Of a stretch of 64,000 nucleotides of DNA, positions 1 to 64,000 are shown piece after piece. Each line of letters opens with the position of its first letter. Within the stretch, counting starts at the first letter, position 1. The stretch is taken from contig NZ_SMCO01000002.1 of NCBI RefSeq assembly GCF_004346685.1, positions 120,940 to 184,939 on the forward strand, written 5' to 3'. The notes under the pieces are model-generated. The model searched no databases. It was not told where the DNA came from and worked only from the letters and a program-made list of their open reading frames with translations. A program made the position numbers and the translations under genes. The stretch comes from Sulfurirhabdus autotrophica. GTDB taxonomy: Bacteria > Pseudomonadota > Gammaproteobacteria > Burkholderiales > SMCO01.

Positions 1-1972
1 AATCTTTATAGCGAAAATATTCCACATCGTGACGCCCATTGGAATCGAAGCCGTGAATCGCAAATGGATCACCGATCTTGTCCAAGGCGTCAGCCAATAA
101 CACCGTCGCTTCCCTTGCTAATTCCAGCACTGTGCTTTCGGAACCGAGTACGGCATCATTAGTGGATTCGGACAAATCAATCAGCAGCATCACTGAAAGA
201 TCGCGCACTTTGCGTACATTACGAATCATGATGCGCGGATCAGGCTGTTCACCCATACGCATTTCAATCATGGCGCGTACTGCGGCATTGATATCGATCT
301 CATCGCCATCTTCCTGCTTGCGCAGACGCTGTACACCCTGCGGCTGCATAGCTTCAATCAGGTATTTAAGCCGCGCAACGATAGGTTTGTGCTTGACCAC
401 AATATCGTCAATCATTTGCAGTTCACCGGGCTTAGCACGCTTTTCCAGCACCGTGCACCAGTCGGGACGGTCCAATTGCATCTGATAATCCCACTCCGGA
501 TAATGGTAGGGATCAGGTGGCGGCTCACGACCTTCCTGCTGGTTGATACTGGTAGTTTCCTCATCGCGAAAAAATTCGCTGTTGAGCACCCAAATTTCAT
601 TAGCATCATCACCCGCGCCAGGCACATCAATCGCGTTAATCATTTCCATCACGCTAACGTACTTGCGGATTTGCTGTGTGGTCACACCGGCAACAACTTG
701 CCCGGCTTCACGAATATCTTCGAACTCCCACATGTACTGATTGTCATCGCGGTAAAGAATATCAATCACATCATTAGACTGACTATAAATCACGCCCATG
801 CCCTGCATTTCTTCCGCAAGGCGAATACCCATTTCGCGTACCCATTCCGTCACATTTTGCTGCGCTTTGTTTTCACTGAACAGGCGATAGCCAAGCATTA
901 CCAAAGGGTGATTATCACGATAATCTTCGTCCAACAGAATGCGTGCCAATCGCGCCATCAATCCCACAGCACTATCACCAGTTTGCGGGGTGGCCGTATG
1001 AAATGACAACCATGTTTGCTTAAGTCCCGGAAATTGTGCTACTGCCAACCCTTCAATGCGTGCATCTTCAATTAACCCGATCAGTACAACTTGCAATGCG
1101 CTAAGCCCGGTGCTATCAAATTGCTCAGTGGTATATACCTGATGGCATGCCGCATGTGCTGCACTGGCTCGGTAAAGATCAATACCGGGTATGCGTACTT
1201 CTTCACCAGTAGAAGAATCAAATACGAAATCATCGAAAGCATCGGGTAAATGAATAATATAACCGTCAATTGAAGGTCGATAACCTTCGCGCTGCTCAAA
1301 GTCACCGCTGGTTGGCCGCATAAAGAAATCACGCCCCCACAAGGCGCGCATATACATACCAATGCGTCGCTGCACATCGATGAACAAGGTCCCCTTGCGT
1401 TCTTTTTGCAACACGCCGATAGACTCAGGACTTTCCAGGCTGAAATATTTAAGCTGTCCATCAAAATTGGTTTTATGGGCCTGTGCACCCCACAACGCCC
1501 AGCGCCTTAACCCGCCCAATGTAAGCTGACCAAGCAGCGTACTAAGATGGTCCAGCATCGGACGAATTCCGCGTGGCGCTTGCGCCAGCAGCGTATCCAG
1601 CAAATGCAAAAATCCGCGAAACAACTCAGGATCACCAAGGCGTGCAGCAGCTACAGGACTGGTAGCAAAAATGGCAGCAATCACTGATGCGCTGGTCTTG
1701 GAATACATTTTGATTGCTGCGGCAAGCAGATCGCTCACCGAGTCTTCACCTAGCTCGCGCGCAACTGCAGGTGCATTTTGAATAAATGTCACGACCAGAT
1801 CAGTACCACGACCTAACGATTTTAAACCGGTAGCACCTTGCAGATAATAGTTTTCCAGTCCACGTGGGCTGAACACGCGTGCTGCTTCACCCCAGGAGGC
1901 ACGTAACACTTCGCCTGCATGCTCCCCAAGTTCGTCCAGAATATCCTGATATTTTTCAAGTTCAACCGACAT
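1..1972 (-). CDS. cbbO: CbbO, von Willebrand factor A-domain partner of the CbbQ Rubisco activase. Partial: the C-terminal end runs past the window start.
   Basis: Minus-strand frame starting at the ATG at 1970-1972 stays open to position 1. It is not in the supplied ORF track, which appears to list only ATG-to-stop ORFs. My hand translation shows VWA-like sequence. It lies directly downstream of cbbQ in the cso locus. The plus-strand ORFs in the track here are antisense artefacts. Confidence 0.7.
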   Translation of the reverse strand, partial: MSVELEKYQDILDELGEHAGEVLRASWGEAARVFSPRGLENYYLQGATGLKSLGRGTDLVVTFIQNAPAVARELGEDSVSDLLAAAIKMYSKTSASVIAAIFATSPVAAARLGDPELFRGFLHLLDTLLAQAPRGIRPMLDHLSTLLGQLTLGGLRRWALWGAQAHKTNFDGQLKYFSLESPESIGVLQKERKGTLFIDVQRRIGMYMRALWGRDFFMRPTSGDFEQREGYRPSIDGYIIHLPDAFDDFVFDSSTGEEVRIPGIDLYRASAAHAACHQVYTTEQFDSTGLSALQVVLIGLIEDARIEGLAVAQFPGLKQTWLSFHTATPQTGDSAVGLMARLARILLDEDYRDNHPLVMLGYRLFSENKAQQNVTEWVREMGIRLAEEMQGMGVIYSQSNDVIDILYRDDNQYMWEFEDIREAGQVVAGVTTQQIRKYVSVMEMINAIDVPGAGDDANEIWVLNSEFFRDEETTSINQQEGREPPPDPYHYPEWDYQMQLDRPDWCTVLEKRAKPGELQMIDDIVVKHKPIVARLKYLIEAMQPQGVQRLRKQEDGDEIDINAAVRAMIEMRMGEQPDPRIMIRNVRKVRDLSVMLLIDLSESTNDAVLGSESTVLELAREATVLLADALDKIGDPFAIHGFDSNGRHDVEYFRYKD

Positions 1973-2096
1973 AATCCTGCTCCGGATGGTGTGTTGCTTT
2001 AGTGAGTTGTTGTATGCAATGTAAGAAATACAAAACACGCAACTGACCCATTAAGGTGGGTAAACCCTTGGAAAACCCACCTGCGCGATACAAAAC

Positions 2097-2900
2097 TCAG
2101 AAGAACGTGCTTACTGCTGCATCCAGCGCATCGCGCATATCAGGATCATCCGTAATCGGGCGAACCAGGGTCATGCGGCAAGCAGACATGGGATCCACAC
2201 CACTGGCAATCAAACTGCCCGCGTAGATCAACATACGAGTGGAAATCCCTTCGTCCAGGCCGTGTCCTTTCAAATTGCGAGCGCGCTCGGCGATCGATAC
2301 CAGCTTGCTGGCCACGTCTTGAGAAACCCTTGTCTCATGCGAGACAATTTCGGTTTCAATTTCATGGTCAGGGTAGTTGAAATCCAGTGCACCAAAACGC
2401 TGCTTAGTAGACTGTTTTAAGTCCTTCATCAGCGATTGGTAGCCTGGGTTATAGGAGATAACCAACTGAAAATCTGGGTGCGCCTGAATTAACTCGCCTT
2501 TCTTTTCGAGTGGCAGCACCCGGCGGGCATCAGTCAGTGGGTGAATTACAACGGTTGTATCCTGGCGTGCTTCGACCACCTCGTCCAGATAGCAGATGGC
2601 TCCGTGGCGCGCAGCAATGGCCAACGGACCATCTTGCCAGCGGGTTCCGGAAGCATCCAGCAGAAAACGGCCAACCAGGTCGGAGGCGGTCATATCTTCG
2701 TTACACGCTACGGTAATAAGCGGCTTGCCTAATTTCCAAGCCATGTATTCAACAAAGCGTGTTTTACCACAGCCGGTAGGGCCTTTCAGCATCATCGGCA
2801 TACGGACTGAGTAGGCGGCTTCATACAGCGCTACTTCATCTGTTACTGAGCGGTAGTAAGGTTGTTCTTTAACACTGTATTGGCTAATCACGTCATTCAT
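2097..2900 (-). CDS. cbbQ: CbbQ, MoxR/NorQ-type AAA+ ATPase (Rubisco activase subunit).
   Basis: Walker A motif GPTGCGKT and an AAA+ core of NirQ/NorQ/CbbQ type. The likely true start is the internal Met (MNDVISQY) at 2900, which has an AAGGGAA ribosome-binding site. The long ORF start at 2939 is the alternative. Confidence 0.85.
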
Positions 2901-3032
2901 GATGGTTCCCTTTAAAGTTGGCAGCAAAACTGTCGACAACTTGCAGCAGGGGCATCTTCAATGACGCCTCTCGCTACTGCTTACCCACTGCCGACTGCAT
3001 TTCGCAGTACATAATGATTTACAATCAAACTC

Positions 3033-3260
3033 TCAGTCTGGCCAGACACGGTCTGGGTGCAGCACGTTGGTTGAATTGGTTGAGCTAGCTGCAGGTTTTG
3101 TTGCTGCTACTTTTGTGGTTGGCTTGGCAGCGCTTACTGTTGCAGGTTTAGCTGCTGACTGAGCGTCAGACTTTTCCGCAATGGCAGGTGTCTTGGCTTG
3201 CTGCGCTTTAACCTGGCGTACACCTTGTGCAAGTTTGGATCCCATTTTTTTTACAGACAT
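3033..3260 (-). CDS. Small low-complexity Ala/Lys/Thr/Ser-rich protein, McdB-like candidate partner of the adjacent ParA ATPase.
   Basis: 75 aa with a basic, disordered-looking composition (AKPATVSAAKPTTKVAATKPAAS) and a Trp three residues from the C-terminus (RVWPD). It overlaps the stop of the upstream ParA-like gene by 10 nt. Its position is the one occupied by mcdB in alpha-carboxysome loci. Confidence 0.5.
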   Translation of the reverse strand: MSVKKMGSKLAQGVRQVKAQQAKTPAIAEKSDAQSAAKPATVSAAKPTTKVAATKPAASSTNSTNVLHPDRVWPD

Positions 3261-3886
3261 AAAACCTCCTCAATGATTGCTTCAATATCCGCCACAGCCT
3301 GCTGGCCACGCTTACCCATACCGTATACGCTCTGACCTTCTACTGCAGCACTGCGGTAAGCCGCGCGTCGCTGCATTCCGGCAACCAGCACCGGCACATC
3401 AAATTCCGCCACTGCTTCCCGCATATCCCTTGACAGGGCATTACGCGCTTCCAGTTGATTCAGTACCAGACAGGCCCGGAGATCAGGGTTGTACTGTCTG
3501 GCTTCATTTACTGCAACGGCCATATCCACACTGGCCCACAAATCAATCGGTGATGGCAACACCGGAATCAAGGCGAGGTGAGCAACGCGCAAAATCGCTA
3601 CTATGGCATCACCTTGTACTGTCGGAGGACAATCCACCACCACATAGCGATGTTTACGCGACAATTTGCTAAGCACACCGGCAGGATTACCACCCAGCTG
3701 AGCTACCCCCGGCAATCCAGAATTACCTCCGCCCATTCCCACCCACTGGGTAATTGAGCGTTGGGGATCGGCATCCACCAGATGAGTAGAACTGCGTAAT
3801 GCCAAACCCGCTGATAAATTCAGTGCCAGCGTCGTTTTACCGGTGCCGCCTTTCTGGTTAATCACTGCTATGATTCGGTTACTCAT
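3251..3886 (-). CDS. ParA/MinD-family ATPase, McdA-like (maintenance of carboxysome distribution).
   Basis: Deviant Walker A motif KGGTGKTT near the N-terminus (IAVINQKGGTGKTTLALNLS). 211 aa. Embedded in the cso locus between the shell/assembly genes and cbbQ. Confidence 0.7.
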   Translation of the reverse strand: MSNRIIAVINQKGGTGKTTLALNLSAGLALRSSTHLVDADPQRSITQWVGMGGGNSGLPGVAQLGGNPAGVLSKLSRKHRYVVVDCPPTVQGDAIVAILRVAHLALIPVLPSPIDLWASVDMAVAVNEARQYNPDLRACLVLNQLEARNALSRDMREAVAEFDVPVLVAGMQRRAAYRSAAVEGQSVYGMGKRGQQAVADIEAIIEEVLCL

Positions 3887-3948
3887 GTCCGCTCCATCAT
3901 GGTTTTCTGCCAGTTATGGTGGGGTCGTATCGCTGGATCACACCGCGT

Positions 3949-4227
3949 TTAATTCTTTGTTTTCGTCACCAATGCTTGCATATCGGCAATAAAAGTAGAA
4001 TTCATTTCACGCAATGCAGCCTGCCCTTCACCATCGATACTGATATTCGCGTAGGTTTTACCAAAACTCACGTCAGGATAGTAATCATCACGTTTCGATA
4101 ATTCTGCCAGCTCATCCAGGAACTGACGGGTTTCAGCATAACTGCCAAAATCAAAACGTTGATTAAACTGTGCAACGCGTTCCTTACTGGCTGTTGAACC
4201 AGCATTCACATCTTTAGATTCCGTCAT
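3949..4227 (-). CDS. Pterin-4a-carbinolamine dehydratase-like protein, candidate alpha-carboxysome Rubisco assembly factor (acRAF-like).
   Basis: 92 aa with a PCD-like core (DDYYPDVSFGKTYANISI) in which Tyr-Tyr replaces the catalytic His-His. It is translationally coupled to the ferritin-like gene (ATGA overlap at 4224-4227). cso loci carry a PCD-like gene at this position. Confidence 0.55.
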   Translation of the reverse strand: MTESKDVNAGSTASKERVAQFNQRFDFGSYAETRQFLDELAELSKRDDYYPDVSFGKTYANISIDGEGQAALREMNSTFIADMQALVTKTKN

Positions 4228-4673
4228 GATATGGCTCCTTTCTGAATTTCCATCAGCCCTCGATCCAGCTCACTCAAGTGACCCAGTTCGTCCTGCAAAA
4301 TTTCAGCAAACAGCGACTGCGTCTCGCTATCGCGTATCCGTGCACAGTAGTGCGACGCTTCTTCATACAAACGAATCGCCTCAATTTCCAGCACACGATT
4401 TATCTGCAACATTTCTTCAACGCTACGCCCAGTTCGCACTGGTGGTAGCTGGGTGGCATTAGAAGGAATACCTAGCACCAGCATTCTTTCCATCAGACGT
4501 TCAGCATGAACCAATTCCTCATTCACATCCTCACGCATACGCGCACTCATGTCAGCCATGCCCCACAAACCAACCAGCTTGGACTGCATCAGGAACTGTT
4601 GCACTGCAGCCAGTTCATGACTGAGAGCGCGCGTCAGATATCCGCTTAAACGTGGGTCGGAATACATAGCCAT
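4224..4673 (-). CDS. Ferritin/bacterioferritin-like domain protein associated with the cso locus.
   Basis: 149 aa, helical, ferritin-like with Glu/His-rich motifs (EELVHAERLMERM, QDELGHLSELDRG). The position is conserved in alpha-carboxysome operons. Confidence 0.6.
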   Translation of the reverse strand: MAMYSDPRLSGYLTRALSHELAAVQQFLMQSKLVGLWGMADMSARMREDVNEELVHAERLMERMLVLGIPSNATQLPPVRTGRSVEEMLQINRVLEIEAIRLYEEASHYCARIRDSETQSLFAEILQDELGHLSELDRGLMEIQKGAIS

Positions 4674-4699
4674 ACCTCCATTCGCCTTAAACGCCGTTT

Positions 4700-5026
4700 T
4701 TAGCTGAGATCACCTTCAATCATGCCCATACTGCCATCAGGTGTACTTGGCAGAATGTTCTCTACCTCGGAGTGCACGCGAGCAATAATGTGTGCTGCTA
4801 CCAGACCGTCACCGACGCGTTCGCACGCATCTGCTCCGGCACGTACCGCGGCGTTTACCGCGCCGGTTTCGCCGCGTACCAGTACGGTTACGTATCCACC
4901 ACCAACAAACTGACGACCTACCAGGCGAACTTCTGCCGCTTTGGTCATTGCGTCTGCTGCTTCAATCGCAGGTACCAATCCACGGGTTTCGATCATGCCT
5001 AATGCAACTCCGCTAACGTTTGCCAT
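4700..5026 (-). CDS. csoS1: Carboxysome shell BMC-H protein CsoS1 with a C-terminal extension (CsoS1B-like).
   Basis: [37 protein letters not shown] is a canonical BMC domain. It carries a roughly 12-aa C-terminal tail absent from its paralog. Confidence 0.9.
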
Positions 5027-5374
5027 TTTCAGTACTCCTTCAGGTTCAATTAATTACAAGTTTTCTTTATGCTGATGCGCTTGGCAGAATGTTCTCTACC
5101 TCGGAGTGCACGCGAGCAATAATGTGTGCTGCTACCAGACCGTCACCAACGCGTTCGCACGCATCTGCTCCGGCACGCACTGCTGCGTTAACCGCGCCAG
5201 TTTCGCCACGTACCAGTACAGTTACGTATCCACCACCAACAAACTGACGACCTACCAGGCGAACTTCTGCCGCTTTGGTCATTGCGTCTGCTGCTTCAAT
5301 CGCAGGTACCAATCCACGGGTTTCGATCATGCCCAATGCAATTCCGCTTACATTTGCCATTTTCAGTACTCCTT
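4746..5374. repeat. Tandem direct duplication of about 295 bp (4746-5040 and 5080-5374, over 90% identical) covering both csoS1 genes and their ribosome-binding site/leader.
   Basis: Direct comparison of the two stretches. The spurious plus-strand ORFs 4722-4913 and 5020-5247 in the track translate almost identically. Confidence 0.85.
5067..5360 (-). CDS. csoS1: Carboxysome shell BMC-H protein CsoS1.
   Basis: 97-aa BMC domain, near-identical to the neighbouring copy at both protein and DNA level. Confidence 0.9.
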
Positions 5375-5394
5375 AACTAAGTTAAAAAAATTGC

Positions 5395-5652
5395 TCACTT
5401 GCTGTCACCAGCGTCCCATGCATCAATAATTCCGCATATTGTCAGATCGGTCATTGTTGCCCTGTCACCTGTGGCGATTCGTGCTGCTGAACCACCTGCC
5501 GTTATCACCCATTTCCCCGGAGGTACGCCTACCGGGTCACATGCCACGCTGAGTTTTCCCTGAACATCTTCCAAAACTCTCAGTGAAGTATTCTGCAATC
5601 CCGGTACTCGACGCGTCGCTACCAGTTCCGATACCACGCGCATGATTTCCAT
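5395..5652 (-). CDS. csoS4B: Carboxysome vertex protein CsoS4B (EutN/CcmL family).
   Basis: EutN/CcmL-like sequence (MEIMRVVSELVATRRVPGL...). An internal Met start at 5652 abuts the csoS4A stop without overlap. The long-ORF start at 5685 is the alternative. Confidence 0.75.
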   Translation of the reverse strand: MEIMRVVSELVATRRVPGLQNTSLRVLEDVQGKLSVACDPVGVPPGKWVITAGGSAARIATGDRATMTDLTICGIIDAWDAGDSK

Positions 5653-5653
5653 A

Positions 5654-5905
5654 TCAACCTTCCGACCAGTGATCAATGATGCCAATGATGGTCAAATCAC
5701 TGGGGAAGTCTTTGCTACCTGCTGCTTCACGAGCTGCAGAAGAACCAACACAAATTACCCAGTCACCCGCGATACAGCCCACAGCATCCACAGCAACCTG
5801 GCGCGGCCCGCCTACTTTCTCTCTCACCACCAACAGCGGACGGTGTCCCAGATCTTTGATCCTGTTGGTCGAAACCAGCGTTTTTTCCACCTGACAAATC
5901 TTCAT
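5654..5905 (-). CDS. csoS4A: Carboxysome vertex protein CsoS4A (EutN/CcmL family).
   Basis: MKICQVEKTLVSTNRIKDL... is a typical CsoS4A N-terminus. 83 aa. Confidence 0.85.
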   Translation of the reverse strand: MKICQVEKTLVSTNRIKDLGHRPLLVVREKVGGPRQVAVDAVGCIAGDWVICVGSSAAREAAGSKDFPSDLTIIGIIDHWSEG

Positions 5906-5924
5906 CGCTCGCTCCTAAATCGTT

Positions 5925-7511
5925 TTATGCCGCGTCAACTTCAACCAGCTCAATCGGGCTGCCTGGTCGTTTATCCTGTACTGTCATTCCGCACACCAGC
6001 AAACCCTTTTTTGCCAGATCTGCATACCGTGCTTCAATTGCCTCTTTCACGCGCTGACAACGCTCCACTGTACGTTCACGGCAACCTGGCACCCTGTTGT
6101 CATAGCGAAAGTGAATAGCCACTGGAGCCGGCAGACCATGATTCACATTCAGCTTTGTGAAAATCTTGATGCCCACATCCATATCCGGTGCCCCTTCTTC
6201 TACAGTGTGCAGATGGGCAAAGTAAGCCAGATTACGCAACTGGAATTCTTCAAATCCATCACCTACACTGATGAATCTTTCTGCATGACCAATATCGGTA
6301 TACCGCCCACCCCAATTGCTGCATACATATTCAATCTGCGACAAGTTATTGATCAGCAGCGAAGTGATCAGTCTGCGCATTCCTTCATGTGGCTCTCCAC
6401 TACTAGCACCCCATCCGGTCGCTTCACTGGCTGCCTGGATCGCCTGATACACCTTAAGCCGGGCAGTATTCGCATCATCATTTACCGTGCTGCGATACAG
6501 TTCAATGTTGTCAACAAACCGGTGCAAATTCATTTCACCTGCGGCATCGGGTATATGTACCTTGATTGCATCAGTATCTGTATCAACGCCGATCAACAAT
6601 GTATCTACCGAAGCACCACAACAAAAACTGTTTTCAATCGCCTGGCGAAACGCGTTCAGACGTTTCAAACCCGCTTCTGCTGCTACGGTCACGTTACTGC
6701 AATGTGCAGCACAACCCTCGTGAGTCGGATCTGAACTACTCCAGTGATACACAGCCACTTTCAAGTAGCGCGTACCTGCATCTGCTGTTACCGGACGCCC
6801 CTCGCGAAAGCGCATCAATTCAGTTTCAATCCAGCGTTTAACATTAGCGTCTACGTCAAACATTGCACCGGCGTATGCTTTACGACTTCGTACTGCACCT
6901 TCCGGCAGGCGCAAGATATAGCGCACCAAACCTTTCAGTCGCCCATCCGAACACGGCGAGATATCTACCGCGTGATAACCGCTATCGAGAAAAAATGCTA
7001 TAGCGGCATCCGTATCCTTCTGCGGATTTTTTAGTTGCGCCTGCTCAGCTTTCTGGCGCAGTGTTTGCATGACGCACTCACCATACAAAGCGCGCATATC
7101 CAGATCAGCTATCCAGGCATCATCCAAAATCCTTGCTGGTAATTCAAAACCCAGCTGTTCACGAGCAATTACCTGAGCACGTTCAGTAAAATCAGCTTCA
7201 TGTTGCAAACCGGCAATGCGTTTAAGCACTTTAACGATTGCGTCAAAACTGCCTTTAATTGTCTGTTCATGTTCCAGCAGACGTTTGTTCTCTGCTTCGT
7301 TGGTCAACGGGTGACGACAAACTCGACCACCCCCTGTTGAGCAAGCAGGATTGGGCTCAACTAAGGTATTAAGAGCGATGCCTTGTGGTGCGAAAACCGG
7401 TTGAATAGGGCGCGCCTGCAGTACCCCACCAGCTGTACCTAACCCATAAGGGAGGCGACTAGCTGAAGGCTGCTGGTTTCTCATGCGCTCTGGTCGGTTT
7501 CTCGTATTCAT
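5925..7511 (-). CDS. csoSCA: Carboxysomal beta-carbonic anhydrase CsoSCA (CsoS3).
   Basis: 528 aa. It sits between csoS2 and csoS4A, and its size and sequence character match CsoSCA. Confidence 0.8.
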   Translation of the reverse strand: MNTRNRPERMRNQQPSASRLPYGLGTAGGVLQARPIQPVFAPQGIALNTLVEPNPACSTGGGRVCRHPLTNEAENKRLLEHEQTIKGSFDAIVKVLKRIAGLQHEADFTERAQVIAREQLGFELPARILDDAWIADLDMRALYGECVMQTLRQKAEQAQLKNPQKDTDAAIAFFLDSGYHAVDISPCSDGRLKGLVRYILRLPEGAVRSRKAYAGAMFDVDANVKRWIETELMRFREGRPVTADAGTRYLKVAVYHWSSSDPTHEGCAAHCSNVTVAAEAGLKRLNAFRQAIENSFCCGASVDTLLIGVDTDTDAIKVHIPDAAGEMNLHRFVDNIELYRSTVNDDANTARLKVYQAIQAASEATGWGASSGEPHEGMRRLITSLLINNLSQIEYVCSNWGGRYTDIGHAERFISVGDGFEEFQLRNLAYFAHLHTVEEGAPDMDVGIKIFTKLNVNHGLPAPVAIHFRYDNRVPGCRERTVERCQRVKEAIEARYADLAKKGLLVCGMTVQDKRPGSPIELVEVDAA

Positions 7512-7559
7512 CGCTATTTCATTTCCGTTTTTGGTTGCTCAATCTCTGCCTGTTTCAAA

Positions 7560-9917
7560 TCAACCTCTGGCACCACCGGAGTAAGTTATGGCCGATCCTT
7601 TCGAATCATTACCACTACTTCCGGTAATTCGGCTTACCGGTAACTCTGGACGCTCACGATCTTTCAACTGTGAAGCACCGATTACCGCACCACGCTGCTC
7701 ACCCCTCATTGTGGGGTTACGGCGCGTTGAATTTCCTTCCGTGCCAGTTACACTTTCATTACGTCGCCATGCTGCACCCGTTATCGCAAAACCGCCTTCA
7801 CGACCATCACCTGTCAGTCGGCTACGTGCTTCCTCAACCAACTGAACCTGAGCCATGACTACGGGTGCCGTACTTTCCTGATGGCGGAACTCAGGGGTAC
7901 CAGACACCAGACCCGTTGCCAGATTAACCGGGCCAGTGATACGTCCGATTGCACCGTAAGCAGTGCCTGTGATGTTGCTGATGCTACTATCCTGGGCACT
8001 GCGAGCCGGGGTAGCGATGCTAAAATTTCCTTGCACTCTTTGTTCCTGCGGTGCAGGTGCTGCTTCGCGCGGTACATTTACCGGACGCTGTGTGAGCGGG
8101 TGCGGATTACTGTTTGCACCACGCTGAGACACACGCTGATTGGACCCGGAATAAGGAGTGCCGCTCAAAACCTGGCTTTCGCCACGCCCTGCACCTGTTA
8201 CCTTCCCACCTGATTCAACCCGGGCACCACTCAGAGACAAACTTGCCTGAGCCCCACGACTAGCCATCAAAGCCCGTGAAGCGGCCTGACGATCTGCATC
8301 GCAAAAAGAGGTATATTGATCAGGCCCGATATACTCTGTTCCAGAAATCGGCTGACAACCACCATACTCATCGCCTGTTACCTTACTGCTATGCTCAACT
8401 GGTGTACCGGATACCTGCTGCTCATGCCAGGTGCGCATTACACCAATTTTTTCCGGTGCTGGTGCCGGTTCGCGATTGCAAGCCTGATATTGAGCAAGGC
8501 CATCAGATTCAGTACCGGTCACACTTGCACAAGCACCACGATCACCACCTGTAACCATGCTGCCAGGAGCAACGTCTGTTCCGCTGATTTCGCGATTTTT
8601 AACCGTGCTCATCAAACTAACCTTGTGCGGCGCGCTGCTGCCATTACGACATGCACTGGTGTTCTGGTCCTGAGCGTATTGACTACCGGTAAGCTTACAG
8701 TTGCAGCTACCAGACTCGTCACCCGTTACTTTTGAGCTGCGGCCCACTTCTGTACCGCTCACGTTTAAACCAGCTCGGGTATTGGCTATACCCACTTTTG
8801 ATGGTGTCAGCGCTGGTTTGGTGCCACAGAACGATTCAAACTTGTCAGCACTCAGATACTCAGTACCGGTTACGTTTTTGCATGCACCAAATTCGCTACC
8901 TGTCATCTTTTCGCTACGATCGGTATCAATACCGCTGATGCGCTGGCCTCGGCTGGTATTGCTGATACTTACCTTAGCTGGTGCAGCCTCAGGTGTCGCA
9001 TCACACAACTGCCCATATTGCTCAGCACCAATATATTCAGTACCGGTAATCGCACGACAGCTGCCAGATTCAACACCGGTCACCTTGCTGATGCGCTCAA
9101 CCTGAGTACCGCTCACTGTGGTACCACTCAAAGTAGTACCAATTTCAACTTTGACAGGTGAAACCTGGGTACGTACACGCCCCGTAGGTCGGCAAGCAGG
9201 ATCATTGCCACGACCGTTCTCGCACATTTCTGCGCGGCGTGCTCGTGCAGCATCCCGGCCACTTAAACCCGCAGTTGCCCTTTGGTTTAATTTTCCGGAT
9301 TTAACTGCTTTCTTTCCCTGACTGGATAGTGCGCGGCGGCGCTCCTGACATAATTTGCGTACGGCAGAGGCAACCGAACCAACAACAGCCGTAGGCTCAT
9401 CATCTACAATCGCACATACTTCCTCTATTGCCTGCTCACGCTCAGCCTCTTCCGCCCTGTCTTTGCTTTTGCAACCACACCCTGACTTTTGATCATCCGA
9501 TCCAGCATTCGCGGTTAAAGATGCGGATGCTGACATGGTTGTCGCAGGTGCAGATGTACGAATACTTGATGCCGTTTTAGCTGAACCCAGCGCCGCTTTC
9601 CCACCCAGTGACATGGCTTCACGTCTCGCTCTGGATAATGACTTGCCAGAAGCATTCATCACTGAACCTGAGGTGGCAGCAGATGTTGTTGCAGACAATG
9701 AAGCTGCTGGCGCTGTCTGTGCCGGACGTGCAGTCTCAACGGTTGAAGTTATCGGTGCTGCTGTTGACATTGCTGGCCTGGTTGCTGGACGTGCAGGTGC
9801 GGATGGTTTTGCACCAATCGCGGTGCGTCCGTTCTGGGACAGCGCACGGCGCCTTTCCAGTGCAACAGCGCGTGACGAACGCGGAGTCGTTGTATTGTTT
9901 GCCATTGGATCGCTCAT
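7560..9917 (-). CDS. csoS2: Carboxysome scaffold protein CsoS2.
   Basis: 785 aa, intrinsically repetitive. N-terminal RRRALS-type repeats are followed by many VSGT/ISGT...KVTG(D/V)E(S/Y)G(S/G)C repeats with paired cysteines. A GGAGGA ribosome-binding site precedes the ATG. Confidence 0.85.
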   Translation of the reverse strand: MSDPMANNTTTPRSSRAVALERRRALSQNGRTAIGAKPSAPARPATRPAMSTAAPITSTVETARPAQTAPAASLSATTSAATSGSVMNASGKSLSRARREAMSLGGKAALGSAKTASSIRTSAPATTMSASASLTANAGSDDQKSGCGCKSKDRAEEAEREQAIEEVCAIVDDEPTAVVGSVASAVRKLCQERRRALSSQGKKAVKSGKLNQRATAGLSGRDAARARRAEMCENGRGNDPACRPTGRVRTQVSPVKVEIGTTLSGTTVSGTQVERISKVTGVESGSCRAITGTEYIGAEQYGQLCDATPEAAPAKVSISNTSRGQRISGIDTDRSEKMTGSEFGACKNVTGTEYLSADKFESFCGTKPALTPSKVGIANTRAGLNVSGTEVGRSSKVTGDESGSCNCKLTGSQYAQDQNTSACRNGSSAPHKVSLMSTVKNREISGTDVAPGSMVTGGDRGACASVTGTESDGLAQYQACNREPAPAPEKIGVMRTWHEQQVSGTPVEHSSKVTGDEYGGCQPISGTEYIGPDQYTSFCDADRQAASRALMASRGAQASLSLSGARVESGGKVTGAGRGESQVLSGTPYSGSNQRVSQRGANSNPHPLTQRPVNVPREAAPAPQEQRVQGNFSIATPARSAQDSSISNITGTAYGAIGRITGPVNLATGLVSGTPEFRHQESTAPVVMAQVQLVEEARSRLTGDGREGGFAITGAAWRRNESVTGTEGNSTRRNPTMRGEQRGAVIGASQLKDRERPELPVSRITGSSGNDSKGSAITYSGGARG

Positions 9918-10109
9918 GCTCTCATCCTCCCGTATTCACTCAATCCTTGCACTGGCCGAACTAGCGGGCGGCGCAAGAAGCATATATGGATAAATCCTGT
10001 TTCTTTCGGTGCTTGACTACAACTTGCCTCACCCCAAACCAAGGTACTATCACGGTATTCTTTAACCGCTATACCCCTTGATTTGGTTGCGAATGCAATT
10101 TAAAGCTAA

Positions 10110-10442
10110 TTACTTTCCACGGAACACAACAAATGATGTGCCCTGGCTTTGCGAGTAATTGTCATATCCGATCAATCGCACATGGTTACCAGGGTGCGCA
10201 CGGTGACAGGCTTCCAGCTCGGCTATAATCACATCAACTGACTGCTCGCCGAACATTGGCAACTTCCACATATACCAGTAGTAAGCACTAGCCCGTGCAG
10301 GTTCAACGTGCTCTATCCCCGGATTCCATCCCTGACTTACCAGATAAGCAATCTGACGACGGATTTTTTCCGGGGTCATTGGAGGCAAATACGAAAATGT
10401 TTCGTATTTAGGTGTGGATTTGAAATCTTGAATATCAGCCAT
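10110..10442 (-). CDS. cbbS: Rubisco small subunit.
   Basis: 110 aa ([48 protein letters not shown]...), immediately downstream of cbbL. Confidence 0.95.
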
Positions 10443-10531
10443 TTCTTTTTCCTTTCATTTTTGGGCGGCGGTGCTCTTCAACCCCTGTCCCGCACCTGTT
10501 TTCGTTTTAGCCTTTTGATTTATCGCTTAAA

Positions 10532-11953
10532 TTAGCGGTTAACCACGTCCAGCTTGTCCACGGTATCGAACTCGAACTTGATCTCTTTCCATGTTTCCAT
10601 AGCGATCTTCAATTCCGGGCTATCCTTGGCTGCATTGGTAAGAATCTCTTTACCTTCACGTTCCAGTTCACGACCTTCGTTACGCGCTTCAACACATGCT
10701 TCCAGCGCAACACGGTTAGCAGCCGCACCTGCAGCGTTACCCCATGGGTGACCTAAAGTACCGCCACCGAATTGCAACACTGAATCATCACCAAAGATGT
10801 TTACCAGTGCCGGCATGTGCCATACGTGAATACCACCAGAAGCGACCGGGAATACACCTGGCATGGAACCCCAATCCTGGTCAAACATAATGCCGCGTGA
10901 ACGGTCTTCAGGAATAAATGACTCGCGCATCAAATCAATCCAGCCCAGCGTTGCTTCACGGTCACCTTCCAATTTACCAACAACGGTACCTGAGTGCAGG
11001 TGATCACCACCGGACAGACGCAGAATCTTGGTCAAGACGCGGAAGTGAATACCGTGGTGCGGGTTACGATCCAGCACGGCATGCATAGCGCGGTGAATGT
11101 GCAACAACATACCGTTCTTGCGACACCAGTTCGCCAGACTGGTATTAGCGGTAAAGCCACCCGTAATGTAATCGTGCATGATAATTGGAGCGCCGATTTC
11201 CTTGGCAAATTCAGCACGTTCAATCATGTCTTCATAAGTTGGCGCCGTTACGTTCAGGTAGTGACCTTTACGCTCGCCAGTTTCTGCCTGAGCAGTCAAC
11301 GTTGCATCCTGCACGAACAGGAAGCGATCACGCCAGCGCATGAATGGCTGACTGTTGATGTTCTCGTCGTCCTTGGTGAAATCCAGACCACCACGCAAAC
11401 ATTCGTATACAGCACGACCGTAGTTTTTAGCAGACAAACCGAGTTTTGGCTTGATGGTACAACCCAACATCGGACGGCCATACTTGTTCATCTTGTCGCG
11501 TTCAACCTGAATACCGTGAGGAGGACCACCGCAGGTCTTCACGTAGTGCAGAGGGAAGCGCACGTCTTCAAGACGCAATGCACGAATTGCTTTAAATCCA
11601 AACACGTTACCCACCAGAGAGGTAAACACGTTAACCACAGAACCTTCTTCAAAAAGGTCGATCGGATAAGCAACAAAGGCATAGAAGCAAGTATCATCGC
11701 CTGGCACGTCTTCAATGCGATAAGCGCGTCCTTTGTAGTAATCCATGTCTGTCAAAAGATCGGTCCAAACTGTGGTCCAGGTACCGGTTGAAGACTCGGC
11801 AGCAACTGCAGCAGCAGCTTCTTCACGGTCTACGCCAGCTTGCGGGGTGATCTTAAAGCAGGCCAGGATGTCCGAATCCAATGGTGCGTACTCTGGCATC
11901 CAGTAGGTCTGTCGATATTCCTTAACACCTGCCTCATACTTTTTTGCGGCCAT
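10532..11953 (-). CDS. cbbL: Rubisco large subunit, form IA.
   Basis: 473 aa with the hallmark [24 protein letters not shown] motif, the active-site lysine region and a C-terminal WKEIKFEF tail. Confidence 0.97.
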
Positions 11954-11986
11954 GTTTGCTCTCCTAAGTGCTATAGTTGAAAAATT

Positions 11987-12209
11987 CTGTTGGAACCGTC
12001 ATTAAGGTTCCGACGGTTGAGCCCATTCTGGAAGAGATGGTTATTTAATAAAAGTTAAATATATTTACTATTACGTTTTACTTTTATTTATTAACTTCAT
12101 CCTTCCACAATCCAACCCTGTACCAACTGTTGGAACCGTCATCTAGTTCCGACGGTTGAGCTTATTGTGAGAGCTCACATTAATTAATAAAAGTTAAATA
12201 TATTTACCG
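11987..12209. promoter_or_regulatory. Two copies (11987-12069 and 12127-12209, period 140 bp) of an approximately 83-bp element in the cbbR-cbbL divergent promoter region. Each copy carries the dyad AACCGTC-N11-GACGGTT (LysR T-N11-A type).
   Basis: Seen directly. Both copies share ctgttggaaccgtcat...gttccgacggttgag...ttaataaaagttaaatatatttac. Copy 2 also contains the perfect inverted repeat TGTGAG-AG-CTCACA. Confidence 0.7.
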
Positions 12210-12238
12210 TAATCATTTATTTTAATTTAATATAAGTT

Positions 12239-13213
12239 ATGCCTATACACCACGCAACGCTGCACCAACTGAAGATTTTCGATGCTGTCGCCAGGCACAT
12301 GAGCTTTGCTCGTGCCGCAGAAGAACTGCACCTGACACCACCAGCACTATCGATTCAGGTCAAGCAATTGGCGGAGGCTATCGGGCAACCACTGTTCGAA
12401 CAGATTGGCAAAAAAATATCGCTCACCGCCGCGGGTCAAGTTTCATGGTCTACCTGCCGGGATGTACTGAGTCGTCTGGATCAACTTGCCCAGGAATTGG
12501 CCTCTCTTCAGGGTCTGGAGAAGGGCAACCTGAAACTGGCTACTCTTGCTACCGCCAAATACTTTATCCCACGGTTGTTAGGGGAGTTCTGTATAAAACA
12601 CCCCGGTGTTGACACTGCCTTGTTTATGGGCAATCGTGAAGCACTACTGGAAAGGCTCGCGCGCAATCAGGACGACCTCTACATTCTGGGCCAACCTCCG
12701 GAACATATGAATGTTATTACGGAACCTTTTGCTGATAATTTTCTGGTCGTAGTTGCCGCCCCAAACCACCCATTAGCGAATGAAAAAAAAATTGATCCAT
12801 CTCGTTTACGAGAAGAGCCATTTATCCTTCGGGAACCAGGATCAGGCACACGCCTTTCTACCGAAAAGTTTTTTGAGCAACATGGCGTGACACTTAAAGT
12901 GCGCATGGAATTAGGAAGCAACGAAGCGGTGAAACAAGTAGCTGCAGGTGGTTTGGGCATAGCGGTACTATCTTCAAGCGCTTTACGCTCCGAGCTTGCA
13001 AATGAGGAGCTTGTGATACTGGACGTCAAGGGTTTCCCGCTGGAACGCAAATGGTATGTGGTTTACCCGATGGGAAAACATCTGACCCCTGCCTCCAGGG
13101 AATTCATGGCATATCTATTTGCTGCTCCACCCACACACCAACTTGACCATAACCAGCTTCATGCAATTTCTGCCAAGCCTGAACACAAGAAAAAACGGCC
13201 GACACCCAAGTGA
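12239..13213 (+). CDS. cbbR: LysR-type transcriptional regulator CbbR.
   Basis: N-terminal LysR helix-turn-helix (LHQLKIFDAVARHMSFARAAEELHLTPPALSIQVKQLAE). Divergent from cbbL. Confidence 0.85.
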   Translation: MPIHHATLHQLKIFDAVARHMSFARAAEELHLTPPALSIQVKQLAEAIGQPLFEQIGKKISLTAAGQVSWSTCRDVLSRLDQLAQELASLQGLEKGNLKLATLATAKYFIPRLLGEFCIKHPGVDTALFMGNREALLERLARNQDDLYILGQPPEHMNVITEPFADNFLVVVAAPNHPLANEKKIDPSRLREEPFILREPGSGTRLSTEKFFEQHGVTLKVRMELGSNEAVKQVAAGGLGIAVLSSSALRSELANEELVILDVKGFPLERKWYVVYPMGKHLTPASREFMAYLFAAPPTHQLDHNQLHAISAKPEHKKKRPTPK

Positions 13214-13452
13214 AGATATATTTAGCATGCAAGATTACTAATCCATCCATTAAGCCTTGCCAGCTAAAGCGTATGTCTTTTGGAATGCTTTACGATTTGA
13301 GGGTAATTCAATCCGGCCATATAGCCAGATTGAAACCAGCTTGATGCGCATTTATTCAATGCGAAATATTGATTCTGCGTGCCCGGTAATTCAGTCAGGC
13401 ACGCCAGAAAATTGAAACCACAATTCATCTTTGACAAGTACTAACTCATCCA

Positions 13453-13788
13453 TCAGGGCATTGCTCTTAAAACAGCAGCCTTAACTTGTCCCAAGTGAAC
13501 CTGTGCCCTCGTTACCTCGGCACGTTTTTTCCCTTTATAAACGATCGTTGCCCTTGTCCAGGCAAGCTTTTTTAATTCGATCGCCAATTCTTCAATTTCA
13601 TACAAATGCAATTGATTCAGGTATCGTGCCACAGCCGCCATATCATCCGATGTGCATAACCATTCACCATACGTATCCAGGCGCTTCGCGATATCCCATG
13701 CATACACAGCAAAAGATTCTAAAGCTTGTTCGTGATTCTGAATCGTTGTTTTCTGTTCCATAATATTTCCTTTGATAACAGTATTCAT
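13453..13788 (-). CDS. Hypothetical protein, 111 aa.
   Basis: ORF only. Tandem with the next small ORF. No recognisable motif. Confidence 0.35.
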   Translation of the reverse strand: MNTVIKGNIMEQKTTIQNHEQALESFAVYAWDIAKRLDTYGEWLCTSDDMAAVARYLNQLHLYEIEELAIELKKLAWTRATIVYKGKKRAEVTRAQVHLGQVKAAVLRAMP

Positions 13789-13831
13789 TCAATCAAAATT
13801 CATCGTTAAATTTGCTATGCGTTGTAGCAAG

Positions 13832-14149
13832 TTACAGCAGTGCTGCGCAGGACAACTTTTGCTGAAAACTTGCCAGACGTTTCGCATAATTCCAACCTTC
13901 TTCGTTATGATCATTGATCACAACAGGTACAAATCCTTCGGGTGTCTGAATCAGCTTCATCACGATAGGCCCTTTTCTTTCTGTATTTTCAGGCTGCGCG
14001 TCCGATTTATTTTCCTTCAATAAGGCAGCTTGTTCACGCATGTCGGACTGGTCAATTAATGAAGCTGATTTACGCGGTGTCAGTATGGATATGTCCGCAA
14101 CGTGCTGTTCATGTTCATTCAACTCAGTATGTGTTTGATTCCAATTCAT
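13832..14149 (-). CDS. Hypothetical protein, 105 aa.
   Basis: ORF only. Confidence 0.35.
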   Translation of the reverse strand: MNWNQTHTELNEHEQHVADISILTPRKSASLIDQSDMREQAALLKENKSDAQPENTERKGPIVMKLIQTPEGFVPVVINDHNEEGWNYAKRLASFQQKLSCAALL

Positions 14150-14408
14150 AGTGCTCTCCGTTCAATTAAGTTATGTTTATTTCGAGGCTGGAATTCAAGC
14201 CTCAACGGAGTAAAAGCAAGGTCCATGCCATAACAATTTATTGCATATAAAACAATGCACTAAAAATAGAATTAATCTGAAAAAGAAAAAGGGGGATAAA
14301 AAAAACAAGATATCGTCGCTATTTAGCGACAACGAACTGCATGCCAAATACTTACCAGTTGAAACTTATGGGTTTTTAGGTATTTTAATAAGCGACAGAA
14401 ATAAAACC

Positions 14409-15770
14409 TTAATAATCCCGATCAGACTTAAACAGTCCAGGATCAAGGTCATATCTGTGCAACAGCCTGTAGAACTCAGTACGGTTTCGCTTCGCCATCA
14501 GTGCAGCCTGGCTCACGTTCCCGTCTGTGACTTTCAGCAACTTGGTCAAATATTCCCGCTCAAACTGTTTCCTTGCATCCAGCAGCGAAGGAATCTTACT
14601 AGGCTTATCTCTAAGCGCACGTTGCACTGATGCAGTAGAGATGATCGAAGTGGTACAAAGCGCAACGGTCTGCTCAACCACATTGAGCAACTGCCGCACA
14701 TTTCCTGGCCAGGAAGCGCCAATCAATATTTCCATGGCTTCAGGGGAATAACCTTTAATTTTCTTCCCGTAATTCTCAGCTGTACGAGCCAGAAAATGCG
14801 CAGCCAATAAAGGTATATCTTCACGGCGTTCTGCTAAAGAAGGAATTTCCAGAGACACCACATTCAACCTGTAATATAAATCTTCACGAAAATTCCCTGC
14901 AATCATTTCTTCTTCAAGTTCGCGATGGGTAGCAGAGATAATTCGCACCTCTACCGGGACTGATTGCGAAGAACCAACGGGTCTGACCTGTTTTTCCTGC
15001 AACACACGTAACAATTTCACCTGCAGCGCAATGGGCATATCCCCAATTTCATCCAGCAGAAGTGTGCCGTTGTTGGCAGAGCGAAACAACCCGTTGTAAT
15101 CTTGCGTTGCGCCGGTAAAAGAACCTTTAGTGTGACCAAACAATTCAGATTCAAGCAATGCCTCAGGAATGGCGCCGCAATTCACACCAACAAAGGGTTT
15201 GTGATGGCGCGAACTGGCAAGGTGTATTGCTTTTGCCAACAACTCTTTACCGGTTCCGCTATCGCCGTGTATAAATACGCTGGCATCTGTCGCTGCTACC
15301 AGCTTTGCCTGAGCAAGCATATCCTCCATAACGGGGCTGCGCGTAATCAGCTCTGACCGCCAATCGTTATTTTTTCCGCCGTTATCATCAACCCCATGAC
15401 CGCTAAGGTGTAATGCACGTTCTATTTGTCCAAGCAACACCTTACTATCAAACGGCTTCGTCAAAAAACTGAATACGCCTTGCTTCGTAGCGGCTACAGC
15501 ATCTGGAATAGAGCCATGTGCTGTCAAAATAATCACTGGCAATGTGGCATTATTTTTATGTATCGCCTCAAACAAGGCCATGCCATCCATCCCGCCCATG
15601 CGTAAATCTGTAATGACCAGTTGCGGACGAGCTACAGCCAGGTGTGAAAGCGCCTTTTCGCCGCTTTCTGCCGTTGTCACACCATATCCAGCAGCTTTAA
15701 GTCGAATGGAGAGTAACCGCAGCAAGTCCGTGTCATCATCCACCAGCAGAATTTCACTATAAGCATTCAT
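14409..15770 (-). CDS. Sigma-54-dependent two-component response regulator (NtrC family, QseF/GlrR-like).
   Basis: Receiver domain (LLVDDDTDLLRLL), sigma-54 AAA+ core (GDSGTGKELLAKAIH, GAFTGA-type region) and a C-terminal helix-turn-helix. Confidence 0.85.
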   Translation of the reverse strand: MNAYSEILLVDDDTDLLRLLSIRLKAAGYGVTTAESGEKALSHLAVARPQLVITDLRMGGMDGMALFEAIHKNNATLPVIILTAHGSIPDAVAATKQGVFSFLTKPFDSKVLLGQIERALHLSGHGVDDNGGKNNDWRSELITRSPVMEDMLAQAKLVAATDASVFIHGDSGTGKELLAKAIHLASSRHHKPFVGVNCGAIPEALLESELFGHTKGSFTGATQDYNGLFRSANNGTLLLDEIGDMPIALQVKLLRVLQEKQVRPVGSSQSVPVEVRIISATHRELEEEMIAGNFREDLYYRLNVVSLEIPSLAERREDIPLLAAHFLARTAENYGKKIKGYSPEAMEILIGASWPGNVRQLLNVVEQTVALCTTSIISTASVQRALRDKPSKIPSLLDARKQFEREYLTKLLKVTDGNVSQAALMAKRNRTEFYRLLHRYDLDPGLFKSDRDY

Positions 15771-16324
15771 TTTGAAGGTACCGTTTTAGATTCACGTTGG
15801 ATAATGCTCTTTTCTATATTCTTCAGAGCATCCAGCTTTTGTTGTAACTGATCAGCACGTTTCTGCTCATCCTTCATCGCCTGGTTCATTTTCTGGAATC
15901 GTTCTTCCTGCCGCTTCAGTTCGTAGGTTTGATTAGCTAGTAGTGCAGCCAGATTGGCTATACTGCTGTTATCTTTTTTATCTTCAAACACTTCAGCCAA
16001 TAACGAATTAGCACGCACATCATCTTTAAAATTGGTATTTGGTAAACACAGCAAAAAAGCCAGTTTGATCCGATTCACTGCAGTTTTCTGTTTTGCTAAT
16101 GCCTGAAGTACCGATGTATATTCACGATTCAGCTCATCGCCTTGAAGACCACGAACGCGGGAAATATACTGGAGTGTGTCTATTGTCTCGGCATCTTTCT
16201 TATTAACGAAATTAATCACAGCGCAGTTATTGCAGCTTGCAGGAAGGGGTTCAACTCCGGCACAACTAGTTAAGACCACGCTCGAAATAAAAAGCAGAAG
16301 CAAGTATAGGGTTCGATTATTCAT
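15767..16324 (-). CDS. Lipoprotein (QseG/YfhG-like), encoded between the kinase and the regulator.
   Basis: Signal peptide with lipobox LTSC and a coiled-coil-rich C-terminus. It overlaps both neighbours (ATGA-type coupling). Confidence 0.5.
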   Translation of the reverse strand: MNNRTLYLLLLFISSVVLTSCAGVEPLPASCNNCAVINFVNKKDAETIDTLQYISRVRGLQGDELNREYTSVLQALAKQKTAVNRIKLAFLLCLPNTNFKDDVRANSLLAEVFEDKKDNSSIANLAALLANQTYELKRQEERFQKMNQAMKDEQKRADQLQQKLDALKNIEKSIIQRESKTVPSK

Positions 16325-17812
16325 TCAGGTCTGCTCAGCCAGGTTTAAGGGTAATTTTAAGCAAAAATGTGCGCCACGATCAGGGTTTGCCACCACATCA
16401 ATGGATCCGTGATGAGCTATTGCGTACTCCTTGGCTATGGATAATCCCAGCCCAGTACCCATCACATGCCCTTCCTGGCGTTGCTCACCCTGAAAAAAAG
16501 CATCAAACACCTTGGTGTAATCACTAGGTGGAATACCAGGCCCCTGGTCAACCATATCCAGCACAACCTGATTTTTTTCCTGACTAAGCGTAACTTGTAT
16601 AGTACCGCCGCGTGGAGAATACTTGACCGCATTAGACAACAGATTATCTATCAGAATCATTAACTTTTCTTCATCTCCTGAATAAGTTAAAGAAAAGACC
16701 TGATTTTCTATTTTTAATTCTTTTGTCATGATCGCTAATTTCTGGTTCGCCTCAACTTTAAGTATGAGTTTATCCAGCTCAACCGATTCCAGATTCAAAG
16801 CAGAATCTCGCGACAAGGCAATGCTGAAACTGAGTAAGTCTTCAATTCTTTTCTGAAGCTGAACAGCACTCTGCTGCAATATGCCGACAATTTCAGATTG
16901 CTGCGGATTCAACCTGCCCACGACCTCATCAGCCAGTAATTCACTGCCTTCACGCACCGATGTCAGCGGCGTTTTAAGTTCATGGGAGATATGCCTTAAT
17001 AGTTTATTTTTTTGCGCTTCAACATTGACCAGTCGCACTCTCAGCCAATCCAGACGATGCCCTAATCGCTGGATATCTTCCGGACCTTTTACGGATACCG
17101 GCAAGGAAAATTCACCATCACCCAGGCGACGTATTGCGGCATCAATTTGCGCGATCGGGCGTGTAATCAAATAAGTAAATCCACCGCTCAGCAATAGCGC
17201 AAACGGAATGACAGCCAGGGCTTGCAACATCATGATGCTTTGCGCTTTCTCAGCCATGGTTTGTAAAACATCCACCTGCCGGTCAATCAATCGGCTACTG
17301 CCGGTTAATATCTGTTGAGCCATGTCAATCATTACGGGAAAAATCTGAGCTGACTTGCTGCTAAGCTCAGAATCATGGGGATTTACCCTTAAGGTTTCAA
17401 ATGTATTGTGCTCAGTATTGGACAATTCAGTGAGCAGATTGCGTTGGAGTTCATCCAGTTGCAAGGCAGATAATCGCTTGGCAGTATCTTCAAACTTTAA
17501 ATGCATCTTTTCATAGCCTTCAAAGAGCGATTTATCATCCAGCACCAGAAACTGGCGAGCATTACGTTCCATGGTGGTGATCTGCTCAAGCAACATTCGG
17601 CTAGCCTGAGTGGCAAGCACTGCCTGATAAACAGCCCTTTGACTATGATCGGCAAGTTTGCTTAAATAAATAGCAGCGCTCACATACGATGCTATTAATG
17701 GCAGAGAAACAAGCACAAAGCCGGTAACGATAAGCTTCAGGAAGGACTTCGGATAATATGAACGCATGAAAGAAACTGATTGCCGCTGTATTCCAGATTG
17801 AGAAATAACCAC
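16325..17812 (-). CDS. Sensor histidine kinase (QseE/GlrK-like).
   Basis: Two transmembrane segments, HAMP domain, H-box (HELKTPLTSV) and HATPase_c (GTGLGLSIAKE). Confidence 0.8.
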   Translation of the reverse strand: MVISQSGIQRQSVSFMRSYYPKSFLKLIVTGFVLVSLPLIASYVSAAIYLSKLADHSQRAVYQAVLATQASRMLLEQITTMERNARQFLVLDDKSLFEGYEKMHLKFEDTAKRLSALQLDELQRNLLTELSNTEHNTFETLRVNPHDSELSSKSAQIFPVMIDMAQQILTGSSRLIDRQVDVLQTMAEKAQSIMMLQALAVIPFALLLSGGFTYLITRPIAQIDAAIRRLGDGEFSLPVSVKGPEDIQRLGHRLDWLRVRLVNVEAQKNKLLRHISHELKTPLTSVREGSELLADEVVGRLNPQQSEIVGILQQSAVQLQKRIEDLLSFSIALSRDSALNLESVELDKLILKVEANQKLAIMTKELKIENQVFSLTYSGDEEKLMILIDNLLSNAVKYSPRGGTIQVTLSQEKNQVVLDMVDQGPGIPPSDYTKVFDAFFQGEQRQEGHVMGTGLGLSIAKEYAIAHHGSIDVVANPDRGAHFCLKLPLNLAEQT

Positions 17813-18029
17813 CTGCTACACTAAGCAAATCAGTATAGACAATCTGAGAAAAATATTTGATGCTTGTAGCGTTACTAAACAAAATGTAATGTTAATCGGT
17901 GTTTATGACGATTTAAATACACAGGTATTTTGCCAATTTATCATTGAAAAAGCAGCGGTACTAATTGTGCTTTTTCGATTAAACTAGTGACGTATTATTT
18001 ATGCCCTCCAAGCCATTCGAGATTACGCC

Positions 18030-18476
18030 ATGCAACCAGATACAACGATTATTTCCATTGCTCATGTCATCCAACTGGCTGTTGCACCGGTTTTCCTGCT
18101 TACAGGGATTGGGGCAATATTATCAGTGCTCGTTAATCGTTTTGCCCGGATTATCGACCGCACCCGCATGGTAGAAGGCAAAATAGAAAATCAGGACGCC
18201 ACAGCCAGGGCAAGATTCATGGTTGAACTGGATGTGCTCTCCCATCGCTCCCATCGCATCAATTGGGCAATCAGTTTATGTACCCTGTCGGCCCTATTGG
18301 TTTGCATTGTGATTGCGACATTATTTGTGGGGGCATTTGTGGTTGTGGATATGTCTGGAACCGTGGCACTGCTTTTTATTGCTGCGATGCTTGCACTGAT
18401 TGGAGGACTGATTAATCTTTTAAGAGAAATCTATCTGGTTACTGCATTTATGCGTAAAATAAAAATGTTGACCTGA
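18030..18476 (+). CDS. Small integral membrane protein (DUF2721-like).
   Basis: 148 aa with hydrophobic N- and C-terminal segments flanking a charged loop. Confidence 0.45.
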   Translation: MQPDTTIISIAHVIQLAVAPVFLLTGIGAILSVLVNRFARIIDRTRMVEGKIENQDATARARFMVELDVLSHRSHRINWAISLCTLSALLVCIVIATLFVGAFVVVDMSGTVALLFIAAMLALIGGLINLLREIYLVTAFMRKIKMLT

Positions 18477-18713
18477 GTCGCTCGTACACCCCACACAAAA
18501 CCAGTTCTAGCATTTAACACAGGTAAATTTGTTTAAATAAAATAAAGGGCAATCACATTGCTACACGCTCTTATTCCTGAACACACAGCGATTCATACAA
18601 AACAATTCAGGCGGAATAAAGACCATATATCTATTATGGTTTATACGTAAAAATTAGTTCATAATAATGCAAAATGCAATTCTAAAAATACACCTTACAC
18701 GCTGCTTCACTCT

Positions 18714-20408
18714 ATGACCGATAGCGAATTTTACCGTACCTTATTACGCGCTTATATCGACAGCGCAAACGATGGCATCTTCGTCTTATGTGACGAAATG
18801 AAATTTCATGTCGCCAATCCGCTACTTCAATCCTGGCTCGGGGTATCAGAAGATTTCCTTACCCAGCATAAATCTCGCCTGCCAATTATCGACTTCATTG
18901 GTAACAAAGAGAGCAGCGAGCAATTTATCCGCCATTTCGAGATAGCACTTACAGGTAAGCCTGTCAGCTTTGAATGCTACATTCATCCGACAGGCGCAGA
19001 TGCAAGATGGGTTGAAGTTAACCTTAACAAAGTCAATCTGGATGCGGGGGAGATGTTTATCGGCATAGCGCGCGACGTCACCCAAAAGAAAAAGTCCGAT
19101 GAACAAATCTGGCAGCATGCCAATTTTGATGCACTTACCGGATTGGCTAATCGCCGGCTATTCCAGGATCGCATGGAACAGGAAATTAAAAAGGCTCATC
19201 GTGCGAATCTCCAACTGGCATTGATTATCCTGGATCTGGATCGATTTAAAGAAGTAAACGACACCCTTGGCCATGAAATGGGTGATTTACTTCTCAAGGA
19301 AGTTGCGCAACGATTAGTGAGTTGCGTGCGCGAAGCTGATACTGTTGCTCGCCTGGGAGGAGATGAATTTGCTGTCATTCTAGGAGAACTGGAGGACATT
19401 GATTGCGTGGAACGCATTACCCAAACCATCCTGAAAAAACTATCAGAACCATTTGATATAGGTGAGCAGGTAATCTACATATCAACCAGTATTGGCATCA
19501 CACTCTACCCAGAAGATGCTAACAGCTTTGATGAGTTACTCAGGAATGCCGATCAGGCCATGTATGCCGCCAAGCATCAGGGCCGCAATCGTTGCAGTTT
19601 CTATGCTCCCTCCATGCAGGAAGCGGTGCAACACCGGATGCGCCTGGCCAATGATTTACGCATTACCCTGGGCGCACTGACTGAATCTTTCCGCTTGGCC
19701 TACCAGCCAATTGTTGAGCTATCGACCGGTATAATCCATAAAGCAGAAGCATTGATACGCTGGCAACATCCCACACGAGGCCTCATCAATCCTGCAGAAT
19801 TCATCCCCATTGCCGAAGAAACCCAGATGATACTTGAAATCGGAGATTGGGTATTCCATGATGCGGCGCTTCAAGTTGCCAAGTGGCGTTTATCTCACCA
19901 TTCTGCATTTCAGGTTAGCATCAACGTTTCTCCAGTGCAGATTCAAAACATGACCAGTTTTAATGAGTGGTTTGATTACTTGCAAAAACTCAATCTGCCC
20001 GGACAAAGCATTGTGATTGAAATTACCGAGGGGTTGTTGCTGGATGCCAATGAAGGTGTCACCAAACAGCTACAAACATTCCACAAAGCTGGGATAGACG
20101 TATCTCTAGACGATTTTGGCACTGGTTACTCGTCCCTCTCCTATCTTAAGAAATTCAACATCGACAATATTAAGATAGACCAATCTTTCGTAAGAAACCT
20201 GGCACCCGATTCAGACGATATGGTTTTATGCGAAGCCATGATCGCCATGGCTCACAAGCTTGGCATTAAAGTGATCGCTGAAGGTGTAGAAACAGCAGAA
20301 CAAAGAGATTTATTAGCAGCTGCAGGTTGTGATTACGGACAAGGCTATCTGTTTTCCAAACCTTTACCCGCTAAAGAATTCGAAGTATTTCTGAACAGAT
20401 ATAAATAG
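18714..20408 (+). CDS. PAS-GGDEF-EAL c-di-GMP turnover protein.
   Basis: RLGGDEFAVIL (GGDEF), EALIRW (EAL), and the DDFGTGYSSLSYL motif. Confidence 0.9.
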   Translation: MTDSEFYRTLLRAYIDSANDGIFVLCDEMKFHVANPLLQSWLGVSEDFLTQHKSRLPIIDFIGNKESSEQFIRHFEIALTGKPVSFECYIHPTGADARWVEVNLNKVNLDAGEMFIGIARDVTQKKKSDEQIWQHANFDALTGLANRRLFQDRMEQEIKKAHRANLQLALIILDLDRFKEVNDTLGHEMGDLLLKEVAQRLVSCVREADTVARLGGDEFAVILGELEDIDCVERITQTILKKLSEPFDIGEQVIYISTSIGITLYPEDANSFDELLRNADQAMYAAKHQGRNRCSFYAPSMQEAVQHRMRLANDLRITLGALTESFRLAYQPIVELSTGIIHKAEALIRWQHPTRGLINPAEFIPIAEETQMILEIGDWVFHDAALQVAKWRLSHHSAFQVSINVSPVQIQNMTSFNEWFDYLQKLNLPGQSIVIEITEGLLLDANEGVTKQLQTFHKAGIDVSLDDFGTGYSSLSYLKKFNIDNIKIDQSFVRNLAPDSDDMVLCEAMIAMAHKLGIKVIAEGVETAEQRDLLAAAGCDYGQGYLFSKPLPAKEFEVFLNRYK

Positions 20409-20432
20409 AGCCATTGCAATTTTTGACTTATA

Positions 20433-23400
20433 TTATTCAATTTTATTTTTAATAAAATCCATAAATTCACCCAGCGGTAAAGGTTTACTAAACAAAAAAC
20501 CCTGGAAAGCCTGACAACCACGCAACTCAAGAAATTGACACTGCGCTTCATTTTCAACGCCTTCGGCAATCACGTCCAGCCCTAGTGTTTCTGTCATGGC
20601 AATAATTGTCTGCACAATAGTGGCATCGTTAGGGTCGCTGACAATGTCCCGTACAAATGACTGATCAATTTTGATTTGACTCAACGGCAAGCGTTTCAAA
20701 TACTGCAGGGAAGAATAACCTGTTCCAAAATCATCCATGGAAAAACTCACCCCAAGCAATTCTATTTGGTGCATCTTGCTGATGGTTTCCTCAACATTTT
20801 TAAGCATGGCACTTTCAGTCAACTCCAGTTTCAAAAGGGTGGGATTTGCTCCTGTCTCCTGCAGCACGCGCTGTACCTGCCAGACAAAATCAGCCTCATG
20901 AAATTGTTTGGCACTGACATTTACCGCCAGTGTCAGGCTTTTGGCTATCGCATCGTTTTGCCAGTTTGACAGTTGCGCACAAGCTGTTTGAAGCACCCAA
21001 AGTCCAATCGGGATGATGAGGCCGGTTTCTTCGGAAAGGGGGATGAATTGTGCTGGTGAAACCAGACCATACTGAGGATGGTCCCAGCGCAACAATACTT
21101 CTGCTCCCAAGGGGCGACGCAGATTATCCACCTGAATCTGGTAATACAACCGAAATTGCTGCTTGTTTAATGCAAGCCGTAATTCATCTTCCAGTTCCGC
21201 ACGTGTATCGATAGCACGCTGCATGACTGAATCATAGAAACGAATTGCATTGCGACCGCTAATTTTGGCTTGATACATTGCTGTATCCGCATACCTGAGA
21301 AGATCATCGGGAATTTCCTGACGACCACTGAATAGCACAATACCAATGCTCGAAGTGGTATAGCACCTACGTTCATTGAGCATATAAGATTCGCTCAGCG
21401 TGGTGCGTATTTTTTCGGCGACCATTTCTGCTTGCGCTGCTGCTTCATCCACATCTGCACTGAGGGTTTCCAGTACCACGAGAAATTCATCGCCCCCCAG
21501 ACGTGCCACCGTATCACCTTCACGTACGCAAGATTGCACCCTTCTGGCTACATCGATAAGTAGCAGATCACCAATCGCGTGTCCCTTCGTATCGTTGAGG
21601 GTTTTAAAGTTATCCAGGTCGATAAACAGTACTGCCCCATACTGCCCATTGCGAGAACTTGCCGAAAGCGCCTGATTCAAGCGATCCATTAACAGCCGAC
21701 GGTTAGGCAATTGCGTCAGCACATCATAAAATGCCATCTGATGTATTTTGTCTTCGGCATGCTTGAGGTCGGTAACATCGTAAAACCACCCTAATATTGC
21801 CGGCACATTTTCATATTCCAGTTTAAAATAAGAAGCCAGCACCCACGTTTTTTTTGTTTCTGAAACTTTCAATTCCACCAGATTGTTAGTTACCGATTTC
21901 CCTTGCTCAAGTTGTTGTAGAGCATCTTCAAAATCCTGGGGATCCGCGTAATACTGTTTGGGGTCTGTTCCAATCACCTGATCACGTTCAAGCGAGATTA
22001 AATCGGCATATTGCTGGTTTGCAAACAATACGTTATGCCCACCAGAAGCAGCAATTCTTACTGCTATGGGACTGGTTTCAAGCATAAAGCGAAATCTGGC
22101 TCCATTTTTTTGGATTAATTCCTCTGCATGTTTGCGTTCTGTCATGTCATAAAGAATCACCAGACTGGACGTCCCTATCCATGACATACTAAAGCTAATG
22201 TCACGTACCGTGCCATCCTTACACATGACCCGGTATTCCATCGGATCAAACCCACCCCCCTTCTGCTGCATTTTTTCTACCGCCGCATGCCATTCCTGGG
22301 CAACCTGTTGCCGATAAATGGGGTCGGGATAGGCCCGTGGCCACCACGCTTCCAGCGTTGGAATATCTTCCAACGTATATCCAAAGGTATCAACAAATTT
22401 TCTGTTCAATAACGTAATTTTCAAATTTTCGTCATTCATGGCCATTGCCACTGGCGACGATTCGATAATCGCGCGAAAATTTTCCTCACTTGCACGCACC
22501 GCTGCTTCTGCAAGCTTACGTTCGGTAATATCGTTGGCCGATGGTACGAGGAACGCAATCTTGCCTGTCTTGTCACGCACAGGCTGCAAGGAAAAATCAA
22601 TAGAAACCAAATGGTTTCCGGTGCCGCGCACCTGAAAATCATAGCGCGAGACCTCACCCTGAGTTGCGAGTTTAATTGCGGTACGAAGTTTTTGTTGTGT
22701 TTCCTCCAAGCCAGAAAACCAGTAGGTCTGGTCTAAAGGTTTACCCATCACATCAGATAACGCCACCCCTCCCATATCCAATGCCGACTGATTGACCTTA
22801 ATCAGCGTTCCATCCAACTCCATCAGCCCTACGAACGTCGTTGGGCCAAAGCCATCAATCATATTACTCAGCCGCTCTTCACTCTTTCGCAGCTCGGCTT
22901 CAGCAATGTGTCGACCGATGGCGATGCTTGCGATATAAGTGGCGGTATCAATAAATTGCAAATGCTCCTGCCGTGGCAACCCTGGTTGACGATAATACAT
23001 TGCGAAGGTGCCGAGTACCCTCCGTTCCGTATCGAGTATTGGCGTTGACCAACAGGCACGCAACCCATGCGGGAGCGCCGCCTCTTTGTAAGCATCCCAA
23101 AGTGGATCAGTGGCAATATCTTCTACAAACACTGCTTCCTTAAGATAAGCTGCAGTACCACATGACCCTGCGTTCGGGCCTATCGGCTGCCCGTCTACTG
23201 CGGCCACAAATTCAGCTGGCAAACTGGGTGCTGCGCCATGCCGTACATGAACACCATCTTCATCCATCAGCAAAATAGAACCTAACATTCCAGGGGACTG
23301 AGCTTCAATAAGCTGCACTAACGAAGTCAGCGTTTCCGGCAATGCAACGCCCACGGCGATCATCTCTAGCACTTGTTTCTGTCCGTCAAGCAGCGTCTCT

Positions 23401-24230
23401 ACCTGCTTACGCTCAGTAATATCATGCACAATGCCGAGAATCTGGGTGACTTGCCCATATTCATCAAAAACAAAAGGCGTTTCACGACTTACCAGCCAAT
23501 GCCATGCCCCGCCTTTATCCCGAATACGATAATCTATCTCGCGTATGTCACCGCTGGAGGCTTCTTTCCATGCTTCATGGGATGCAATAATACGAGCCAA
23601 ATCTTCTGGATGAAAAATCTGGAGCACATTACTGCCCATGGCCTGTGTCTCTTCAACCGTATAGCCATAGGCAGTAAGCCAATGCTTGTTCAGATAAACA
23701 TTTCGCTGCTCCACCAGATCGTAGATGTAGACAGTGCCCGGCTGAGTATCCAGAATCCGCTCAAGCATAAATTTTTGATCTTGTAGTGCCAACTCAAGTT
23801 TTTTGCGCTGACTGATGTCACGAACACTGGCTATTATGGCAGGTTCGCCATTGTGAACAATTGGATGTGAGAAGATTTCTACCGGCAGTTCACTGCCGTT
23901 TTTGTGTCGGTGCCGCCATTCAAACTTATTCCCCGATTTCAAGGATTCGCTGAGGTGGACATGTACCTCCTTGACCAAATCTTTGGCAGCCAAATCAACT
24001 GCATTCATATTTCTGAAATCATCAAGGCTGTAGCCATAACGGTTTACTGCGGTAGTATTCGCATCCAGAATTTGCCCCTTGAGGCTAAGGATAAAAACAG
24101 CATCAGGGTTTGCATCGAATATCGCCCGATAATCTATGCCATGATAGTCAGAGGTTTTTACATCCATATCAGGTTTATTAAGTATCAGTTCGTTATCGAG
24201 AAACTGCACTGTCATACTGGATAGAAGCAT
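20433..24230 (-). CDS. Multi-PAS/GAF-GGDEF-EAL signalling protein, 1265 aa.
   Basis: Repeated PAS-like blocks (ITERK... repeats), RLGGDEFLVVL, EVLLRW, and DDFGTGYSSLQYL. Confidence 0.9.
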   Translation of the reverse strand: MLLSSMTVQFLDNELILNKPDMDVKTSDYHGIDYRAIFDANPDAVFILSLKGQILDANTTAVNRYGYSLDDFRNMNAVDLAAKDLVKEVHVHLSESLKSGNKFEWRHRHKNGSELPVEIFSHPIVHNGEPAIIASVRDISQRKKLELALQDQKFMLERILDTQPGTVYIYDLVEQRNVYLNKHWLTAYGYTVEETQAMGSNVLQIFHPEDLARIIASHEAWKEASSGDIREIDYRIRDKGGAWHWLVSRETPFVFDEYGQVTQILGIVHDITERKQVETLLDGQKQVLEMIAVGVALPETLTSLVQLIEAQSPGMLGSILLMDEDGVHVRHGAAPSLPAEFVAAVDGQPIGPNAGSCGTAAYLKEAVFVEDIATDPLWDAYKEAALPHGLRACWSTPILDTERRVLGTFAMYYRQPGLPRQEHLQFIDTATYIASIAIGRHIAEAELRKSEERLSNMIDGFGPTTFVGLMELDGTLIKVNQSALDMGGVALSDVMGKPLDQTYWFSGLEETQQKLRTAIKLATQGEVSRYDFQVRGTGNHLVSIDFSLQPVRDKTGKIAFLVPSANDITERKLAEAAVRASEENFRAIIESSPVAMAMNDENLKITLLNRKFVDTFGYTLEDIPTLEAWWPRAYPDPIYRQQVAQEWHAAVEKMQQKGGGFDPMEYRVMCKDGTVRDISFSMSWIGTSSLVILYDMTERKHAEELIQKNGARFRFMLETSPIAVRIAASGGHNVLFANQQYADLISLERDQVIGTDPKQYYADPQDFEDALQQLEQGKSVTNNLVELKVSETKKTWVLASYFKLEYENVPAILGWFYDVTDLKHAEDKIHQMAFYDVLTQLPNRRLLMDRLNQALSASSRNGQYGAVLFIDLDNFKTLNDTKGHAIGDLLLIDVARRVQSCVREGDTVARLGGDEFLVVLETLSADVDEAAAQAEMVAEKIRTTLSESYMLNERRCYTTSSIGIVLFSGRQEIPDDLLRYADTAMYQAKISGRNAIRFYDSVMQRAIDTRAELEDELRLALNKQQFRLYYQIQVDNLRRPLGAEVLLRWDHPQYGLVSPAQFIPLSEETGLIIPIGLWVLQTACAQLSNWQNDAIAKSLTLAVNVSAKQFHEADFVWQVQRVLQETGANPTLLKLELTESAMLKNVEETISKMHQIELLGVSFSMDDFGTGYSSLQYLKRLPLSQIKIDQSFVRDIVSDPNDATIVQTIIAMTETLGLDVIAEGVENEAQCQFLELRGCQAFQGFLFSKPLPLGEFMDFIKNKIE

Positions 24231-24399
24231 ATTAAGAAGAGATTATGCCTAATCGCTATTGTTGCTTTTTTAATACCTGCTGGCAATATTATAAAGCGTC
24301 AATCCTCTTCACATGAATGTCGGCTTACATACGGCAATCAGCAAACCAGTCAAAGCTGACCAGTTTCTGATCTTACAACACTTTGAAACCCTGCTGATT

Positions 24400-27300
24400 T
24401 TAAGAAGCCGCTCTCGTTGGACGCAAGGGATCAGCCCCAATGGTGCCACGGAGGCTTTGCAGATACGCACCTGTCTTCACTTTTTCAAGCCTGGCTTTGG
24501 CCCGCATCAATCGGTCATGAATCTCCAGCCTGATCACCATATCCTGGTGACTAGGGCGACTGACAAAAGCTTCAAGGTTATGAATATGGCGCTGCCACAA
24601 AGTTACATCCCTAGCCTGCTTTGTCTCCAGGCGCTCCAGATACCAATCCGAGGCCAGCAGTGCTTCACGAGTAAACATGGCGCGAATGGCTGGATCATGC
24701 ACGTCTTTCCCCTCGTAACTGCCGTTTGCCATGATGTGCAGCAGCGCTTTGATAGGCGGGCAGGCATCTTCTATGCTGCCATCTTCCAGATAAGATGCGC
24801 CCACTTTTTGCTGCGCTTCTACAATATTTTCCACTCCATCTACAAAAACAGCCAAATCCTGTGTTTCCGGGCGGAGAATGCTTTCACCGAATACCGACAT
24901 AGGCGCATCAAAAATCTTGCCTAAATATCCATGTACAAAACGTTCTGTGATGCGATAACCCAGACGACTTGCTTGAACTGATCGCCCCTCATACTGGATA
25001 TCTGCCACTTTTTCCATATAGCCGTTTTCAATCAGAAAGTGAGGATCGCGATCCTGAGCAGATAGGCGCGACCATATTTCAGGTACCAGTAAACTGACAT
25101 CATGATCCACACGGAATTTAGATCCAATATAGCCTGCCGCTGTGGAAAAACCCGAATAACCCGTAAGAATAAATGAAACCAGCGCGTTATTCAGATCGAC
25201 AGTCGGCCGGAGTGCATTAAATGGTCCTTTCGTTAGCGCGCCTTCACTCCCTGCGCCTGTGGTGGAGGGCGATTTCCCGGTCAAACTGCAAATAAAATCC
25301 ATGAACAGTTCGGGCAACTCCTGATAATGAATCGGGTTGTACACGGCTAATGGACGAATACCAGGTTCAGCCGGGTTATTACGTCGGCCGACCAGTACTG
25401 CGTTAACAGGTTCAATAACAGCAACTTCCAAAGGTAGTCGCCGACTCAGTCGCGCCCCCACTTCTGCCACATAGCGGCGAACCGGATGCGATAAATCAGG
25501 ACGCAATTGGAGATAACGTGGGTTTTTGCTTGGCTTTCCATCCACTATCCTCGGATGAGCTGATGACACCACATATTCGTCTGACTCTGAAGCTTCACGC
25601 AAGATTGTTCGCATAGGTTCTGTATATTGGCCAAAACCCACAACATCTTCCATTATTTCGGACAGAGCTTCGCCCTTCAGCGGCTCAAAGTTGGCAATAA
25701 AGTTATCACGCTGAGCTATATCCAGTTCAGTCTGGCGATCTAATCCGCGGTGCACTGCTTCGTCAGGCCGCTGGAACAAACGGTACTCGCAATTACTGAC
25801 CAATTTAACACTGGCATCCGCACTTTTTGGGGATACATTCGAAAGCACTTCAGCAGGTACGACAACCGATGCGGTAATGTCGTCTTCTTTCTGCACTTTT
25901 TCTGCCGCAATAAAATCCTGACGCATTTTGAAAACTCGCCATGCGCCATTTTCCTCAAAGCCCATCCGTAAATAAGAGCCCACCAACTTACGTTCACCCA
26001 GTTTGAGTTCATGACCAGGCTGGCCATTTACAAAATCAACAGACAAGCGTTGACGCCAGCTATCACCCCAGTCCGGGCTGTACATGCGCTTGATAATAAA
26101 AACCAGCGCCAGAATGCGATCTGGCACACTTTCCAGCCAGTTGTTAAAAGCGTCTGTATAGGAGGGGGAAGGGGTGAGTACTTTAATAACAGAACCCAAA
26201 CTCCGTTCCGAACTCAGTAATTTACGGCTCGCATCCCTGTCTTCACGTTCAAAACCTGGTTTAAAGCGGTCACCATAGTGACGTTGAAAAATCGCTTCCA
26301 CCTGATCCAGATCTTTATCCAGATCCGCGACAAACAGCGGTCCATATATAACCGCATCATTGAGTGATTTGGAAATCTCTGATTTACCACCTCCGGAAAC
26401 AGTGCAAGGCTTATGACAAAACACGCCTTCTGCATCCGTACCCACCAGACGCCAGGATGGTGCCCCCGGATGTTTCTGCATTTCTATTTTGTAGCCATTT
26501 GGCTGCATGTAAATTTTGCCGGGACGCAGTTTTATTGTTTGCTTAACGCCTGATTTCATCCACGAAATCGTTTGTCCGGCGAGATCCATGCGCAAATCCT
26601 GAGGCACATAAATCACATCCGGAAACTGTTTGTCTACCCCATAGCCCTCGGGCTGCAATGTCATCAACTCGCCATACTGCGCTACCATATCGTCAAAGTC
26701 ATAGCCAGGTGCACGGGTGTGACTATCCACCCCGAATTCCTCACCATGATTTCGCCGAGGGAAGGCCAAAGCGCCTCCCGCGTGTTCTTCTTCAGCCAGG
26801 CCAAATAAATTTGTGGCATAACTGATCTGTGTTTTGACTTCTTTTTTGCAATAGCCGTAATAATTATCTGCCAGCAGGGTCACAATCACGCCTCGCTCAT
26901 CTCTGGCTGTGATCTTGAACGCAGCGCCATCGTTATAACGTTCACTTTCGTCTTTCCAGCACATGCCATCTACCTGTTGGCGTGGCGTTGCTTTATCCCA
27001 TGCTGGCAAGCCCAGTTCTTTCTTGGTAAATCTCGTCAGATGGGGGGCCAGAATCACACACCCGCTGTGACCTGACCAATGGTCTGCATCCAGCCCGGCA
27101 TCATTGGAGGAAAGATAAGGATTACCCCCGTTTCCGAAAATGCTTTCTACAAAATCCAGATTGCTTACCAGGCTGCCTGGCGCAAAAAACCGAATTTCCA
27201 TATTTTTTTCTGATTCACTGCCTGGAATTTCCGGACAAATCACCGGACGCAGCAAGAGTGACACAAACATACTCGCTTCATGGGGTTGCCCGGATGTAAA

Positions 27301-27867
27301 CGGCAATTTCATATAACTCGGTGGTGGTGTTAAGGCCTTCCGCAATAAATTCGCAAACGTTAGCTTAGGAACGGCCTTCTTGTCGCCGGGGATAGGTAAC
27401 CCGCCTTCCGCAACATGGAAAGAACCCTTGGTAGTGCGACGGTCGCTTGCTGGATTATGCAACACCCCATTTCGAATACGGTAGCTACTGACATACTCAC
27501 TGCTGAACACATCTTTATCAATGGGTAGTGAAAGCTCTCTGGATACGCCGTGTCGATCGAGAATCAAAGTATCTTCAGGCAACCGGGGGATATCTCCACC
27601 TGCAACATCAGAGAGATAGCTATTCAGAAAATCCTGAATACGCTGATCCGGCGGACACAGATAGCCGCTCAACAAACGGGATTTTTCGCGATAACTTCTT
27701 AACAGATCTTGTGCAACGGCCATGAAATCGCCATCACTTCCCTGCAAGCAGGCGGGCTGGCCAGAGGATTCAAGTTTCAGATTAATGTAGAGCTGCAGGC
27801 GTTCGCGCGTTTCTTGTACATCTTCCGGGCTTCCATTGAGCCCAAGAAATTGATTCAAATCCTTCAT
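24400..27867 (-). CDS. Large cytoplasmic protein of unknown function, 1155 aa. Speculatively a PPi-dependent phosphoenolpyruvate carboxykinase, based on size class only.
   Basis: Single uninterrupted ORF with a good ribosome-binding site and no transmembrane segment or signal peptide. It contains a GGGKSE P-loop-like segment. The family assignment is not secure. Confidence 0.55.
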   Translation of the reverse strand: MKDLNQFLGLNGSPEDVQETRERLQLYINLKLESSGQPACLQGSDGDFMAVAQDLLRSYREKSRLLSGYLCPPDQRIQDFLNSYLSDVAGGDIPRLPEDTLILDRHGVSRELSLPIDKDVFSSEYVSSYRIRNGVLHNPASDRRTTKGSFHVAEGGLPIPGDKKAVPKLTFANLLRKALTPPPSYMKLPFTSGQPHEASMFVSLLLRPVICPEIPGSESEKNMEIRFFAPGSLVSNLDFVESIFGNGGNPYLSSNDAGLDADHWSGHSGCVILAPHLTRFTKKELGLPAWDKATPRQQVDGMCWKDESERYNDGAAFKITARDERGVIVTLLADNYYGYCKKEVKTQISYATNLFGLAEEEHAGGALAFPRRNHGEEFGVDSHTRAPGYDFDDMVAQYGELMTLQPEGYGVDKQFPDVIYVPQDLRMDLAGQTISWMKSGVKQTIKLRPGKIYMQPNGYKIEMQKHPGAPSWRLVGTDAEGVFCHKPCTVSGGGKSEISKSLNDAVIYGPLFVADLDKDLDQVEAIFQRHYGDRFKPGFEREDRDASRKLLSSERSLGSVIKVLTPSPSYTDAFNNWLESVPDRILALVFIIKRMYSPDWGDSWRQRLSVDFVNGQPGHELKLGERKLVGSYLRMGFEENGAWRVFKMRQDFIAAEKVQKEDDITASVVVPAEVLSNVSPKSADASVKLVSNCEYRLFQRPDEAVHRGLDRQTELDIAQRDNFIANFEPLKGEALSEIMEDVVGFGQYTEPMRTILREASESDEYVVSSAHPRIVDGKPSKNPRYLQLRPDLSHPVRRYVAEVGARLSRRLPLEVAVIEPVNAVLVGRRNNPAEPGIRPLAVYNPIHYQELPELFMDFICSLTGKSPSTTGAGSEGALTKGPFNALRPTVDLNNALVSFILTGYSGFSTAAGYIGSKFRVDHDVSLLVPEIWSRLSAQDRDPHFLIENGYMEKVADIQYEGRSVQASRLGYRITERFVHGYLGKIFDAPMSVFGESILRPETQDLAVFVDGVENIVEAQQKVGASYLEDGSIEDACPPIKALLHIMANGSYEGKDVHDPAIRAMFTREALLASDWYLERLETKQARDVTLWQRHIHNLEAFVSRPSHQDMVIRLEIHDRLMRAKARLEKVKTGAYLQSLRGTIGADPLRPTRAAS

Positions 27868-27998
27868 AACTTTCTCTACCCCAAACTTAATCCTTGAAAC
27901 CGATTTTACGGTTAATCCCGCATCCCGGGAAAAAGGTTATTCTAACCCGAAAAAACCACAATCATGGGTTTGAACGGAATTTATAAATAGCACCCGCC

Positions 27999-28646
27999 CT
28001 AAGCACCCTGCTTAAGTCGTTCAACCTCCTGAAACAACTCAGCAACCAGCACTTCCAATCGGTCCAGTCTCTCTCGATCAGATCCAGAAAATGCTTCCTC
28101 CTGGCGATTGGTGAAATCAACAACTTCTTGTACAACTTCCCCGCTAAAAAGATGTGCATAGCGCGATTCCCGTTTTCCTGGTTCACGGGGTAACTTAACC
28201 ACAAACGGCCCGTCATTGCGTTCCGTTAAATGGTTCAGGGTGTTTTCAACTTCCTGCATATCATTAAACTGACACAAACGATTAGTGTGGGTGCGCAATT
28301 CTCCAGGTGTTTGAGGACCACGAAGCAGTAAAACACAAATAATACCCAACTCCTGTGGGGTAAATTTCAGCGTACCAAACTCTGTATTGCAAAATCGATG
28401 CTGAAATTTGGCAACACGACTGCCAAAACCCGTCTGCGCATTCACCATATGTTTTTTAACCAGCTCATCCACTGTTTGCAAAACCGTTGCCTCATCCAGT
28501 TCCAGAACCGGATCGCGGCTGCTTTTCTGATTGCATGCATTGGTCAGCGCGTTAAGGGAGAGCGGATATTGCTCAGGCGTGGTTATTTCCTTTTCAATCA
28601 GCGCGCCAATAATGCGTGTTTCATATAAAGTCAGTTCAATGTTCAC
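27999..28646 (-). CDS. yceH: YceH/DUF480 (UPF0502) family protein.
   Basis: Strong similarity to E. coli YceH ([30 protein letters not shown]...[16 protein letters not shown]). Confidence 0.8.
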
Positions 28647-28686
28647 TATGCCATTCCTTCAATCTGTTTCAGAAACCATTAACTGA

Positions 28687-29394
28687 TTAATGCAAGGTAC
28701 GCGACTGGCCACAACATTGTTTGTACTTTTTACCACTTCCGCAAGGACAGGTATCATTGCGGCCCACTTTAGGGGTATCTCGCTTGACCGGGCTATGCTT
28801 GCGCTGAGCCAGCCAATAGTTGTAAATTTTAAATACGCTATCCGGCAGCACTGCCATACATTCCAGCACCAGTTTTTCGTATTCATCAGGTGGCATAAAC
28901 TCCTCTCCCCTGTTTTCTGCATCCTCCTTGAACGCACCAGATAAAAGCAAAATGGGAAATGTCAGTTTTTTTAACGGCTCGTTACCCGGCGTCATCCATT
29001 CCTGTTTAGAAAGTGACCAACCTAAAATATAACCATCACACCAGGATTGATAGCTGTCTCGTTCATCTCCCTGACTTTCAGCTTTCAGCATAAGGTTCAA
29101 ATGCTGTCCGTCATCCATGAACTGGGATACCACATGATTGTAAAACCCCATCAACAGCCCCATAAACTCATTAATCTGGGCTTCTGATTCAATAGTTGGC
29201 TTGGTTCCAAGCACTTCTGCTATCCAGCGACTGGCTGGAATAACATCTGGCGAACTGACAACAGCACATAGCAAGCCTTGTAATTTATCCAAAGGCATCG
29301 CTTTACCCTTGAAGACCGGGGATACCAGCCATGTTTCCAATTGTTTTATTTGTTCTTCTGTCATAGGGCCTGTTGCCTGCATGTGTGAATTCAT
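28687..29394 (-). CDS. YecA-family protein (UPF0149 domain plus C-terminal SEC-C metal-binding motif).
   Basis: C-terminal [24 protein letters not shown] motif with a UPF0149-like N-terminal region. Confidence 0.75.
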
Positions 29395-29616
29395 CGTACG
29401 GTATTGAAGAGCGAAAACACCATATTACCTCAGCCAGCCAGTTCCATAAATTCTCTTTACCCAAACAGGTGCATTGAGCTGGTTTTCACCAAGCCTTGTT
29501 TAGAAATTAAATCAGCAATCCGTTTATTCATTTTTAACCAGGCACACCATGTTATCCTTCACACATAAAAACTCATTACTTCAACCATTAAAACGTGCGA
29601 TAACGCTCTAGTTCAT

Positions 29617-30873
29617 ATGCGATTTACTTTGCGGCTGCTTTTATTTTTCCTGCTTATCCTGCCTTTTGCGTGCGTATTGCTCATTTGGCTTGCACTCTCT
29701 TCGAAACCAGCCGTACCTGAATCAGCCAATTTGTCCCACCTGGACATTGCCCGTGCGGAAGCTATCCTGAGACAAAATAATCCCCGCTATTTAGTGCCGG
29801 GAACCCTGCACAGCATAACGATCAATCAACAAGATCTCAGCCTGGCAGCCAACTACCTGTTACACAGAACGGGTCATGGTGGCGCACGTATCGATATAAC
29901 AGAAAATGCCATGCAGGTAGAAAGCAGCATCAAGTTACCGGCCATCCCCATTCCCACTTACCTGAATGTATGGCTAGCTGTAGAAGAATCAGAAGGGCAA
30001 CCTGAAATTACCAAACTGAAACTGGGCTCTCTCACCGTTCCCACATTTATGGCGAATTTAATTGTTCATGAATTGTTAACCAGCACCAAACAAACAAGAG
30101 AATACCAACTAGCTCACAGTGTTATTCAGCAGTTTAATCTTCAACCCGATAGATTAAACATGACATACCAGTGGCGACCAGATCAGCTGGGGGAACTCAG
30201 CCGGCACTTTATATCTGGCGCCGACTCCACTATCCTGCTTGCCTATCATGCACATTTAATGGCGCTCCAATCAACCGGTACGGCAATGTCCGGCTCCGCC
30301 GCCAACATGATGAAACCCATGTTTAAATTTGCTCAAGCACGCAGCATCATGGGTGACCCCATCGCTGAAAACCGTGCACTACTGCTGGTACTTGGCGCAT
30401 GGGCAAGCGGCCATGGCATGTCTACTCTGGTCCCTACAGAAATTCGCCATCCCTGGCGTTTCTCACTCACGCTTGAGCAGCGCATTGATTTTGCCCAGCA
30501 CTTCCTCACCTCTGCCGCAATTGCTGCAGGCGCAGACATTTCCCTGTCGAATGCAGTCGGCGTGTATAAGGAAGTGTCAGATTCAAAGGGAGGGAGCGGA
30601 TTCAGCTTTACAGACATAGCAGCAGACCGTGCAGGTACCCGTTTCGGTGAACTGGCCACTGCCTCGCCTGAAAATGCCAGGCGTGTTCAAAAACTGTTAT
30701 CCGAAGGCGTACAGGAAAAAGTCATCATCCCTAGAGTCGGCGATTTACCAGAAAGCATGCCTGAAAACGTTTTCAAACAGCGCTTTGGCGATGTAGGATC
30801 GGCCATTTATCTATCGCAAATGGCCGTTATAGAAAAGCGTATTGCCGACTGTAAATTATACAAAGGGAACTGA
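29617..30873 (+). CDS. Hypothetical membrane-anchored or secreted protein, 418 aa.
   Basis: N-terminal hydrophobic segment (LLLFFLLILPFACVLLIWLA). No recognisable catalytic motif. Confidence 0.45.
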   Translation: MRFTLRLLLFFLLILPFACVLLIWLALSSKPAVPESANLSHLDIARAEAILRQNNPRYLVPGTLHSITINQQDLSLAANYLLHRTGHGGARIDITENAMQVESSIKLPAIPIPTYLNVWLAVEESEGQPEITKLKLGSLTVPTFMANLIVHELLTSTKQTREYQLAHSVIQQFNLQPDRLNMTYQWRPDQLGELSRHFISGADSTILLAYHAHLMALQSTGTAMSGSAANMMKPMFKFAQARSIMGDPIAENRALLLVLGAWASGHGMSTLVPTEIRHPWRFSLTLEQRIDFAQHFLTSAAIAAGADISLSNAVGVYKEVSDSKGGSGFSFTDIAADRAGTRFGELATASPENARRVQKLLSEGVQEKVIIPRVGDLPESMPENVFKQRFGDVGSAIYLSQMAVIEKRIADCKLYKGN

Positions 30874-30909
30874 TTAGAAATAAAAATCAGCTGACCGATC
30901 ACCAAGCGT

Positions 30910-31248
30910 TCATTTTGGTTTCTTCGAAGGGAGCGAATGAACAAAATCAAGACACTTCAATACCCATTCCGATAAATCCGAGTCCTCCTCATATCCTGAA
31001 GATTCAACGTATACATACCCCTTCATCGGTTTACCAGTAAAATCCATCTCGCGTACGTACGGCCTGGATAGTGCCAGCTCGTAATACTCCGGGCCCACTC
31101 TTGCCATAAGAACATCCCCCACAATTCCGACAAACATATATCCACGAGACATGAAGGCTAACCCGCCAAACATCTTCCTCTCGGTAATGTTCTGCTGCGA
31201 CGGGAGAAGTTCTCTCAATCTTTGGGCAAGCCCTTCATCGTAAGACAT
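30910..31248 (-). CDS. TfoX N-terminal domain protein.
   Basis: 112 aa containing FGGLAFM...G characteristic of the TfoX_N domain. Confidence 0.65.
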   Translation of the reverse strand: MSYDEGLAQRLRELLPSQQNITERKMFGGLAFMSRGYMFVGIVGDVLMARVGPEYYELALSRPYVREMDFTGKPMKGYVYVESSGYEEDSDLSEWVLKCLDFVHSLPSKKPK

Positions 31249-31411
31249 GAAATATTCTCCTAACGAGGATTAGAAAACCACTTAATGTGCCATAAGTTAA
31301 GACTTGGTTTTGAATTATCCGCTAATGAAATCAACCTTGATAAAAATTTTACAATTGAAAAAAACTGGCAAGCTTATTGGAAAATCCATTAAGTTTGCCA
31401 GTTCAAAACAT

Positions 31412-32611
31412 CTACACCGCTTTAACGCTACGGTCAGTTAACCGGACCATATCGTTCATCACCCCATCTAACCCACCATAAACGTTAAGTGTGCTGATCC
31501 GGCCTGAGATTTTTTCCAGTATTTCCAGTTCTTTTAAGCGTATCAAAACAGGGTTCCCTTCCATCACCTTCGCGGTGTTATGCAATGATCGCGTTGCCTG
31601 CGTTTCCTCCTGCCGTTTGATCAGGTTTGCTTCTGCCACTTTTTGCGCTTCCACAACCTGAGTCAGAATAGCTTTCATTTCGCCAGGCAAAACAATATCG
31701 CGTGCACCAACCGTCTTAACTTCAATACCATAAGACAATGCTTTTTCAACAACAATCGCCTGCACCTGCTGGTTTAGTGAATTTTTATCTACCAGCAATT
31801 CATCCAGTGTTTGTGTGCTGACTATCGTACGCAAAGCCAGTTGCAGCTCTCGATACAAATAGTCTTTGGCATCAGCCAGTTCTGATTTAACCAGACGGGC
31901 ATCTTTAATCTGCCAGGTTGATGACAGGTTTACGCGTAAACTGACGCGGTCTTTGGTCAAAATTTCTTGCCCGTTAACCTCCATGTTTTGCAAACGACCA
32001 TCCAGCATTGTTACCGCAATTTTGCGGTTAAATTTCCACCAGACATAGGTACCTGCAACCAATGTGCCAACATTTTCGCCATCCACCTCCAGAAACCCGA
32101 CATGCCGCTCAGGTATGCTAGCACTGGTCACTGCTGCTGACGTAGCCAGTTTCAGCAACTCGTCCTTGGCATTGGTGAGTAACGCAGCCAGCTTTTTGGA
32201 TACTGAAAAATCTTCTCTGATATCGATCTTCTCAATACGTATAGCATGCTGGGTCTTCCAGTAAGCACCTTGCTGAGCAGGCGCTTTAATATCTTTCAGC
32301 ACATTATTCTGATAGACCAAACCCACTTCCTGCTCACCGGTTTGCCATGTTTGCAAGTGCGTAGCAAATGCCTCTGCATGAAGCTCGGCCAGATAAATCA
32401 CTTCTTTGCTCACGCCCGCCTGCAAGGTGGTGAGAATATCGGTGACCTGCACCTGATACCGGTTCTGCCAGTCCCACACATAATGTACGCCAGGCACCAA
32501 AACCCTGACGAACTGTTTATCTTTGAATAGCAAGCCTCGCTGAGACTCTGCAATGATGATTTTCTTGTACTCCAACATGAATAATTTCATGGCACTTCTC
32601 CTGATTAACAA
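31412..32611 (-). CDS. SPFH/band-7 (stomatin/flotillin-like) domain protein.
   Basis: 399 aa with an SPFH-like core and a coiled-coil, Ala/Glu/Gln-rich C-terminal region. Confidence 0.7.
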   Translation of the reverse strand: MLIRRSAMKLFMLEYKKIIIAESQRGLLFKDKQFVRVLVPGVHYVWDWQNRYQVQVTDILTTLQAGVSKEVIYLAELHAEAFATHLQTWQTGEQEVGLVYQNNVLKDIKAPAQQGAYWKTQHAIRIEKIDIREDFSVSKKLAALLTNAKDELLKLATSAAVTSASIPERHVGFLEVDGENVGTLVAGTYVWWKFNRKIAVTMLDGRLQNMEVNGQEILTKDRVSLRVNLSSTWQIKDARLVKSELADAKDYLYRELQLALRTIVSTQTLDELLVDKNSLNQQVQAIVVEKALSYGIEVKTVGARDIVLPGEMKAILTQVVEAQKVAEANLIKRQEETQATRSLHNTAKVMEGNPVLIRLKELEILEKISGRISTLNVYGGLDGVMNDMVRLTDRSVKAV

Positions 32612-32847
32612 TCGTTGGCAGTGTCTCCACTCAAGTACTGGCTTGCATCATTGTGACGTGCAGGCAAACTGCTTGTTGCCAATTGCGCGCACGCTAACCC
32701 TGATACAAGGCAGTACCTGAGCTGGCGTTGGAATTCCTGAATCAGGCGTTAAATGTTACTGCTTCACGCTCACTTCATTCCTCCCGCCGCCTGGAGGCTT
32801 ACCTGTGCCCTTGCGGGCTATTTTTTACAGCTACCGTGACAGGGTAG

Positions 32848-32921
32848 TTTCACTAGCCGGAGTCGAACCGGCGACAACTGAATGACTATTTCAGCGCTCT
32901 ACCAAGCTGAGCTATAGCGAT
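32848..32921 (-). ncRNA. tRNA-shaped element 2. Canonical acceptor, D and T arms, but a non-canonical anticodon loop (ATAGTCA, pyrimidine at position 37) and an A1-A72 mismatch. Possible tRNA mimic or pseudo-tRNA.
   Basis: Hand fold of the minus strand: ATCGCTA-TA-GCTC-AGCTTGGTA-GAGC-G-CTGAA-ATAGTCA-TTCAG-TTGTC-GCCGG-TTCGACT-CCGGC-TAGTGAA-A. It shares its first nucleotide with the CCA of element 1. Confidence 0.5.
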
Positions 32922-32994
32922 GGAGCCGCCAGATGGATTCGAACCAACGACACCCGATTTGCATCGGTGCTCTACCAGACTGAGCTATGGCGGC
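32921..32994 (-). tRNA. tRNA-shaped element 1 with an encoded CCA. The anticodon region TGCAAA suggests Cys(GCA) with discriminator U73, but the anticodon arm is 2-3 nt short (6-nt loop, or a 4-nt loop with a CCGAT/ATCGG stem). Possible pseudo-tRNA or tRNA mimic.
   Basis: Minus-strand hand fold: GCCGCCA-TA-GCTC-AGTCTGGTA-GAGC-ACCGATGCAAATCGGG-TGTC-GTTGG-TTCGAAT-CCATC-TGGCGGC-T-CCA. It is 71 nt before the CCA, against about 74 expected. Confidence 0.55.
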
Positions 32995-33102
32995 AATTTT
33001 CAGTACTTGCTTGTTATCGATACGCAGTTCGCCATTGACGGCTGCGTCAGACAGATTTTTGAATCTGCTCCGCTGATAACAGGCCCACACTAAAATTTTT
33101 TA

Positions 33103-34329
33103 TCACCCCTTTACACAAACTACTTGCTTTAAGGTGTGAACAATTTCGACTAAATCCGCCTGTGCAGCCATCACCTGTTCGATGGGTTTGTAAGCAGAGG
33201 GGGTTTCATCTATAACATCTTTGTCTTTACGACATTCCACGCCTTCCGTCGCTTTAATATGTTCAGCCAACGTAACTTGGCGTTTGGCTTCAGTTCTTGA
33301 CATCACGCGCCCCGCACCGTGGCTGCAACTACAGAAACTTTCCTCATTCCCAAGTCCGCGTACGATGAAAGATCGCGCCCCCATGCTGCCCGGAATAATT
33401 CCCATCTCGCCCTTGCGCGCGCTTACGGCCCCCTTACGCGTTACCCAGACATTTTCACCATAATGACTTTCACGACTGATGTAGTTATGGTGGCAATTCA
33501 CCGCTTCAACATCAGCTTCAAATTTCACATTCATGACTTCGCGCATGGCGCTTAATGTGTTCAACATCATCACCTCCCGATTTGCGCGAGCGAAATCCTG
33601 TGCCCATGCAACTGCTTCGATATAGTGGCGAAAATTCTCACTCCCTTCGGGTATGTAAGCCAAATCTTTATCCGGCAAGTGAATGAACCATCGCTCCATA
33701 TCCTTTTTGGCTTGCTCAATAAAGTACGTACCAATACGGTTACCTACTCCGCGTGAACCACTATGCAACATCACCCACACTGCATCTGCTTCATCCAGAC
33801 AAATTTCTACAAAGTGATTCCCTGTACCCAACGTCCCTAAATGATTCAAGTTGTTCGTGTTCTTCAAAAAAGGATGCTTTTCACACAAATGCTCAAACCC
33901 GGCATGTAAGGGCGCCCATGCTTGCAACACTTCTTCTGGCGCTTTACCCCAGCTACCTGTATCACGTACACCACGATGTTGAATCGAGCGTCCATGCGGT
34001 ACTCGCTTCTCAATTTCCGCACGCATTGCACTTAACGAATCTGGCAACTGTGCAGCAGTAAGTGATGTTTTTGCCGCCATCATGCCGCACCCAAGGTCCA
34101 CACCTACGGCCGCCGGAATTACTGCGCCAATTGTCGGTATCACGCTACCAATTGTCGCGCCCTTACCAACGTGCACATCTGGCATGGCAGCGATCCATTT
34201 ATGAATAAATGGCATCTGGGCAATGTTGCGCAGCTGCTGCTTGGCGTTATCGTCAAATTGCACACCTCTTGTCCATGATTTAACTGGATGTTGGCCTTCG
34301 GCACTTAAAACTTCGTATGGTGTATTCAT
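33103..34329 (-). CDS. rtcB: RNA-splicing ligase RtcB.
   Basis: Conserved CHHNY, GSMGARS and SHGAGR motifs. The probable start is the internal Met at 34329 (AAAGGAA ribosome-binding site). The long ORF starts at 34359. Confidence 0.85.
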   Translation of the reverse strand: MNTPYEVLSAEGQHPVKSWTRGVQFDDNAKQQLRNIAQMPFIHKWIAAMPDVHVGKGATIGSVIPTIGAVIPAAVGVDLGCGMMAAKTSLTAAQLPDSLSAMRAEIEKRVPHGRSIQHRGVRDTGSWGKAPEEVLQAWAPLHAGFEHLCEKHPFLKNTNNLNHLGTLGTGNHFVEICLDEADAVWVMLHSGSRGVGNRIGTYFIEQAKKDMERWFIHLPDKDLAYIPEGSENFRHYIEAVAWAQDFARANREVMMLNTLSAMREVMNVKFEADVEAVNCHHNYISRESHYGENVWVTRKGAVSARKGEMGIIPGSMGARSFIVRGLGNEESFCSCSHGAGRVMSRTEAKRQVTLAEHIKATEGVECRKDKDVIDETPSAYKPIEQVMAAQADLVEIVHTLKQVVCVKG

Positions 34330-34371
34330 ATTTATTCCTTTCAACTTATTGTTATTCACAGTTATCAGATA

Positions 34372-34387
34372 GCAATTGCTGTGCCAG
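34372..34387 (-). promoter_or_regulatory. Sigma-54 (-24/-12) promoter driving rtcB. Minus-strand sequence is TGGCAC-AGCAA-TTGCT.
   Basis: Exact match to the consensus TGGCAC-N5-TTGCW, about 12-45 nt upstream of the rtcB start. Divergent from the sigma-54 activator gene rtcR. Confidence 0.7.
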
Positions 34388-34522
34388 AAATAATTAATTT
34401 CAGCATAATATTTTTATCCAATTGTAAATAAACAAATAATTCACACTATTAAACAAATAATAAATTGGCGCGATAAATTTAATATACAATAAATCTATCT
34501 TACAAGATAAGTTGCTATCTAA

Positions 34523-36121
34523 ATGAATACAACGATAATCGGCATTTTGGGTTCCAGGCTAGATCATGGCGGCCTTGGCAGAAACAGAACGAAACGGTGG
34601 CGTCCAAATGTTTCGCTGCTCATGCATGCAGAACTGCCCGTTAATGAGTTTGTGTTGATCCATCACCCGGAAGAGGCTGCACTTGCCGAGATCACCATGC
34701 GCGACATGCGCGAAATATCTCCGCAAACAAGTGTCATCCCTTATCTGGTTAATTACAGTGATCCATGGGATTTTGAGGAGGTATACAGTCAGCTATTGGA
34801 TTTCACACGCAGCTATTCATTTGACCCTGAACAAAGTGATTATTATGTCCATATCACTACGGGAACACATGTAGCCCAAATCTGTTTGTATTTATTGACT
34901 GAGGCAAGATACATACCCGGCAAACTGCTGCAAACTTCCCCAGGCGAAGAAGGGCCAAAGGGGCAATACCAGATCATTGATCTTGATCTTTCGCGATACG
35001 ATCAGATTGCATCACGTTTTGAGCGTGAGGCCATGGATGGCATCACCTATCTGAAAAGCGGAATAGAAACACACAACACAGCATTCAATGCATTAATTTC
35101 ACAACTGGAACATGTATCTATCCGATCCTCCGCGCCCATCCTGCTTACCGGACCAACCGGAGCAGGCAAGTCACGCCTTGCAAAACGCATTTATGATCTG
35201 AAGAAACAGCGTGGGCAAATAAAGGGTAAATTGGTTGAGGTTAACTGTGCCACTTTGCGGGGCGACAATGCAATGTCTGCCCTTTTTGGCCATGTAAAAG
35301 GCGCATTCACCGGTGCGCTTAACACCCGCGCCGGGTTGTTACGGGAAGCAGACAACGGCTTGCTGTTTCTGGATGAAATTGGCGAACTCGGCCTAGACGA
35401 GCAGGCAATGCTGCTCAGGGCAATTGAAGACAAGATTTTTATGCCATTTGGCGCAGATATTGAAGTAAGCAGTAATTTTCAGTTAATCGCAGGAACCAAC
35501 AGAGATTTATTCGAGCAAGTTCGTCTGGGACTTTTTCGCGAAGATCTATTGGCACGTATTAACCTGTGGACTTATGAGCTACCTTCCCTAAGAAACAGAA
35601 TAGAAGATCTGGAACCAAACATAGAACACGAGTTGCACCAATTCACCATTAAAGCCGGACACAAAGTGAATTTTAATAAAGGTGCGCGTGAAAACTATCT
35701 GGAATTTGCTCGCTCACCGCAAGCAATGTGGCGGGCAAATTTCCGCGATCTCAATTCCAGCATTACCCGCATGGCCACTTTGGCAACCGGAGGCAGGATT
35801 ACGGAAGAAATTGTAGAAGGTGAGATTTTGCGCCTACAAAAAGGGTGGTCCGGATTTTCAGATAAGCAACCATTCTCAACTGAAATACTCAGTGAAATTT
35901 TACCATCAGAAACATTAACCGAAATTGATTTGTTTGATCAAATTCAACTGACGCAAGTCATCAATATATGCAGAGAAAGCCGGAGTCTTGCAGAAGCAGG
36001 TCGTAAATTATTTAATCGCAGCCGCACACAAAAATCCAGCATCAATGACTCACATCGGTTAAAGCAATACTTAATACGTTTTGGCCTGGAGTTCCAAGGA
36101 GTAATCACCAGGCAATCCTAA
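34523..36121 (+). CDS. rtcR: RtcR, a sigma-54-dependent activator with an N-terminal CARF-like sensing domain.
   Basis: 532 aa. AAA+ sigma-54 interaction core (GPTGAGKS, GAFTGA) with a non-receiver N-terminal domain. Divergent from rtcB. Confidence 0.8.
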   Translation: MNTTIIGILGSRLDHGGLGRNRTKRWRPNVSLLMHAELPVNEFVLIHHPEEAALAEITMRDMREISPQTSVIPYLVNYSDPWDFEEVYSQLLDFTRSYSFDPEQSDYYVHITTGTHVAQICLYLLTEARYIPGKLLQTSPGEEGPKGQYQIIDLDLSRYDQIASRFEREAMDGITYLKSGIETHNTAFNALISQLEHVSIRSSAPILLTGPTGAGKSRLAKRIYDLKKQRGQIKGKLVEVNCATLRGDNAMSALFGHVKGAFTGALNTRAGLLREADNGLLFLDEIGELGLDEQAMLLRAIEDKIFMPFGADIEVSSNFQLIAGTNRDLFEQVRLGLFREDLLARINLWTYELPSLRNRIEDLEPNIEHELHQFTIKAGHKVNFNKGARENYLEFARSPQAMWRANFRDLNSSITRMATLATGGRITEEIVEGEILRLQKGWSGFSDKQPFSTEILSEILPSETLTEIDLFDQIQLTQVINICRESRSLAEAGRKLFNRSRTQKSSINDSHRLKQYLIRFGLEFQGVITRQS

Positions 36122-36124
36122 GCT

Positions 36125-36883
36125 TCACTCCCAGCTTTTATCATATAAAACCGCACAACCTTTTCCTGATTTCTTTGCACGATACATAGCCATATCGGCT
36201 TTATTCAATGCCTCAACCGCATCCAGTCGTTCCGATCCTAACAGGCATATTCCGATGCTGGCACCAACGTGCAGTACATGGCCGTTAAAATCAAAAGGCC
36301 TATTTGCCAGATTAATCAACTTTTCAGCGATTCGTAACGATTTATCCTTTGCTTGCGGCTCATCAACATCCAAATGATCAACCATAACAACAAACTCATC
36401 CCCCCCCATTCGCCCTGCAACGTCTTCTGTTCGAATGGAAGACCTAAAGCGTGTAGCTATTTCAACCAGCACCGCATCGCCCGCATCATGACCAAAATCA
36501 TCGTTTACACGCTTAAAGCCATCCAAATCAATTACCAGCAAAGCCCCAAAAATCTTATGTCTAACGCTGCTCGCTAACACTCTTTCCAGATGTTTTAAAA
36601 CATGACGTCTATTTGCCAGTTGCGTCAACGCATCGGTAAATGCCAAGTGACTGATTTGACCTAGAGCATCATCACGCGCATTCACAAAAGGCTTAATCAC
36701 CCATAAGTAAACAGCTGGCGTAGACAAAGTTGCCAACAGCATTACGTCCAGCACTGCTTCTGCAATTGCATTCATTTCAAAGGGAACAATGCGCAAAACA
36801 AGCATAATCAGGAATTCTGCAGATGCAATAATGGCTGCTATCCTGATAATCACTTGTTTTGTTGATAATAGTTCAATGATCAT
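36125..36883 (-). CDS. Membrane-anchored GGDEF diguanylate cyclase.
   Basis: RMGGDEFVVMV motif with N-terminal transmembrane helices. Confidence 0.85.
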   Translation of the reverse strand: MIIELLSTKQVIIRIAAIIASAEFLIMLVLRIVPFEMNAIAEAVLDVMLLATLSTPAVYLWVIKPFVNARDDALGQISHLAFTDALTQLANRRHVLKHLERVLASSVRHKIFGALLVIDLDGFKRVNDDFGHDAGDAVLVEIATRFRSSIRTEDVAGRMGGDEFVVMVDHLDVDEPQAKDKSLRIAEKLINLANRPFDFNGHVLHVGASIGICLLGSERLDAVEALNKADMAMYRAKKSGKGCAVLYDKSWE

Positions 36884-37168
36884 AGTAGAATTTATTATAA
36901 AAACTCAAAATTGAATTGACCGTTATGCAATAAGAATATACTACGCGTCAATCTGAAACAAATATCCTTAAAAGTATTACGCTCCTCAAAATTCGGGAAA
37001 TTTCAACTAATACATTTTAAGCCTGATCAGCGTGTAACTCGTTGTGCATAGATTGGCTACTTAGACATTCTTGTTATATTCTAAAAAAATACGATAGTAT
37101 AGGAATTTGGCTTTCAAATCTGCTATAAGCACCACAAAAGTGCCCGAAAAACCAATATTGAACTTGAC

Positions 37169-37774
37169 ATGGCAGCTTACAAAATTTCAACGTTTAAAAA
37201 ACCATACGTTTTTCAACGAGGTTTCACCTATATCGGGCTGATGATTGCTGTGGCTATCATGGGTATCAGCCTAGCTGCTGTGGGCCAGATGTGGCACAAC
37301 ATTCAAACTCGTGAAAAAGAAAAACAGCTACTCTATATTGGCGATCAATACCGGAAAGCCATTGCACATTATTATCAGGAGAGTCCAGGCGCCGCAAAAA
37401 AATATCCGACTTCACTGGACGAACTGGTCAAGGATTCACGCTACGTCACTACAAAACGCTATATCCGGAAAAAATATAAAGACCCGATAACCGGCAATGA
37501 AGAATGGGGAGTGATTCCTGGTACAAATGGTGGCATTATGGGCGTTTACAGCCTCTCTACAGACGAGCCACTTAAAACGGGTGACTTTCGCCCTGCAGAC
37601 AGCCTGTTTGAAAATAAAAAGAAATATTCTGAGTGGGCCTTCTTTGCGCCACGCACCAGCCCCGCCACCACGCAAACACAAACATTAGCTACTGGAACAG
37701 CACCCAATCAAAATCCAGCAATCCCGCAAACCATTCCTCAACCACCATCTTCCATTATTCAGCCTCAAAACTAG
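37169..37774 (+). CDS. Prepilin-type N-terminal domain protein (pseudopilin-like), atypical.
   Basis: QRGFTYIGLMIAVAIMGISLA resembles a prepilin cleavage/methylation region, but it has Gly rather than Glu at +5. The C-terminus is Pro/Gln/Thr-rich. Confidence 0.45.
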   Translation: MAAYKISTFKKPYVFQRGFTYIGLMIAVAIMGISLAAVGQMWHNIQTREKEKQLLYIGDQYRKAIAHYYQESPGAAKKYPTSLDELVKDSRYVTTKRYIRKKYKDPITGNEEWGVIPGTNGGIMGVYSLSTDEPLKTGDFRPADSLFENKKKYSEWAFFAPRTSPATTQTQTLATGTAPNQNPAIPQTIPQPPSSIIQPQN

Positions 37775-38312
37775 TAAGTTCGAGTATTTAGCCCATAGAT
37801 AGAGCTGAAGGCTTATTTGTTTGCATATGCCCACACCAGCAAATAGCTTTAAAGTGCCCATTTGAAACCCTGGCTGACAACTAACTAGTACCAAGTTGCG
37901 TAGGGTAGACATCCATTCGTTCACTCTGAATCTTGGCCGTGCCAAATATCGTCATCTACATGGGTCACTTGGGAGATAAAGGTCTAAGTTAAGTAGCTGA
38001 TCGTAAAAACGTTTACTAAAGATATTGGCAATTATGTCGATACTTTAATTTTATTGGGACAATTCGTGAATGTAAATTACCAATTCCAATAGGTACATTA
38101 ATCAGCACAAGTGCGTAATTATTTAACAACTTGTTATCAGTTCGCTGATTTTGATCGCCTGAATTATGTCTTTGATTCAGGCTTTCCAGATAAATGTTTC
38201 GCTTAAAATAATCATTGGACTACTGGTGTAAAACATTGCGTACATATTCGATTCAAACCCATCTCCTGCTGCTAGTCTTGGGAGTTTCCGTTCCGCGCGT
38301 ATCAGCCGTCGG

Positions 38313-38531
38313 ACTTGTCATTTATTCCTCAGCGACCCCAACGATGCAGCCATTGCCAGAACCATCGTGGCACTGGCACAGAACTTGGGGTTAAGCGTCA
38401 TTGCGGAAGGTGTTGAAACAGACGCGCAATGCGCATTTCTGGCGAGTGCAGGTTGTTATGCATATCAAGGGTATTTTTTTAGTCGCCCCCTGGCTTTAAA
38501 TGCATTCGAAGCTTTTGTGCTGCAACCTTGA
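38313..38531 (+). pseudogene. Remnant of the C-terminal end of an EAL-domain gene.
   Basis: An in-frame stretch translates to ...[63 protein letters not shown]-stop, the conserved EAL C-terminus. The upstream frame degenerates with no EAL core or start codon. It sits in a roughly 1 kb gene-poor gap. Confidence 0.6.
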
Positions 38532-38803
38532 AACCTTCTGGATATTGTGTCAGTACAGTGTCTGCGAGTTCCTGACTATCATTGATCACAAACCAATTGC
38601 ATGTTGTGCAAGTTGAGCAAACCTTTATGAAAGAGTCAACGCGTGCTTAGGGTTGGTAACACCCATTCTTTCCCCCTGTTACCAAGTTAAATGGGCTGCG
38701 GGGATACCGGCGCATAAAACGATCACCTGCAGTAACATTTGAATCACTGTTTGAACAAGATGGCGGATTATGTTAATGACCTGACTTAGATAAATCTGCT
38801 TGC

Positions 38804-39451
38804 TTGTCAAAGAATATTGCACTAGCATTTCGTGTTATGAAAGCCAAGCCAACAATTATTTCCTTTTCACTTATTCTGTTACTCATATCGAGTCCAGCAT
38901 GGGCTGATATATATAGTTTCACAGCAGCAGATGGTACAGTCCATTTAAGCAATGTTCCGTCAGACGGTCGTTATACGCTGTACATGCGCACCCCATCAGA
39001 AAATCCAACTGTTTCCGTTAACAAACCGGGACGTGTTAACACTGCATCCGCAGAAAATCGTCAGCGTTATAGCCATTTCGTCAAACAGGCTGCGCAGACT
39101 TACAACATTGAACCCGCTTTGCTGGAAGCAGTCATTGCCACTGAGTCGGGTTTTAATTCCAATGCTGTTTCTCCCAAAGGAGCGGTAGGCCTGATGCAGA
39201 TCATGCCTGATACAGCAAAGCGTTATGGTGTTTCCAATCTCTATGACCCTATGCAGAATATTTCAGGGGGCGCACAATATCTCAGCGACCTGATGCAACT
39301 ATTCAACAATGATTTGAAACTGGTACTGGCTGCATATAATGCAGGTGAAAACGCCGTCATCCGGCATGGAAATCGTATTCCGCCATATAATGAAACTATC
39401 AGGTATGTACCTAAGGTCATGGGCGCATATACAAAATATCAGCAGATGTGA
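38804..39451 (+). CDS. Soluble lytic transglycosylase (SLT domain) with a signal peptide.
   Basis: ESGFNSNAVSPKGAVGLMQIMPDTA is the SLT catalytic motif. The real start is possibly the internal Met at 38837 (MKAKPTIISFSLILLL). Confidence 0.8.
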   Translation: MSKNIALAFRVMKAKPTIISFSLILLLISSPAWADIYSFTAADGTVHLSNVPSDGRYTLYMRTPSENPTVSVNKPGRVNTASAENRQRYSHFVKQAAQTYNIEPALLEAVIATESGFNSNAVSPKGAVGLMQIMPDTAKRYGVSNLYDPMQNISGGAQYLSDLMQLFNNDLKLVLAAYNAGENAVIRHGNRIPPYNETIRYVPKVMGAYTKYQQM

Positions 39452-39581
39452 TTCACCCCCTAACCAGATTTCACCAACCTTGCGCTTTTTAACACTCACT
39501 GAGTGATTGTGCGCCCCTTGCTCCGTTTTTCGCAACTTATCCCTAGTTGTGCATTTTCACACACGAATCATTCCGCATCTT

Positions 39582-40982
39582 TTACAAGTGTTTGAAATCA
39601 CGCTTGTCCAGACCGTATTCCTGCATTTTCCTATAGAACGTTTTGTTATCGACTTCGCAGTGTTGTGCACAATGCGCCACATTACCCTTAAATCGACGGA
39701 GACATTCAGACAGATAGGCTTTTTCAAATTCCGCAATGATGCTTTGCCTGCCTTCTTTAAAGGGTAAATTCAACGGCAAGTTGATACCCTGATGAGTGTG
39801 CTCAGGGGGTTGAATTTGAGTAGCAGTCAGTTCCACAGAATTAATCACCTCCCCCACTGTGAGTGCTGATGCACGCTCCATTACATTGGCCAATTCACGT
39901 ACATTGCCCTGCCAGTGATAAGCCAGCATCGCGTTAAGTGCATCGTGGCTGATTCCCGTAAGGTGCCTTCCGGTTTTATCGCAAAAAACTTTAATAAAGT
40001 GCTCTACAAGCAAAGGTACGTCTTCCATGCGTTCACGTAATGGCGGTAATTGCATGCGGACAACATTCAAACGATAATATAAATCAGACCGGAATGTGCC
40101 GTCTGCGACTGCCTGCTCCAAATTTCTGTTGGTTGTTGCAAGTATTCTCACATCAACAGGGATGGTTTCATTTCCACCTACTCGCTGAATCTCTTTTTCC
40201 TGCAATACGCGCAATAATTTCACTTGCATCACATGAGAAATTTCGCCAATTTCATCCAGGAGCAACGTCCCTCCCGTTGCATACTCAAATTTCCCTCTTC
40301 TGGCTTGTATTGCACCGGAAAAGGCACCCCGCTCGTGCCCAAACAGTTCGCTTTCCAGCAGCGTTTCAGTCAGCGCTCCGCAATTAATTCGGACAAAGCG
40401 TTGATCGCGCCTGTTACTGTGAAAATGAATTGCACTGGCAACCAGTTCTTTACCCGTGCCGGTTTCTCCCGTAATGAGAACGGTTGTATCCAGATCAGCC
40501 AGGTTACGTACCATCTCGAAAATTTCCAGCATCTTGGGGCTTTTACTGATAATGCGTTCAAAACGATAAGGGTCTCCTACACGTTCACGCAATGTGCGTA
40601 CTTCTTCAACCAGATCCTGCCGCTCAAGCACCCGTCGTACTACGAGCATCAATTCTTCGGGCGAAAACGGCTTCTGAATATAATCTATAGCCCCTGCTTT
40701 CATTGCATTAACGGCGGAATCTACAGAACCATGCGCTGTTACTATGACCACTGGCAAATCAGGACGCCCTCCATGGATTTGCTGCATCAACTCTACGCCA
40801 GACATGCCAGGCATGAGCTGATCGGTCAACACTAACCGAATACCCCCTTGCTGTACTCGTTGCAATGCAATTGCGCCAGAAGATGCTGTTGCCACACTGT
40901 ATCCATTCGCTTCCAGCACCGATCGAACCAGTTCGCGGTGGGATTCCTGATCATCCACCACCAATATCATCAAATCACTCAT
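39582..40982 (-). CDS. Sigma-54-dependent response regulator (NtrC family).
   Basis: Receiver domain ([14 protein letters not shown]), AAA+ core ([21 protein letters not shown]) and a C-terminal helix-turn-helix. Confidence 0.85.
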
Positions 40983-42870
40983 TTCGGTTTTTTCTCCGGC
41001 TTATCGGCAGAATAAAGATAACTGAAGTACCCACACCAACCTGGCTTTTTAACTGAACTTCTCCACCATGTGCTTCCACAATTCGCGATGCCATTGCCAT
41101 TCCCAGACCGGTACCTTTTTGCTTGGTTGTAAAAAACGGACGCAGAACACTTTGAATATCTTCTGAGGCAATGCCTTCACCCGTATCCTGAATTTCAACT
41201 GTTATGAAACCTTCTTTCGGTCCTACTGCTGTACTCACACTAAGTTTTCCGCCATTTACCATGGCTTCAACCGCATTTTTCAACACATTATTAAGTGCTT
41301 GTTCGAGCTTGAATACATCTGCGTAAACCTGGGGTAAATCCGGTGCAAAATTATGTTCGACGGTGATTTTTTCTGATATTTCTTTGTAAATGGGTTCTAA
41401 CAAACTGGCTAGGCTAGCGTTGAGGTTGAGCGGTGCAAAATGCAGTTTCAAGGTTCGGCTGTAATCCAGCAGGTCCGTTACCATTCTGTCCATTTCATTA
41501 ATTGCAACTAACATATCCTGATGTGCTTTATACACACCCCCTTCAATAGTCTGAGGGTGCAAAATCGCCGCATTCATTAAAATACGACCAAGATAATTGC
41601 GAATCTGATGGGTTATCCACGAAGCTACCTGACCGATGGATGCCATTTTTTCAGATTGAATCAGTTCATTTCTCAAAGCTTTAGACAGCGTCACATCACG
41701 CCCAATACATATTGCGCCAATCAACATGCCGGCATTGTCACGCAAAGGAGAAAGGGTCACTTCAACATCAATAATCTTACCATTTTTGCAGGTCAGGCGA
41801 GTTTCGGCATTTTGTACTGGCTGTCCTTGATATACCACGCCATAGAGCCTGTCCAGCTCAGCACAATCCTGATAAATCATGGATGAAGGTTTGCCTATCA
41901 CCTCTGCCCTGGAAAATCCCAAAGTGCGTTCTGATGCGGTATTAAACTCCACCATACGGCCATCAAGTCCCGTGGTCGCCATCATGTCAGCAGAGTTATC
42001 CAGGATATTTGCCAGATAATCCCGCGTTTCTTTAAACTTGCAACGCTGTTCCTCAATTTTATTTAATTGCGACTGCAACTCATCCGCCATATGGTTAAAA
42101 CTTTGAGCAAGTAAACCTATTTCATCCTTATGCAGAATGGGCGCTCTTGCATTCAGATCACCGCCCTGTAAACGTGACATCCAGGACATCAGTGATTGAA
42201 TTGGCGATACTACAGTACGACGAAAAATCCCTTCAATCAGTAACAACAATACAACCAGCGAAATAACAATTAAACTTGCCGTAATGACGGCAATACGCTG
42301 TATTTCGATTTCCAGATTTCTGGAAAGCTCTTGAGCGCGGTGCGTAATACGAGTACGAGAAAGTGCAATTTCAACCACACCCAAATTAACACCTTCATAT
42401 TCTATTGGACGTCGCACCACTAATAACCCTGGATCATTACGCGCTTTAGTAAGCACGCTTAAAAAATCACTCTGCTTGATTGATTTACCAAATTGCTGGA
42501 AATAAGGTTCTTTCAATTTTAGAAAATGCGTCAAGGGTACGCCAGCAGGATTAAATATCACCACATATAAAATATCTGAATCTGACGACAATTCTTCAAC
42601 ATAACCCTCAAGCAATAAGTAATCGTATGAAAGGATACCCTGAGGCGCTATTCTCGCTAAAAATCCGGAAGAAGCATTTCCCTTATCAAAAAGAAATTGC
42701 GTCAGGGCTTGCGTATCTTGAGCCAGCCGTTTTTCCATACTCTGGCGTTGATTGATAAACAAAGCTACGCCAAGCATGGTCATGAACGTTGCGACAAATA
42801 ATGCTTGCGTCAAAAAAAAACGCGTTTGAATACCACGTGGGCGAGCCAGCCACTGCTTAATTTCCAGCAT
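40975..42870 (-). CDS. Sensor histidine kinase (HAMP-PAS-HisKA-HATPase).
   Basis: Transmembrane segments, HAMP domain, PAS domain, an H-box region, and N/G boxes (GTGLGMAMASRIVEAHGG). Confidence 0.85.
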   Translation of the reverse strand: MLEIKQWLARPRGIQTRFFLTQALFVATFMTMLGVALFINQRQSMEKRLAQDTQALTQFLFDKGNASSGFLARIAPQGILSYDYLLLEGYVEELSSDSDILYVVIFNPAGVPLTHFLKLKEPYFQQFGKSIKQSDFLSVLTKARNDPGLLVVRRPIEYEGVNLGVVEIALSRTRITHRAQELSRNLEIEIQRIAVITASLIVISLVVLLLLIEGIFRRTVVSPIQSLMSWMSRLQGGDLNARAPILHKDEIGLLAQSFNHMADELQSQLNKIEEQRCKFKETRDYLANILDNSADMMATTGLDGRMVEFNTASERTLGFSRAEVIGKPSSMIYQDCAELDRLYGVVYQGQPVQNAETRLTCKNGKIIDVEVTLSPLRDNAGMLIGAICIGRDVTLSKALRNELIQSEKMASIGQVASWITHQIRNYLGRILMNAAILHPQTIEGGVYKAHQDMLVAINEMDRMVTDLLDYSRTLKLHFAPLNLNASLASLLEPIYKEISEKITVEHNFAPDLPQVYADVFKLEQALNNVLKNAVEAMVNGGKLSVSTAVGPKEGFITVEIQDTGEGIASEDIQSVLRPFFTTKQKGTGLGMAMASRIVEAHGGEVQLKSQVGVGTSVIFILPISRRKNRNE

Positions 42871-43759
42871 CTGCGGTTTCCAGCAAACTTTTTAACATTG
42901 CGTATTCTGCGTCGTTGGCCACTTCAAATCTGTCTGCATTCAACTTTTTTAGAATGGAAACGCCTTCCATATGCCGATGCAATTGAAGCAACACTTTCAT
43001 GATGTTATTGACTAGCTGTGGGTCCATATCTCGGCGGACTGCCAGTGGCAATTGTGGTATGGGTTTACTTTCGATCAACACCCGTAATTGTGTTTTGTCT
43101 ACTCGCTGAACAATTTCCGGATGAGAAAACACAGACGATCCCACACCAGCAGCTTGAGCTTCGCTGTTGTAAACCGCAAATAGCGCGTTAGGCGGGTTTT
43201 TGGTAAAGATCATGCGATATTGATCCTGCGGTAATCCTGCTGCTTGAAGGACACTTTTAGCCAAAACATAGCTGACCATGGCATTCCGATCACCAAATGC
43301 GATGGTTTTACCACGTAAATCGGCTATATTTTTTATTCCTCCATCATTTCTGACAACGATTGCCGCAGAGATGGTACATTCAGGGCTTTCACAAAGTTTG
43401 GCTATGGCAATGTACCCGGCAGCTTGATGTGCTTGTACATATTGCAGTTGATTCAAGTAAACAATATCAAATTCACCAGCACGAACGCGCGCCATAAATG
43501 AATTAAAATCCTTGTCAGTTTCAACACGCACTTCACGACCCAATGACTGGCTAAGAACATGGGCAAGTGGCGAAAAATTCCGCACCATGATTTGTGCATT
43601 CCAGCGTGGAAAAACACCAAATGTCAGAGGGGGTTTATTCGGATCTGAAACAGCCAATACTTGAAAAGGGAATGCTATTGCAATGAAAAATACAACAAAA
43701 ATGGCGAGTTTCCACCATTTAAAAGCATGATAAAATTTCGACTCGTCCATATTTTGCAT
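42857..43759 (-). CDS. Periplasmic PhnD/SsuA-like substrate-binding protein, candidate sensing partner of the kinase.
   Basis: Signal/transmembrane segment followed by a phosphonate-binding-like fold. It overlaps the kinase start. The start is taken at the internal Met at 43759 (MQNMDESK). Confidence 0.65.
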   Translation of the reverse strand: MQNMDESKFYHAFKWWKLAIFVVFFIAIAFPFQVLAVSDPNKPPLTFGVFPRWNAQIMVRNFSPLAHVLSQSLGREVRVETDKDFNSFMARVRAGEFDIVYLNQLQYVQAHQAAGYIAIAKLCESPECTISAAIVVRNDGGIKNIADLRGKTIAFGDRNAMVSYVLAKSVLQAAGLPQDQYRMIFTKNPPNALFAVYNSEAQAAGVGSSVFSHPEIVQRVDKTQLRVLIESKPIPQLPLAVRRDMDPQLVNNIMKVLLQLHRHMEGVSILKKLNADRFEVANDAEYAMLKSLLETADAGN

Positions 43760-44134
43760 GGGAACAAAAACATCCCCGCACAAGCATGCACTGTCCTGCC
43801 ATTGGCATTTCGAAATGCAATACATTTGTTTCCGTTCAATATGAGTGTGATGATGTCCAATCCCCGGTACGGCTTAATGATGTTTTTTATTTATAATCCG
43901 GTAGATGGCTATTTTTTATATATACAAAATAGTACTCCGCAGCCGAAACTTAGGCAAGCGTCATGTAATAACTCATTCAAACGAAATCAAAAATTACCTT
44001 TTAAATTGACTGCTAACTTATTAAAAACAAAAAACCCCTTTTTTATCTGATTCAATTTTTCTTCGCAACATATTGATGTCATATACCAATACATACTTTT
44101 CTGATGTACTGCTGAATGATTTTCACAAGGTTTA

Positions 44135-45436
44135 TTAAGGCACCTCATGATCAATCATGATTCTTAACGATTCCGAACCGACTTTAACAGGCTTGCTATA
44201 TCCTTCCAGATCCCCGCTTTGCGGTGCCGCAGATCCGGATTTTGATAAGCGAGCGACTACCTGCACTTGCTCAAAACTGGAAAGCTTCATTTTGGACGTC
44301 ATCGCCATATCATCTGTTAATTGAAATTTCAAGGGAAGTGCTCCCCCTGTTTTACTAAGAATAGCCAAAGGCATTCTTGAACCGTTGGCAGCGCGGGCAA
44401 ACACAAATAACTTGGCATCCGTAACTAACTTAGCCTTCAACGCTGGCGCAATCTCCACTACGCCGCTCACTTTCCCCACCACGCCTGCTTGCTGAGTTGA
44501 TACGTTGGATGGTTGATCCGGGACCAGCCCCTTCATTTCCGATTGCAGTTGCATTGCTGCTGCCTTGTCACCTGTTCGCGCTTTCGCATCCAGAATACTT
44601 AGCGTTATTTCTTTGTTGGATTCTTTACCCGGTGGTAGCAATGCGTACAGCTTTTCCCAATATTTAACAGCATTTTTATAATCACGCCGGTTGTACGATG
44701 CTGTGCCTGCAAGGTACAGCGCTTTTTCATTTTCGGGGTGAATTTTCAAAGCTTGTTGCACCAGTGCTTCTGGTTTTCCTTCCAGACTGCGGCCTTGAGC
44801 CATTGCCAACGCATCCGCATAATCTGCCAATAATGTTGCATCGTTATTAACCAGTTTTGTGGCACGTTCAAAAGCCTTCACTGCTTCGGGATATTGCTTG
44901 AGCATCACATAAGAACGACTTAGCATTACCCAGCTCTCGGTATCATCCGGCACTCGGTTTAACCTGTCTTTCAGGCGTTCAACAAAACCAATGACCGAAG
45001 CTTGCATCTGATCTGCTGCCGGGCGTTCTGTTTGTTCAGCAGCCATAACGGGGGCTTGCACTGTTCTTTGCTTATCTATTGACTGTGGAGATCCAAGCTT
45101 CACATAAAGCGCAATTGCTATCCCGGGTAACAGCAACAAGAACGTAATGGCTACAGCATAATTAAAATGCGATTTCGCAACTATTGATTTTTGCGATACC
45201 GAAACATCTTCCATCATGCGCTGCTCAAGTTCACTTTTTGCTTCGTCATAATGCTCCATACTGAGTGTCCTATTGGCTAAATCGTGCTCTAGCTCATTCA
45301 TTTGTTCCCGATAAAGCGACACGTTCAACTGCTTCTGCTCAACGCCGCTTAACGGTTTTTTAGATAACAAGGGTGGTATTAGAAATGCAAGAACAGACAC
45401 CATCATCAACCCGGATATTATCCAAAAAATCACCAT
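44135..45436 (-). CDS. TPR-repeat membrane protein, CcmI/CycH-like cytochrome c biogenesis factor.
   Basis: N-terminal transmembrane helix, coiled-coil, a second transmembrane helix, then TPR repeats (AYEKALYLAGTASYNRRDYKNAVKYWEK). Confidence 0.5.
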   Translation of the reverse strand: MVIFWIISGLMMVSVLAFLIPPLLSKKPLSGVEQKQLNVSLYREQMNELEHDLANRTLSMEHYDEAKSELEQRMMEDVSVSQKSIVAKSHFNYAVAITFLLLLPGIAIALYVKLGSPQSIDKQRTVQAPVMAAEQTERPAADQMQASVIGFVERLKDRLNRVPDDTESWVMLSRSYVMLKQYPEAVKAFERATKLVNNDATLLADYADALAMAQGRSLEGKPEALVQQALKIHPENEKALYLAGTASYNRRDYKNAVKYWEKLYALLPPGKESNKEITLSILDAKARTGDKAAAMQLQSEMKGLVPDQPSNVSTQQAGVVGKVSGVVEIAPALKAKLVTDAKLFVFARAANGSRMPLAILSKTGGALPLKFQLTDDMAMTSKMKLSSFEQVQVVARLSKSGSAAPQSGDLEGYSKPVKVGSESLRIMIDHEVP

Positions 45437-45676
45437 AATTGCATTCCGGATACAATATAAAAAAACGAACTCTCAACAAGTGTGCTTTCTTAATGCCAAG
45501 TGCAATTAGTACCGGGAAAATCCCAAATAAACACGCACTAATTTCAAATTAAAAAACATCTGCTACCTCCCTTATTTCGGATGTTCTCCCGAACAATACG
45601 AATATAAGGAAGCGAGCAAATTACATGTTTTTAAACAATATCATCCAATACTATAATTTTAATTTTGCGATGAGTA

Positions 45677-46783
45677 TTATGGGCAAAGTGCCGCCTTGTA
45701 ACTGGTAATAATACTCTTCTGCAAAGCAATCATATCCGCCCACGGTCCATACTTATGCTTGTCTGGTGAGTACACGGCAGGGGAGTTAAGGTCTGGTGGT
45801 GCGCAATAGTTAGTTGCATAGTTAGCTCTTGGATAATAATTCGGATAGCCTGCATCAACCGATTTATTCATCCAGTCAGGCACACCATCGGGTCCTTTTA
45901 AATTACCCCAGTCAACCAATCTATTTTTCCATAATGGCCTTGGCTGGGATATCACATAGGCCATCACATCCCAAGAGTCTTCCTGACTGAGCAATGATGT
46001 GGTATCGGGTGGCACAGCAGTCGCCATTGAAGCATCGGCATGACCAAAAGGCATGTTGCCATAAATGAAACCTACTGCAGTCCGCAACCGGTAAATTCCG
46101 GCTCCATCATTAAAGCTGTTTGGACCAAATATTGCTGGATAAACATGTCGGTTGGCATCTGCATCCCAAACACCCTCTCCATCAGCCTGGTGGCAAGCTT
46201 CACATTTATTTTTATAAATAGCCGCCCCACGAACCGGGTCGGCAGCACGTGTCATATCTGGTACTGACAGCGTACCTGTTCCTTTAACGTCTTGGTACTT
46301 GGCCACCTTCATGCCAGTCGCCAGCCAAGCCCAGTAAGCTTTAATCGATTGCATTTCATAACTGGTTTCGGGTAATGGCACGCCATTCATGGACCGTTGC
46401 ATGCAATCGTTAACACGGACTTCCTGTGTTCGATAATCATGGCTGCGCGATGAATAAGGTCCCGGGTTTGCATATTTAAGCGCCACCACCGACCAGGGAA
46501 TGGCCAATGCAGAAGTGCCCGCCTCTAAATGGCAGCTGGAGCAAGACAGTCGGTTACCCGAGATCGGCGGCATGTAATTACTGCCACCGCCTAACTGGTT
46601 ATAGGTATCAGTAAGAACCAGCCTCCCTTTGCGGATCATGTCTCCAGTGGGATCACCGACTGGAGGAATGGTAGATTCAGCCGGTTTAACCCATGTACCC
46701 TGAAATCCATCTGCACCTGCAGCAAATGCAGTACCCGTGTTAAGTAGCAGTAATATTATTGATATCGACAAATTTTTCATCAT
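45677..46783 (-). CDS. Dihaem c-type cytochrome, secreted.
   Basis: Two CXXCH motifs (CSSCH, CEACH). Signal peptide after the internal Met start (MMKNLSISIILLLL). Confidence 0.75.
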   Translation of the reverse strand: MMKNLSISIILLLLNTGTAFAAGADGFQGTWVKPAESTIPPVGDPTGDMIRKGRLVLTDTYNQLGGGSNYMPPISGNRLSCSSCHLEAGTSALAIPWSVVALKYANPGPYSSRSHDYRTQEVRVNDCMQRSMNGVPLPETSYEMQSIKAYWAWLATGMKVAKYQDVKGTGTLSVPDMTRAADPVRGAAIYKNKCEACHQADGEGVWDADANRHVYPAIFGPNSFNDGAGIYRLRTAVGFIYGNMPFGHADASMATAVPPDTTSLLSQEDSWDVMAYVISQPRPLWKNRLVDWGNLKGPDGVPDWMNKSVDAGYPNYYPRANYATNYCAPPDLNSPAVYSPDKHKYGPWADMIALQKSIITSYKAALCP

Positions 46784-46865
46784 GACTAAATTCCTCTGTG
46801 TCAATGTGGTCCATTCAGTATTCAAAAGCTGGCAAATATAAACTTTGCCAGCCAATACCTTTGAT

Positions 46866-48800
46866 CTACCTTAAGGATGAATTCCATGTGGTAGAGGTCA
46901 TTACATAGGGTTCTGCCATACCTGTATTTAACCAGGCATCCAGCATATTCTTGCCTTCATCACGCAGGAATGAGCTGGTGCGATCATTTGCAAGATGCAG
47001 GAACTGAATATACTCCCAGCTGGTAGGCTGATACATGAGGCTGATCACAGCAGTAGCAGCGCCATTTGGGGGGCTCAGCGGAACTGTGTCCATGTATATA
47101 TATGTCCCGCCCGGGCCAGGGTTATTGAACTGAGTTGCTGGTACAGGCAAGGCGTTACGTTTCTTCGCCTCGTCATACTTGAAGCCGTAAGGCGGAATGC
47201 GATTATCTTTCACCACGGTATTATTCAAGATAAAATGGAATGTTTCATGGGTACTACCTGCTTTCATTTTAGCCAGATCTCCCAATGTAAAATCCACTGC
47301 CCCAGTCACACGATCAAAACTAAGCGGCCTGGTTGCAGGCTGACCAAGCAACAACAACTGTTTGGCCCATTCCTGAGTCATGGCACCATTTGCCTCATAG
47401 ATGCGGGTATTGGTACCTTTTAAATCCAGCAATGTTCGGATAGTCTTTGTTTGACCATCAATGGTTACCTGCATATCGCCATACTTACCGTCTTCACGGA
47501 TCAATACACCCGATGAGTTATACCATTTGAAATTCAGCCACATTCTGCGACCTTCCGGATAGCCGGAGATCAGCTTGTGCCCGGTCAGGTTTGTCACAAC
47601 CAGAGTTGACTTCGCAGCTTTCATGGCAGCAGCAGAGTTGAGCGTAGCTTTCGCACGCGTAATCCCTTCATTCATCGAAGTTATTTGCTCGGGTGTCAAA
47701 CCACTGCCCAAACGTAATTTGCTGGGCACTTGCGAATCCAGCCACTGAATAGCCTGAGGCATCCAGTAATTGCCCCCGGTTAAATCATGCAACGGCAAGT
47801 CATAGCGCGTTTTAGGTTCATTATGAACAGTTGTGCTCGCTTGACCTACAGTAGGTGGAAGGTGGCAGGTCTGACAGGTAAAGGTACGAACTGTACCGTC
47901 TTCGTAATTACCTCCTTTACCTGCAAACTGCGCTTGATCGTAAACTTTTTTCACTACACCCTGACGTAAATTCAGCGGTAATTTGCCATAGTCCGTCACC
48001 TTGTATGTGGGCCAGGCACTTGCCTTGTATTCACTGTAGGTGCGTTCTACAACGCCATATTTATAGGGTGGATTATTGAATGCTGCCTTGGTTTCAACCT
48101 TGGAACCCAATATGCCACTGTAAGTCCCGGCAGCGAGTGGAACCTGCGCGCCATTGTTGTGAGCCAGATCACCTGTCACTGGATTGGATACATCGTGACA
48201 AGTTCCACAAAAGTCTGGTGAGCGATGGAATTTTGATTGCAATGAAGGATGTTTGGTAACGGCATCGGCGTAAGGACCCAATTTGCTCACCTTAGGCCAC
48301 ATCACATACTGCCCGGAGCCATAATGACCTTCCGTGCCAGTTTTCGCAATGAAAGGAGAATTTTGCACACCCTGATATTCAGATTTATCCGGATTTGTCA
48401 TTCGGTGACAGGTATCACATTCAATACCATTTTTATCCCGCTCCAGCATAGCTGATCCATCTGTGGGTACTGAACGCCCGGCTGTCCAGCCTCCGGATGT
48501 ATGGCATCGGAGACAGACATCGCCAGAACCATTAAAATCCTGCTCAGCGACAGCCATGGTCGCCCAGAACACCGGATCGCGAGCAGCATGAGACATCATG
48601 CTGCCTTGCCAATTATGCTGAGGCTCAACGGCCTTGTTATAATTGCCATGACAAAAACTGCACTGTTCAGCCTTATCAAATTCACCAATTTCATGGGGCT
48701 GAGTTCCCGGCATTTGCGCTTCATTAGGAACAACCGATGCCGCATGTGTTGTACCCGCCATGATGAAAAGCAAAAATAAAACTGCCGATAGCATTTTCAT
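46866..48800 (-). CDS. Pentahaem c-type cytochrome, secreted, about 640 aa mature.
   Basis: Five CXXCH motifs (CSFCH, CLRCH, CDTCH, CGTCH, CQTCH), widely spaced. Signal peptide from the internal Met (MKMLSAVLFLLFIMAGTTHA). Confidence 0.8.
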   Translation of the reverse strand: MKMLSAVLFLLFIMAGTTHAASVVPNEAQMPGTQPHEIGEFDKAEQCSFCHGNYNKAVEPQHNWQGSMMSHAARDPVFWATMAVAEQDFNGSGDVCLRCHTSGGWTAGRSVPTDGSAMLERDKNGIECDTCHRMTNPDKSEYQGVQNSPFIAKTGTEGHYGSGQYVMWPKVSKLGPYADAVTKHPSLQSKFHRSPDFCGTCHDVSNPVTGDLAHNNGAQVPLAAGTYSGILGSKVETKAAFNNPPYKYGVVERTYSEYKASAWPTYKVTDYGKLPLNLRQGVVKKVYDQAQFAGKGGNYEDGTVRTFTCQTCHLPPTVGQASTTVHNEPKTRYDLPLHDLTGGNYWMPQAIQWLDSQVPSKLRLGSGLTPEQITSMNEGITRAKATLNSAAAMKAAKSTLVVTNLTGHKLISGYPEGRRMWLNFKWYNSSGVLIREDGKYGDMQVTIDGQTKTIRTLLDLKGTNTRIYEANGAMTQEWAKQLLLLGQPATRPLSFDRVTGAVDFTLGDLAKMKAGSTHETFHFILNNTVVKDNRIPPYGFKYDEAKKRNALPVPATQFNNPGPGGTYIYMDTVPLSPPNGAATAVISLMYQPTSWEYIQFLHLANDRTSSFLRDEGKNMLDAWLNTGMAEPYVMTSTTWNSSLR

Positions 48801-49140
48801 TTCTTCAATCTCCTCTATCCTTCCAGCTAAAATTTTCCTGTTGCTTATTTTCAAGTGTTTATTACTTTGAATAATGCATGCAGGCTGACAAATACAATTT
48901 TTCAAACACACAACAAAACGAAGTCAAACTGAGTAAGTATTCAACATGACCCACAAACCATCGAAAACTGCCTGAACATTTTTCGATTTACATTTTTTAC
49001 CGGGATATTTCATAAATTGAAGAACTCGTCGCCAATTTATGAAATATCCAACTTGATACATTTGAAAACTTAAAAAAATAGCGTTACCGATATCTATTAA
49101 CTGATAAGTTGCCGTACTTTCTCGCACTTGCAAGTTGCAC

Positions 49141-49178
49141 GGTAAAAAACCTGCTCCCACTCAAATGAATGGGAGCAG
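49141..49178 (-). terminator. Rho-independent terminator after the metallophosphoesterase gene.
   Basis: 9-bp stem CTGCTCCCA/TGGGAGCAG with a 10-nt loop, followed on the minus strand by a TTTTTT run. Confidence 0.7.
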
Positions 49179-49209
49179 TCAAGCTCACTTCCTTATACCA
49201 GGCGTTTAA

Positions 49210-51075
49210 TTACTTAGCGCCTCTTAAAGGCTGAATTTCCGGATTAGCAAATGCAGGCACTGGCAATGGCTTCAACAAGTTAATACGATGTCCCTGTGGA
49301 TTTGCTGTCATATTAGGCAGCGTTTTCAGGTAACGCACTACAATTTCGGTCACATCCAGCGGATTACCCAACTCATCTACGAGTGGAGTAACTGATGCGC
49401 CAGTTCCTCCACACGCACCACAGTTATTGATCGTGTTAGGATCCTGAGCAAACCAGTAACCAGCTACTGAATATGGCTTAACCGAAGTATCAGCCGGATC
49501 TATTGCCACGCCATTTATCTTGATATTTGAACCACGACTTCCATATGGCTGATAAACATCCAGATCATAAGACACCCCGCTATAACCAAACATCCAGCCA
49601 CCGGTCCACAGCTGTGGATTGGTATCAAACGAACCACGAGCAGAGTTCTCAACCTGATCTTTCAGGTTCTTCCCATAAGCTGGGTACACCTTAGCTATCC
49701 GTGCCCCTACAGGCATAAAATGGTAAAGGTCCTGCATGGTGATCGGTCCTGGTTTAACATGCGTGCCATAACGGAAGCCGCGAATGGTCGCAAAATCTGA
49801 TCCAGCAGCCCATCGCATAGCATCAGCAATCAAATCATGGGACGTACCTTCAATCACACCAGGTCCTTCAACTGTATTGTTATCAGTGAAGTTGGAACGG
49901 TGTAAATTGACAGCTGTATAACCTACAACAGAATCACAGGAACGGAGCATGGTAGCCGTATTACCCCCAATCGTTACCGTTTGCCCTGGAACAAATGTTT
50001 TTCCGTAAAAAGGAGCCGTCACTTTAGCAATCTTTGCAGCAACCAACAGATTTGGCGTAATAGCATCAGTAATAATATGCGGAGTCCAAGTCCATGACAC
50101 TTTTCCATCACCTGGTGTTAGGTGCCCCTTACTGACCTTCACTTGAATTTCACCCAACATGGTACCGTCCTGACCTTCTTCCACCAGTACAGTGCCCGTT
50201 TTCACAACAATCGGCTTAATGGTTCGCTCATGCATGTCGGCATTTAATACAAAATCCACGCCTGGAATGGTTTCTGTCAAGGTAATGGTTTTGGCCAATT
50301 CCAACTCAGAGATCATCACAATCAAGTCGACTTTTTCTACATTACGCAATTGGTTAATGTAGTAAGGAAGCTCTGCACTGCCGTCTGTGAATATAAATCC
50401 TTTTGTCACAATCGGGCCAATAGCACGAATACCGCGTTGTGTAGTCATCCCTAGAACACCAATTTTCACGCCATTAACGGTTGTTACTTTGTAGGGTGGC
50501 AAAACACGCTGACCCGATTTGGTTGGATAAGGTGTAGTGGGGTCTAACAGTGCTGCTGCTCCAATTGCCGGGCGATCTGCACCTGCCACGTCAGGGCAAA
50601 GTGTTGTAACAGTTGTACAAGTGTAGTAAAGGTTGGCTGCAAGTGCGTTCCACTGAGCCAGAGGGGGAACAGTTGATGTCCCTACAAAAGTTTCAAGGAA
50701 ACGTTCAGTACCATACAGATAATCCCAGTTCCCTGGTGCATCAAAATCTGGCTTCAACATACTGACCACATCAATCATTGCCTGACCACGTGTAAACATT
50801 GCTTCAGCCGAACCTTGAAGTGTGTCTCCCGTATTGAAATAAACAGTCTGGTTCGGATTAGCAGCGCGAATATCATTAATGACTGTCGCCATCCTGGCCA
50901 AACCTCCTTCCATACGGCCTGTTGTATCACTGCGCACATTAGGCCTTGGAATCAGGTGACCATGGATGTCACCAGAGTGAATTAAAGTAACCGTGCCGCT
51001 GCCAGCATATACGGAAGCTGATATCAGCATACCCGTCAGCATCGTTAATTTCCCTGCAAATGAAGCGATCTTCAT
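49210..51075 (-). CDS. Secreted bifunctional metallophosphoesterase/5'-nucleotidase family protein (UshA/SoxB-like).
   Basis: Signal peptide, a GDIHGH calcineurin-like motif and a 5'-nucleotidase-type C-terminal region. 621 aa. Confidence 0.7.
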   Translation of the reverse strand: MKIASFAGKLTMLTGMLISASVYAGSGTVTLIHSGDIHGHLIPRPNVRSDTTGRMEGGLARMATVINDIRAANPNQTVYFNTGDTLQGSAEAMFTRGQAMIDVVSMLKPDFDAPGNWDYLYGTERFLETFVGTSTVPPLAQWNALAANLYYTCTTVTTLCPDVAGADRPAIGAAALLDPTTPYPTKSGQRVLPPYKVTTVNGVKIGVLGMTTQRGIRAIGPIVTKGFIFTDGSAELPYYINQLRNVEKVDLIVMISELELAKTITLTETIPGVDFVLNADMHERTIKPIVVKTGTVLVEEGQDGTMLGEIQVKVSKGHLTPGDGKVSWTWTPHIITDAITPNLLVAAKIAKVTAPFYGKTFVPGQTVTIGGNTATMLRSCDSVVGYTAVNLHRSNFTDNNTVEGPGVIEGTSHDLIADAMRWAAGSDFATIRGFRYGTHVKPGPITMQDLYHFMPVGARIAKVYPAYGKNLKDQVENSARGSFDTNPQLWTGGWMFGYSGVSYDLDVYQPYGSRGSNIKINGVAIDPADTSVKPYSVAGYWFAQDPNTINNCGACGGTGASVTPLVDELGNPLDVTEIVVRYLKTLPNMTANPQGHRINLLKPLPVPAFANPEIQPLRGAK

Positions 51076-51765
51076 GTAATACCCCGATTAAATTTATAAA
51101 ATGCCAGTTGATTGATCAATTAAACGATGCCAAAAAATTCACAGTTAAAACACATGAACTTTCTAGTCCACCCATACTAAATTGATGACTCATTTGTACT
51201 AGCAAGTAATATGCCATTCGCGCATGACATTTATGTAATATTTAAATCCCAATAAAATCATTGAAATAGTATTTTCCTATCAAATTGAAAAATCCATTAC
51301 AGCTTGATTTCGGGCATGGATTGGATGAACAATCTACCCGAATTTCCTTTTTATGCCCGACATTGCAAGTAATCCATACGTAACTTCGACCCCGATAAAA
51401 ATCCTTTTTTTATTCAAGGCATAACTTCCTCTTGATGCCTGATTAACCAATCCTTTATTCTGTATTAATTAATAAAAAATACTCAATAGGCACCGAATTC
51501 ATCGCCACATCTATTAAATCTGTTGCCCTCAAAATAACGGGCTTAAATACCCGTTATTGATATTTTGCGCCCGCTTTTAATAAATACTTTAAATTCAATA
51601 TACTGCATTCATTTTACATATCATATCGAAGCATTTATGTTGAAATTCAGCATAAATACCATTTGTCATTAAACAAATAATTACCATCGATTTATTATGC
51701 AATATGCTATTTATACGAAATTAATTATGCAGTTATAAGAAAACCTCATCAGAACACATAAAAAT

Positions 51766-51781
51766 GGCACATTATTTGCTT
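51766..51781 (+). promoter_or_regulatory. Sigma-54 promoter TGGCAC-ATTAT-TTGCT upstream of the PQQ-repeat protein gene.
   Basis: Exact consensus -24/-12 element about 80 nt upstream of the ATG at 51863. A sigma-54 activator gene lies immediately downstream of the target gene. Confidence 0.65.
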
Positions 51782-51862
51782 GTATTTTTCTCCTAGAATC
51801 AATAACTTTTATCTTTGTTGAATGCTTTCTGTATGCAACATGGCAAATATTAAGGAATCAGC

Positions 51863-54814
51863 ATGAATCAATTGAATTTTCCACGTATCGCTTTATGTTT
51901 TTTCCTATTCACAAATATATCTGCCATCCATTTATCCGCCAATGCACAGGAATTCATTCAATACGGCAGTCCTAACACATACAACAACACTACTGCACGC
52001 GCAGCCTTCCCTCAATCATGGAGTCAATATGGAAATGGTCAGCAGCATAATCCGGTATACACTGTTCCAGGTAACGCCCCTTCGTTCCTGACCACAGGTA
52101 TCTCCACGATTTCCCCCCTTACGGGAGATGAATTCCGACGAATTGATTTAGCTCAGAATTATTTTCCTCAGGATGGCCGTATGGCATGGGGCTCGTCTGC
52201 ATCTCAATGGGTAGGCAATGTCGCTGGTTCGTCTGTCGCACAAGGCATTGTTTTCACCACGACAAGCAGACGTGAAATTTATGCTACTGATGCCCAAAGC
52301 GGATTAGCCATTTGGAGGAAAGAACTTGTTTCCGTTGCCGGCATGGGGCAGCCACTGGTACAAACAATTGGAGGCAAGCTACGCGTAATTGTTACGACCG
52401 GAGATGCTGATTTCAACGCTCAAAACAGCGTTCGCGCCATTGGTGGATTACAACATGATCGCGGAGCGGAGTTCTCTGCAGTGTATTGTCTGGATGCATT
52501 AACCGGTACGCAGATATGGCGCTTTGATACGCAAGGTTCTTCACGCCCTACGCCACTGTATCGCAATGGCTACCTTTATGTAGTGAGTGGAGATGGACAT
52601 TTATACGTATTGGATGCAACCAATGGTTCGCTGATATCGACTTTTACTAACCCGGGTGAGGGCCAGGTAGGGCTATCCAGTCCAAACTGGTTTTTGACTG
52701 CTCAAGGTCATGTCCTCATTTACTATGGAACCCTTAGTCCACGTAATATTGTCGCTGTAGATGTCACTTCTCCTGCAGCTCCTGTTCTTGCCTGGACTTA
52801 CGCACCCCCTGGAGCAGCATCAAATGCTCCTGGCGATGTATCTGTAGCAGTCGATCAAAGTTCTGCCTTGCTTGTAACCAGTGTATTCACCAACGTAGGT
52901 ACAACTTCATCCCCAATTTACGATGAACAAATCATTGCACTTGATGCAAATACGGGCCAGGCAATATGGAATGTGTACAGCGGCCAGGGGCCTACTCTGG
53001 ATGGGTTCAAATCCGCCAATCCAATGATAAACAACGGAGTTGTTTATCTGGGTAACCCTTTAAATGCAACTGTACAGGCTTACGATTTGCGTACCGGAAG
53101 TTTTCGCTGGTCAACCGCTATTCCATCCAATGATCCTGCGATACGCAACGCACCACGCGCAGCACCAGTACTGGTGAATGGAAAATTGATAATACCAGTC
53201 GCACAACATATTTATACTTTTGATGCCATGTCCGGTGCATTGCTTAACGACTACTATTCACCACAATCCTACATTGCCTTCGGATTAAATCAGCCGGTAG
53301 TGGTTGGCAACGTCATGTATATTTCCTCTACATCAGGGTACGTATACACCTTTCCTGTTAGCTACATCACCACGCAAGCAGGCCCGGGACCTGTCACTGT
53401 CCCGGCACTACCTTTAAAAACAGCCGAATATTATGACTCTACCGCAAAGCCGAGCAGTTCCCAGAAAACCGGCTTTCCTGCACAGTGGTTATCCTATGCT
53501 GGCGGACAAAATCACAATAGTTATCTGTCTACAGGACCTGCCATCAGCAAAAAATGGGCATCATCCATGCTTTCAGCAATTTCACTAAGCTCAACACCGC
53601 TTGATGATGCCATTTTCGGGACTGAGATTGCTACACAGATGACCCACTTATCTTTTGGCGCAGGTACTGGTGTAGCTGCAGCCAACGGCATAGCCTATGC
53701 CACAGGCAACAATCGGACTGTTAACGCCTATAACGCCACAACAGGCAAGCTGATCTGGCGATTCCGAACCAACAATCACAATTTTGGTCAGCCTGTCGTC
53801 ACACCCAATGCCGTGCTAGTCATGGGTGGCAATATAGCAACGAGTTTATCGAACAACATCAGCTTTTCCAAACAATCAGCCCAAACCCGCTTAGGAACGG
53901 GATTCATGTATATACACGCACTTGATCCGCTTAATGGAAACGAGAAGTGGACTTTTTATGCCGGGCAGGGCGCCATGTCATCAACTCCGCTCTACTCTAA
54001 TGGCGTACTGTACTGGGTAGATGGCCAAAGCAAGGTATGGGCTATCAATGCGGACACCGGCACCCCTGTTGCGCCATTCATGGATTCGAATGGCAATCCG
54101 CTGCTAACACTAGGCGGTGGGTTCAATGCTGTTTCTTCTGCTAACGTATATCAGGATCCGAGCGGTAAAAAGCTGATGGTTGTAGGGATGAGCATGCCTA
54201 ATCAAATGGTAGCAGTAGATCTTGGCACGGCCACCATTGCCTGGACACAACCACTAACGGGTTTAGCAACACATTTCACTGGATTATCGTCCGCTTCGCC
54301 TGCCATAGATCAAGCCAATGGCCTTGTGATCAGCACCGCCATGGCAAATGTAGATTCTACGACGAATACAGCCCAAGTATTAACATTTGGATTGAATGCC
54401 TCAACAGGAACGATAGTATGGACACAACTTCTTGATGCCGGCCCAATTCCAGCCGGATTTGTGGCACCTACTCCGATGGTTGCAAATAACCGCGTTTATC
54501 TGACCAACCCGACCGCAAATCAAATCACTGCACTAGATGCCACTACCGGGTCAACTTTATGGAAGACAGCTGTTACCGCAACAGGAGGCAAGTATTCCTG
54601 GGCACCCGGAACACTTGTAGGTAGTACTAAACTGATCATGCCAATGGGGGGGAACTTATATACGCTTAACCCTGACTCCGGTGCCTTACTCAAAACTTAC
54701 GTCATAGGCGGCGCACACACTTATAACCATGTATTAGTCATAGGCAATAGCGTATACCTTGGAAATGCCTATGGCTGGGTATTGGGTATTCCACTGGCGG
54801 ATGTAGCGGGTTAA
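51863..54814 (+). CDS. Large secreted PQQ-repeat (BamB-like) multi-beta-propeller protein, 983 aa.
   Basis: Signal peptide. Recurring T/SG-x-x-x-W motifs (TGTQIWRF, TGQAIWNVY, TGKLIWRFRT, TGTIVWTQLL, TGSTLWKTAV) typical of PQQ-like propeller blades. Confidence 0.7.
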   Translation: MNQLNFPRIALCFFLFTNISAIHLSANAQEFIQYGSPNTYNNTTARAAFPQSWSQYGNGQQHNPVYTVPGNAPSFLTTGISTISPLTGDEFRRIDLAQNYFPQDGRMAWGSSASQWVGNVAGSSVAQGIVFTTTSRREIYATDAQSGLAIWRKELVSVAGMGQPLVQTIGGKLRVIVTTGDADFNAQNSVRAIGGLQHDRGAEFSAVYCLDALTGTQIWRFDTQGSSRPTPLYRNGYLYVVSGDGHLYVLDATNGSLISTFTNPGEGQVGLSSPNWFLTAQGHVLIYYGTLSPRNIVAVDVTSPAAPVLAWTYAPPGAASNAPGDVSVAVDQSSALLVTSVFTNVGTTSSPIYDEQIIALDANTGQAIWNVYSGQGPTLDGFKSANPMINNGVVYLGNPLNATVQAYDLRTGSFRWSTAIPSNDPAIRNAPRAAPVLVNGKLIIPVAQHIYTFDAMSGALLNDYYSPQSYIAFGLNQPVVVGNVMYISSTSGYVYTFPVSYITTQAGPGPVTVPALPLKTAEYYDSTAKPSSSQKTGFPAQWLSYAGGQNHNSYLSTGPAISKKWASSMLSAISLSSTPLDDAIFGTEIATQMTHLSFGAGTGVAAANGIAYATGNNRTVNAYNATTGKLIWRFRTNNHNFGQPVVTPNAVLVMGGNIATSLSNNISFSKQSAQTRLGTGFMYIHALDPLNGNEKWTFYAGQGAMSSTPLYSNGVLYWVDGQSKVWAINADTGTPVAPFMDSNGNPLLTLGGGFNAVSSANVYQDPSGKKLMVVGMSMPNQMVAVDLGTATIAWTQPLTGLATHFTGLSSASPAIDQANGLVISTAMANVDSTTNTAQVLTFGLNASTGTIVWTQLLDAGPIPAGFVAPTPMVANNRVYLTNPTANQITALDATTGSTLWKTAVTATGGKYSWAPGTLVGSTKLIMPMGGNLYTLNPDSGALLKTYVIGGAHTYNHVLVIGNSVYLGNAYGWVLGIPLADVAG

Positions 54815-55506
54815 GTGAATCATCACTATATAGTCACTCATGCCAATGCTTCGATTAGGCTAAAAAATATAAAGGTAGTGGCCAATCATTGTAGCTATCA
54901 GGGCGGCAATCTCTGCCAGAGAATTCTAACTGCAGTAATTCTGAGCATTTCCTAATAAAGTTAATCCTTAAAAATTAACTTTATTGCTCTCCCACCCTGC
55001 TGATCATAATAAGCATTTCCCACATTTTAATTAGCAACGCAACAACCACTGCGTGATTGAAATTCGAATATTTCAGTACTTGAGCCTTCGCTTAAATTTC
55101 CTAAATCTAAAAAAAATTTAATATTTTTCATTGCTAGAAGTTTTCCCAACCATCTCAAACCCGGTCAAACAAGGTTTTTATCAAAAAAAACTAACGTCCC
55201 CCGTTATGTTAAAAAATTCTACTATAGTTATTTGCATGATGATGTATGTGGTTATCCATAAGACTAGCGATATGATTATCACGTAGTGAAGCCAGAAGCT
55301 AACACACTAAAACTATAATAGTTTCAGAAAGTTACTTAAAAATAAAATTTGTTATCTCTATGTTTTATCGACGAAACTTCAAGCAGTGAAAGCGAGATGT
55401 TTTATATAAAAATTATTGCAAAAGCATTAATAAAATGTATAAAAACAATTAGATACAGTTTTATTTAGCTATCTAACTCGAAAAAATTACATCCGGGGAT
55501 TAGTAT

Positions 55507-56943
55507 ATGGCGAAAAAAATTCTTATTGTCGAATGTGAGGAAACGTTGCGGATTAATATCAACCATTATCTGGCTGCTCAGGGCTTCGATACTGAATGTC
55601 GAACTGGAAATGAGAACATCGTATCCTTACTGGAGCACCAGACATTCGACGTACTCATCGACTGCATGTGTGCTGGAAATGAAGATGGGCTGGATCTTCT
55701 ACGGCACGTTCGCAAAGTATCGCCCTCGACTGCGGTGATAGTCACGACCGACAAAGGATCCATGGATTCAGCTATCAAAGCTTTTCGCACTGGTGCCTGC
55801 GACTACCTGATAAAACCCTTCCAGCTGGAAGAGCTGAAACAAAAGATTGAAAACATCTGTCACTTGAGCATGATTTCTGGCCAAAACATCGCCCTCCGTT
55901 CAGAAATCCGAAAGCGCCACGACTCATCCAATATCATCGGCAAGAGTCGAGCGATGATCGATTTAATGAAGAAAGTGGAGAAAATCGCGCAGTGCCATAG
56001 CAACGTGTTGATTACCGGCGAAACCGGAACTGGAAAAGAATTGGTGGCACGCGCCATTCACGATTTATCGCCTAATCATGACTCGGTATTTATACCTTTA
56101 AACGTTGCTGCCATCCCTGAGAACCTAGTGGAAAGCCATTTTTTCGGGCATGTGCGTGGGGCCTTCAGCGGAGCAGACCGTGCACGAGAAGGCATATTTC
56201 GTGCCGCCTCGGGAGGAACGCTATTCCTGGACGAAATCGGCGAAATGGCACTTGCCATTCAGCCAAAATTGTTGCGCGCTCTGGAAGAAAAGGAAATCCT
56301 GCCCCTCGGCAGTGACGTCCCGCTGAAAGTCAATGCCCGAGTAATTACGGCAACCCACCGTAACCTTGAACGGATGGTCGAGGCAAATACCTTTCGACAA
56401 GATTTACTGTTCCGGCTAAACGTAGTCAATATCCACATACCTCCCCTCCGCGAAAGGCGAGAAGATATCCCGTTGCTGGCGAGGCACTTCATTAGCCGCC
56501 ATTGCCGTGAACTCGGGAAACCAGTGTTTGATATCGACCATGTTGCTATGCAGAACTTGGTGGATCATGACTGGAGCAAAGGAAACATAAGGGAGCTTTC
56601 CAATGCCATCGAGCGTGCAGTCATCATGTGCGAGTCCGGCACCCTCAATCTCGATGATTTGCTTACCAATGTTAAAGGCAACAAGACTCCTCCAGCAAAT
56701 TTACAATCCGCAGCAGAAAAATTTGAAGCTGGCTACATCCAGTCTGTTCTGGAAAGCGTTAACGGTAGACGGGAGTTGGCTGCAAAAAAACTTGGCATTT
56801 CACTGGCAACATTGTATCGCTGCATAAAGAAGCATAGACAAATTGATCCTGAATGTTGCACAAGTTGCTCTAAAGTATCAACCAGTACAGATTTATCAGG
56901 TGGTGCAGGCTTCCAACAAACTGGCTTTTCACCCCCAGGATAA
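55507..56943 (+). CDS. Sigma-54-dependent activator with an atypical receiver domain. Orphan: no cognate kinase adjacent.
   Basis: AAA+ core ([21 protein letters not shown]) and C-terminal helix-turn-helix. The receiver has ECEE in place of the usual acidic DD pair, with Asp in VLID and Lys in YLIKPF retained. Confidence 0.85.
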   Translation: MAKKILIVECEETLRININHYLAAQGFDTECRTGNENIVSLLEHQTFDVLIDCMCAGNEDGLDLLRHVRKVSPSTAVIVTTDKGSMDSAIKAFRTGACDYLIKPFQLEELKQKIENICHLSMISGQNIALRSEIRKRHDSSNIIGKSRAMIDLMKKVEKIAQCHSNVLITGETGTGKELVARAIHDLSPNHDSVFIPLNVAAIPENLVESHFFGHVRGAFSGADRAREGIFRAASGGTLFLDEIGEMALAIQPKLLRALEEKEILPLGSDVPLKVNARVITATHRNLERMVEANTFRQDLLFRLNVVNIHIPPLRERREDIPLLARHFISRHCRELGKPVFDIDHVAMQNLVDHDWSKGNIRELSNAIERAVIMCESGTLNLDDLLTNVKGNKTPPANLQSAAEKFEAGYIQSVLESVNGRRELAAKKLGISLATLYRCIKKHRQIDPECCTSCSKVSTSTDLSGGAGFQQTGFSPPG

Positions 56944-57441
56944 GGATGGTATAGGATTGAGCAACGAATCGGGAGGGCAAGTGCCCCAGTCAATATAGTG
57001 TCGCCATTGAGCCACCGTATCTGATTATATCAATATTATTCTATAAAATATGAGCGGAAAATGGATTTTAGCCGCATAACGCTCAGCATTTCGACAGTAA
57101 CTTTGTATCTCCTCAAGAAGCAACTCAAACAGGCTTAAGTGAAAAATTCATAAGACCGAAATTCTCACAACTGCGAATATCCGAGAAAAAACTCTCAGAA
57201 TTGATACACAAATCATTGGATTTTGTGCATGCGCAACCATTTGTTCTGAGAGGATTTTATAATTAATAAAACTTAATTCCTTTTGTTACATTCGGTTACG
57301 AAATCCTACGCCATTTCTACTCATGGCAGGCATCAATATTGCTGTAGCTAATAAGTATGCATAGCTGACTCATGCTCCCAGCAACCATGGAAAAGCATAT
57401 TCACCTATTCAGTTAAATCGTTTCACTACACTAAACTTCAA

Positions 57442-58980
57442 TTGGAGCACCCCAAAATGAAAAAGCAATATAGAAACACGTTCCTTAAGCTGGGACTGAC
57501 TGCAACGCTAGCTAGCTCCATGGGTATGGCACTAGCAGCGCCAACATATACGATCAGCAACGTACTCGTCCCACCCGACGAGTATTCTGGCGAAGCAGAC
57601 CTCACGCCGGCGCCGGTTTACAAACCGCACGAGACTGGTGCTGCGGCGACGCCCACGTACTGGATCTCAAGCAACGAGCGCGGTAATGAGGCAGTAGCCC
57701 CCGGACAGACACAACAGTTCGACAAAATGGCTGGCATCTCGATCTTCGAATACGGGACCAACAAGGTGCTGTCGACGCTCAACATCGAGAAAGCCTGTAT
57801 TCCGGTGGTCTTGCCCGACGGCACGCTGATGAAGACATTTGGCGGCTGCGCGCCTCTAGGAGCCGAAGGCCACCCGCGCCATCCACACGGCATTTCCATC
57901 GACGATGCCCAGAAGGTCGCCTATCAGGTGATCGAGCATTCCGGTTTGCAATGGAATGCGACCCGTACCGCCTTTAAGAAAGCGACCACGACCGATGCCG
58001 AATCGGGCCTGCTCGTGGCCTATGACATCAGCGATCTGACCAATCCGAAGATCCTCAAAAGCTACGTGCTCGGCCATGCTGCCGAGGAAGACGTGGTAAA
58101 TCCGATCAACCATAAGATCTACGCGGGCAATCACGAACCCTCTCCGACCAACGTCGGGTGCTTCGTGTCCGTGATCGACCGCAGCCTGGCACGTCCCTAC
58201 AAGTTCATTGATCTGCCCGGCACCGACTGCGTGCAAGGCGTCGGCGTCGATGCGGCGTTGAACACGGTGAATGGCACCACGCACTTCGGCCAGAAGATGT
58301 ACACCTTCAACAGCACCAACGACACCGTCGCCTATTCGGTCGATATCCGCGGGCCGTTTAATGCGTTCGTCGCGAGCTTGCCTCAGTCCGAGCAGTTCAC
58401 GATCCCGGCCGGCTATATCGTCCACCTGCACGACCTGGCCACCGATGGGGTGAATCATCGGGCGTATAACGCAATTCACACCATCGCCACGGCCGAAGAG
58501 GTAACCGCAGAGGATGCGGAGGTGGCAGGAGCCCCCGAGGCGGATGAAATCACTGGCCGTTGGGTAGCGGAGGTCAACACCGATCCGTCATCACCCGACT
58601 TCAAGAAGGTCACCATCATTGATCTGTCCAACGGCCAGTCGGTGCCTGCGGTCCGGAATCACCATGACGCGATCGCCACGCTTCACGGCAGTAATGCTTT
58701 CCAAAACCTCTTCATCCACGCGCACTTTCTAGACGTCGATCCAGCGCGCGCCGCGTTGCTCGTGAGTGGAGAGCATACCGGCAATCTAGCGGTCGTCAAC
58801 ACCAACACGATGACACTGCAGAACGTGCACTCGATCACGCGACTGATCCCGAACTGCACGCCAACGGATCTCGAACCCCATGTGCATGGTGTCGACATCC
58901 AACTGACGACCGGCACAGCCTATGTCAGCGACGAAGGTGAGCACTGCACCTACGAGTCAGTAACGATCCTGCAACCCTAA
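57442..58980 (+). CDS. Secreted hypothetical protein, 512 aa, the first gene of the GC-rich island.
   Basis: Signal peptide (MKKQYRNTFLKLGLTATLASSMGMALA/AP). GC at third codon positions is far above the window average. No recognisable catalytic motif. Confidence 0.6.
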   Translation: MEHPKMKKQYRNTFLKLGLTATLASSMGMALAAPTYTISNVLVPPDEYSGEADLTPAPVYKPHETGAAATPTYWISSNERGNEAVAPGQTQQFDKMAGISIFEYGTNKVLSTLNIEKACIPVVLPDGTLMKTFGGCAPLGAEGHPRHPHGISIDDAQKVAYQVIEHSGLQWNATRTAFKKATTTDAESGLLVAYDISDLTNPKILKSYVLGHAAEEDVVNPINHKIYAGNHEPSPTNVGCFVSVIDRSLARPYKFIDLPGTDCVQGVGVDAALNTVNGTTHFGQKMYTFNSTNDTVAYSVDIRGPFNAFVASLPQSEQFTIPAGYIVHLHDLATDGVNHRAYNAIHTIATAEEVTAEDAEVAGAPEADEITGRWVAEVNTDPSSPDFKKVTIIDLSNGQSVPAVRNHHDAIATLHGSNAFQNLFIHAHFLDVDPARAALLVSGEHTGNLAVVNTNTMTLQNVHSITRLIPNCTPTDLEPHVHGVDIQLTTGTAYVSDEGEHCTYESVTILQP

Positions 58981-59037
58981 TTAGTCCACAGCGCTACTAA
59001 CCGACCGGGCCTTGTGTCCGGCCAAAAGGAGACAGAC

Positions 59038-59616
59038 ATGAAACAGACGCTCAAAAACCAAACCAAACATTCCAGCATCGCGCTCACGGCGGTGGCCGTC
59101 TTTTCGGTGATCGGGATCGGAACCGCGCAGGCCGCGCCGACCTTTACCAGTGCGAATATAGTCCTCGACCGCTTCGGCAACCTCGAATGCACGTTCAGGG
59201 AGACGGGACTCACCCCCGGTGGGCAGGTCAGATACGACTGCGCATCGACATCCGTAGGTGTGAACACACAATGCTTCCTGAAAAACAAGCCCGTGGGAAA
59301 CAGCAAGCTGCTTGTTTTCCATAACATAAGTGCTGCAGAACTAGTAAATATCGACGTCAGCAGAAGCGGGCAGGTCAGAGCCGGGATCATTACGCAAATA
59401 CCCGAATCACCAAATAACGCACTCGTCTGCACAGTACCCGCGGAGGTAGCCGTTACCTCCATAAGGTGGTGCGACAACTCGCTTGTGGATCTTACCAACA
59501 CTATCACTGCCGCTAATGTGAGTGAATTGTTCACTAATCTTGTAACCAATGGCAGCGGCAGCGTGCCTTCGTGCGCCGTATTGGCGACAATGCCAGGTTT
59601 ACCACCGGGCGAATAA
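59038..59616 (+). CDS. Small secreted Cys-containing protein, paralog 1 of 3.
   Basis: AAGGAG ribosome-binding site. Signal peptide ending AQA/AP. Shared family motifs FRETGL, C(F/Y)xKNKxVG, IRWC(D/N) and ELF. Six Cys. Confidence 0.65.
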   Translation: MKQTLKNQTKHSSIALTAVAVFSVIGIGTAQAAPTFTSANIVLDRFGNLECTFRETGLTPGGQVRYDCASTSVGVNTQCFLKNKPVGNSKLLVFHNISAAELVNIDVSRSGQVRAGIITQIPESPNNALVCTVPAEVAVTSIRWCDNSLVDLTNTITAANVSELFTNLVTNGSGSVPSCAVLATMPGLPPGE

Positions 59617-59729
59617 GCCAGGCGGGATGGGCACGCGCGTGTCGTGCCCAGGCGAAACCAGATAGTTAATCCATCAACCTGATACATCGCTCAACGCCTC
59701 GGGGTTGGGCAATTTCAAGGAGTATAAAC

Positions 59730-60326
59730 ATGAAATATACATTCAAAAAACATGCCAAGCTGTCCGGCATCGCGCTTGCGGCAATGGCCGCTTTATCGAT
59801 GCTCGAGACCGGAGCCGCGCAAGCCGCAAATTTTGCCATCGCCGGTATCACCGTCAACAGCGTAGGTTTCCTCGATGCTGCCTTCAAGGAGACAGGACTA
59901 GGCGCCGGTGCATCGATTAACTACACCAGCGGAGCGACGGACGTCGGTTGGTTGACTCAATGCTTCGTCAGAAGTAAGCCCGTAGCCAACATTGCACCCA
60001 GGCTACATGTCGCCCACGCCGCTGACGGACTGACTACCGACCGAACCCTCCTTGCTAGCAACCGGGGGACGATCAGCTCTTCCATCCTGACCGCCTACCC
60101 CACCGCAGCAGAAAACGAGGGTGTTCCACCACTCTGCCCGGAAGTGGAAGGGGTGACGATGACCGAAGAGATTACCGCCATAAGGTGGTGCAATGCCACG
60201 CTGACGGATACGACTACCCCTCTTCAGGGCGCTACGATGCCTGAATTGTTTCTGCAGATCACAAGAAATGGCACAGGCACCGTGCCTGGCTGCGGCGCAT
60301 TACCGGGAATGCCAACTAACTATTAA
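59730..60326 (+). CDS. Small secreted Cys-containing protein, paralog 2 of 3.
   Basis: Same architecture and motifs (FKETGL, QCFVRSKPV, IRWCNAT, ELF). Four Cys. Confidence 0.65.
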   Translation: MKYTFKKHAKLSGIALAAMAALSMLETGAAQAANFAIAGITVNSVGFLDAAFKETGLGAGASINYTSGATDVGWLTQCFVRSKPVANIAPRLHVAHAADGLTTDRTLLASNRGTISSSILTAYPTAAENEGVPPLCPEVEGVTMTEEITAIRWCNATLTDTTTPLQGATMPELFLQITRNGTGTVPGCGALPGMPTNY

Positions 60327-60427
60327 ACCGAGCCAGTTGTGCACGCGCTCTTCGTGCCCCAGCGAATGGGTAATCGTTAATCCATCACATCAGGCCGGAC
60401 ATTGTTGCCGACCTTAAGGAGAAAGAC

Positions 60428-61003
60428 ATGAAACAGACAATCAAAAATCAAGTCAAGCGGGTCAGCATCGCGCTCGCAGTAATGGCCGCCTTTACGGCAT
60501 TCGGGACCGGCACCACGCAAGCCGCCGCAACCTTTACCAGGGCTGACATCACTCTCGACATTGCCGGCAACCTCGCATGTGGCTTTAGGGAGACGGGACT
60601 CGGCACCTACTCGCAGATCACCTACGACTGCGGAGCTCAGGCCCTCGGTGTAGTGTCAGGCTGCTACGTTAAAAACAAGTTTGTGGGCCCCACCTCGACG
60701 GCTGTTTTCCATAATGTGACAGCAGAAGAATCAGTAGCACTCCTCGCCAAGAATAATGGGACGATCAACACCACAATCACAGTGGCAGCACCCGAATCAC
60801 ATGGAGGAGGAGCCATCTGCACCGAGCCAGCTGAGTCACGCATTGTCGCTGTGAGGTGGTGCAATGCCTCCCTGGTGGATATGACCAACGGCATCGTAGG
60901 CGCTACGTCGAGCGAACTGTTCGCGCAGCTCGCAAGAACTGGCACCTCGGTAGTCGCTGTGCCAACGTGCGCCGAATTGCAAGCAGCCCCCCCTACCCCG
61001 TAA
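60428..61003 (+). CDS. Small secreted Cys-containing protein, paralog 3 of 3.
   Basis: Same architecture and motifs (FRETGL, GCYVKNKFVG, VRWCNAS, ELF). Six Cys. Confidence 0.65.
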   Translation: MKQTIKNQVKRVSIALAVMAAFTAFGTGTTQAAATFTRADITLDIAGNLACGFRETGLGTYSQITYDCGAQALGVVSGCYVKNKFVGPTSTAVFHNVTAEESVALLAKNNGTINTTITVAAPESHGGGAICTEPAESRIVAVRWCNASLVDMTNGIVGATSSELFAQLARTGTSVVAVPTCAELQAAPPTP

Positions 61004-61769
61004 CGGGTAAAGGGCACACACTTATCGTGCCCACGCAAAACAGGTTAATCTATCAACCTAAATGCAACCGCACAATCTCTCAGGGTTGGGCGGTTTTTTA
61101 TGGGTTACGTTTTGCTCTATCAGTAGATAGACCATTCCGTAATTGTTTACCACTAGTTGAAAGAGCGCTGCCAAAAAATGCGTTACAAGCCGAGCCTTGC
61201 GCGCAATTTTTTATGCTTGAGCGTGGCGTCATGTTACAAAAGTTTCATCTAGTGTTTAAGTTTTATAGATCCGAAGCCCTAATATTAGGGAACGACATGG
61301 GTATTTCAGGGGCAATTTAATCGTAAATTACAAAACGAACTTATTAGCTAAATAGGTGATAAATTTATGAAATTTACTTTAACCCTATTATTTTATGGGA
61401 CTTTCTTTGCAGGACTACTCCTCAAACTTTTCACATACCACCTTGATTGACATTCATTTGATGATTGACTCGATATGCTTATATACTTTTCTTGAAGCCT
61501 AATTCATAATGTTTTTAATATGATGCAGTGAGTAATACACAAAAATTATTTTCAGAATATGCTTTTTTATTAAAGCTCAATTCATAATATTCATTTAGAA
61601 TTGAATGGTGTGTACAATAAAAATGAACAATTTGCATCCATATAACAAAATAATATTTATAAGAATATGGAACAAGTACTTGCTGTTGCAGTCAAAATAT
61701 TAGTATGACATAACTATAATATGAGCAATCATCATGTAACAGCCCATCTGGGTTAGTTCTGGTTGCCAA

Positions 61770-62210
61770 TTGAACGGAGATTTACTTGTGAAATTCCCTG
61801 ATATAAAAAGAGCAAGCGGCTTTACGCTCTTGGAGCTATTGGTAGTAATGGTCATCATCGGGTTACTGGCTGGTTATGTTGGCCCTAAATATTTTGCTCA
61901 AATTGGCAAATCGGAAGTTAAAACCGCAAAAGCACAAATCGATGCTATCGGTAAAGCGCTTGATCAATACCGCCTGGATACTGGACACTACCCCACCAGT
62001 GAACAAGGCTTGGCTGCATTGGATACCCGCCCAGCAAACGAACCTAAATGGGAAGGTCCTTACCTGAGAAAAAATGTTCCGCCAGATCCATGGGGAAAAC
62101 CCTACCTGTACAAGCAGCCTGGTGAACATAGCGAATATGATCTGCTTTCCTACGGAAAAGATGGCCAGCCAGGCGGTAGTGGTGATGCTGTAGATATTAC
62201 CAACTGGTAA
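61770..62210 (+). CDS. gspG: Type II secretion major pseudopilin GspG family protein.
   Basis: Prepilin leader then GFTLLELLVVMVIIGLLA, and a C-terminal DPWGKPYLYKQPGEHSEYDLLSYGKDGQPGG motif typical of GspG. The start may be the GTG a few codons downstream. Confidence 0.8.
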   Translation: MNGDLLVKFPDIKRASGFTLLELLVVMVIIGLLAGYVGPKYFAQIGKSEVKTAKAQIDAIGKALDQYRLDTGHYPTSEQGLAALDTRPANEPKWEGPYLRKNVPPDPWGKPYLYKQPGEHSEYDLLSYGKDGQPGGSGDAVDITNW

Positions 62211-62216
62211 CGAACC

Positions 62217-63407
62217 ATGCATTATGCAATCAAAGCCCTGCGTGAAGACGGCAGCGTAATAGCCCTGACTCTGGAAGCCACTGACGAAAGTGACGCTTCA
62301 CGACAAGCTATGAGCCAAGGACTGACTGTACTCACAACCAAGCCGCAATTGGCTTTGTCAGGGCTCTTCGCCAAGCGCAATACTCACTTCCCGTTAGTTC
62401 TGTTCAGCCAGGAATTACTGGCTCTGCTGGATGCGGGATTGAACCTGGTAGAAGCGATTGAAACCCTGGCAGAAAAAGAGCAACGTACCGAAACACGTAA
62501 ACTGCTGGACCAGTTAATCAAGACGTTATACGAAGGCCAGACCTTTTCTGCAGCTTTGCAACACTTTCCAGAAGCGTTTCCGCCGCTTTATGTTTCCACA
62601 GTGCGCGCCAGTGAAAAAACAGGTGGATTAAGCGAAGCAATCACTCGCTATATTGCTTACCAGTCACAGCTGGATATCGTACGCAAAAAATTGGTTAATG
62701 CTTCTATTTATCCTGTATTACTCATGGTAGTCGGTGGCTTGGTCACATTATTCCTGATGGTTTATGTTGTGCCAAAATTCAGCCACATCTATGAAGACAT
62801 GGGTGGAGACCTGCCCTGGATGTCGCGCATGTTGATTGAATGGGGTAAATTACTGGAAGCCCATGGTAGTACCATGCTGGCTGTGACAGTTGGTGTACTG
62901 ACTTTGTTTATCTATTTCTTTACACGGGTTGAAACCAAACGCTGGATCGGTGAAAAATTATGGCTGGTTCCGGTGATTGGCGAACGCATGAAAGTGTACC
63001 AACTGGCGCGCTTTTACCGTACTGTAGGCATGTTGTTACGTGGCGGCATTCCTATCACCACTGCATTGGATATGGTGTCCGGTTTACTGGCCCTGGCGCT
63101 CCGTGGTAGCTTGCAGGGTGCTATTCTGAAGGTTAGGGAAGGCAGTCCACTTTCCGTTGCAATGGAAATGAATGCATTAACTACCCCGGTTTCACTTCGC
63201 ATGTTACGAGTGGGCGAGCGAACCGGCAACATGGGCGACATGATGGAGCGTATTGCCGCCTTTTATGATGATGAAATGGCACGCTGGGTAGATTGGTTCA
63301 CCCGACTCTTTGAGCCTATATTGATGGCAGTGATTGGCCTGATTATTGGTCTGATAGTGGTATTGATGTATATGCCTATCTTTGAACTGGCAGGGAGTAT
63401 TCAATGA
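62217..63407 (+). CDS. gspF: GspF/PilC-family inner-membrane platform protein.
   Basis: 396 aa with two GspF-type repeats and three transmembrane segments. Confidence 0.8.
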   Translation: MHYAIKALREDGSVIALTLEATDESDASRQAMSQGLTVLTTKPQLALSGLFAKRNTHFPLVLFSQELLALLDAGLNLVEAIETLAEKEQRTETRKLLDQLIKTLYEGQTFSAALQHFPEAFPPLYVSTVRASEKTGGLSEAITRYIAYQSQLDIVRKKLVNASIYPVLLMVVGGLVTLFLMVYVVPKFSHIYEDMGGDLPWMSRMLIEWGKLLEAHGSTMLAVTVGVLTLFIYFFTRVETKRWIGEKLWLVPVIGERMKVYQLARFYRTVGMLLRGGIPITTALDMVSGLLALALRGSLQGAILKVREGSPLSVAMEMNALTTPVSLRMLRVGERTGNMGDMMERIAAFYDDEMARWVDWFTRLFEPILMAVIGLIIGLIVVLMYMPIFELAGSIQ

Positions 63408-64000
63408 ATTCCCCGAACACAAATGCAATCCTGCTTACTGAAGCACATGCCAGTGAAATTCCGGCATCCGTTATGCGAGAAGCTCGTGCTGAGTCTGCTC
63501 GCAACAACCGACGCATTATCGACATTCTGGAAGAAAGATTAGGATTCCCCGCACAAGATTTTGTGGCAAGTTTGGGACTTACACTGCTCTACCCTGTCGC
63601 CTCAATGGGGGAGTTACACCAGTGGTCAATCGCCTTTGACGTCCTCCCTTTTGCACAATCACTACAAAAAGAATGTATCGCCTTCCGCAATAGCGAAGAG
63701 CAATTGCTGCTGGTTTTTGCCGATCCATTTGCTCAAGATATTCAAAGCTGGGCTGAAGAAATCATCACTCAGCCATTCCGTTGGTACCTCGCACAACGAG
63801 CCGATATCACGGCGTACCTGGCACGGCATGAAGAGTCCATGCGCGCCATGGAAAATGTCATGCCTAGCGACCGGCAGGAAAACAGCCCAACCGCCGGAAT
63901 CGAGATACTTTCGCTCAAATCCATCAGTGAAGACACCAGCCCAGTGGTCAAACTGGTCCATTCCACGCTATATGATGCGCTTAAACTCAATGTCAGCGAT
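63404..64000 (+). CDS. gspE: GspE/PilB-family secretion ATPase, N-terminal part (truncated by the window end).
   Basis: Starts at an ATGA overlap with the gspF stop. The T2SSE_N region ends ...SPVVKLVHSTLYDALKLNVSD. The ORF is open to the end of the window. Confidence 0.7.
   Translation, partial: MNSPNTNAILLTEAHASEIPASVMREARAESARNNRRIIDILEERLGFPAQDFVASLGLTLLYPVASMGELHQWSIAFDVLPFAQSLQKECIAFRNSEEQLLLVFADPFAQDIQSWAEEIITQPFRWYLAQRADITAYLARHEESMRAMENVMPSDRQENSPTAGIEILSLKSISEDTSPVVKLVHSTLYDALKLNVSD

Follow-up and report, generated by a model that had tools for sequence, protein, structure and literature searches.

A probable alpha-McdAB carboxysome-positioning pair inside the cso operon of Sulfurirhabdus autotrophica

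What is the role of a ParA-type ATPase gene and a very short reading frame that lie together within a carboxysome operon? The question is raised by a locus of Sulfurirhabdus autotrophica, which belongs to the Sulfuricellaceae (order Nitrosomonadales, betaproteobacteria). The analysed stretch of DNA, 64 kb long and hereafter called the window, carries a complete alpha-carboxysome (cso) operon on the minus strand of its first 12 kb (Table 1). An earlier note on this DNA had described a 211-aa ParA/MinD ATPase with a KGGTGKTT Walker A motif overlapping a 75-aa ORF, had placed the two genes between the assembly-factor genes and cbbQO, and had read them as an McdA/McdB pair. Alpha-McdAB systems inside cso operons were described in 2021 from about 250 proteobacterial genomes (MacCready et al.; PMC8359340), so the pairing as such is not new to the field; the pair in the window is an additional, un-named member.

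The gene arrangement is as it had been described. Both genes are on the minus strand, overlap by 10 nt, and are flanked by acRAF and the ferritin-like gene on one side and by cbbQ and a cbbO-like ORF on the other. The latter is a 657-aa open frame with the start MSVELEKYQ; its N-terminal part gave no Pfam or NCBIfam match, because the VWA domain falls outside the window, and it was identified solely through its similarity to NorD in the PDB. A terminator/promoter scan detected no terminator-like site in the gaps on either side of mcdAB (62 and 93 nt), and only chance-level sites inside coding regions. The terminator-free gaps between acRAF and mcdA and between mcdB and cbbQ agree with a transcript shared with the cso genes and support it weakly; mcdAB is probably co-transcribed with the cso operon.

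Table 1. Features of the cso locus and of the candidate mcdAB pair (positions in the window)
Feature	Position	Strand	Evidence or remark
cbbO-like ORF (NorD/CbbO family), cut by window edge	2-1972	-	NorD chains in PDB, E 5e-21
cbbQ (AAA+ Rubisco activase subunit), directly downstream of mcdB	2097-2939	-	Pfam CbbQ_C 2.5e-34, AAA_5 3e-32
mcdB, 75-aa probable Type 1 alpha-McdB adaptor, stop codon 3033-3035 included	3033-3260	-	
McdB C-terminal motif LHPDRVWPD, residues 67-75, putative carboxysome-docking peptide	3036-3062	-	W73 invariant
McdB N-terminal basic region, residues 1-21, MSVKKMGSKLAQGVRQVKAQQ, putative McdA-binding peptide	3198-3260	-	
Translational-coupling junction	3251-3271	-	SD GAGGAGG 3265-3271, mcdB ATG 3258-3260, mcdA stop TAA 3251-3253
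mcdA, 211-aa ParA/MinD-family ATPase, probable alpha-McdA type	3251-3886	-	
McdA deviant Walker A box KGGTGKTT, residues 12-19, signature lysine K12	3830-3853	-	direct reading; invariant in the ParA alignment
acRAF (pterin-dehydratase-like Rubisco assembly factor), directly upstream of mcdA	3949-4227	-	PDB 4LOW, E 2.3e-12
Ferritin-like gene	4224-4673	-	
csoS1, two copies	5067-5360 and 4700-5026	-	BMC domain
csoS4B	5395-5685	-	
csoS4A	5654-5905	-	
csoSCA	5925-7511	-	TIGR02701, 738 bits
csoS2	7560-9917	-	NCBIfam CsoS2 models
cbbS	10110-10442	-	
cbbL	10532-11953	-	

An alpha-McdA is defined as a ParA protein whose Walker A, A' and B boxes are of the deviant type and whose gene lies in or near the cso operon (PMC8359340). 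In addition to the Walker A box of Table 1, the ATPase of the window has a Walker A' box, LVDADPQ (D38 and D40), and a Walker B box, VVVDCPP (D85), both invariant in our ParA alignment and conserved across the ParAs compared; its gene is flanked by acRAF and by mcdB/cbbQ, is on the same strand as the cso genes and lies where the definition places it. The protein scores 188.6 bits against the NCBIfam equivalog model NF041546 ParA_partition (cutoff 180), matches Pfam AAA_31 and CbiA, and has a GRAVY value of +0.17. It is identical to WP_124948352.1 of S. autotrophica, which is named "ParA family partition ATPase". The solved structure nearest to it by sequence is that of the plasmid partition ATPase ParF of TP228 (PDB 4DZZ, E 5e-17), and for this reason the ATPase alone does not discriminate between functions.

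The similarity to ParF, the best match among solved structures, leads to another reading of the locus. The two genes could form a ParF/ParG-like module for the partition of plasmid or chromosomal DNA that happens to lie in the cso operon, with the 75-aa product as a centromere-binding protein whose flexible N-terminal tail stimulates the ATPase. The NCBIfam name of the ATPase points in the same direction; ParF, of the type Ib ParF/ParG system, is also a small ParA (about 206 aa) that is similar over its full length, and its small partner is likewise encoded directly downstream. ParG-type partners are small too, at about 76 aa, and have a disordered basic N-terminus. Against this reading stands the location of the genes within a carbon-fixation operon with conserved synteny. 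A search of positions 2850-4350 revealed no centromere-like arrays of iterated or inverted repeats, only scattered two-copy matches of 13-21 nt at chance level, unlike what a partition module would have. The small partner is the more informative half of the pair and is considered next.

Alpha-McdB is encoded by a small CDS immediately after mcdA; its N-terminus is conserved and charged, V(I)WPD is invariant at its C-terminus, its hydrophobicity is low, its composition is biased toward A/P/K/S/T, and it is intrinsically disordered and 51-169 aa long (PMC8359340). The C-terminal motif was later refined to R(V/I)WPD (Basalla et al., 2024; PMC11321042). The mcdB product of the window, MSVKKMGSKLAQGVRQVKAQQAKT...NVLHPDRVWPD (full sequence: MSVKKMGSKLAQGVRQVKAQQAKTPAIAEKSDAQSAAKPATVSAAKPTTKVAATKPAASSTNSTNVLHPDRVWPD), has 75 aa, within the published range; its relatives measure 57-140 aa among the loci listed. 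With a composition of A15 K10 S8 V7 T7 P6, A+P+K+S+T account for 61% of the residues, which bears out the previous description of the protein as Ala/Lys/Thr/Pro-rich and ending in RVWPD. The net charge is +8, W73 is the sole aromatic residue, five residues are Gln, the GRAVY value is -0.53, and the first 23 aa contain six K/R and no D/E. Judged by sequence, the protein agrees with Type 1 alpha-McdB in every published criterion.

A disorder prediction for the 75-aa protein had been suggested in the earlier note as a check. Disorder-promoting residues make up 65% of McdB, and its charge-hydropathy value of 0.441 lies marginally on the disordered side of the boundary at 0.452. AF2 modelling with a 27-sequence alignment gave a mean pLDDT of 57.7 and a pTM of 0.11, with no fold; the monomer model shows one 6-residue helix (residues 15-20, pLDDT about 60). 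McdB is predicted to be disordered, without a coiled coil or a Q-rich centre. Unlike ParG, then, the partner has no folded DNA-binding domain in the prediction, and the Pfam and NCBIfam scans of McdB, ParG and ribbon-helix-helix models included, returned no match in either library; both results argue against a centromere-binding protein. The same empty scans are not evidence against the gene itself, because neither library holds an McdB model.

A second question is whether the 75-aa ORF is a gene at all. Its product is short and of low complexity and belongs to no curated family, and the ORF contains an internal 17-nt direct repeat (3090-3106 and 3141-3157), features that would also be seen in a spurious, untranslated frame in low-complexity DNA after an orphan ParA. 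The ORF had moreover been thought to have no detectable homology and to escape similarity searches, and this part of the earlier description has to be corrected. With E<=0.01 as threshold, 121 homologs came up in a sequence search (best 5e-33), nearly all at 100% query coverage, from sources that include Gallionellaceae, Sulfuriferula, Sulfuricella and Acidithiobacillus. An alignment of 27 database homologs shows invariant residues at the N-terminus (M1, S2, G7, S8, L10, A11, G13, V14 and R15) and at the C-terminus (P69, R71, W73, P74 and D75), with a diverging middle that is free to vary in both length and sequence; such a pattern is hard to reconcile with an untranslated frame. Across seven close relatives, in alignable conserved blocks outside the mcdA overlap, many synonymous changes were counted and the pN/pS ratio is 0.30 (pooled pS 0.61, pN 0.18), which indicates purifying selection on the McdB protein.

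The junction of the two genes also argues for translation. A strong Shine-Dalgarno sequence, GAGGAGG, lies inside the mcdA codons I-E-E-V, 4 nt upstream of the mcdB ATG, and in 22 of 24 loci (among the loci listed) mcdB begins before mcdA ends, the shared stretch being 4 or 10 nt, which indicates conserved translational coupling. In H. neapolitanus the homologous protein is functional and has been obtained in purified form (PMC8359340). Conservation and selection on McdB thus exclude a spurious ORF, to which we assign a practically negligible probability; the WPD-ending frames found at the related loci described below, in beta- and gammaproteobacteria alike, point the same way. The protein is identical to WP_124948351.1 of S. 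autotrophica. The view that the small ORF needs explicit annotation is therefore right as to its name, which is lacking (the record is labelled "hypothetical protein"), and superseded as to the gene call, which already exists.

To compare the two ends of the protein we anchored 25 sequences on their termini: 23 McdBs encoded at the loci described below (among the loci listed), the window McdB and the McdB of Halothiobacillus neapolitanus c2 (Hn McdB). A K-L dipeptide is present in 25/25, Hn McdB included. The position six residues after this Lys is basic in 21 of the 25 (20 Arg and the Lys of Hn McdB); the others have two His and two Ala, and the two Ala come from McdBs that were anchored on an earlier KL. 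At the C-terminus R, W, P and D are found in all 25 sequences, including Hn McdB (...THPRRVWPD).

Next, the co-occurrence of the ATPase and its partner was examined with the ParA alignment, which was scanned against one genome per species and yielded at least 80 loci. The ParAs fall into McdA-like proteins with 47-86% identity to the window McdA (24 loci, among the loci listed) and other ParAs with no more than 40% identity (56 loci). Directly downstream of the McdA-like ParAs a WPD-ending ORF was found in 23/23 testable loci, the remaining one (L012) being cut off by the contig end, whereas downstream of the other ParAs it was found in 0/56 (Fisher p 2e-20, among the loci listed). The positive loci belong to beta- and gammaproteobacteria, namely Sulfuriferula, Gallionella, Ferrovum, Thiobacillus, Burkholderiaceae, Thioalkalivibrio, Thiomicrorhabdus, Hydrogenovibrio, Thiomicrospira, Chromatiaceae and Spongiibacteraceae. 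Genes for cso proteins lie within 6 kb in 14 of the 24 related loci (among the loci listed), while in Thiomicrorhabdus, Hydrogenovibrio and Thiomicrospira the mcdAB-type pair is away from the cso genes, one of the published arrangements (PMC8359340). We also defined clade-specific residues in this analysis as positions conserved at >=90% in the WPD-partnered ParAs and at <=20% in the others; all 11 (R31, S119, Q144, A150, M155, R173, A175, E183, G191, G194 and I205) are present in the window McdA. In the literature, alpha-McdAs share about 53% pairwise identity and have three regions, drawn in Figure 5 of the original description, that are not found in classical ParAs (PMC8359340).

These results bear directly on the partition reading. 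The putative cargo-binding motif RVWPD is specific to carboxysome systems, unlike ParF/ParG, and as a docking motif it does not occur downstream of any of the 56 generic ParA/ParF-like loci (among the loci listed). The ParF/ParG-like partition module was rejected on the repeat search, which found no arrays, and on the structure prediction, which found no folded domain; we regard it as very improbable. Published sequence criteria (PMC8359340, PMC11321042, PMC12139897) and the independent co-occurrence test both support the McdA/McdB reading of the earlier note, and we conclude, at a probability of roughly 0.9, that these two genes, placed inside the cso operon, encode the alpha-McdAB system by which S. 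autotrophica positions its carboxysomes.

The closest known relative is the alpha-McdAB system of H. neapolitanus c2. [quoted passage not shown] For this McdA, ATP-dependent dimerisation, non-specific DNA binding and nucleoid gradients were established by biochemistry and imaging (PMC13001409). Hn McdB binds carboxysomes with its C-terminus and McdA with its N-terminus, and carboxysome distribution requires it (PMC8359340, PMC11321042, PMC12139897). McdA binding requires its first 20 residues, and these also suffice for it; among them K7 is critical, with contributions from K13 and K17, and AF3 predicts an N-terminal helix of 17 residues (Byrne et al., 2025; PMC12139897). When Hn McdB displaces McdA from DNA, it does not stimulate the McdA ATPase (Azaldegui et al., 2026; PMC13001409).

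An alignment with this protein had also been proposed as a check on the pair. The Hn McdB sequence (96 aa) was taken from the machine-read supplement of PMC11321042, with an OCR 'O' at residue 80 taken as Q; K7, K13, K17 and W94 of the recovered sequence are at their published positions. BLASTP aligned the window McdB with Hn McdB at 36% identity (E 4e-6). Both proteins share the HP-x-RVWPD end (THPRRVWPD in Hn, LHPDRVWPD in the window) and the N-terminal K-L-x4-[KR], and anchoring on K-L places K9, R15 and W73 of the window opposite K7, K13 and W94 of Hn McdB. In the window McdB the position of Hn K17 is taken by A19 and not by a basic residue, with K18 beside it. There are further differences: the window protein is shorter (75 vs 96 aa), its first 25 aa have a net charge of +6 vs -1 in Hn McdB, the linker cannot be aligned beyond its composition, and the short helix of the AF2 monomer model (residues 15-20) differs from the 17-residue AF3 helix. 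The hosts differ as well, a Sulfuricellaceae betaproteobacterium here and a gammaproteobacterium in the case of H. neapolitanus.

The beta-McdAB system of Synechococcus elongatus PCC 7942 (PMC6328274, PMC7182216) is a more remote parallel. It too consists of a nucleoid ParA-type ATPase and a small adaptor; as in the window McdB, the N-terminus of the adaptor is basic and a tryptophan at its C-terminus is invariant. With 75 aa, few Gln and no long helix, the window McdB nevertheless falls outside the criteria for cyanobacterial beta-McdB, and its McdA has the signature lysine that Type 1 beta-McdA lacks.

All binding and positioning activities of the window pair we infer by orthology with H. 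neapolitanus. McdA would bind ATP, dimerise via its signature lysine and coat the nucleoid non-specifically. McdB would act as a monomeric disordered tether made up of two short linear motifs and a variable low-complexity linker: its C-terminal motif with W73 would dock on the carboxysome, and its basic N-terminal peptide (K9, R15 and K18) would bind the McdA dimer and cause its release from DNA. Because a carboxysome coated with McdB would deplete McdA locally, it would be drawn up the surrounding McdA gradient in the manner of a Brownian ratchet (cf. PMC8359340, PMC12139897, PMC13001409). The expected outcome is that carboxysomes are spaced apart, that polar aggregation is prevented and that inheritance is ensured.

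It is also conceivable that the main role of McdB is intrinsic to the carboxysome, as a shell-associated condensate or as an assembly or permeability factor, with the McdA interaction being secondary. Orphan alpha-McdBs without McdA exist and a second McdB paralog is present in 12% of genomes; all McdB types form condensates, and the McdB of S. elongatus has an unexplained role that is independent of positioning (PMC8359340, PMC11321042). The basic motif for McdA binding at the N-terminus, absent from orphan (Type 2) McdBs (PMC8359340), is however present in the window McdB, whose synthesis is translationally coupled to that of McdA. In the six frames of the 64-kb window mcdB is the only real ORF ending in [VI]WPD, and no second (orphan, Type 2) McdB with this ending was found there, a 15-codon chance stretch at 13308-13355 aside. 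A mainly carboxysome-intrinsic role is in our estimation unlikely by a wide measure, and a positioning-independent role of McdB would be an addition to positioning, not an alternative to it.

The comparison of the two ends invites one further, tentative suggestion, which we consider doubtful at present: that alpha-McdB is merely two short linear motifs (K-L-x4-R and HP-x-R-[VI]-W-P-D) joined by a freely evolving spacer, with its synthesis locked to that of McdA by the conserved stop/start overlap and its SD within conserved I-E-E-V codons of McdA. If this is true, how firmly carboxysomes are held to the nucleoid would depend on the length of the spacer and on the coupled ratio of McdA to McdB, not on a fold. 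The 75-aa protein of Sulfurirhabdus would then represent a natural tether of almost minimal size, one that might help to engineer the positioning of carboxysomes in heterologous hosts.

For specialists the pair is an ordinary one, and it leaves the understanding of the carboxysome-positioning mechanism unchanged. Its main value is for annotation, since the public record has a "ParA family partition ATPase" next to a "hypothetical protein" and neither Pfam nor NCBIfam has a model for McdB; names are also lacking for the homologs from Gallionellaceae, Sulfuriferula, Ferrovum and Acidithiobacillus. The alignment of 27 homologs and the end-anchored comparison (K-L-x4-R; HPxR[VI]WPD) could seed a family model. 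Naming the two genes mcdA and mcdB assigns them a function in carboxysome inheritance and avoids mistaking the ATPase for a plasmid or chromosome partition gene.

The Shine-Dalgarno sequence and start codon of mcdB lie within the final mcdA codons (I-E-E-V-L-C-L*), so this DNA is dual-coding: it specifies both the conserved C-terminus of McdA and the M-S-V with which McdB begins. When the 24 loci with a ParA 47-86% identical to the McdA of the window were examined (from the range L001-L029 of the genomic ParA loci), we found the mcdA stop/mcdB start overlap in 22 of them. Its length is 10 nt among the loci of the Sulfuricellaceae/Gallionellaceae/Ferrovum group; in most of the remaining loci, which are gammaproteobacterial or belong to the Thiobacillus/Burkholderiaceae group, it measures 4 nt (ATGA).

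Features located in the window
Feature	Position	Strand	Remarks
17-nt direct repeat, mcdB linker	3090-3106 and 3141-3157		88% identical, 51 nt apart; repeat search
mcdA/mcdB junction (mcdB Shine-Dalgarno and start codon, mcdA stop)	3251-3271	-	
csoS1 (BMC-H), two tandem copies	4700-5026 and 5067-5360	-	sequence reading
LysR-family regulator	12239-13213	+	divergent from cbbL
Large PAS/GAF/GGDEF/EAL signalling protein	20433-24230		
1155-aa ORF	24400-27867	-	adjoins the signalling protein
Two adjoining tRNA genes	32848-32994	-	Rfam RF00005, 47.6 and 52.3 bits

The two csoS1 paralogs differ only by V7I over the first 93 residues, and the downstream copy is longer by a C-terminal tail of 14 residues; judging from these sequences, the tandem pair looks like the product of a recent duplication or gene conversion. 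Presumably, the LysR-family regulator is cbbR, which controls the cso/cbb operon. The 1155-aa ORF had no match in the Pfam or NCBIfam scans.

Within mcdB, the direct repeat encodes a recurring peptide, SAAKP(A/T)T. This suggests that the variable McdB linker grows and shrinks via short-repeat slippage. At the C-terminus, some of the McdBs whose genes are not located near cso genes (loci L005, L011, L017, and L021) end in R-C-WPD, R-R-WPD, or R-T-WPD. The residue before the Trp thus varies more than the published R(V/I)WPD consensus (PMC11321042) allows, while R and WPD are invariant.

Follow-up and report, generated by a model that had tools for sequence, protein, structure and literature searches.

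The control of RuBisCO and carboxysome operons by CbbR is a textbook case of LysR regulation: through a single compact operator the regulator both activates its target genes and regulates itself. The results described here do not overturn that understanding; the unit found doubled at this locus is assembled wholly from known kinds of parts. As summarised by Esparza et al. 2010 (PMC2942843), the classical LysR-type (LTTR) divergent promoter places its recognition site around -65 and its activation site around -35, both made of TNA-N7-TNA or T-N11-A boxes; Xanthobacter flavus and Cupriavidus necator have cbb operators of this kind. CbbR (RbcR) binding at the cbbR-cbbL1 (rbcR-rbcL1) region of A. 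ferrooxidans is credited to Kusano & Sugawara 1993; for strain Fe1, Esparza et al. describe sigma-70 promoters that diverge from each other, together with two CbbR sites of the TNA-N7-TNA form, some nucleotides of the region having been verified as CbbR-protected.

The region considered here lies in a window of 64,000 nucleotides of the Sulfurirhabdus autotrophica genome (the whole stretch analysed, hereafter ‘the window’). The genes and predicted signals that frame it are the following.

10532..11953, - strand: cbbL, form I RuBisCO large subunit (NCBIfam NF003252, E = 4.8e-243)
11954..12018, - strand: predicted cbbL mRNA leader, about 65 nt, its start placed 7 nt after an invariant -10
12025..12030, - strand: predicted -10 of cbbL promoter P1, CAGAAT, from invariant positions in aligned leaders
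12203..12231, + strand: predicted cbbR promoter, read from the sequence: -35 TTTACC (12203-12208), 17-nt spacer, -10 TTTAAT (12226-12231)
12239..13213, + strand: cbbR, LysR-family regulator (NCBIfam CbbR NF045990, E = 1.4e-74, a match scoring below the equivalog cut-off)

The cbbL gene comes first in an alpha-carboxysome operon, followed by cbbS (10110-10442) and csoS2 (CsoS2, 7560-9917), and Acidithiobacillus has the same cbbL-cbbS-csoS2 operon downstream; cbbR is divergent from cbbL and directly adjoins it, as expected of a LysR-type operator beside its cognate regulator. The CbbR protein is 100% identical to an S. autotrophica protein and 76-78% identical to its orthologues, the Acidithiobacillus LysR-family proteins P0064 and P0074; residues 21-40, assumed to span most of the HTH, are identical across the nine CbbRs compared, three of them from Acidithiobacillus. 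The control signals follow the order given for A. ferrooxidans: -10 CACAAT, 13-14 nt, TT[AT]ATAAAAGT[TA]AAATATATTTAC, then TATGATTTA and, further on, the ATG of cbbR. In the Acidithiobacillus loci examined, as here, a hairpin-capable dyad follows the -10, though in A. ferrivorans its stem sequence differs. What sets the present locus apart is number. Acidithiobacillus has one unit in about 146 nt of intergenic DNA, whereas here there are two in tandem, with a relic of the 5' end of cbbR between them. Unlike the classical LysR arrangement, the recognition/activation operator and both predicted core promoters are doubled, so that target and regulator may each have an operator of their own. Literature searches yielded nothing usable on a duplicated cbb operator described before, on cbbL starts mapped in Acidithiobacillus, on RbcR footprints or on promoters of cso operons.

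The comparisons with relatives, including the one on which the placement of P1 depends, cover 13-15 sequences that are not independent of one another. All 15/15 aligned leaders agree at five positions of the P1 -10 (C, A, A, A, T), and the distance from -10 to the AT-rich box described below is 13-14 nt in every unit. The predicted leader, aligned over 13 genomes, contains a hairpin, a conserved UCAACUAUAGCAC element and an AGGAGAG Shine-Dalgarno sequence. On the other side, the cbbR ATG stands 7 nt past its predicted -10, a geometry kept in relatives. A strict consensus scan did not pick up the predicted promoters; its one - strand match inside copy 2 (TTAAAA-17-TATATT) was no better than those in shuffled sequence. 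A TATAGC near the Shine-Dalgarno sequence was rejected as the cbbL -10, because the transcript would then begin within the ribosome-binding site. Terminator-like sites, with the GC-rich stem and following T run that an intrinsic terminator or attenuator would need, were sought on both strands of 11900-12300 and none was found.

The doubling itself is directly visible.

11990..12129, + strand: repeat unit 1, cbbL-proximal, 140 bp (local alignment against 12130-12271)
12130..12271, + strand: repeat unit 2, cbbR-proximal, 142 bp, running into the live cbbR (same local alignment)
12097..12129, + strand: decayed relic of the cbbR start codon and 10 codons, ending at the CTG junction (26/35 identity to 12238-12271)

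A repeat search returned direct repeats in three collinear blocks, the copies lying 139-142 bp apart: 16/16 nt (11987-12002 and 12127-12142), 87 nt at 76% (12007-12093 and 12146-12232) and 24 nt at 79% (12106-12129 and 12248-12271). The first-pass annotation had reported an element of about 83 bp present twice, 140 bp apart. Position and spacing hold; the size has to be enlarged to about 140 bp, and the units are strictly tandem, head to tail. The junction reads CAACTG joined to TTGGAACC, with CTG microhomology, and the duplication took in the first 11 codons of cbbR, of which the copy 1 version has decayed. Identity between the copies is uneven: it is complete over the dyad arms and AT box (53/53) and 60/94 in the remainder (Fisher p = 2e-8), for blocks picked after cross-species conservation had been seen. 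By its predicted parts, each repeat unit amounts to a whole divergent control region for cbbL and cbbR.

Within each unit, the segment most likely to be bound by CbbR is an AT-rich tail, TTAATAAAAGTTAAATATATTTAC, of 24 nt. It occurs exactly twice in the 64 kb, at 12045 and 12184, and no further copy was found in the window; the expectation from 100 shuffles is 0.

12045..12068, no strand: copy 1 AT box, putative CbbR operator (activation-site region), with TTA-N7-TTA at 12045 and 12055
12078..12090, no strand: copy 1 third TTA-N7-TTA box, TTACTTTTATTTA, candidate recognition site, centre -66, kept among copy 1 units
12184..12207, no strand: copy 2 AT box, putative CbbR operator, with TTA-N7-TTA at 12184 and 12194 and a third at 12217-12229

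Each unit thus has three TTA-N7-TTA boxes that fit TNA-N7-TNA, although such matches come cheaply in AT-rich DNA. In copy 1 they would be centred at -33, -43 and -66, provided that the start lies 7 nt after the invariant CAGAAT; on that placement they would take the classical LysR positions, and the boxes overlap the regulator's own promoter, as classical boxes do, which would permit autoregulation. The third copy 1 box falls within a relic cbbR promoter, TTTACT-N17-TTTATT, and the copy 2 AT box overlaps the -35 of the predicted live one. An AT box stands upstream of cbbR in nearly all relatives, even those without an adjacent cbbL. The Fe1 sequence of the experimentally characterised region, used in PMC2942843 for the logos of the CbbR sites, aligns with both units of the window; mean column identity is 80%, and the aligned stretch takes in ATTGTG as well as the AT box. 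The AT-rich tail had at first been treated as an appendage to the dyad; it is the tail that matches the characterised operator region, and we infer that it, and not the GC-rich dyad, is the CbbR operator. The likely CbbR box of these chemolithoautotrophs can now be placed on this 24-mer, which should be useful for annotation.

What, then, is the dyad? Its two copies are as follows.

11990..12022, no strand: copy 1 dyad, arms TTGGAACCGTCAT and GTTCCGACGGTTGAGC (from the sequence and from covariation across relatives)
12130..12161, no strand: copy 2 dyad, AACCGTC (12134-12140) and GACGGTT (12151-12157) separated by N10, arms as in copy 1, loop 1 nt shorter

The first-pass annotation gave AACCGTC-N11-GACGGTT for both copies, which is right for copy 1 and one nucleotide too long for copy 2, and assigned the dyads to the LysR T-N11-A class as two CbbR recognition/activation modules. 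The attraction of that assignment is evident, as a clear inverted repeat with identical arms lies in both copies of a LysR-regulated divergent region. The geometry does not fit, however. Between the symmetric T (11999) and its partner A (12013) lie 13 nt; the dyad spans 24-25 bp, with an arm spacing of N11, N10 or N9 across copies and species; and it sits downstream of the invariant -10, not upstream. Its stem is altered in A. ferrivorans (L033) and wholly replaced in L051 even though CbbR residues 21-40 are the same in all nine proteins, and other CbbR-box modules are without it. The A. ferrooxidans logo sequence of PMC2942843 starts on the cbbR side, covers the AT-rich region and ends 5 nt past the -10. 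That the dyads are the CbbR sites is therefore very improbable. The wider proposal, of two CbbR modules or two cbbL promoters, fares better in part: two complete CbbR-type control modules are there, and consequently two candidate cbbL promoters, with the AT box in the place of the dyad.

The dyad begins about 7 nt past the invariant CA[CG]AAT -10, that is, at the predicted +1 of the cbbL mRNA. Two helices can be drawn in copy 1: helix A pairs AACCGTC (11994-12000) with GACGGTT (12012-12018), and helix B pairs GGAACC (11992-11997) with GGTTCC (12005-12010). They are mutually exclusive, yet both are largely conserved, helix A with the weaker conservation of pairing. RNAalifold gives helix B as the consensus structure, and 4/6 of its pairs show compensatory changes; when it is extended to 10 pairs, 81% of cells are paired and seven pairs show double changes, a result matched by 0/500 shuffles. 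All leaders fold into a hairpin at the dyad (mean z-score -2.3 sense, -2.6 antisense), while the whole sense leader is of unremarkable stability (z = -1.06). L051 has an unrelated stem sequence at the corresponding site, again with a loop of 8 nt. Because pairing is conserved, and not sequence, the dyad most likely forms a hairpin in the leader, with the cbbL transcript beginning in a stem-loop that may affect the stability of the mRNA or its translation.

Stem-loops at the 5' terminus shield bacterial mRNAs from 5'-end-dependent decay, and the E. coli ompA leader is reportedly an example of such protection. Like stem-loops of the ompA type, the putative cbbL hairpin is stable, begins at the predicted +1 or no more than a few nucleotides from it, and is conserved by pairing over sequence. 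It differs in having a 5' end that is a prediction, two alternative helices and no matching Rfam family: a scan of 11800-12400 on both strands gave chance matches far below gathering scores and no credible family. As to strand, the window's hairpin is the stabler on the + strand (-18 vs -10.5 kcal/mol); G.U pairs outnumber A.C pairs 9 to 2 in the 6-bp core, which would favour cbbL-sense RNA, but the two are level over the full 10-bp helix, and either strand may be the one that matters.

A symmetric palindrome of similar stability on both strands might also be expected of a DNA operator for some other dimeric regulator, for example a repressor bound at about +1 to +33 of the cbbL promoter and doubled alongside the CbbR operator. 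Over the full 10-bp helix the strand-specific pairs balance, 9 vs 9; the Sulfurirhabdus arms are strongly constrained in both copies; and overlap with a predicted start site is a common position for a repressor. Against this, pairing survives compensatory or complete changes of sequence (L033, L051), the loop varies in length and sequence, and a search allowing up to three mismatches found no other copy of the dyad in the 64-kb window. To our knowledge the dyad matches no regulator consensus, CRP/FNR, LexA, NtrC and sigma-54 having been considered, and sigma-54, LexA or NtrC-like sites were rejected by eye. We regard an operator for another regulator as unlikely, and retain the leader hairpin. 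The analysis draws attention to this conserved hairpin, with which the cbbL leader would begin and which is not known to have been studied.

The duplication is not confined to this strain. Six genomes, from Sulfurirhabdus, Gallionellaceae and Nitrosomonadales, have the identical CTG junction in a junction alignment, and a neighbour-joining tree of CbbR, built without bootstrap, groups the six duplicated loci in one clade with single-unit loci outside. The common junction and the single CbbR clade together dispose of a strain-specific slip, the outcome that the first-pass annotation had named as fatal to its case; several genera share the event. On this comparative evidence the duplication is old and common to related bacteria that oxidise sulfur or iron. 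A. sulfuriphilus (L036/L037) and L039 have the homologous unit once, in 146 nt of intergenic DNA, and further single units occur in A. ferrivorans, L051 and L055. The annotation's view that duplication of a whole operator is atypical thus stands: relatives outside the clade have a single unit. A metagenome scan with CbbR added two close loci, neither with an adjacent cbbL.

Within the clade, the parts of the two units have fared differently. The AT box is retained in both copies in 6/6 duplicated genomes, with 0-3 mismatches against the window's 24-mer. The copy 1 relic of cbbR has decayed in every one. The cbbR-side (copy 2) dyad is retained only in Sulfurirhabdus: the sister species L001 keeps it, with N9, and it has decayed in L007, L012, L010 and L013. 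With the dyad lost in 4/6 genomes, a distal promoter whose transcript starts with the hairpin could be lineage-specific at most. In the window itself the copy 2 arms are 29/29 identical to those of copy 1 and the loop between them has diverged; gene conversion as the cause of the identity is therefore unlikely, and selection is favoured over a conversion tract.

These observations can be joined in one account, which we favour with moderate confidence: head-to-tail duplication of the ancestral divergent region, with CbbR on the AT boxes and the dyad as a leader hairpin. A compact ancestral control region would have been copied head to tail through 3 nt of microhomology, CTG, that the cbbL leader has in common with cbbR codon 11. 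From the cbbL side, the ancestral unit would have held the leader hairpin, the -10 CA[CG]AAT and a 13-14 nt spacer; towards cbbR there would follow the AT-rich operator with its three TTA-N7-TTA boxes, the overlapping cbbR promoter and the cbbR ATG. The outcome would be two full modules, with CbbR binding the AT-rich box in each. Unit 1, with the classical activation/recognition-site layout, would drive CbbR-dependent transcription of cbbL-cbbS-cso; unit 2, whose boxes overlap the cbbR -35 and -10, would serve expression and autoregulation of cbbR. Two functions carried by one operator in single-unit genomes would thus have moved, by way of the duplication, onto two separate operators.

Another possibility is that the duplication has no regulatory consequence. 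After a neutral slip of 140 bp, unit 1 would keep what cbbL needs (promoter, operator and leader) and unit 2 what cbbR needs (promoter and operator); in Sulfurirhabdus the distal cbbL-type promoter and copy 2 dyad would be functionless remnants that have yet to erode. The decay of the copy 2 dyad in four genomes and of the cbbR relic in all is what such a process would leave, and a local promoter alone accounts for the conservation of each AT box. The two AT boxes, moreover, stand 137-166 bp apart (233 bp in Ferrovum) without constant helical phase, which disfavours a fixed two-operator complex. Yet the copy 2 arms were held identical while loop and adjoining spacer diverged, and likewise in L001. 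Similar module duplications are found in Ferrovum, where the junction is different and lies about 120 nt inside cbbR, and in L042; module duplications thus appear to have arisen more than once, and the apparent repetition is a hint of selective advantage. A neutral slip is, on balance, rather unlikely, and separation of the two functions by duplication remains the preferred account.

A bolder form of the proposal holds that the shared operator was split by tandem duplication more than once (the candidate events being in Sulfurirhabdus-Gallionellaceae, in Ferrovum and at an Acidiferrobacteraceae DabB locus), as regulatory subfunctionalisation with distinct CbbR operators for activation of the carboxysome operon and for autoregulation of cbbR, and that the +1 dyad, with its two mutually exclusive helices, is an undescribed cis-acting RNA element; this we advance as speculative and rather unlikely. 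Such an element, if real, would belong to alpha-carboxysome operon leaders and be common to Acidithiobacillia and Betaproteobacteria. The natural duplication of a whole module offers a ready comparison between single-unit (Acidithiobacillus, L039) and two-unit (Sulfurirhabdus, Gallionellaceae) organisms, which could reveal the cost of coupling and the effect of uncoupling on the carboxysome response to CO2.

Sulfurirhabdus may have gone a step further, to two tandem CbbR-dependent cbbL promoters.

12164..12169, - strand: -10-like hexamer CACAAT, possible distal cbbL promoter P2, placed in unit 2 as the P1 -10 is in unit 1
12166..12179, no strand: TGTGAGAGCTCACA palindrome in copy 2, in the spacer between -10 and AT box

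In unit 2 the -10 and the dyad are both intact, and the predicted start is about 12157; a second, distal CbbR-dependent cbbL start probably lies near there. Across the doubled region the predicted starts are separated by about 220 bp; in a single unit the separation is about 81 bp. The palindrome TGTGAG-AG-CTCACA noted for copy 2 at first pass is indeed present. The sister species L001 carries TGTGGAAGAGAACA at that site, so TGTGAGAGCTCACA is specific to this species. Half-sites of the CRP/FNR consensus are spaced by N6; the palindrome has N4, and with its absence from the sister species it was rejected as a site of that type.

The combination of -10 and AT box is not restricted to cbbL. The same module precedes a class II aldolase gene beside DabA, DUF6671, a DabB-like gene and Sbt; the promoter module CAxAAT, 13-14 nt, AT box may thus serve as a marker of other carbon-concentrating genes.

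The interval between cbbL and cbbR is 285 bp long and contains the duplicated element. Both gene names used in the first-pass annotation are correct, on family matches and on the identity of the regulator protein (100% to a Sulfurirhabdus autotrophica protein, 76-78% to Acidithiobacillus LysR-family proteins). As cbbS and csoS2 come after cbbL, this is an alpha-carboxysome operon. Features of the region are:

10532-11953, minus strand: cbbL, form I RuBisCO large subunit (E = 4.8e-243)
12097-12129: decayed relic of the cbbR 5' end in copy 1 (26/35 identity)
12166-12179: palindrome TGTGAGAGCTCACA, in the spacer of unit 2
12203-12231, plus strand: predicted cbbR promoter, TTTACC-N17-TTTAAT
12239-13213, plus strand: cbbR, divergent LysR-family gene (best NCBIfam match, CbbR)

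The repeat is real: three collinear direct-repeat blocks, at spacings of 139-142 bp, merge on local alignment into a single head-to-tail duplication (11990-12129 versus 12130-12271), and the 64-kb window contains exactly two occurrences of the 24-mer TTAATAAAAGTTAAATATATTTAC, where none is expected. The unit measures 140 bp rather than the 83 bp first described, and on the right it terminates in a duplicate of the cbbR start codon plus 10 further codons. The junction reads ...CAACTG|TTGGAACC...; its CTG stands in the cbbL leader (TTCTG|TTGG) and again at codon 11 of cbbR, the signature of a microhomology-mediated tandem duplication. Divergence between the copies is uneven: the arms of the GC-rich dyad (AACCGTC/GACGGTT) and the AT box (12045-12068 and 12184-12207) are identical at 53/53 positions, the remainder at 60/94. 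The arms are 11 nt apart in copy 1 and 10 nt in copy 2, rather than 11 in both.

Related cbbR loci, gathered from genomes and metagenomes, fall into three classes. Six have two units with cbbL divergent from cbbR: the window, a Sulfurirhabdus MAG (L001), three Gallionellaceae loci (L007, L012 and L013) and a Nitrosomonadales MAG (L010). Exactly one unit is present in A. sulfuriphilus, A. ferrivorans, an Acidithiobacillus sp. and loci L039 and L051, with the elements ordered as in the window: Shine-Dalgarno sequence, UCAACUAU element, dyad, ATTGTG, 13-14 nt, AT box, TTTTACTATGGTTTA, cbbR ATG; in A. sulfuriphilus and L039 the two genes are 146 nt apart. Many loci, finally, have cbbR with no adjoining cbbL; these retain an AT box together with the promoter segment of cbbR and lack the dyad. 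The decayed relic ends at the same CTG in all six two-unit loci, which form one clade in a CbbR neighbour-joining tree (no bootstrap). Common junction, single clade and single-unit relatives together make the duplication old and inherited. The strain-specific slip that the first-pass annotation had named as refuting its own reading is excluded by the same duplication in six loci, and its question of which state came first is answered by the relatives: on this comparison the single unit is ancestral.

Two AT boxes occur in Ferrovum as well, separated by 233 bp. The relic there seems to extend ~120 nt into cbbR (score 36 versus 23 +/- 4 for shuffled sequence; 3 of 300 shuffles score as high), and the Ferrovum CbbR clusters with Acidithiobacillus; the Ferrovum duplication was probably a separate event with a different junction. 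The GC-rich 'insert' between the Ferrovum AT boxes (L040/L041, 1118-1500) gives a weak collinear alignment with ~120 nt of cbbR coding sequence. A decayed relic of the cbbR 5' end is also found at the DabB-proximal module of an Acidiferrobacteraceae MAG (L042). In Acidithiobacillus sp. (L055/L057, 1330-1500) cbbL ends after ~9 codons and unrelated sequence follows, the full control unit and cbbR being kept.

Esparza et al. (2010; PMC2942843) describe divergent sigma-70 promoters in the cbbR-cbbL1 region of A. ferrooxidans Fe1 and, overlapping them, two TNA-N7-TNA CbbR sites in which protection of nucleotides by CbbR was verified. The sequence behind the CbbR-site logos (Additional file 3), in reverse complement, shows 80% mean column identity with both window units across ATTGTG, the AT box and the subsequent TATGATTTA segment. 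CbbR residues 21-40, taken as most of the HTH, are identical in all nine CbbRs compared (three from Acidithiobacillus), from which one would expect a common DNA specificity. Each window unit has three TTA-N7-TTA boxes (12045, 12055 and 12078; 12184, 12194 and 12217). Moreover, the module of CAxAAT, 13-14 nt and AT box recurs in relatives upstream of other carbon-concentrating genes: a class II aldolase adjoining DabA, DUF6671, a DabB-like gene and an Sbt-type transporter. On this basis we conclude that the AT box, first described as an AT-rich tail, is the predicted CbbR operator; the recurring modules outline a putative CbbR regulon of carbon-concentrating genes. Module sites lie at L008 5060-5150 and 1685-1730 and at L042 1100-1200, upstream of the aldolase gene (a class II fructose-bisphosphate aldolase adjoining DabA), the DUF6671 gene and the DabB-like gene.

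In 15/15 aligned leaders five of the six positions of CA[CG]AAT are invariant and the following seven bases variable; we infer that this is the cbbL -10, with a predicted unit 1 start at ~12018. The unit 1 boxes would then be centred at -33, -43 and -66, the classical LysR layout of activation site and recognition site. On the other side the predicted cbbR start is the A of the ATG or its neighbour, and the CbbR boxes overlap the predicted cbbR promoter, in line with autoregulation. Neither predicted promoter was recovered by a strict consensus scan; activator-dependent promoters are commonly missed by such scans, but the scan lends the two predictions no independent support. cbbR has no Shine-Dalgarno sequence and looks leaderless: the predicted -10 TTTAAT (12226-12231, within 12203-12241) ends 7 nt short of the ATG (12239). 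A gap of 6-8 nt from TTTA[AC]T to ATG, without Shine-Dalgarno, is seen in nearly all related cbbR loci, the exceptions being L038 and L051 (insertion, longer leader). In A. ferrivorans (L033, 2001-2067) the database call for the LysR-family protein P0074 (327 aa) begins within the operator; as the conserved ATG (MSIRHATLHQLK...) lies 66 nt downstream, the annotated N-terminus is probably over-extended. Locus L054 (1060-1135 and 935-1040) carries the cbbR -10 segment CTACTATAATTTAATATAAAT three times in tandem and joins a cbbL-type leader (hairpin, conserved element, Shine-Dalgarno) to an Sbt_1 (PF05982) transporter gene, not to cbbL. At L004 2826-2861 and L047 1326-1361, TTGCCGCCAATA stands three times in tandem upstream of a cbbR that does not adjoin cbbL.

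The dyad had been read as a CbbR site of the T-N11-A class. It does not fit that pattern, and the distance between its arms is not constant; A. ferrivorans has a different stem sequence and L051 a wholly unrelated one, with CbbR residues 21-40 unchanged; and it is absent from the other modules bearing the CbbR box. These observations argue that the dyad is not a CbbR site. What is conserved is pairing, not sequence. RNAalifold on 13 cbbL-sense leaders gives GGAACC/GGUUCC (helix B), with compensatory changes at four of six pairs; in its 10-pair extension 81% of cells are paired, with double changes at seven pairs, a pairing reached by 0/500 shuffles, and every slid register is far worse. Helix A (AACCGUC/GACGGUU), mutually exclusive with helix B, is 85-87% paired with little covariation. 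In L051 another 10-bp stem, GGCUGUGAUC/GAUCGUAGCC, occupies the position of the dyad stem, again with an 8-nt loop. The dyad spans ~33 nt from the predicted +1 and is most simply read as a 5'-terminal stem-loop of cbbL mRNA. A protein operator is a live alternative. The strand comparisons do not agree: strand-specific pairs (G.U versus A.C) number 9 versus 2 in the core and 9 versus 9 over the full helix, folding z-scores are alike on both strands, and in the window the plus strand forms the stabler hairpin (-18 kcal/mol, z = -3.9). 5'-terminal hairpins are known that shield transcripts or adjust translation, and a stem-loop on cbbL mRNA could likewise protect the transcript or tune its translation. 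Between hairpin and Shine-Dalgarno lies the element UCAACUAU(A/G)(G/C)CAC (11966-11985, minus strand; alignment A2 columns 51-66), kept in all cbbL leaders from Acidithiobacillus to Sulfurirhabdus.

The LysR/CbbR divergent control region is known, with a published homologue in Acidithiobacillus. Neither the conserved duplication of the complete module in tandem nor, for this alpha-carboxysome lineage, a conserved hairpin at +1 was described in the literature searched; the duplication and the predicted hairpin appear not to have been reported before. A specialist would not be greatly surprised by a duplicated module; the one-unit and two-unit loci form a useful natural comparison for asking what coupling of activation to autoregulation achieves. 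In single-unit genomes one operator would serve both promoters, whereas in the window each promoter would have its own, the predicted starts being separated by ~220 bp rather than the ~81 bp within one unit. Both AT boxes are present in 6/6 duplicated genomes (0-3 mismatches to the window 24-mer), so that both predicted operators are probably in use. Their spacing (137-166 bp) keeps no constant helical phase, which makes a fixed two-tetramer complex unlikely. Outside Sulfurirhabdus, all four duplicated genomes show a decayed cbbR-side dyad, which fits subfunctionalisation. In the two Sulfurirhabdus species both arms of this dyad are intact and the intervening loop is altered, a pattern that favours selection over gene conversion and suggests that a predicted distal cbbL promoter (start ~12157), the second start region proposed earlier, is still active there.

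The palindrome TGTGAGAGCTCACA is taken to be species-specific and is probably fortuitous; the sister species (L001) has TGTGGAAGAGAACA at its position. In unit 1, CbbR boxes one and three are connected by a 20-nt inverted repeat (12040-12059/12076-12095, 85% complementary). In the hypothetical 218-nt leader from the distal promoter (folding z = -4.1), it would form an extended AU-rich hairpin.

Follow-up and report, generated by a model that had tools for sequence, protein, structure and literature searches.

A member of the pyrophosphate-dependent phosphoenolpyruvate carboxykinase family encoded by the carboxysome-bearing sulfur oxidiser Sulfurirhabdus autotrophica

A 1,155-residue open reading frame of Sulfurirhabdus autotrophica is an ordinary member of the known pyrophosphate (PPi)-dependent phosphoenolpyruvate carboxykinase (PEPCK) family (EC 4.1.1.38). 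The gene lies in the window analysed here, a 64,000-nucleotide stretch of contig NZ_SMCO01000002.1. This assignment, put forward as speculation in an earlier note on the same DNA, rests on alignments over the full length (E = 0) with the two solved PPi-PEPCKs and on a structure model that superposes on both (TM 0.90-0.96). On sequence and model together, the product is very probably a functional, soluble PEP carboxytransphosphorylase of ~129 kDa, predicted to combine a PEPCK-type catalytic core using divalent metals with additional family-specific domains. The reaction would most likely be the reversible conversion of PEP + CO2 + Pi to oxaloacetate + PPi. Calvin-cycle-derived PEP could thereby be turned into oxaloacetate for biosynthesis with the phosphoryl-bond energy kept as PPi; with PEP carboxylase, this energy is lost.

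The reading frame is single and uninterrupted, as previously described, and runs on the minus strand from an ATG to a TAA codon (Table 1); the plus-strand translation of the same interval contains many stops. An open frame of 1,155 codons has a chance probability of ~1e-24, calculated as (61/64)^1155, and is therefore not a chance product. Homologs spanning 100% of the query are 1,151-1,160 aa long, which places the ATG start in line with theirs, and the family homologs listed measure 1,144-1,192 aa, in agreement with the earlier placement of the protein in the ~1,150-aa size class of PPi-PEPCKs. The protein has a predicted mass of 129 kDa and a pI of 5.9. Its Kyte-Doolittle maximum (1.21, 19-residue window) falls below the usual transmembrane threshold of ~1.6, so the protein looks soluble, and the polar and acidic N-terminus MKDLNQFLGLNGSPEDVQETRER indicates that there is no signal peptide, consistent with the earlier reading that both signal peptide and transmembrane segment are lacking. 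The ribosome-binding site reported in the same place holds in part: a purine-rich, Shine-Dalgarno-like sequence, GGGGTAGAGAAAG, precedes the ATG, but the match is weak. The gene is intact and under strong purifying selection, with 347 synonymous and 63 nonsynonymous codon differences from the 95% identical ortholog of Sulfurirhabdus MAG L011.

Sequence searches placed the protein in a single family. Against all PDB chains, phmmer matches were limited to 6k31 from Actinomyces israelii (E = 0, 1,201 bits, query residues 28-1147) and 8e1u from Propionibacterium freudenreichii (E = 0, 1,195 bits, query residues 21-1147 to chain residues 6-1128), the latter being the comparison that the earlier note had proposed. 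A profile built from 24 diverse homologs raised these scores to 1,543 and 1,526 bits, respectively. Identity over ~1,110 aligned residues was 51.8% to 6k31 and 49.7% to 8e1u, and the two enzymes keep 254/281 and 249/281 of the family-invariant columns. More than 8,000 homologs carry the precomputed assignment PF26300, with the UniRef name 'PPi-type phosphoenolpyruvate carboxykinase', and PF26300.1 is found on all 120 homologs listed. Neither local Pfam-A nor NCBIfam (release 20) returned any family for the 1,155-aa protein at E <= 1, in keeping with the previous remark that it bears none of the common large-enzyme signatures. These blanks arise because the two libraries contain no model for the PPi-type PEPCK family. 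Two control homologs with precomputed PF26300.1 assignments also gave nothing in local Pfam, and the blank result therefore represents a library gap rather than novelty. Its members form a compact, slowly evolving group (~20 full-length clusters at 50% identity among the best 150 representatives).

Other enzyme families were considered and rejected. A large NAD-glutamate dehydrogenase (Bac_GDH) and a PEP carboxylase (PEPcase) each gave no Pfam or NCBIfam match, and both the sequence and fold searches of the PDB returned PEPCKs only. An ATP- or GTP-dependent PEPCK (PF01293 or PF00821) gave no Pfam match and an hhalign probability of 1.1-1.2% against E. coli Pck, with likeness at the fold level only.

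The predicted structure points to the same family. An AF2 model computed from an alignment of 30 close homologs (68-95% identity) was discarded (pLDDT 55.6, pTM 0.33, TM 0.20 to 8e1u); the accepted model, for which the alignment was widened with representatives at 32-64% identity, reached a pLDDT of 89.1 and a pTM of 0.88. In Foldseek, this model matched 8e1u with TMq 0.91-0.94, TMt 0.94-0.96 and rmsd 2.1-2.9 Å, and 6k31 with TM 0.90/0.94, giving an rmsd range of 2.1-3.1 Å for both structures together. The next matches were ATP-PEPCKs (E ~1e-9, TMt 0.56-0.67), followed by GTP-PEPCKs (E ~1e-4). The structure prediction, also proposed in the earlier note, thus gives a modelled fold that matches the solved PPi-PEPCKs in both the PEPCK core and the family-specific domains.

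Conserved motifs suggest where the active site may lie (Table 1). Across 40 members down to 32% identity, the motifs xRTT, YxGYxKK, EEH, [TS]VSGxGK[ST]E, DDI, FQRPD and NxR[YF] are kept, and the query and both PDB enzymes carry RTT, YxGYxKK, EEH, VSGGGKSE, DDI, FQRPD, NPRY and GKSPSTTGAG. The GGGKSE segment singled out earlier as P-loop-like is present, within a motif that is identical in 6k31 and 8e1u. The sole hhalign match to E. coli Pck pairs this motif with the kinase-1a loop FGLSGTGKTTLS at a probability of 1.2%, and the proposed correspondence between the two is only a lead. By analogy with ATP-PEPCKs, the Tyr/Lys-Lys block and the EEH element downstream of it may correspond to the Tyr, Lys-Lys and His elements that bind metal and substrate. 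In a Smith-Waterman alignment, residues 326-375 land on Y207/K212/K213 of E. coli Pck, a match that is not significant (58/500 shuffles); nor is that of the other motif segment with the E. coli P-loop (164/500 shuffles). The same analogy suggests a substrate-binding role for the RRTT motif, which is present in both solved enzymes, and would make the EDD motif the equivalent of the Asp-Asp metal ligands. On this view, K341, K342, H362 and D662-D663 would bind metal, S491, K495 and S496 would form the phosphate loop, and R144 and R784 would be the arginines that contact substrate. The GRRNNP and GKSPSTTGAGSEGALTKGPFN blocks also occur in both PDB enzymes.

Table 1. Features of the PPi-PEPCK gene and its upstream region (positions in the window)
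Feature	Position	Strand	Residues	Observation
CDS, PPi-dependent phosphoenolpyruvate carboxykinase	24400..27867	-	1-1155	ORF; full-length matches to 6k31/8e1u; model TM 0.90-0.96
Start codon, ATG	27867-27865	-		
Stop codon, TAA	24402-24400	-		
RRTT motif	27430..27441	-	143-146	R144, T145, T146 >=90% conserved family-wide
YYGYCKKEVKT ... EEEH block	26782..26862	-	336-362	Y336, Y339, K341, K342, K345, E360, E361, H362 invariant or >90% conserved in family
P-loop-like motif TVSGGGKSEISKS	26365..26403	-	489-501	Contains GGGKSE (492-497); V490, S491, G492, G494, K495, E497, K500 strictly invariant across 40 members of the family with identities as low as 32%
EDD motif	25879..25887	-	661-663	D662, D663 strictly invariant in family alignment
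GRRNNP and GKSPSTTGAGSEGALTKGPFN conserved blocks	25216..25389	-	827-832, 864-884	Invariant in 24 diverse full-length sequences
Upstream intergenic region, 131 bp	27868..27998	-		Shine-Dalgarno-like GGGGTAGAGAAAG and -10-like TTTCGGGTTAGAAT
Shine-Dalgarno-like GGGGTAGAGAAAG	27882-27870	-		Purine-rich, weak match
-10-like element TTTCGGGTTAGAAT	27952-27939	-		Conserved

Among the closest known systems are the two solved PPi-PEPCKs. The protein is colinear over its full length with the P. freudenreichii PPi-PEPCK, shares all conserved motifs and is of similar size (1,155 versus 1,131 aa), although about half of the residues differ. P. freudenreichii is a fermentative actinobacterium in which the enzyme feeds the Wood-Werkman cycle, whereas the host here is an aerobic chemolithoautotroph. 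Structure 8e1u is described as a malate complex, and inhibition by malate, as for the P. freudenreichii enzyme, is possible by analogy. The A. israelii enzyme (1,111 aligned residues) differs by small indels, which fall in regions 375-420 and 745-760, and comes from an organism of different phylum and lifestyle. Orthologs in Sulfuricella, Sedimenticola, Thiocapsa, tubeworm endosymbionts and Methylococcaceae (for example Methylotuvimicrobium alcaliphilum WP_014148666) share 65-81% identity and have the same length and a stand-alone gene, but their neighbourhoods differ in every lineage. No biochemically purified enzyme was found among these autotroph and methanotroph orthologs in the literature searched; the M. 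alcaliphilum enzyme is already on published metabolic maps (PMC6860931, PMC10602362). ATP- and GTP-PEPCKs (EC 4.1.1.49 and 4.1.1.32; for example E. coli Pck 1aq2, Thermus thermophilus 1j3b and rat cPEPCK) share the core fold (E values of 1e-9 to 1e-4 in Foldseek; TM 0.5-0.67 when normalised to the smaller ATP/GTP enzyme). They also show, weakly, a GK[ST] motif of P-loop type and a Tyr/Lys-Lys block in the same order. Unlike the 1,155-aa protein, they are half its size, lack its extra domains and use a nucleotide donor where the PPi-PEPCK family uses PPi; sequence homology is undetectable (hhalign ~1%; 8-10% identity).

At ~50% identity, neither the phosphoryl donor nor the physiological direction is formally settled by sequence. 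Few members of the family have been characterised (Propionibacterium, Entamoeba and Actinomyces), so this one might have diverged to other chemistry, such as the use of a different phosphoryl donor or acceptor or a reaction outside the PEPCK type, or have become catalytically inactive. We consider this most unlikely, given that every strictly invariant family residue and motif is kept, that the model superposes on 8e1u at an rmsd of 2.1 Å, and that a gene under such strong purifying selection belongs to so compact and slowly evolving a family. As to direction, it is rather likely that the enzyme runs mainly as an anaplerotic carboxylase in this sulfur oxidiser, a presumed obligate chemolithoautotroph with carboxysomes. 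For the conversion of oxaloacetate + PPi to PEP + Pi + CO2, a deltaG'm of +3.9 ± 6.2 kJ/mol has been given (PMC8100219, which also gives a summary of P. shermanii enzyme properties), and the reaction is therefore near equilibrium with carboxylation slightly favoured. Such proximity to equilibrium would also fit a cataplerotic or gluconeogenic role of the same enzyme, in which PPi from biosynthesis would serve as a cost-free phosphoryl donor, for example in storage-compound consumption or TCA-cycle balancing. Precedents are extracts of M. alcaliphilum 20Z, in which an apparent conversion of malate via oxaloacetate to PEP was attributed to MDH and PPi-PEPCK (PMC6860931), and Entamoeba, which depends on PPi-PEPCK and is without other PEPCK types (PMC8100219). 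This decarboxylating role is possible but doubtful here. S. autotrophica is marked '-' in the last two growth columns of a strain table (PMC6397845), which we take to be heterotrophic and anaerobic growth; on that reading of the table the genus is obligately autotrophic and would have no need for PEP from C4 acids. With PEP made directly from Calvin-cycle 3-PGA, a C4-to-C3 route would then have no obvious use, whereas such an organism could not do without an anaplerotic C3 carboxylase. A kinetic preference of PPi-PEPCK for carboxylation, attributed to McLeod & Holyoak (2021, 2023) where they are cited in PMC12547629, likewise argues for the anaplerotic direction. No neighbouring genes supporting a particular pathway role were found.

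The position of the gene raises the separate possibility that it is functionally coupled to the carboxysome or CO2-concentrating locus, for example as a second CO2-fixing step, co-regulated with cbb/cso, that uses concentrated inorganic carbon. The earlier note had placed the gene close to the carboxysome locus. A complete alpha-carboxysome operon is indeed present in the window (2097-11953), but the PPi-PEPCK gene stands alone, 12.4 kb from cbbL and separated from it by six unrelated genes on both strands, including a sigma54 two-component system, a DUF2721 protein and two GGDEF-EAL proteins. The ortholog of MAG L011 occupies the same relative position to cbbL, and a statement in PMC10880623 that the substrate of PEPCK is CO2, not bicarbonate, would fit such coupling. 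However, no cbb/cso genes occur within ±10 kb of the ortholog at the other 79 loci, including that of Sulfuricella, and no neighbour genes were common across taxa among the 80 loci, so that proximity to cbbL is conserved within the genus only. With six unrelated genes intervening and a genus-restricted arrangement, the proximity is no argument for a functional connection. The gene also has a conserved upstream element of its own, and the protein is colinear with 6k31 and 8e1u and carries no encapsulation-type extension when compared with homologs from heterotrophs. Coupling to the carboxysome is therefore very unlikely.

Taken alone, the ORF adds one unremarkable ortholog to a known enzyme family, and its practical value is in annotation. 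Most NCBI names among the homologs listed are 'hypothetical protein', a 2020 review noted PPi-PEPCK as being without an InterPro family (PMC8100219), and a methanotroph study was puzzled by missing C3 carboxylases (PMC8527097). Given these names and the lack of an NCBIfam or local Pfam model, metabolic reconstructions of sulfur-oxidising chemolithoautotrophs can lack the PEP-oxaloacetate link. Once recognised, the gene would fill that place with an anaplerotic step that fixes CO2 and yields PPi, consistent with an earlier proposal that chemoautotrophs using the Calvin cycle save energy through PPi (PMC4287430). More tentatively, and with the odds against it, PPi-PEPCK might act as the chief or only anaplerotic carboxylase of carboxysome-bearing Calvin-cycle sulfur oxidisers (Sulfuricellaceae, Gallionellaceae, Thiobacillaceae, Sedimenticola, Chromatiaceae and tubeworm symbionts), within a general PPi-conserving module that also comprises PPi-PFK and H+-PPase. 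If so, the module would lower the ATP cost of autotrophic biosynthesis, and genome reconstructions would have missed this node because all but one of the NCBI names listed for homologs are 'hypothetical protein'.

In the flanks of the gene, scans for sigma70 promoters and terminators gave nothing above shuffled expectation, hairpins on both sides were not significant (z about -0.7), and no Rfam match or tandem repeat was found. A small conserved upstream hairpin (27930-27916) was not supported by covariation (76% paired versus 74% in shuffles). The consensus promoter scan missed the -10-like element because its -35 is poor. The 87 nt preceding the ATG are identical to those of MAG L011 except for one indel, and the TTTC.GG.TA.AAT core of the upstream element is invariant in 10 Sulfuricellaceae-type loci, which suggests that the PPi-PEPCK gene has its own promoter.

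The gene that the earlier note had guessed, from protein size and a CO2-fixing host, to encode a PPi-dependent PEP carboxykinase (PEPCK; EC 4.1.1.38) is a further member of the known PPi-type PEPCK family, and the testable features of that family (full-length homology, size, motifs and fold) are all present. A sequence search of every PDB chain returned two solved structures, AiPEPCK of Actinomyces israelii (6k31; E = 0, 1201 bits, query residues 28-1147) and the PPi-dependent PEPCK of Propionibacterium freudenreichii (8e1u; E = 0, 1195 bits, residues 21-1147), the latter being one of the two enzymes that the earlier note had proposed for comparison, with no other significant match. A profile of 24 diverse homologs likewise matched only 6k31 (1543 bits) and 8e1u (1526 bits) in the PDB. 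Counted from reassembled printed alignments, the protein is identical to 6k31 at 51.8% of 1111 aligned positions and to 8e1u at 49.7% of 1113, and the two solved enzymes retain 254/281 and 249/281 invariant columns of the 24-sequence alignment. Neither of the outcomes that would have spoken against the assignment, absence of PPi-PEPCK similarity or placement in another family such as large GDH, was observed.

The motifs xRTT, YxGYxKK, EEH, VSGxGK[ST]E, DDI, FQRPD and NxR[YF] were found in all full-length members, and GGGKSE occupies residues 492-497, within TVSGGGKSEISKS. In a wider alignment, V490, S491, G492, G494, K495, E497, K500, D662, D663, R700, D702, N782 and R784 are strictly invariant down to 32% identity. 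By analogy with ATP-dependent PEPCKs, K341/K342/H362/D662-D663 are putative metal ligands, S491/K495/S496 a putative phosphate loop and R144/R784 putative substrate arginines. An AlphaFold model built from close homologs alone (pLDDT 55.6) was discarded; adding representatives of 32-64% identity to the alignment gave a confident model (mean pLDDT 89.1, pTM 0.88). In a fold comparison (Foldseek, PDB), this model superposes on both solved structures (TM 0.90-0.96), with TM 0.91-0.96 and rmsd 2.1-2.9 Å for 8e1u chains and TM 0.90/0.94 for 6k31. ATP-dependent PEPCKs (T. thermophilus, E. coli, A. succinogenes, T. cruzi) matched at E of about 1e-9 to 1e-7 (target-normalised TM 0.56-0.67, identity 8-10%) and GTP-dependent PEPCKs at about 1e-4.

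The protein had zero matches in local Pfam-A and NCBIfam; as two homologs with precomputed PF26300.1 were also unmatched in local Pfam, this silence reflects a library gap, not novelty. Among the matches listed, PF26300.1 is precomputed on 120/120 homologs and several bear the UniRef name 'PPi-type phosphoenolpyruvate carboxykinase', while NCBI names are mostly 'hypothetical protein'. The value of the gene is chiefly for annotation. Because of such names and the missing NCBIfam model, reconstructions of autotroph metabolism can easily overlook the PEP-oxaloacetate node.

The family comprises >8000 sequences at E<=1e-10 (word-indexed search) and 2712 representatives at E<=1e-3 in a 50%-identity library. 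The best 150 of these 2712 are mostly fragments, with only about 20 full-length clusters, which marks the family as compact and slow to evolve. No identical protein is on record, the best match being 95% identical. The ortholog closest by genomic locus lies in a Sulfurirhabdus sp. MAG (locus L011), syntenic from rtcR to cbbL and with 99.6% identical CbbL. Sulfurirhabdus is a genus of the Sulfuricellaceae, Nitrosomonadales. Orthologs are 79-81% identical in Sulfuricella, 65-70% in Sedimenticola, Thiocapsa, tubeworm endosymbionts and Methylococcaceae, and about 58% in Planctomycetota, Verrucomicrobiota and Bacteroidota. Codon comparison with the 95%-identical L011 ortholog (347 synonymous and 63 nonsynonymous differences; 64, 28 and 360 at codon positions 1, 2 and 3) indicates that the gene is under strong purifying selection.

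Translation bore out the single intact ORF described earlier, with its strand corrected to minus: 1155 residues run unbroken from ATG at 27867 to TAA at 24402-24400, and translation of the plus strand meets dozens of stops. The start codon is right, given that homologs 1151-1160 aa long span 100% of the query. The ribosome-binding site was partly upheld, in that a Shine-Dalgarno-like purine-rich stretch just precedes the ATG but is weak. The protein (about 129 kDa, pI 5.9) looks soluble, without signal peptide or transmembrane segment, as previously described, since no hydrophobic N-terminus was seen and the Kyte-Doolittle maximum over 19-residue windows is only 1.21.

The 87 nt upstream of the ATG match L011 except for one indel, whereas the two genes differ at about 31% of their third codon positions; conservation of the leader is far above that of synonymous sites. 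Ten Sulfuricellaceae-type loci carry the same invariant TTTC.GG.TA.AAT element, which has a -10-like TAGAAT/TAAAAT, and also share a T-rich/GCGGGA stretch. Given this leader and element, the gene seems to be transcribed on its own, and the element is probably a promoter or an operator for a regulator. Covariation did not support a putative 5-bp hairpin, and the motif has no significant repeats elsewhere in the window.

Features of the window and PFK-family genes at other loci
Feature	Position	Strand	Content
Alpha-carboxysome operon, complete	2097-11953	-	cbbL, cbbS, csoS2, csoSCA, csoS4A, csoS4B, two csoS1 copies, cbbQ, ferritin-like, 92-aa unknown, ParA/McdA-like, 75-aa unknown
Operon with cbbR	2097-13213		divergent LysR-type cbbR
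Signalling gene	20433-24230	-	1265 aa, multi-PAS/GAF-GGDEF-EAL
PEPCK gene	24400-27867	-	1155 aa
PEPCK leader	27868-27998
Putative hairpin	27916-27930
TTTC.GG.TA.AAT element	27939-27952
UPF0149/SEC-C gene	28687-29394		YecA-like
RNA-repair module	33103-36121		RtcB RNA ligase (-), divergent sigma54-dependent regulator RtcR (+)
Cytochrome cluster	44135-54814
Four ORFs	57442-61003		512, 236, 198, 191 aa
T2SS G/F genes	61770-63407
PFK-family gene	L066:8577-9971
PFK-family gene	L068:8571-9965
PFK-family gene	L071:4-1320
PFK-family gene	L072:8461-9858
PFK-family gene	L079:8583-9977

The proposed link to the carboxysome locus finds support only as genus-level synteny: across 80 ortholog loci, cbb/cso genes lie near PEPCK solely in L011, and no neighbour is kept beyond single lineages. 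The operon and cbbR have about 50-51% GC, most of the remaining window being lower (mostly 42-48%). Between operon and PEPCK lie a sigma54 response regulator, a 185-aa unknown, a histidine kinase, DUF2721 and two PAS-GGDEF-EAL proteins; DUF480 and UPF0149/SEC-C proteins are encoded upstream. The 64-kb window holds no further central-carbon or PPi genes. The 1265-aa GGDEF-EAL gene directly downstream is a strain-level insertion or deletion, missing from the otherwise syntenic L011, where the 564-aa GGDEF-EAL gene comes straight after PEPCK. The UPF0149/SEC-C gene is the sole neighbour recurring outside the genus; it is directly adjacent to and divergent from PPi-PEPCK in five Sulfuricella loci (L002, L003, L004, L006, L046), and in the window it has the same orientation as PEPCK, and a DUF480 gene lies between the two.

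By homology, the enzyme would catalyse PEP + CO2 + Pi <-> oxaloacetate + PPi. An obligate autotroph using the Calvin cycle draws its PEP from 3-phosphoglycerate and has to obtain oxaloacetate by C3 carboxylation, which makes the anaplerotic (carboxylating) direction the more sensible one, and we consider it reasonably likely here. The sole described Sulfurirhabdus species is a chemolithoautotrophic sulfur oxidiser, a strain-table excerpt being taken to denote obligate autotrophy (PMC6397845). Carboxylation is also the kinetic preference of PPi-PEPCK according to McLeod & Holyoak, as cited in PMC12547629. The reaction itself lies near equilibrium (decarboxylating deltaG'm = +3.9 +/- 6.2 kJ/mol), and the P. 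shermanii enzyme requires Mg2+, Mn2+ or Co2+, with malate, sulfate and PPi acting as inhibitors (PMC8100219). Decarboxylation, inferred for a methanotroph homolog in extracts (PMC6860931), is a credible alternative. A carboxylating PEPCK would conserve the phosphoryl energy of PEP as PPi, in line with the scheme of energy saving through PPi-PFK and H+-PPase that has been put forward for chemoautotrophic sulfur oxidisers (PMC4287430).

At five other loci, of which four bear the label Verrucomicrobiota or uncultured bacterium and one (L072) the label Bifidobacteriaceae, the PPi-PEPCK match is preceded by a PFK-family gene (~464 aa) whose end lies no more than ~140 bp away (median ~36 bp), and the pair may form a PPi-linked glycolytic/PEPCK operon. 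The phosphoryl donor of the PFK-family protein is ambiguous, because the '104' position holds Gly (GGDGT) but the '124' position holds Lys (PKTIDND). Elsewhere in the window, the cytochrome cluster encodes a CcmH/CycH-like protein, a cytochrome c protein (392 aa), a 681-aa protein with a weak MtrC/MtrF-like multihaem domain, a 621-aa protein with a 5'-nucleotidase C-terminal domain (possibly SoxB-like) and, on the opposite strand, a 983-aa PQQ/beta-propeller repeat protein; the cluster may serve electron transfer in the periplasm or outside the cell. The four ORFs without Pfam match occupy a segment with locally raised GC (52%) and AT skew, immediately upstream of the type II secretion genes.

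Follow-up and report, generated by a model that had tools for sequence, protein, structure and literature searches.

A structured RNA with two tRNA-like elements between rtcB and a Band-7 gene in Sulfurirhabdus autotrophica

The rtcR-rtcB locus and its downstream gene

The 64 kb stretch of the Sulfurirhabdus autotrophica genome analysed here (the window) carries an RNA-repair regulator gene, rtcR, that diverges from a run of features on the minus strand, leading from a sigma-54 promoter through rtcB and two tRNA-sized elements to a gene for an SPFH/Band-7 protein. The promoter and the coding genes are:

34523-36121, plus strand: rtcR, encoding a CARF plus sigma-54 AAA+ activator, divergent from the operon (Pfam, NCBIfam, PADLOC)
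34386-34371, minus strand: sigma-54 promoter TGGCACagcaaTTGCT, zero mismatches to TGGCAC-N5-TTGCW
34329-33103, minus strand: rtcB, RNA ligase of 408 aa from the ATG at 34329 (Pfam RtcB, 436 bits, full profile)
32590-31412, minus strand: SPFH/Band-7 ("slipin") protein of 392 aa (Pfam Band_7, 94.8 bits, residues 158-329)

The rtcR product was recognized by Pfam (RtcR/CARF, 246 bits; Sigma54_activat, 151 bits), by the NCBIfam equivalog RNA_repair_RtcR (773 bits, cut-off 650) and by the RtcR model of PADLOC (812 bits). PADLOC returned RtcR models only, with no defence-system model matching Band-7 or RtcB at this locus. The promoter stands about 40 nt from the rtcB start. An initial annotation of this DNA had described a module made up of rtcR, rtcB and a perfect sigma-54 promoter, and every part was found where it had been placed. 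The same holds for two back-to-back, same-strand tRNA-sized elements reported about 108 bp after rtcB, which were located by ARAGORN and by the Rfam tRNA model; exactly 108 nt (33102-32995) separate the rtcB stop from the first element. Two genes had been noted as missing, and our searches agree. With E. coli RtcA as the tblastn query (E ≤ 1e-6), no rtcA was found in the whole window, and a match was obtained in just one of 80 related loci. As for Rsr, no TROVE/Ro60 domain occurs among the 22 window ORFs of at least 380 aa.

The Band-7 gene, overlooked in the initial annotation, is the next gene on the strand; the tRNA-like pair lies 255 nt upstream in the same orientation, and a Shine-Dalgarno sequence, AGGAG, is present at 32602-32598. 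The protein begins with a beta-rich N-terminal region of ~150 aa, continues with the SPFH domain and ends in a long helix; it has no membrane anchor or transmembrane segment (maximum 19-aa hydropathy 0.94). Its AlphaFold2 model (pLDDT 79.5) was matched by Foldseek to stomatin, HflK/C, prohibitin, erlin, flotillin cages and the major vault protein, with E values from 1e-14 to 1e-9. NCBIfam has no specific family for this protein.

The rtcB-to-Band-7 spacer is a structured RNA

The spacer between rtcB and the Band-7 gene consists entirely of a structured RNA of roughly 510 nt, built of four modules: a 5' three-way junction, two successive cloverleaves and a 3' multi-helix domain. Its parts, all on the minus strand, are:

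33101-32995, minus strand: 5' structured domain, three-way junction (RNAalifold, model R1)
32994-32921, minus strand: tRNA-like element 1, full cloverleaf ending ...GGCGGC-U-CCA (Rfam tRNA, 52.3 bits, E 2e-8)
32921-32848, minus strand: tRNA-like element 2, cloverleaf (Rfam tRNA, 47.6 bits; ARAGORN "Thr-AGU")
32847-32831, minus strand: hairpin H0, CUACC-CUGUCAC-GGUAG, directly 3' of element 2 (covariation)
32818-32807, minus strand: hairpin H1, GCCC-GCAA-GGGC, with a GNRA tetraloop, after an A-rich linker (conserved, CG-to-UA changes)
32796-32614, minus strand: 3' structured domain (RNAalifold, model R2)

The two elements are the sole tRNA-type matches of ARAGORN and Rfam within the 64 kb, and they overlap by one base, in the CCA of element 1. 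In element 1, a 4-nt GCAA loop stands where the anticodon loop would be, and ARAGORN labels this element "tRNA-???". Element 2 has a 7-nt loop, AUAGUCA ("AGU"), with C at position 37; it shows an A1*A72 mismatch and its CCA is not encoded. Among homologues, the GG of the D-loop and the UUCRA of the T-loop are invariant or nearly so. The double cloverleaf is paired in 95.3% of cells, with compensatory changes at 33 of 46 pairs and a covariation score of 0.462 versus 0.177; all four stems of element 1 covary, as do those of element 2. Hairpin H0 has compensatory changes at all five of its pairs (92.8% of cells paired) and was also recovered de novo.

The 5' domain fills the 108-nt space between rtcB and element 1 and carries the conserved sequence GCGG..CAGGUUC..CUGACRC..GYGUAUCG. 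RNAalifold on 29 sequences gave 22 pairs, 15 of them with compensatory changes; 93.3% of cells are paired, and covariation is 0.555 versus 0.189 in shuffled and at most 0.08 in slid alignments. The corresponding covariance model, R1, has a single match in the window (32990-33101, 89.9 bits) and detects the domain in 75 of the 80 loci. The 3' domain, likewise detected in 75 of the 80 by its model R2 (one window copy, 32614-32724, 87.6 bits), comprises 26 pairs, 23 with compensatory changes, with 89.6% of cells paired and a covariation of 0.785 versus 0.218 shuffled and at most 0.12 slid. Within it lie an insert that varies between lineages and a long, irregularly paired hairpin (32724-32614). 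We tentatively close it by pairing CCUCC(A) at 32796-32792 with UGGAG at 32629-32625; this CCUCC/GGAG stem is near-invariant, hence covariation lends it little support and cannot confirm it. Unguided RNAalifold on full-length sequences recovered all modules (103 pairs, 71 compensatory) and predicted no long-range pairing between the 5' and 3' domains, and the window RNA folds with a z-score of -4.06. Neither flanking domain matched an Rfam family. The conserved structure on both sides of the tRNA-like pair is absent from the initial annotation.

Conservation and sigma-54 control in related loci

In the 80 related loci, a comparison set anchored on Band-7, same-strand tRNA-like calls lie upstream of Band-7 in 78 cases, 46 of them with abutting pairs, and two T-loop motifs ~75 nt apart occur in about 69. 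A search from the RNA side led to 20 metagenome loci confirmed by covariance model; Band-7 lies downstream in all of those where flank exists, including Band-7 proteins that are only 35-49% identical. The two cloverleaves are kept across Beta- and Gammaproteobacteria. rtcB is present in 53 of the 63 loci having enough upstream sequence, and the linkage of the RNA to the RtcR/sigma-54/rtcB module, which the initial annotation had left to a comparison of relatives, is conserved. That annotation had linked the elements to rtcB; the invariant partner of the RNA is the gene for the downstream SPFH/Band-7 protein, which stands in for Rsr, and the conserved unit is the RNA and Band-7 pair.

The genes around this unit vary. 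One locus (L060) has the order tRNA-like element (two copies), Band-7, Hen1, Pnkp, KptA, with Pnkp/Hen1 in place of RtcB, and KptA closely follows Band-7 in five of the eight loci that hold it. The order is RNA, Band-7, rtcB in Burkholderia and Photobacterium, and some operons contain inserted HEPN and Fic genes. In divergent lineages a sigma-70-like promoter precedes an isolated RNA-Band-7 pair that has no repair gene in its vicinity, so that the link to repair may not be universal.

A sigma-54 motif is found in related loci either before rtcB or directly before the RNA. The latter position is occupied in 18 of the 29 loci in which rtcB is distant or absent, counting loci with at least 3.5 kb of upstream sequence, and in one locus (L039) rtcB and the RNA are each preceded by the same 16-mer. 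The RNA and Band-7 unit of this clade thus lies behind an RtcR-type sigma-54 promoter, either following rtcB or, in most of the loci that lack an adjacent rtcB, with a site of its own. A sequence scan of the window from rtcB to Band-7 detected no sigma-70-like promoter and no terminator. Judging from the promoter and terminator scans, rtcB, the RNA and Band-7 are probably co-transcribed.

Searches further afield gave little. The tRNA-like region (window 32780-33110) had no blastn match in 5,426 E. coli genomes, and the whole spacer (32591-33102) searched against plasmids gave a sole match, to a 75-nt tRNA-like stretch. A pattern scan of IMG/VR viral contigs for the RNA motif returned 14 matches, all rejected by both covariance models. 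The leader of an enterobacterial slipin gene (E. coli STEC639, Citrobacter) was considered as a further instance of the same RNA; ARAGORN, model R1 and Rfam found nothing in it, and it is therefore a different or degenerate RNA.

Identity and possible role of the RNA

A system of RtcB, Band-7 and a "b7a-tRNA" was predicted by comparative genomics (Burroughs & Aravind 2016), as summarized in a preprint (bioRxiv 10.1101/312249) that describes the b7a-tRNA as unvalidated as of 2018; within the searchable literature, this preprint is the only text to mention the term, with no later one. We assign the operon to this system because its Band_7 gene, two tRNA-like RNAs and RtcB match the published description. 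A Band-7/SPFH gene is part of the operon (Pfam, 94.8 bits; SPFH cage folds), a tRNA-resembling noncoding RNA is adjacent to it (52.3 and 47.6 bits, 255 nt upstream, 78 of 80 loci) and an RNA ligase gene, which in this system is rtcB or occasionally one of another ligase family, is adjacent as well, with rtcB ending 108 nt upstream of the RNA. We thus consider it probable (roughly 0.6) that the two elements are the tRNA-like module, or b7a-tRNA, of an RtcB/Band-7 RNA-repair operon, here in dimeric form, and that the RNA is a likely partner of Band-7. The likeness extends to Band-7 taking the place of Rsr, and nothing at this locus contradicts membership, as far as the accessible summaries describe the system. 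What the initial annotation had called a variant arrangement is consequently not new. The same accessible summaries do not mention an RNA dimer with differently constrained halves, conserved 5' and 3' structured domains flanking the RNA, or a sigma-54/RtcR drive even in many loci without an adjacent rtcB.

The analogy to Rsr/Y RNA operons, already drawn in the initial annotation, is apt with regard to RtcR/sigma-54, RtcB and a tRNA-mimicking RNA. The Salmonella rsr-yrlBA-rtcBA operon shares with the present locus RtcR/sigma-54 control, RtcB, a tRNA-mimicking noncoding RNA and an RNA-associated protein that forms a ring or cage, the last being predicted here. However, the Salmonella protein is a TROVE protein (Ro60 orthologue) rather than an SPFH protein, YrlA is a single permuted T-arm/acceptor/D-arm module whereas two complete cloverleaves are found here, and the Salmonella operon has the rtcA that is absent here. 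The E. coli rtcBA-rtcR locus has the divergent rtcR, the sigma-54 promoter and rtcB in common with ours, but there rtcA comes after rtcB, in the position taken here by the structured RNA and Band-7; an rtcA beside rtcB was found neither in the window nor in 79 of the 80 loci. The eukaryotic vault offers another parallel, as it combines a cage-forming protein with SPFH-type domain, the major vault protein, with small vault RNAs, while the present locus combines an SPFH protein with a structured RNA. The major vault protein gives the longest Foldseek alignments with the Band-7 model (469-489 columns, E about 2e-11), a likeness at the level of the fold only (11-12% identity), and both the cage and the RNA binding are predicted here from the model and by analogy.

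Ordinary or surplus tRNA genes that just happen to lie beside rtcB, an option that the initial annotation had kept, would account for two cloverleaves with conserved D and T loops that both score above the Rfam tRNA gathering cut-off of 29 (52.3 and 47.6), and for the CCA encoded in element 1. The elements therefore pass as tRNAs by covariance model, but they fail as ordinary tRNAs on their loops, since neither shows the expected combination of a 7-nt anticodon loop, U33 and a purine as residue 37: element 1 has its 4-nt GCAA, and element 2 combines AGU with C37, besides lacking CCA and carrying the A1*A72 mismatch. In 39 homologues the element 1 loop measures 3-9 nt, 3-6 nt in 35 of them and 7 nt in two. 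Element 2 displays 13 distinct "anticodons" among 34 seven-nt loops, AUU, AGU, ACG, AAG and UUA (stop) included, rather than a conserved one within the decoding set of the organism; AAA, AGA and ACA are also present alongside AUU and UUA, some of these triplets being stop or unused anticodons, and they vary between close relatives. Moreover, the elements have no promoter of their own in the window and their linkage to Band-7 is fixed. On the strength of the loop statistics and of the turnover of "anticodons" among close relatives, the elements are tRNA-like RNAs and not decoding tRNAs, as first proposed; high-scoring tRNAs with independent promoters and no conserved linkage, named beforehand as the outcome opposing that reading, are not what was found. 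The loop and conservation data refute the ordinary-tRNA explanation, which we regard as very improbable. Because both elements clear the Rfam threshold, annotation pipelines can nonetheless list them among the tRNA genes, giving anticodons that are odd or undetermined. A YrlA-type Y RNA, with a permuted tRNA-like domain across the junction of the elements and working without Rsr, is scarcely credible. It is suggested by an Rfam YrlA (RF02553) match at 32890-32956 (33.6 bits, E 2.4e-5), which falls below the gathering score of 69, covers just model positions 23-87 of 114 and spans the junction of the two elements, as expected of an artefact of dimeric tRNAs, a known false positive of the YrlA model according to the YrlA authors. 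The junction hairpin is paired in 66.7% of cells, with a covariation of 0.142 versus 0.171 shuffled, whereas each true acceptor stem covaries, and no TROVE protein is encoded in window ORFs of at least 380 aa; with no covariation for the permuted domain, this fold was rejected.

Other explanations accept the tRNA-like elements and assign them another task. The structured RNA could be a cis-acting leader, that is, a long Band-7 5' untranslated region in which the elements serve as RNase P/RNase Z "punctuation" parting the rtcB and Band-7 messages and the 5' and 3' domains govern Band-7 stability or translation, with no free RNA cofactor. The anatomy is equally compatible with this, as the RNA invariably shares the strand of Band-7 and directly precedes it, the 3' domain stops 10-30 nt before the Band-7 start across loci, leaving the ribosome-binding site free, and in loci without rtcB the transcript would begin at the 5' domain. 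We still hold a purely cis-acting role to be unlikely: processing signals would need far less than some 400 nt of covarying structure whose T and D loops are nearly invariant and could support a tRNA-type tertiary fold, two cloverleaves are retained in both Beta- and Gammaproteobacteria, and the parallel Rsr-YrlA system employs its tRNA-like RNA in trans. Alternatively, the elements, especially element 2, might bait anticodon nucleases and either absorb the toxin or, once cut, release 2',3'-cyclic-phosphate fragments as ligands of the RtcR CARF domain, which would boost induction. [quoted passage not shown] Against such a decoy or sensor, the element 1 loop (3-6 nt in 35 of 39) is too short for anticodon-loop mimicry, the flanking domains and Band-7 are left unexplained, and the RNA cannot be the primary sensor because it lies downstream of the inducible promoter. 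We give this explanation a small probability.

Returning to the RtcB/Band-7/b7a-tRNA operon, we propose that RNA damage would lead RtcR to fire the sigma-54 promoter, giving a single transcript with rtcB, the RNA and Band-7. RNase P cleavage at the 5' end of element 2 would free element 1 with its encoded NCCA end, and element 2, without CCA, would stay attached to the 3' domain. The RNA would bind the soluble Band-7 protein, a predicted cage or ring former, in a ribonucleoprotein analogous to Ro60-Y RNA or vault-vault RNA, whose tRNA-shaped parts may gather tRNA-handling enzymes (RtcB; elsewhere Pnkp/Hen1/KptA), broken tRNAs or both, or else may occupy anticodon nucleases. A bolder version, possible but doubtful, is that the b7a-tRNA is the mere core of an uncatalogued RNA of ~400-510 nt that builds, with a soluble cage-forming SPFH protein, an RtcR-switched vault- or Ro-like particle serving whichever ligase is present (RtcB or Pnkp/Hen1), the fast-changing "anticodon" of element 2 being tuned to the anticodon nucleases of the lineage.

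The locus bears on what bacterial RtcB repairs and on the role of the RNAs encoded in its operons. It represents the least studied branch of RtcB operons, the one with an SPFH protein and tRNA mimics in the places of Rsr and Y RNA. The present analysis provides exact element boundaries, covariation-supported structures, two covariance models (R1 and R2) for flanks without an Rfam match and evidence of sigma-54/RtcR-type control over the RNA/Band-7 unit. Cultivable carriers are Burkholderia cenocepacia, Photobacterium sp. GJ3, Methylomicrobium lacus, Cellvibrio fibrivorans, Thiolinea disciformis and Simiduia litorea.

Organization of the rtc locus

The initial annotation had described a divergent rtcR with CARF and sigma-54 parts, a perfect sigma-54 promoter, rtcB in the absence of rtcA and of any Rsr homologue, and two back-to-back tRNA-sized elements about 108 bp past rtcB, and each of these features was recovered.

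Main features of the locus
34523-36121, plus strand: rtcR, with an RtcR/CARF domain and a sigma-54 interaction domain (Pfam)
34386-34371, minus strand: sigma-54 promoter TGGCACagcaaTTGCT, an exact match to the consensus
34329-33103, minus strand: rtcB (Pfam, 436 bits)
32994-32921, minus strand: element 1, tRNA-shaped (Rfam tRNA, 52.3 bits)
32921-32848, minus strand: element 2, tRNA-shaped, abutting element 1 (Rfam tRNA, 47.6 bits)
32590-31412, minus strand: gene for a 392-aa SPFH/Band_7 protein (Pfam, 94.8 bits)

The rtcR product scores 773 bits against the NCBIfam RtcR equivalog, and the spacing from the rtcB stop codon to element 1, on the same strand, is exactly 108 nt. A tblastn search of the whole window with E. 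coli RtcA found no rtcA, and no TROVE/Ro60 domain was detected among the 22 ORFs of at least 380 aa in the 64-kb window. The initial annotation had overlooked the Band-7 gene, which is the next on the strand, 255 nt past element 2, and what it took for a variant arrangement matches a system already defined in 2016.

Elements 1 and 2, called by ARAGORN and the Rfam tRNA model (gathering score 29), are the sole matches of either in the 64-kb window, and are non-decoding in character. In the window, element 1 has a full cloverleaf, a 4-nt GCAA loop at the place of the anticodon loop and the 3' end GGCGGC-U-CCA; element 2 lacks CCA, has A1 and A72 mismatched and carries a 7-nt loop, AUAGUCA (triplet 'AGU', with position 37 a C). 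Among 39 homologous element pairs, the loop of element 1 varies from 3 to 9 nt (7 nt in only 2), and the element is followed by NCCA in 20 copies and by NCC in 29; the loop of element 2 has 7 nt in 34, with U33 in 29 of these 34, and the element lacks CCA in 37. The triplet of element 2 takes 13 different values among homologues, and Methylobacter copies that are otherwise near-identical carry GUU, AUU, CUU or UGU. Over 80 related loci, ARAGORN labels include Asn-AUU, Phe-AAA, Ser-AGA, Cys-ACA, 'stop'-UUA and many '???'.

Structure of the RNA between rtcB and Band-7

A hand-drawn double cloverleaf with a 3' hairpin, tested on a MAFFT alignment of the 39 pairs, had 95.3% of cells paired, compensatory changes in 33 of 46 pairs and a covariation of 0.462, vs 0.177 in shuffled alignments (none of 500 reached 0.462) and 0.03-0.11 in slid controls. 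Alignments made with covariance models are biased towards the modelled structure, a bias from which this test and the MAFFT-based RNAalifold predictions for the 5' domain, the 3' domain and the whole spacer are free.

The 108-nt spacer between rtcB and element 1 is filled by the 5' domain, a conserved three-way junction (22 pairs by RNAalifold) with the motifs GCGG, CAGGUUC, CUGACRC and GYGUAUCG. Its covariance model, R1, matches the window once (89.9 bits) and was found in 75 of the 80 loci, always adjoining element 1; 93.3% of cells are paired, with a covariation of 0.555 vs 0.189. The first hairpin of this domain, the T-arm-like hairpin A (consensus GCAGG-UUCAAAA-CCUGC; window 33069-33052, alignment columns 38-56), fits a T-loop regular expression, and a third tRNA-like unit in degenerate form might thus underlie the 5' domain.

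The 3' domain, the 255 nt past element 2, begins with hairpin H0 (CUACC/GGUAG) and also holds a GNRA hairpin, a CCUCC/GGAG closing stem, which is tentative because it is nearly invariant, a lineage-variable insert and a long irregular hairpin. The model of the latter, R2, hits the window once (32724-32614, 87.6 bits) and recognises the hairpin in 75 of the 80 loci, where it stops 10-30 nt ahead of the Band-7 start, with 89.6% of cells paired and a covariation of 0.785 vs 0.218. The 5' strand of the closing stem (32796-32792) carries a conserved (A/G)CCUCC resembling the anti-Shine-Dalgarno end of 16S rRNA, and its Shine-Dalgarno-like partner (32629-32625), GUGGAGG, precedes the real ribosome-binding site by about 35 nt.

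Unguided RNAalifold on 20 full-length spacers recovered all modules and predicted 103 pairs, 71 with compensatory changes and none linking the 5' domain to the 3' domain; the 512-nt spacer of the window has a folding z of -4.06. Neither flank matched any of the 4,227 families of Rfam 15, whether the window was searched at E<=10 or 13 other loci with the gathering scores as cut-off.

Conservation and transcription of the RNA/Band-7 unit

A Band-7 protein scan with one genome per species gave the 80 loci (54-97% identity; here and below, handles with L denote individual loci), from Sulfurirhabdus, Gallionella, Methylococcales, Cellvibrio, the Thiothrix group, Leucothrix and Methylophilaceae, the closest match (97%) being a Sulfurirhabdus metagenome-assembled genome. 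tRNA-like calls lie on the Band-7 strand in 78 loci, mostly about 250-430 nt upstream of Band-7; 46 loci have abutting pairs and, by motif count, about 69 have two T loops some 75 nt apart. Metagenomes were also searched from the RNA side with CTGACRC..GYGTATC..TAGCTCA, and the covariance model confirmed 20 loci; Band-7 lies downstream in every one with usable flank, including cases where it is only 35-49% identical, and some of the divergent pairs are isolated amid housekeeping genes. Both searches thus make the RNA and Band-7 an invariant pair.

The linkage to rtcB, whose conservation the initial annotation had proposed to check, could be assessed in 63 loci that extend 3.5 kb or more upstream: rtcB is present in 53 (34 directly abutting, as in the window) and missing from 10, so that it is a frequent but not obligatory partner. 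rtcR occurs in 47 of the 80 loci, rtcA in one and KptA in 8, in 5 of these close behind Band-7 (Thiothrix-type). Loci without rtcB have other repair genes: in Candidatus Thiothrix singaporensis (L060, CP059265.1, 4478-10859), a sigma-54 promoter, two tRNA-like elements, Band-7, Hen1, Pnkp and KptA/Tpt1 follow each other, and the module is therefore coupled to a Pnkp/Hen1 repair system in place of RtcB.

Some loci carry additions. Between rtcB and the RNA lie genes for a HEPN-domain protein (L012, 3448-4350), DUF4145 and Fic proteins (L036, 2058-3937) or an Exo_endo_phos nuclease/phosphatase (L039, 1849-2580), inserts typical of toxin/conflict systems. Three Methylophilaceae loci (L059 2822-2899, L069 2980-3057, L072 3029-3106) have an extra 78-nt 'tRNA-Pro(UGG)' call inside the rtcB leader, between the sigma-54 promoter and the start codon, and a third T-arm remnant past element 2; in L074, three tRNA-like elements abut one another.

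Among more distant relatives, Burkholderia cenocepacia (L218) and Photobacterium sp. GJ3 (L219) have rtcR and, divergently, a sigma-54 promoter, the RNA, Band-7 and rtcB. The Firmicute Subdoligranulum variabile (L220) has Band-7 (31%) then RtcB (31%); the RNA ahead of them contains two T-arm-like hairpins and a GCGG..GCGUAUGCC motif, so that the composite RNA may extend across phyla. Among enterobacteria, E. coli STEC639 (L217, CP061233.1, 4680-6919) and Citrobacter freundii (L216, NZ_CP151862.1), the latter with a divergent rtcR as well, encode a 40% identical slipin protein with a nucleotidyltransferase next to it. Ahead of these genes come a sigma-54 promoter close to the consensus and a leader some 300 nt long, which has one T-arm-like hairpin (GGGUUCGAUUCCCAC). 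Because ARAGORN, R1 and Rfam gave no match in it, this leader may represent a degenerate relative of the RNA.

On the minus strand of the window between rtcB and Band-7, neither a sigma-70-like promoter nor a terminator was found, and loci with abutting rtcB have the sigma-54 motif ahead of that gene. Among loci with 3.5 kb or more upstream, 29 have rtcB at a distance or lack it, and in 18 of these the motif lies directly ahead of the RNA (for example L008, L039, L047, L048, L054, L057, L060, L067, L068, L071 and L077), about 100-250 and most often 115-130 nt before element 1. The same holds for L045, L050 and L065, on shorter contigs; L039 has an identical 16-mer ahead of both rtcB and the RNA, and the divergent stand-alone locus L143 has a sigma-70-type promoter instead. 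From these motifs we infer that rtcB and the RNA are probably co-transcribed in the window. Two more exact TGGCAC-N5-TTGCW matches occur there, at 32054-32069 (minus strand) inside the Band-7 ORF and at 51765-51780 (plus strand), about 85 nt upstream of a gene for a 983-aa PQQ-repeat protein (51863-54814), together with three other sigma-54 activators (14409-15770, 39582-40982 and 55507-56943).

Identification, proposed role and alternatives

The arrangement is real and conserved, and is a further example, from Sulfurirhabdus, of the system defined by comparative genomics in 2016: we assign a probability of about 0.85 to a locus of the RtcB/Band-7/b7a-tRNA kind with a co-regulated, non-decoding RNA. 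That system (Burroughs & Aravind 2016) is summarised in the Discussion of Wang et al. (10.1101/312249), which describes b7a-tRNA as lacking experimental validation; a literature search, with the 2016 primary paper outside its reach, found the term in no further paper. A 2026 paper places an SPFH gene, PaFlo8, within the rtc locus of Pseudomonas aeruginosa and does not mention an RNA there. The anatomy, conservation and sigma-54 context of the RNA/Band-7 unit and the non-decoding character of its tRNA-like elements are shown by these data, and three aspects may be new: the dimeric organisation with unlike constraints on its halves, the two flanking structured domains absent from Rfam, and the unit's own sigma-54 promoter in most loci without adjacent rtcB.

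The Band-7 protein has no hydrophobic anchor (maximum 19-aa hydropathy 0.94). Its AlphaFold2 model (pLDDT 79.5) begins with a beta-rich stretch of some 150 aa, followed by the SPFH domain and a long C-terminal helix, and Foldseek relates it to stomatin, HflK/C, prohibitin, erlin and flotillin (E 1e-14 to 1e-9), cage- or ring-forming SPFH proteins. The longest alignments (469-489 columns) are with major vault protein (E about 2e-11), a predicted fold-level likeness.

As a tentative mechanism, we propose that the RNA is a ribonucleoprotein cofactor. RtcR activation would yield a single transcript of rtcB, the RNA and Band-7; RNase P would cut at the 5' end of element 2, giving the NCCA end of element 1, and the 3' domain would keep element 2 attached. 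Soluble Band-7 protein would form an oligomeric assembly to which the RNA binds, and the resulting particle, working in the manner of Ro60-Y RNA or vault-vault RNA, would gather ligases and broken tRNA-type substrates or shield them from nucleases. Identification and mechanism taken together are somewhat probable.

It is unlikely that the RNA is purely a cis-acting leader with processing signals, and a role as nuclease decoy or sensor seems decidedly improbable. Both elements score above the Rfam tRNA threshold, but their loops and triplets are unlike those of ordinary tRNAs, which makes that reading very hard to sustain. The YrlA model, to which the initial annotation had also pointed, gave only a sub-threshold match (33.6 vs 69 bits), a dimeric-tRNA artefact of the kind described by the YrlA authors; the YrlA-like hairpin between the 3' acceptor strand of element 1 and the 5' acceptor strand of element 2 is 66.7% paired with covariation no better than shuffles, and a YrlA-type Y RNA has hardly any probability left.

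Elsewhere in the window, Pfam gave no match for three large ORFs, at 24400-27867 (minus strand, 1155 aa), 29617-30873 (plus, 418 aa) and 57442-58980 (plus, 512 aa). A carboxysome/RuBisCO cluster (5925-11953; CsoSCA, CsoS2 and RuBisCO large chain) and Sox-type cytochromes with a SoxB-like protein (45.6-51 kb) fit a sulfur-oxidising autotroph such as Sulfurirhabdus.
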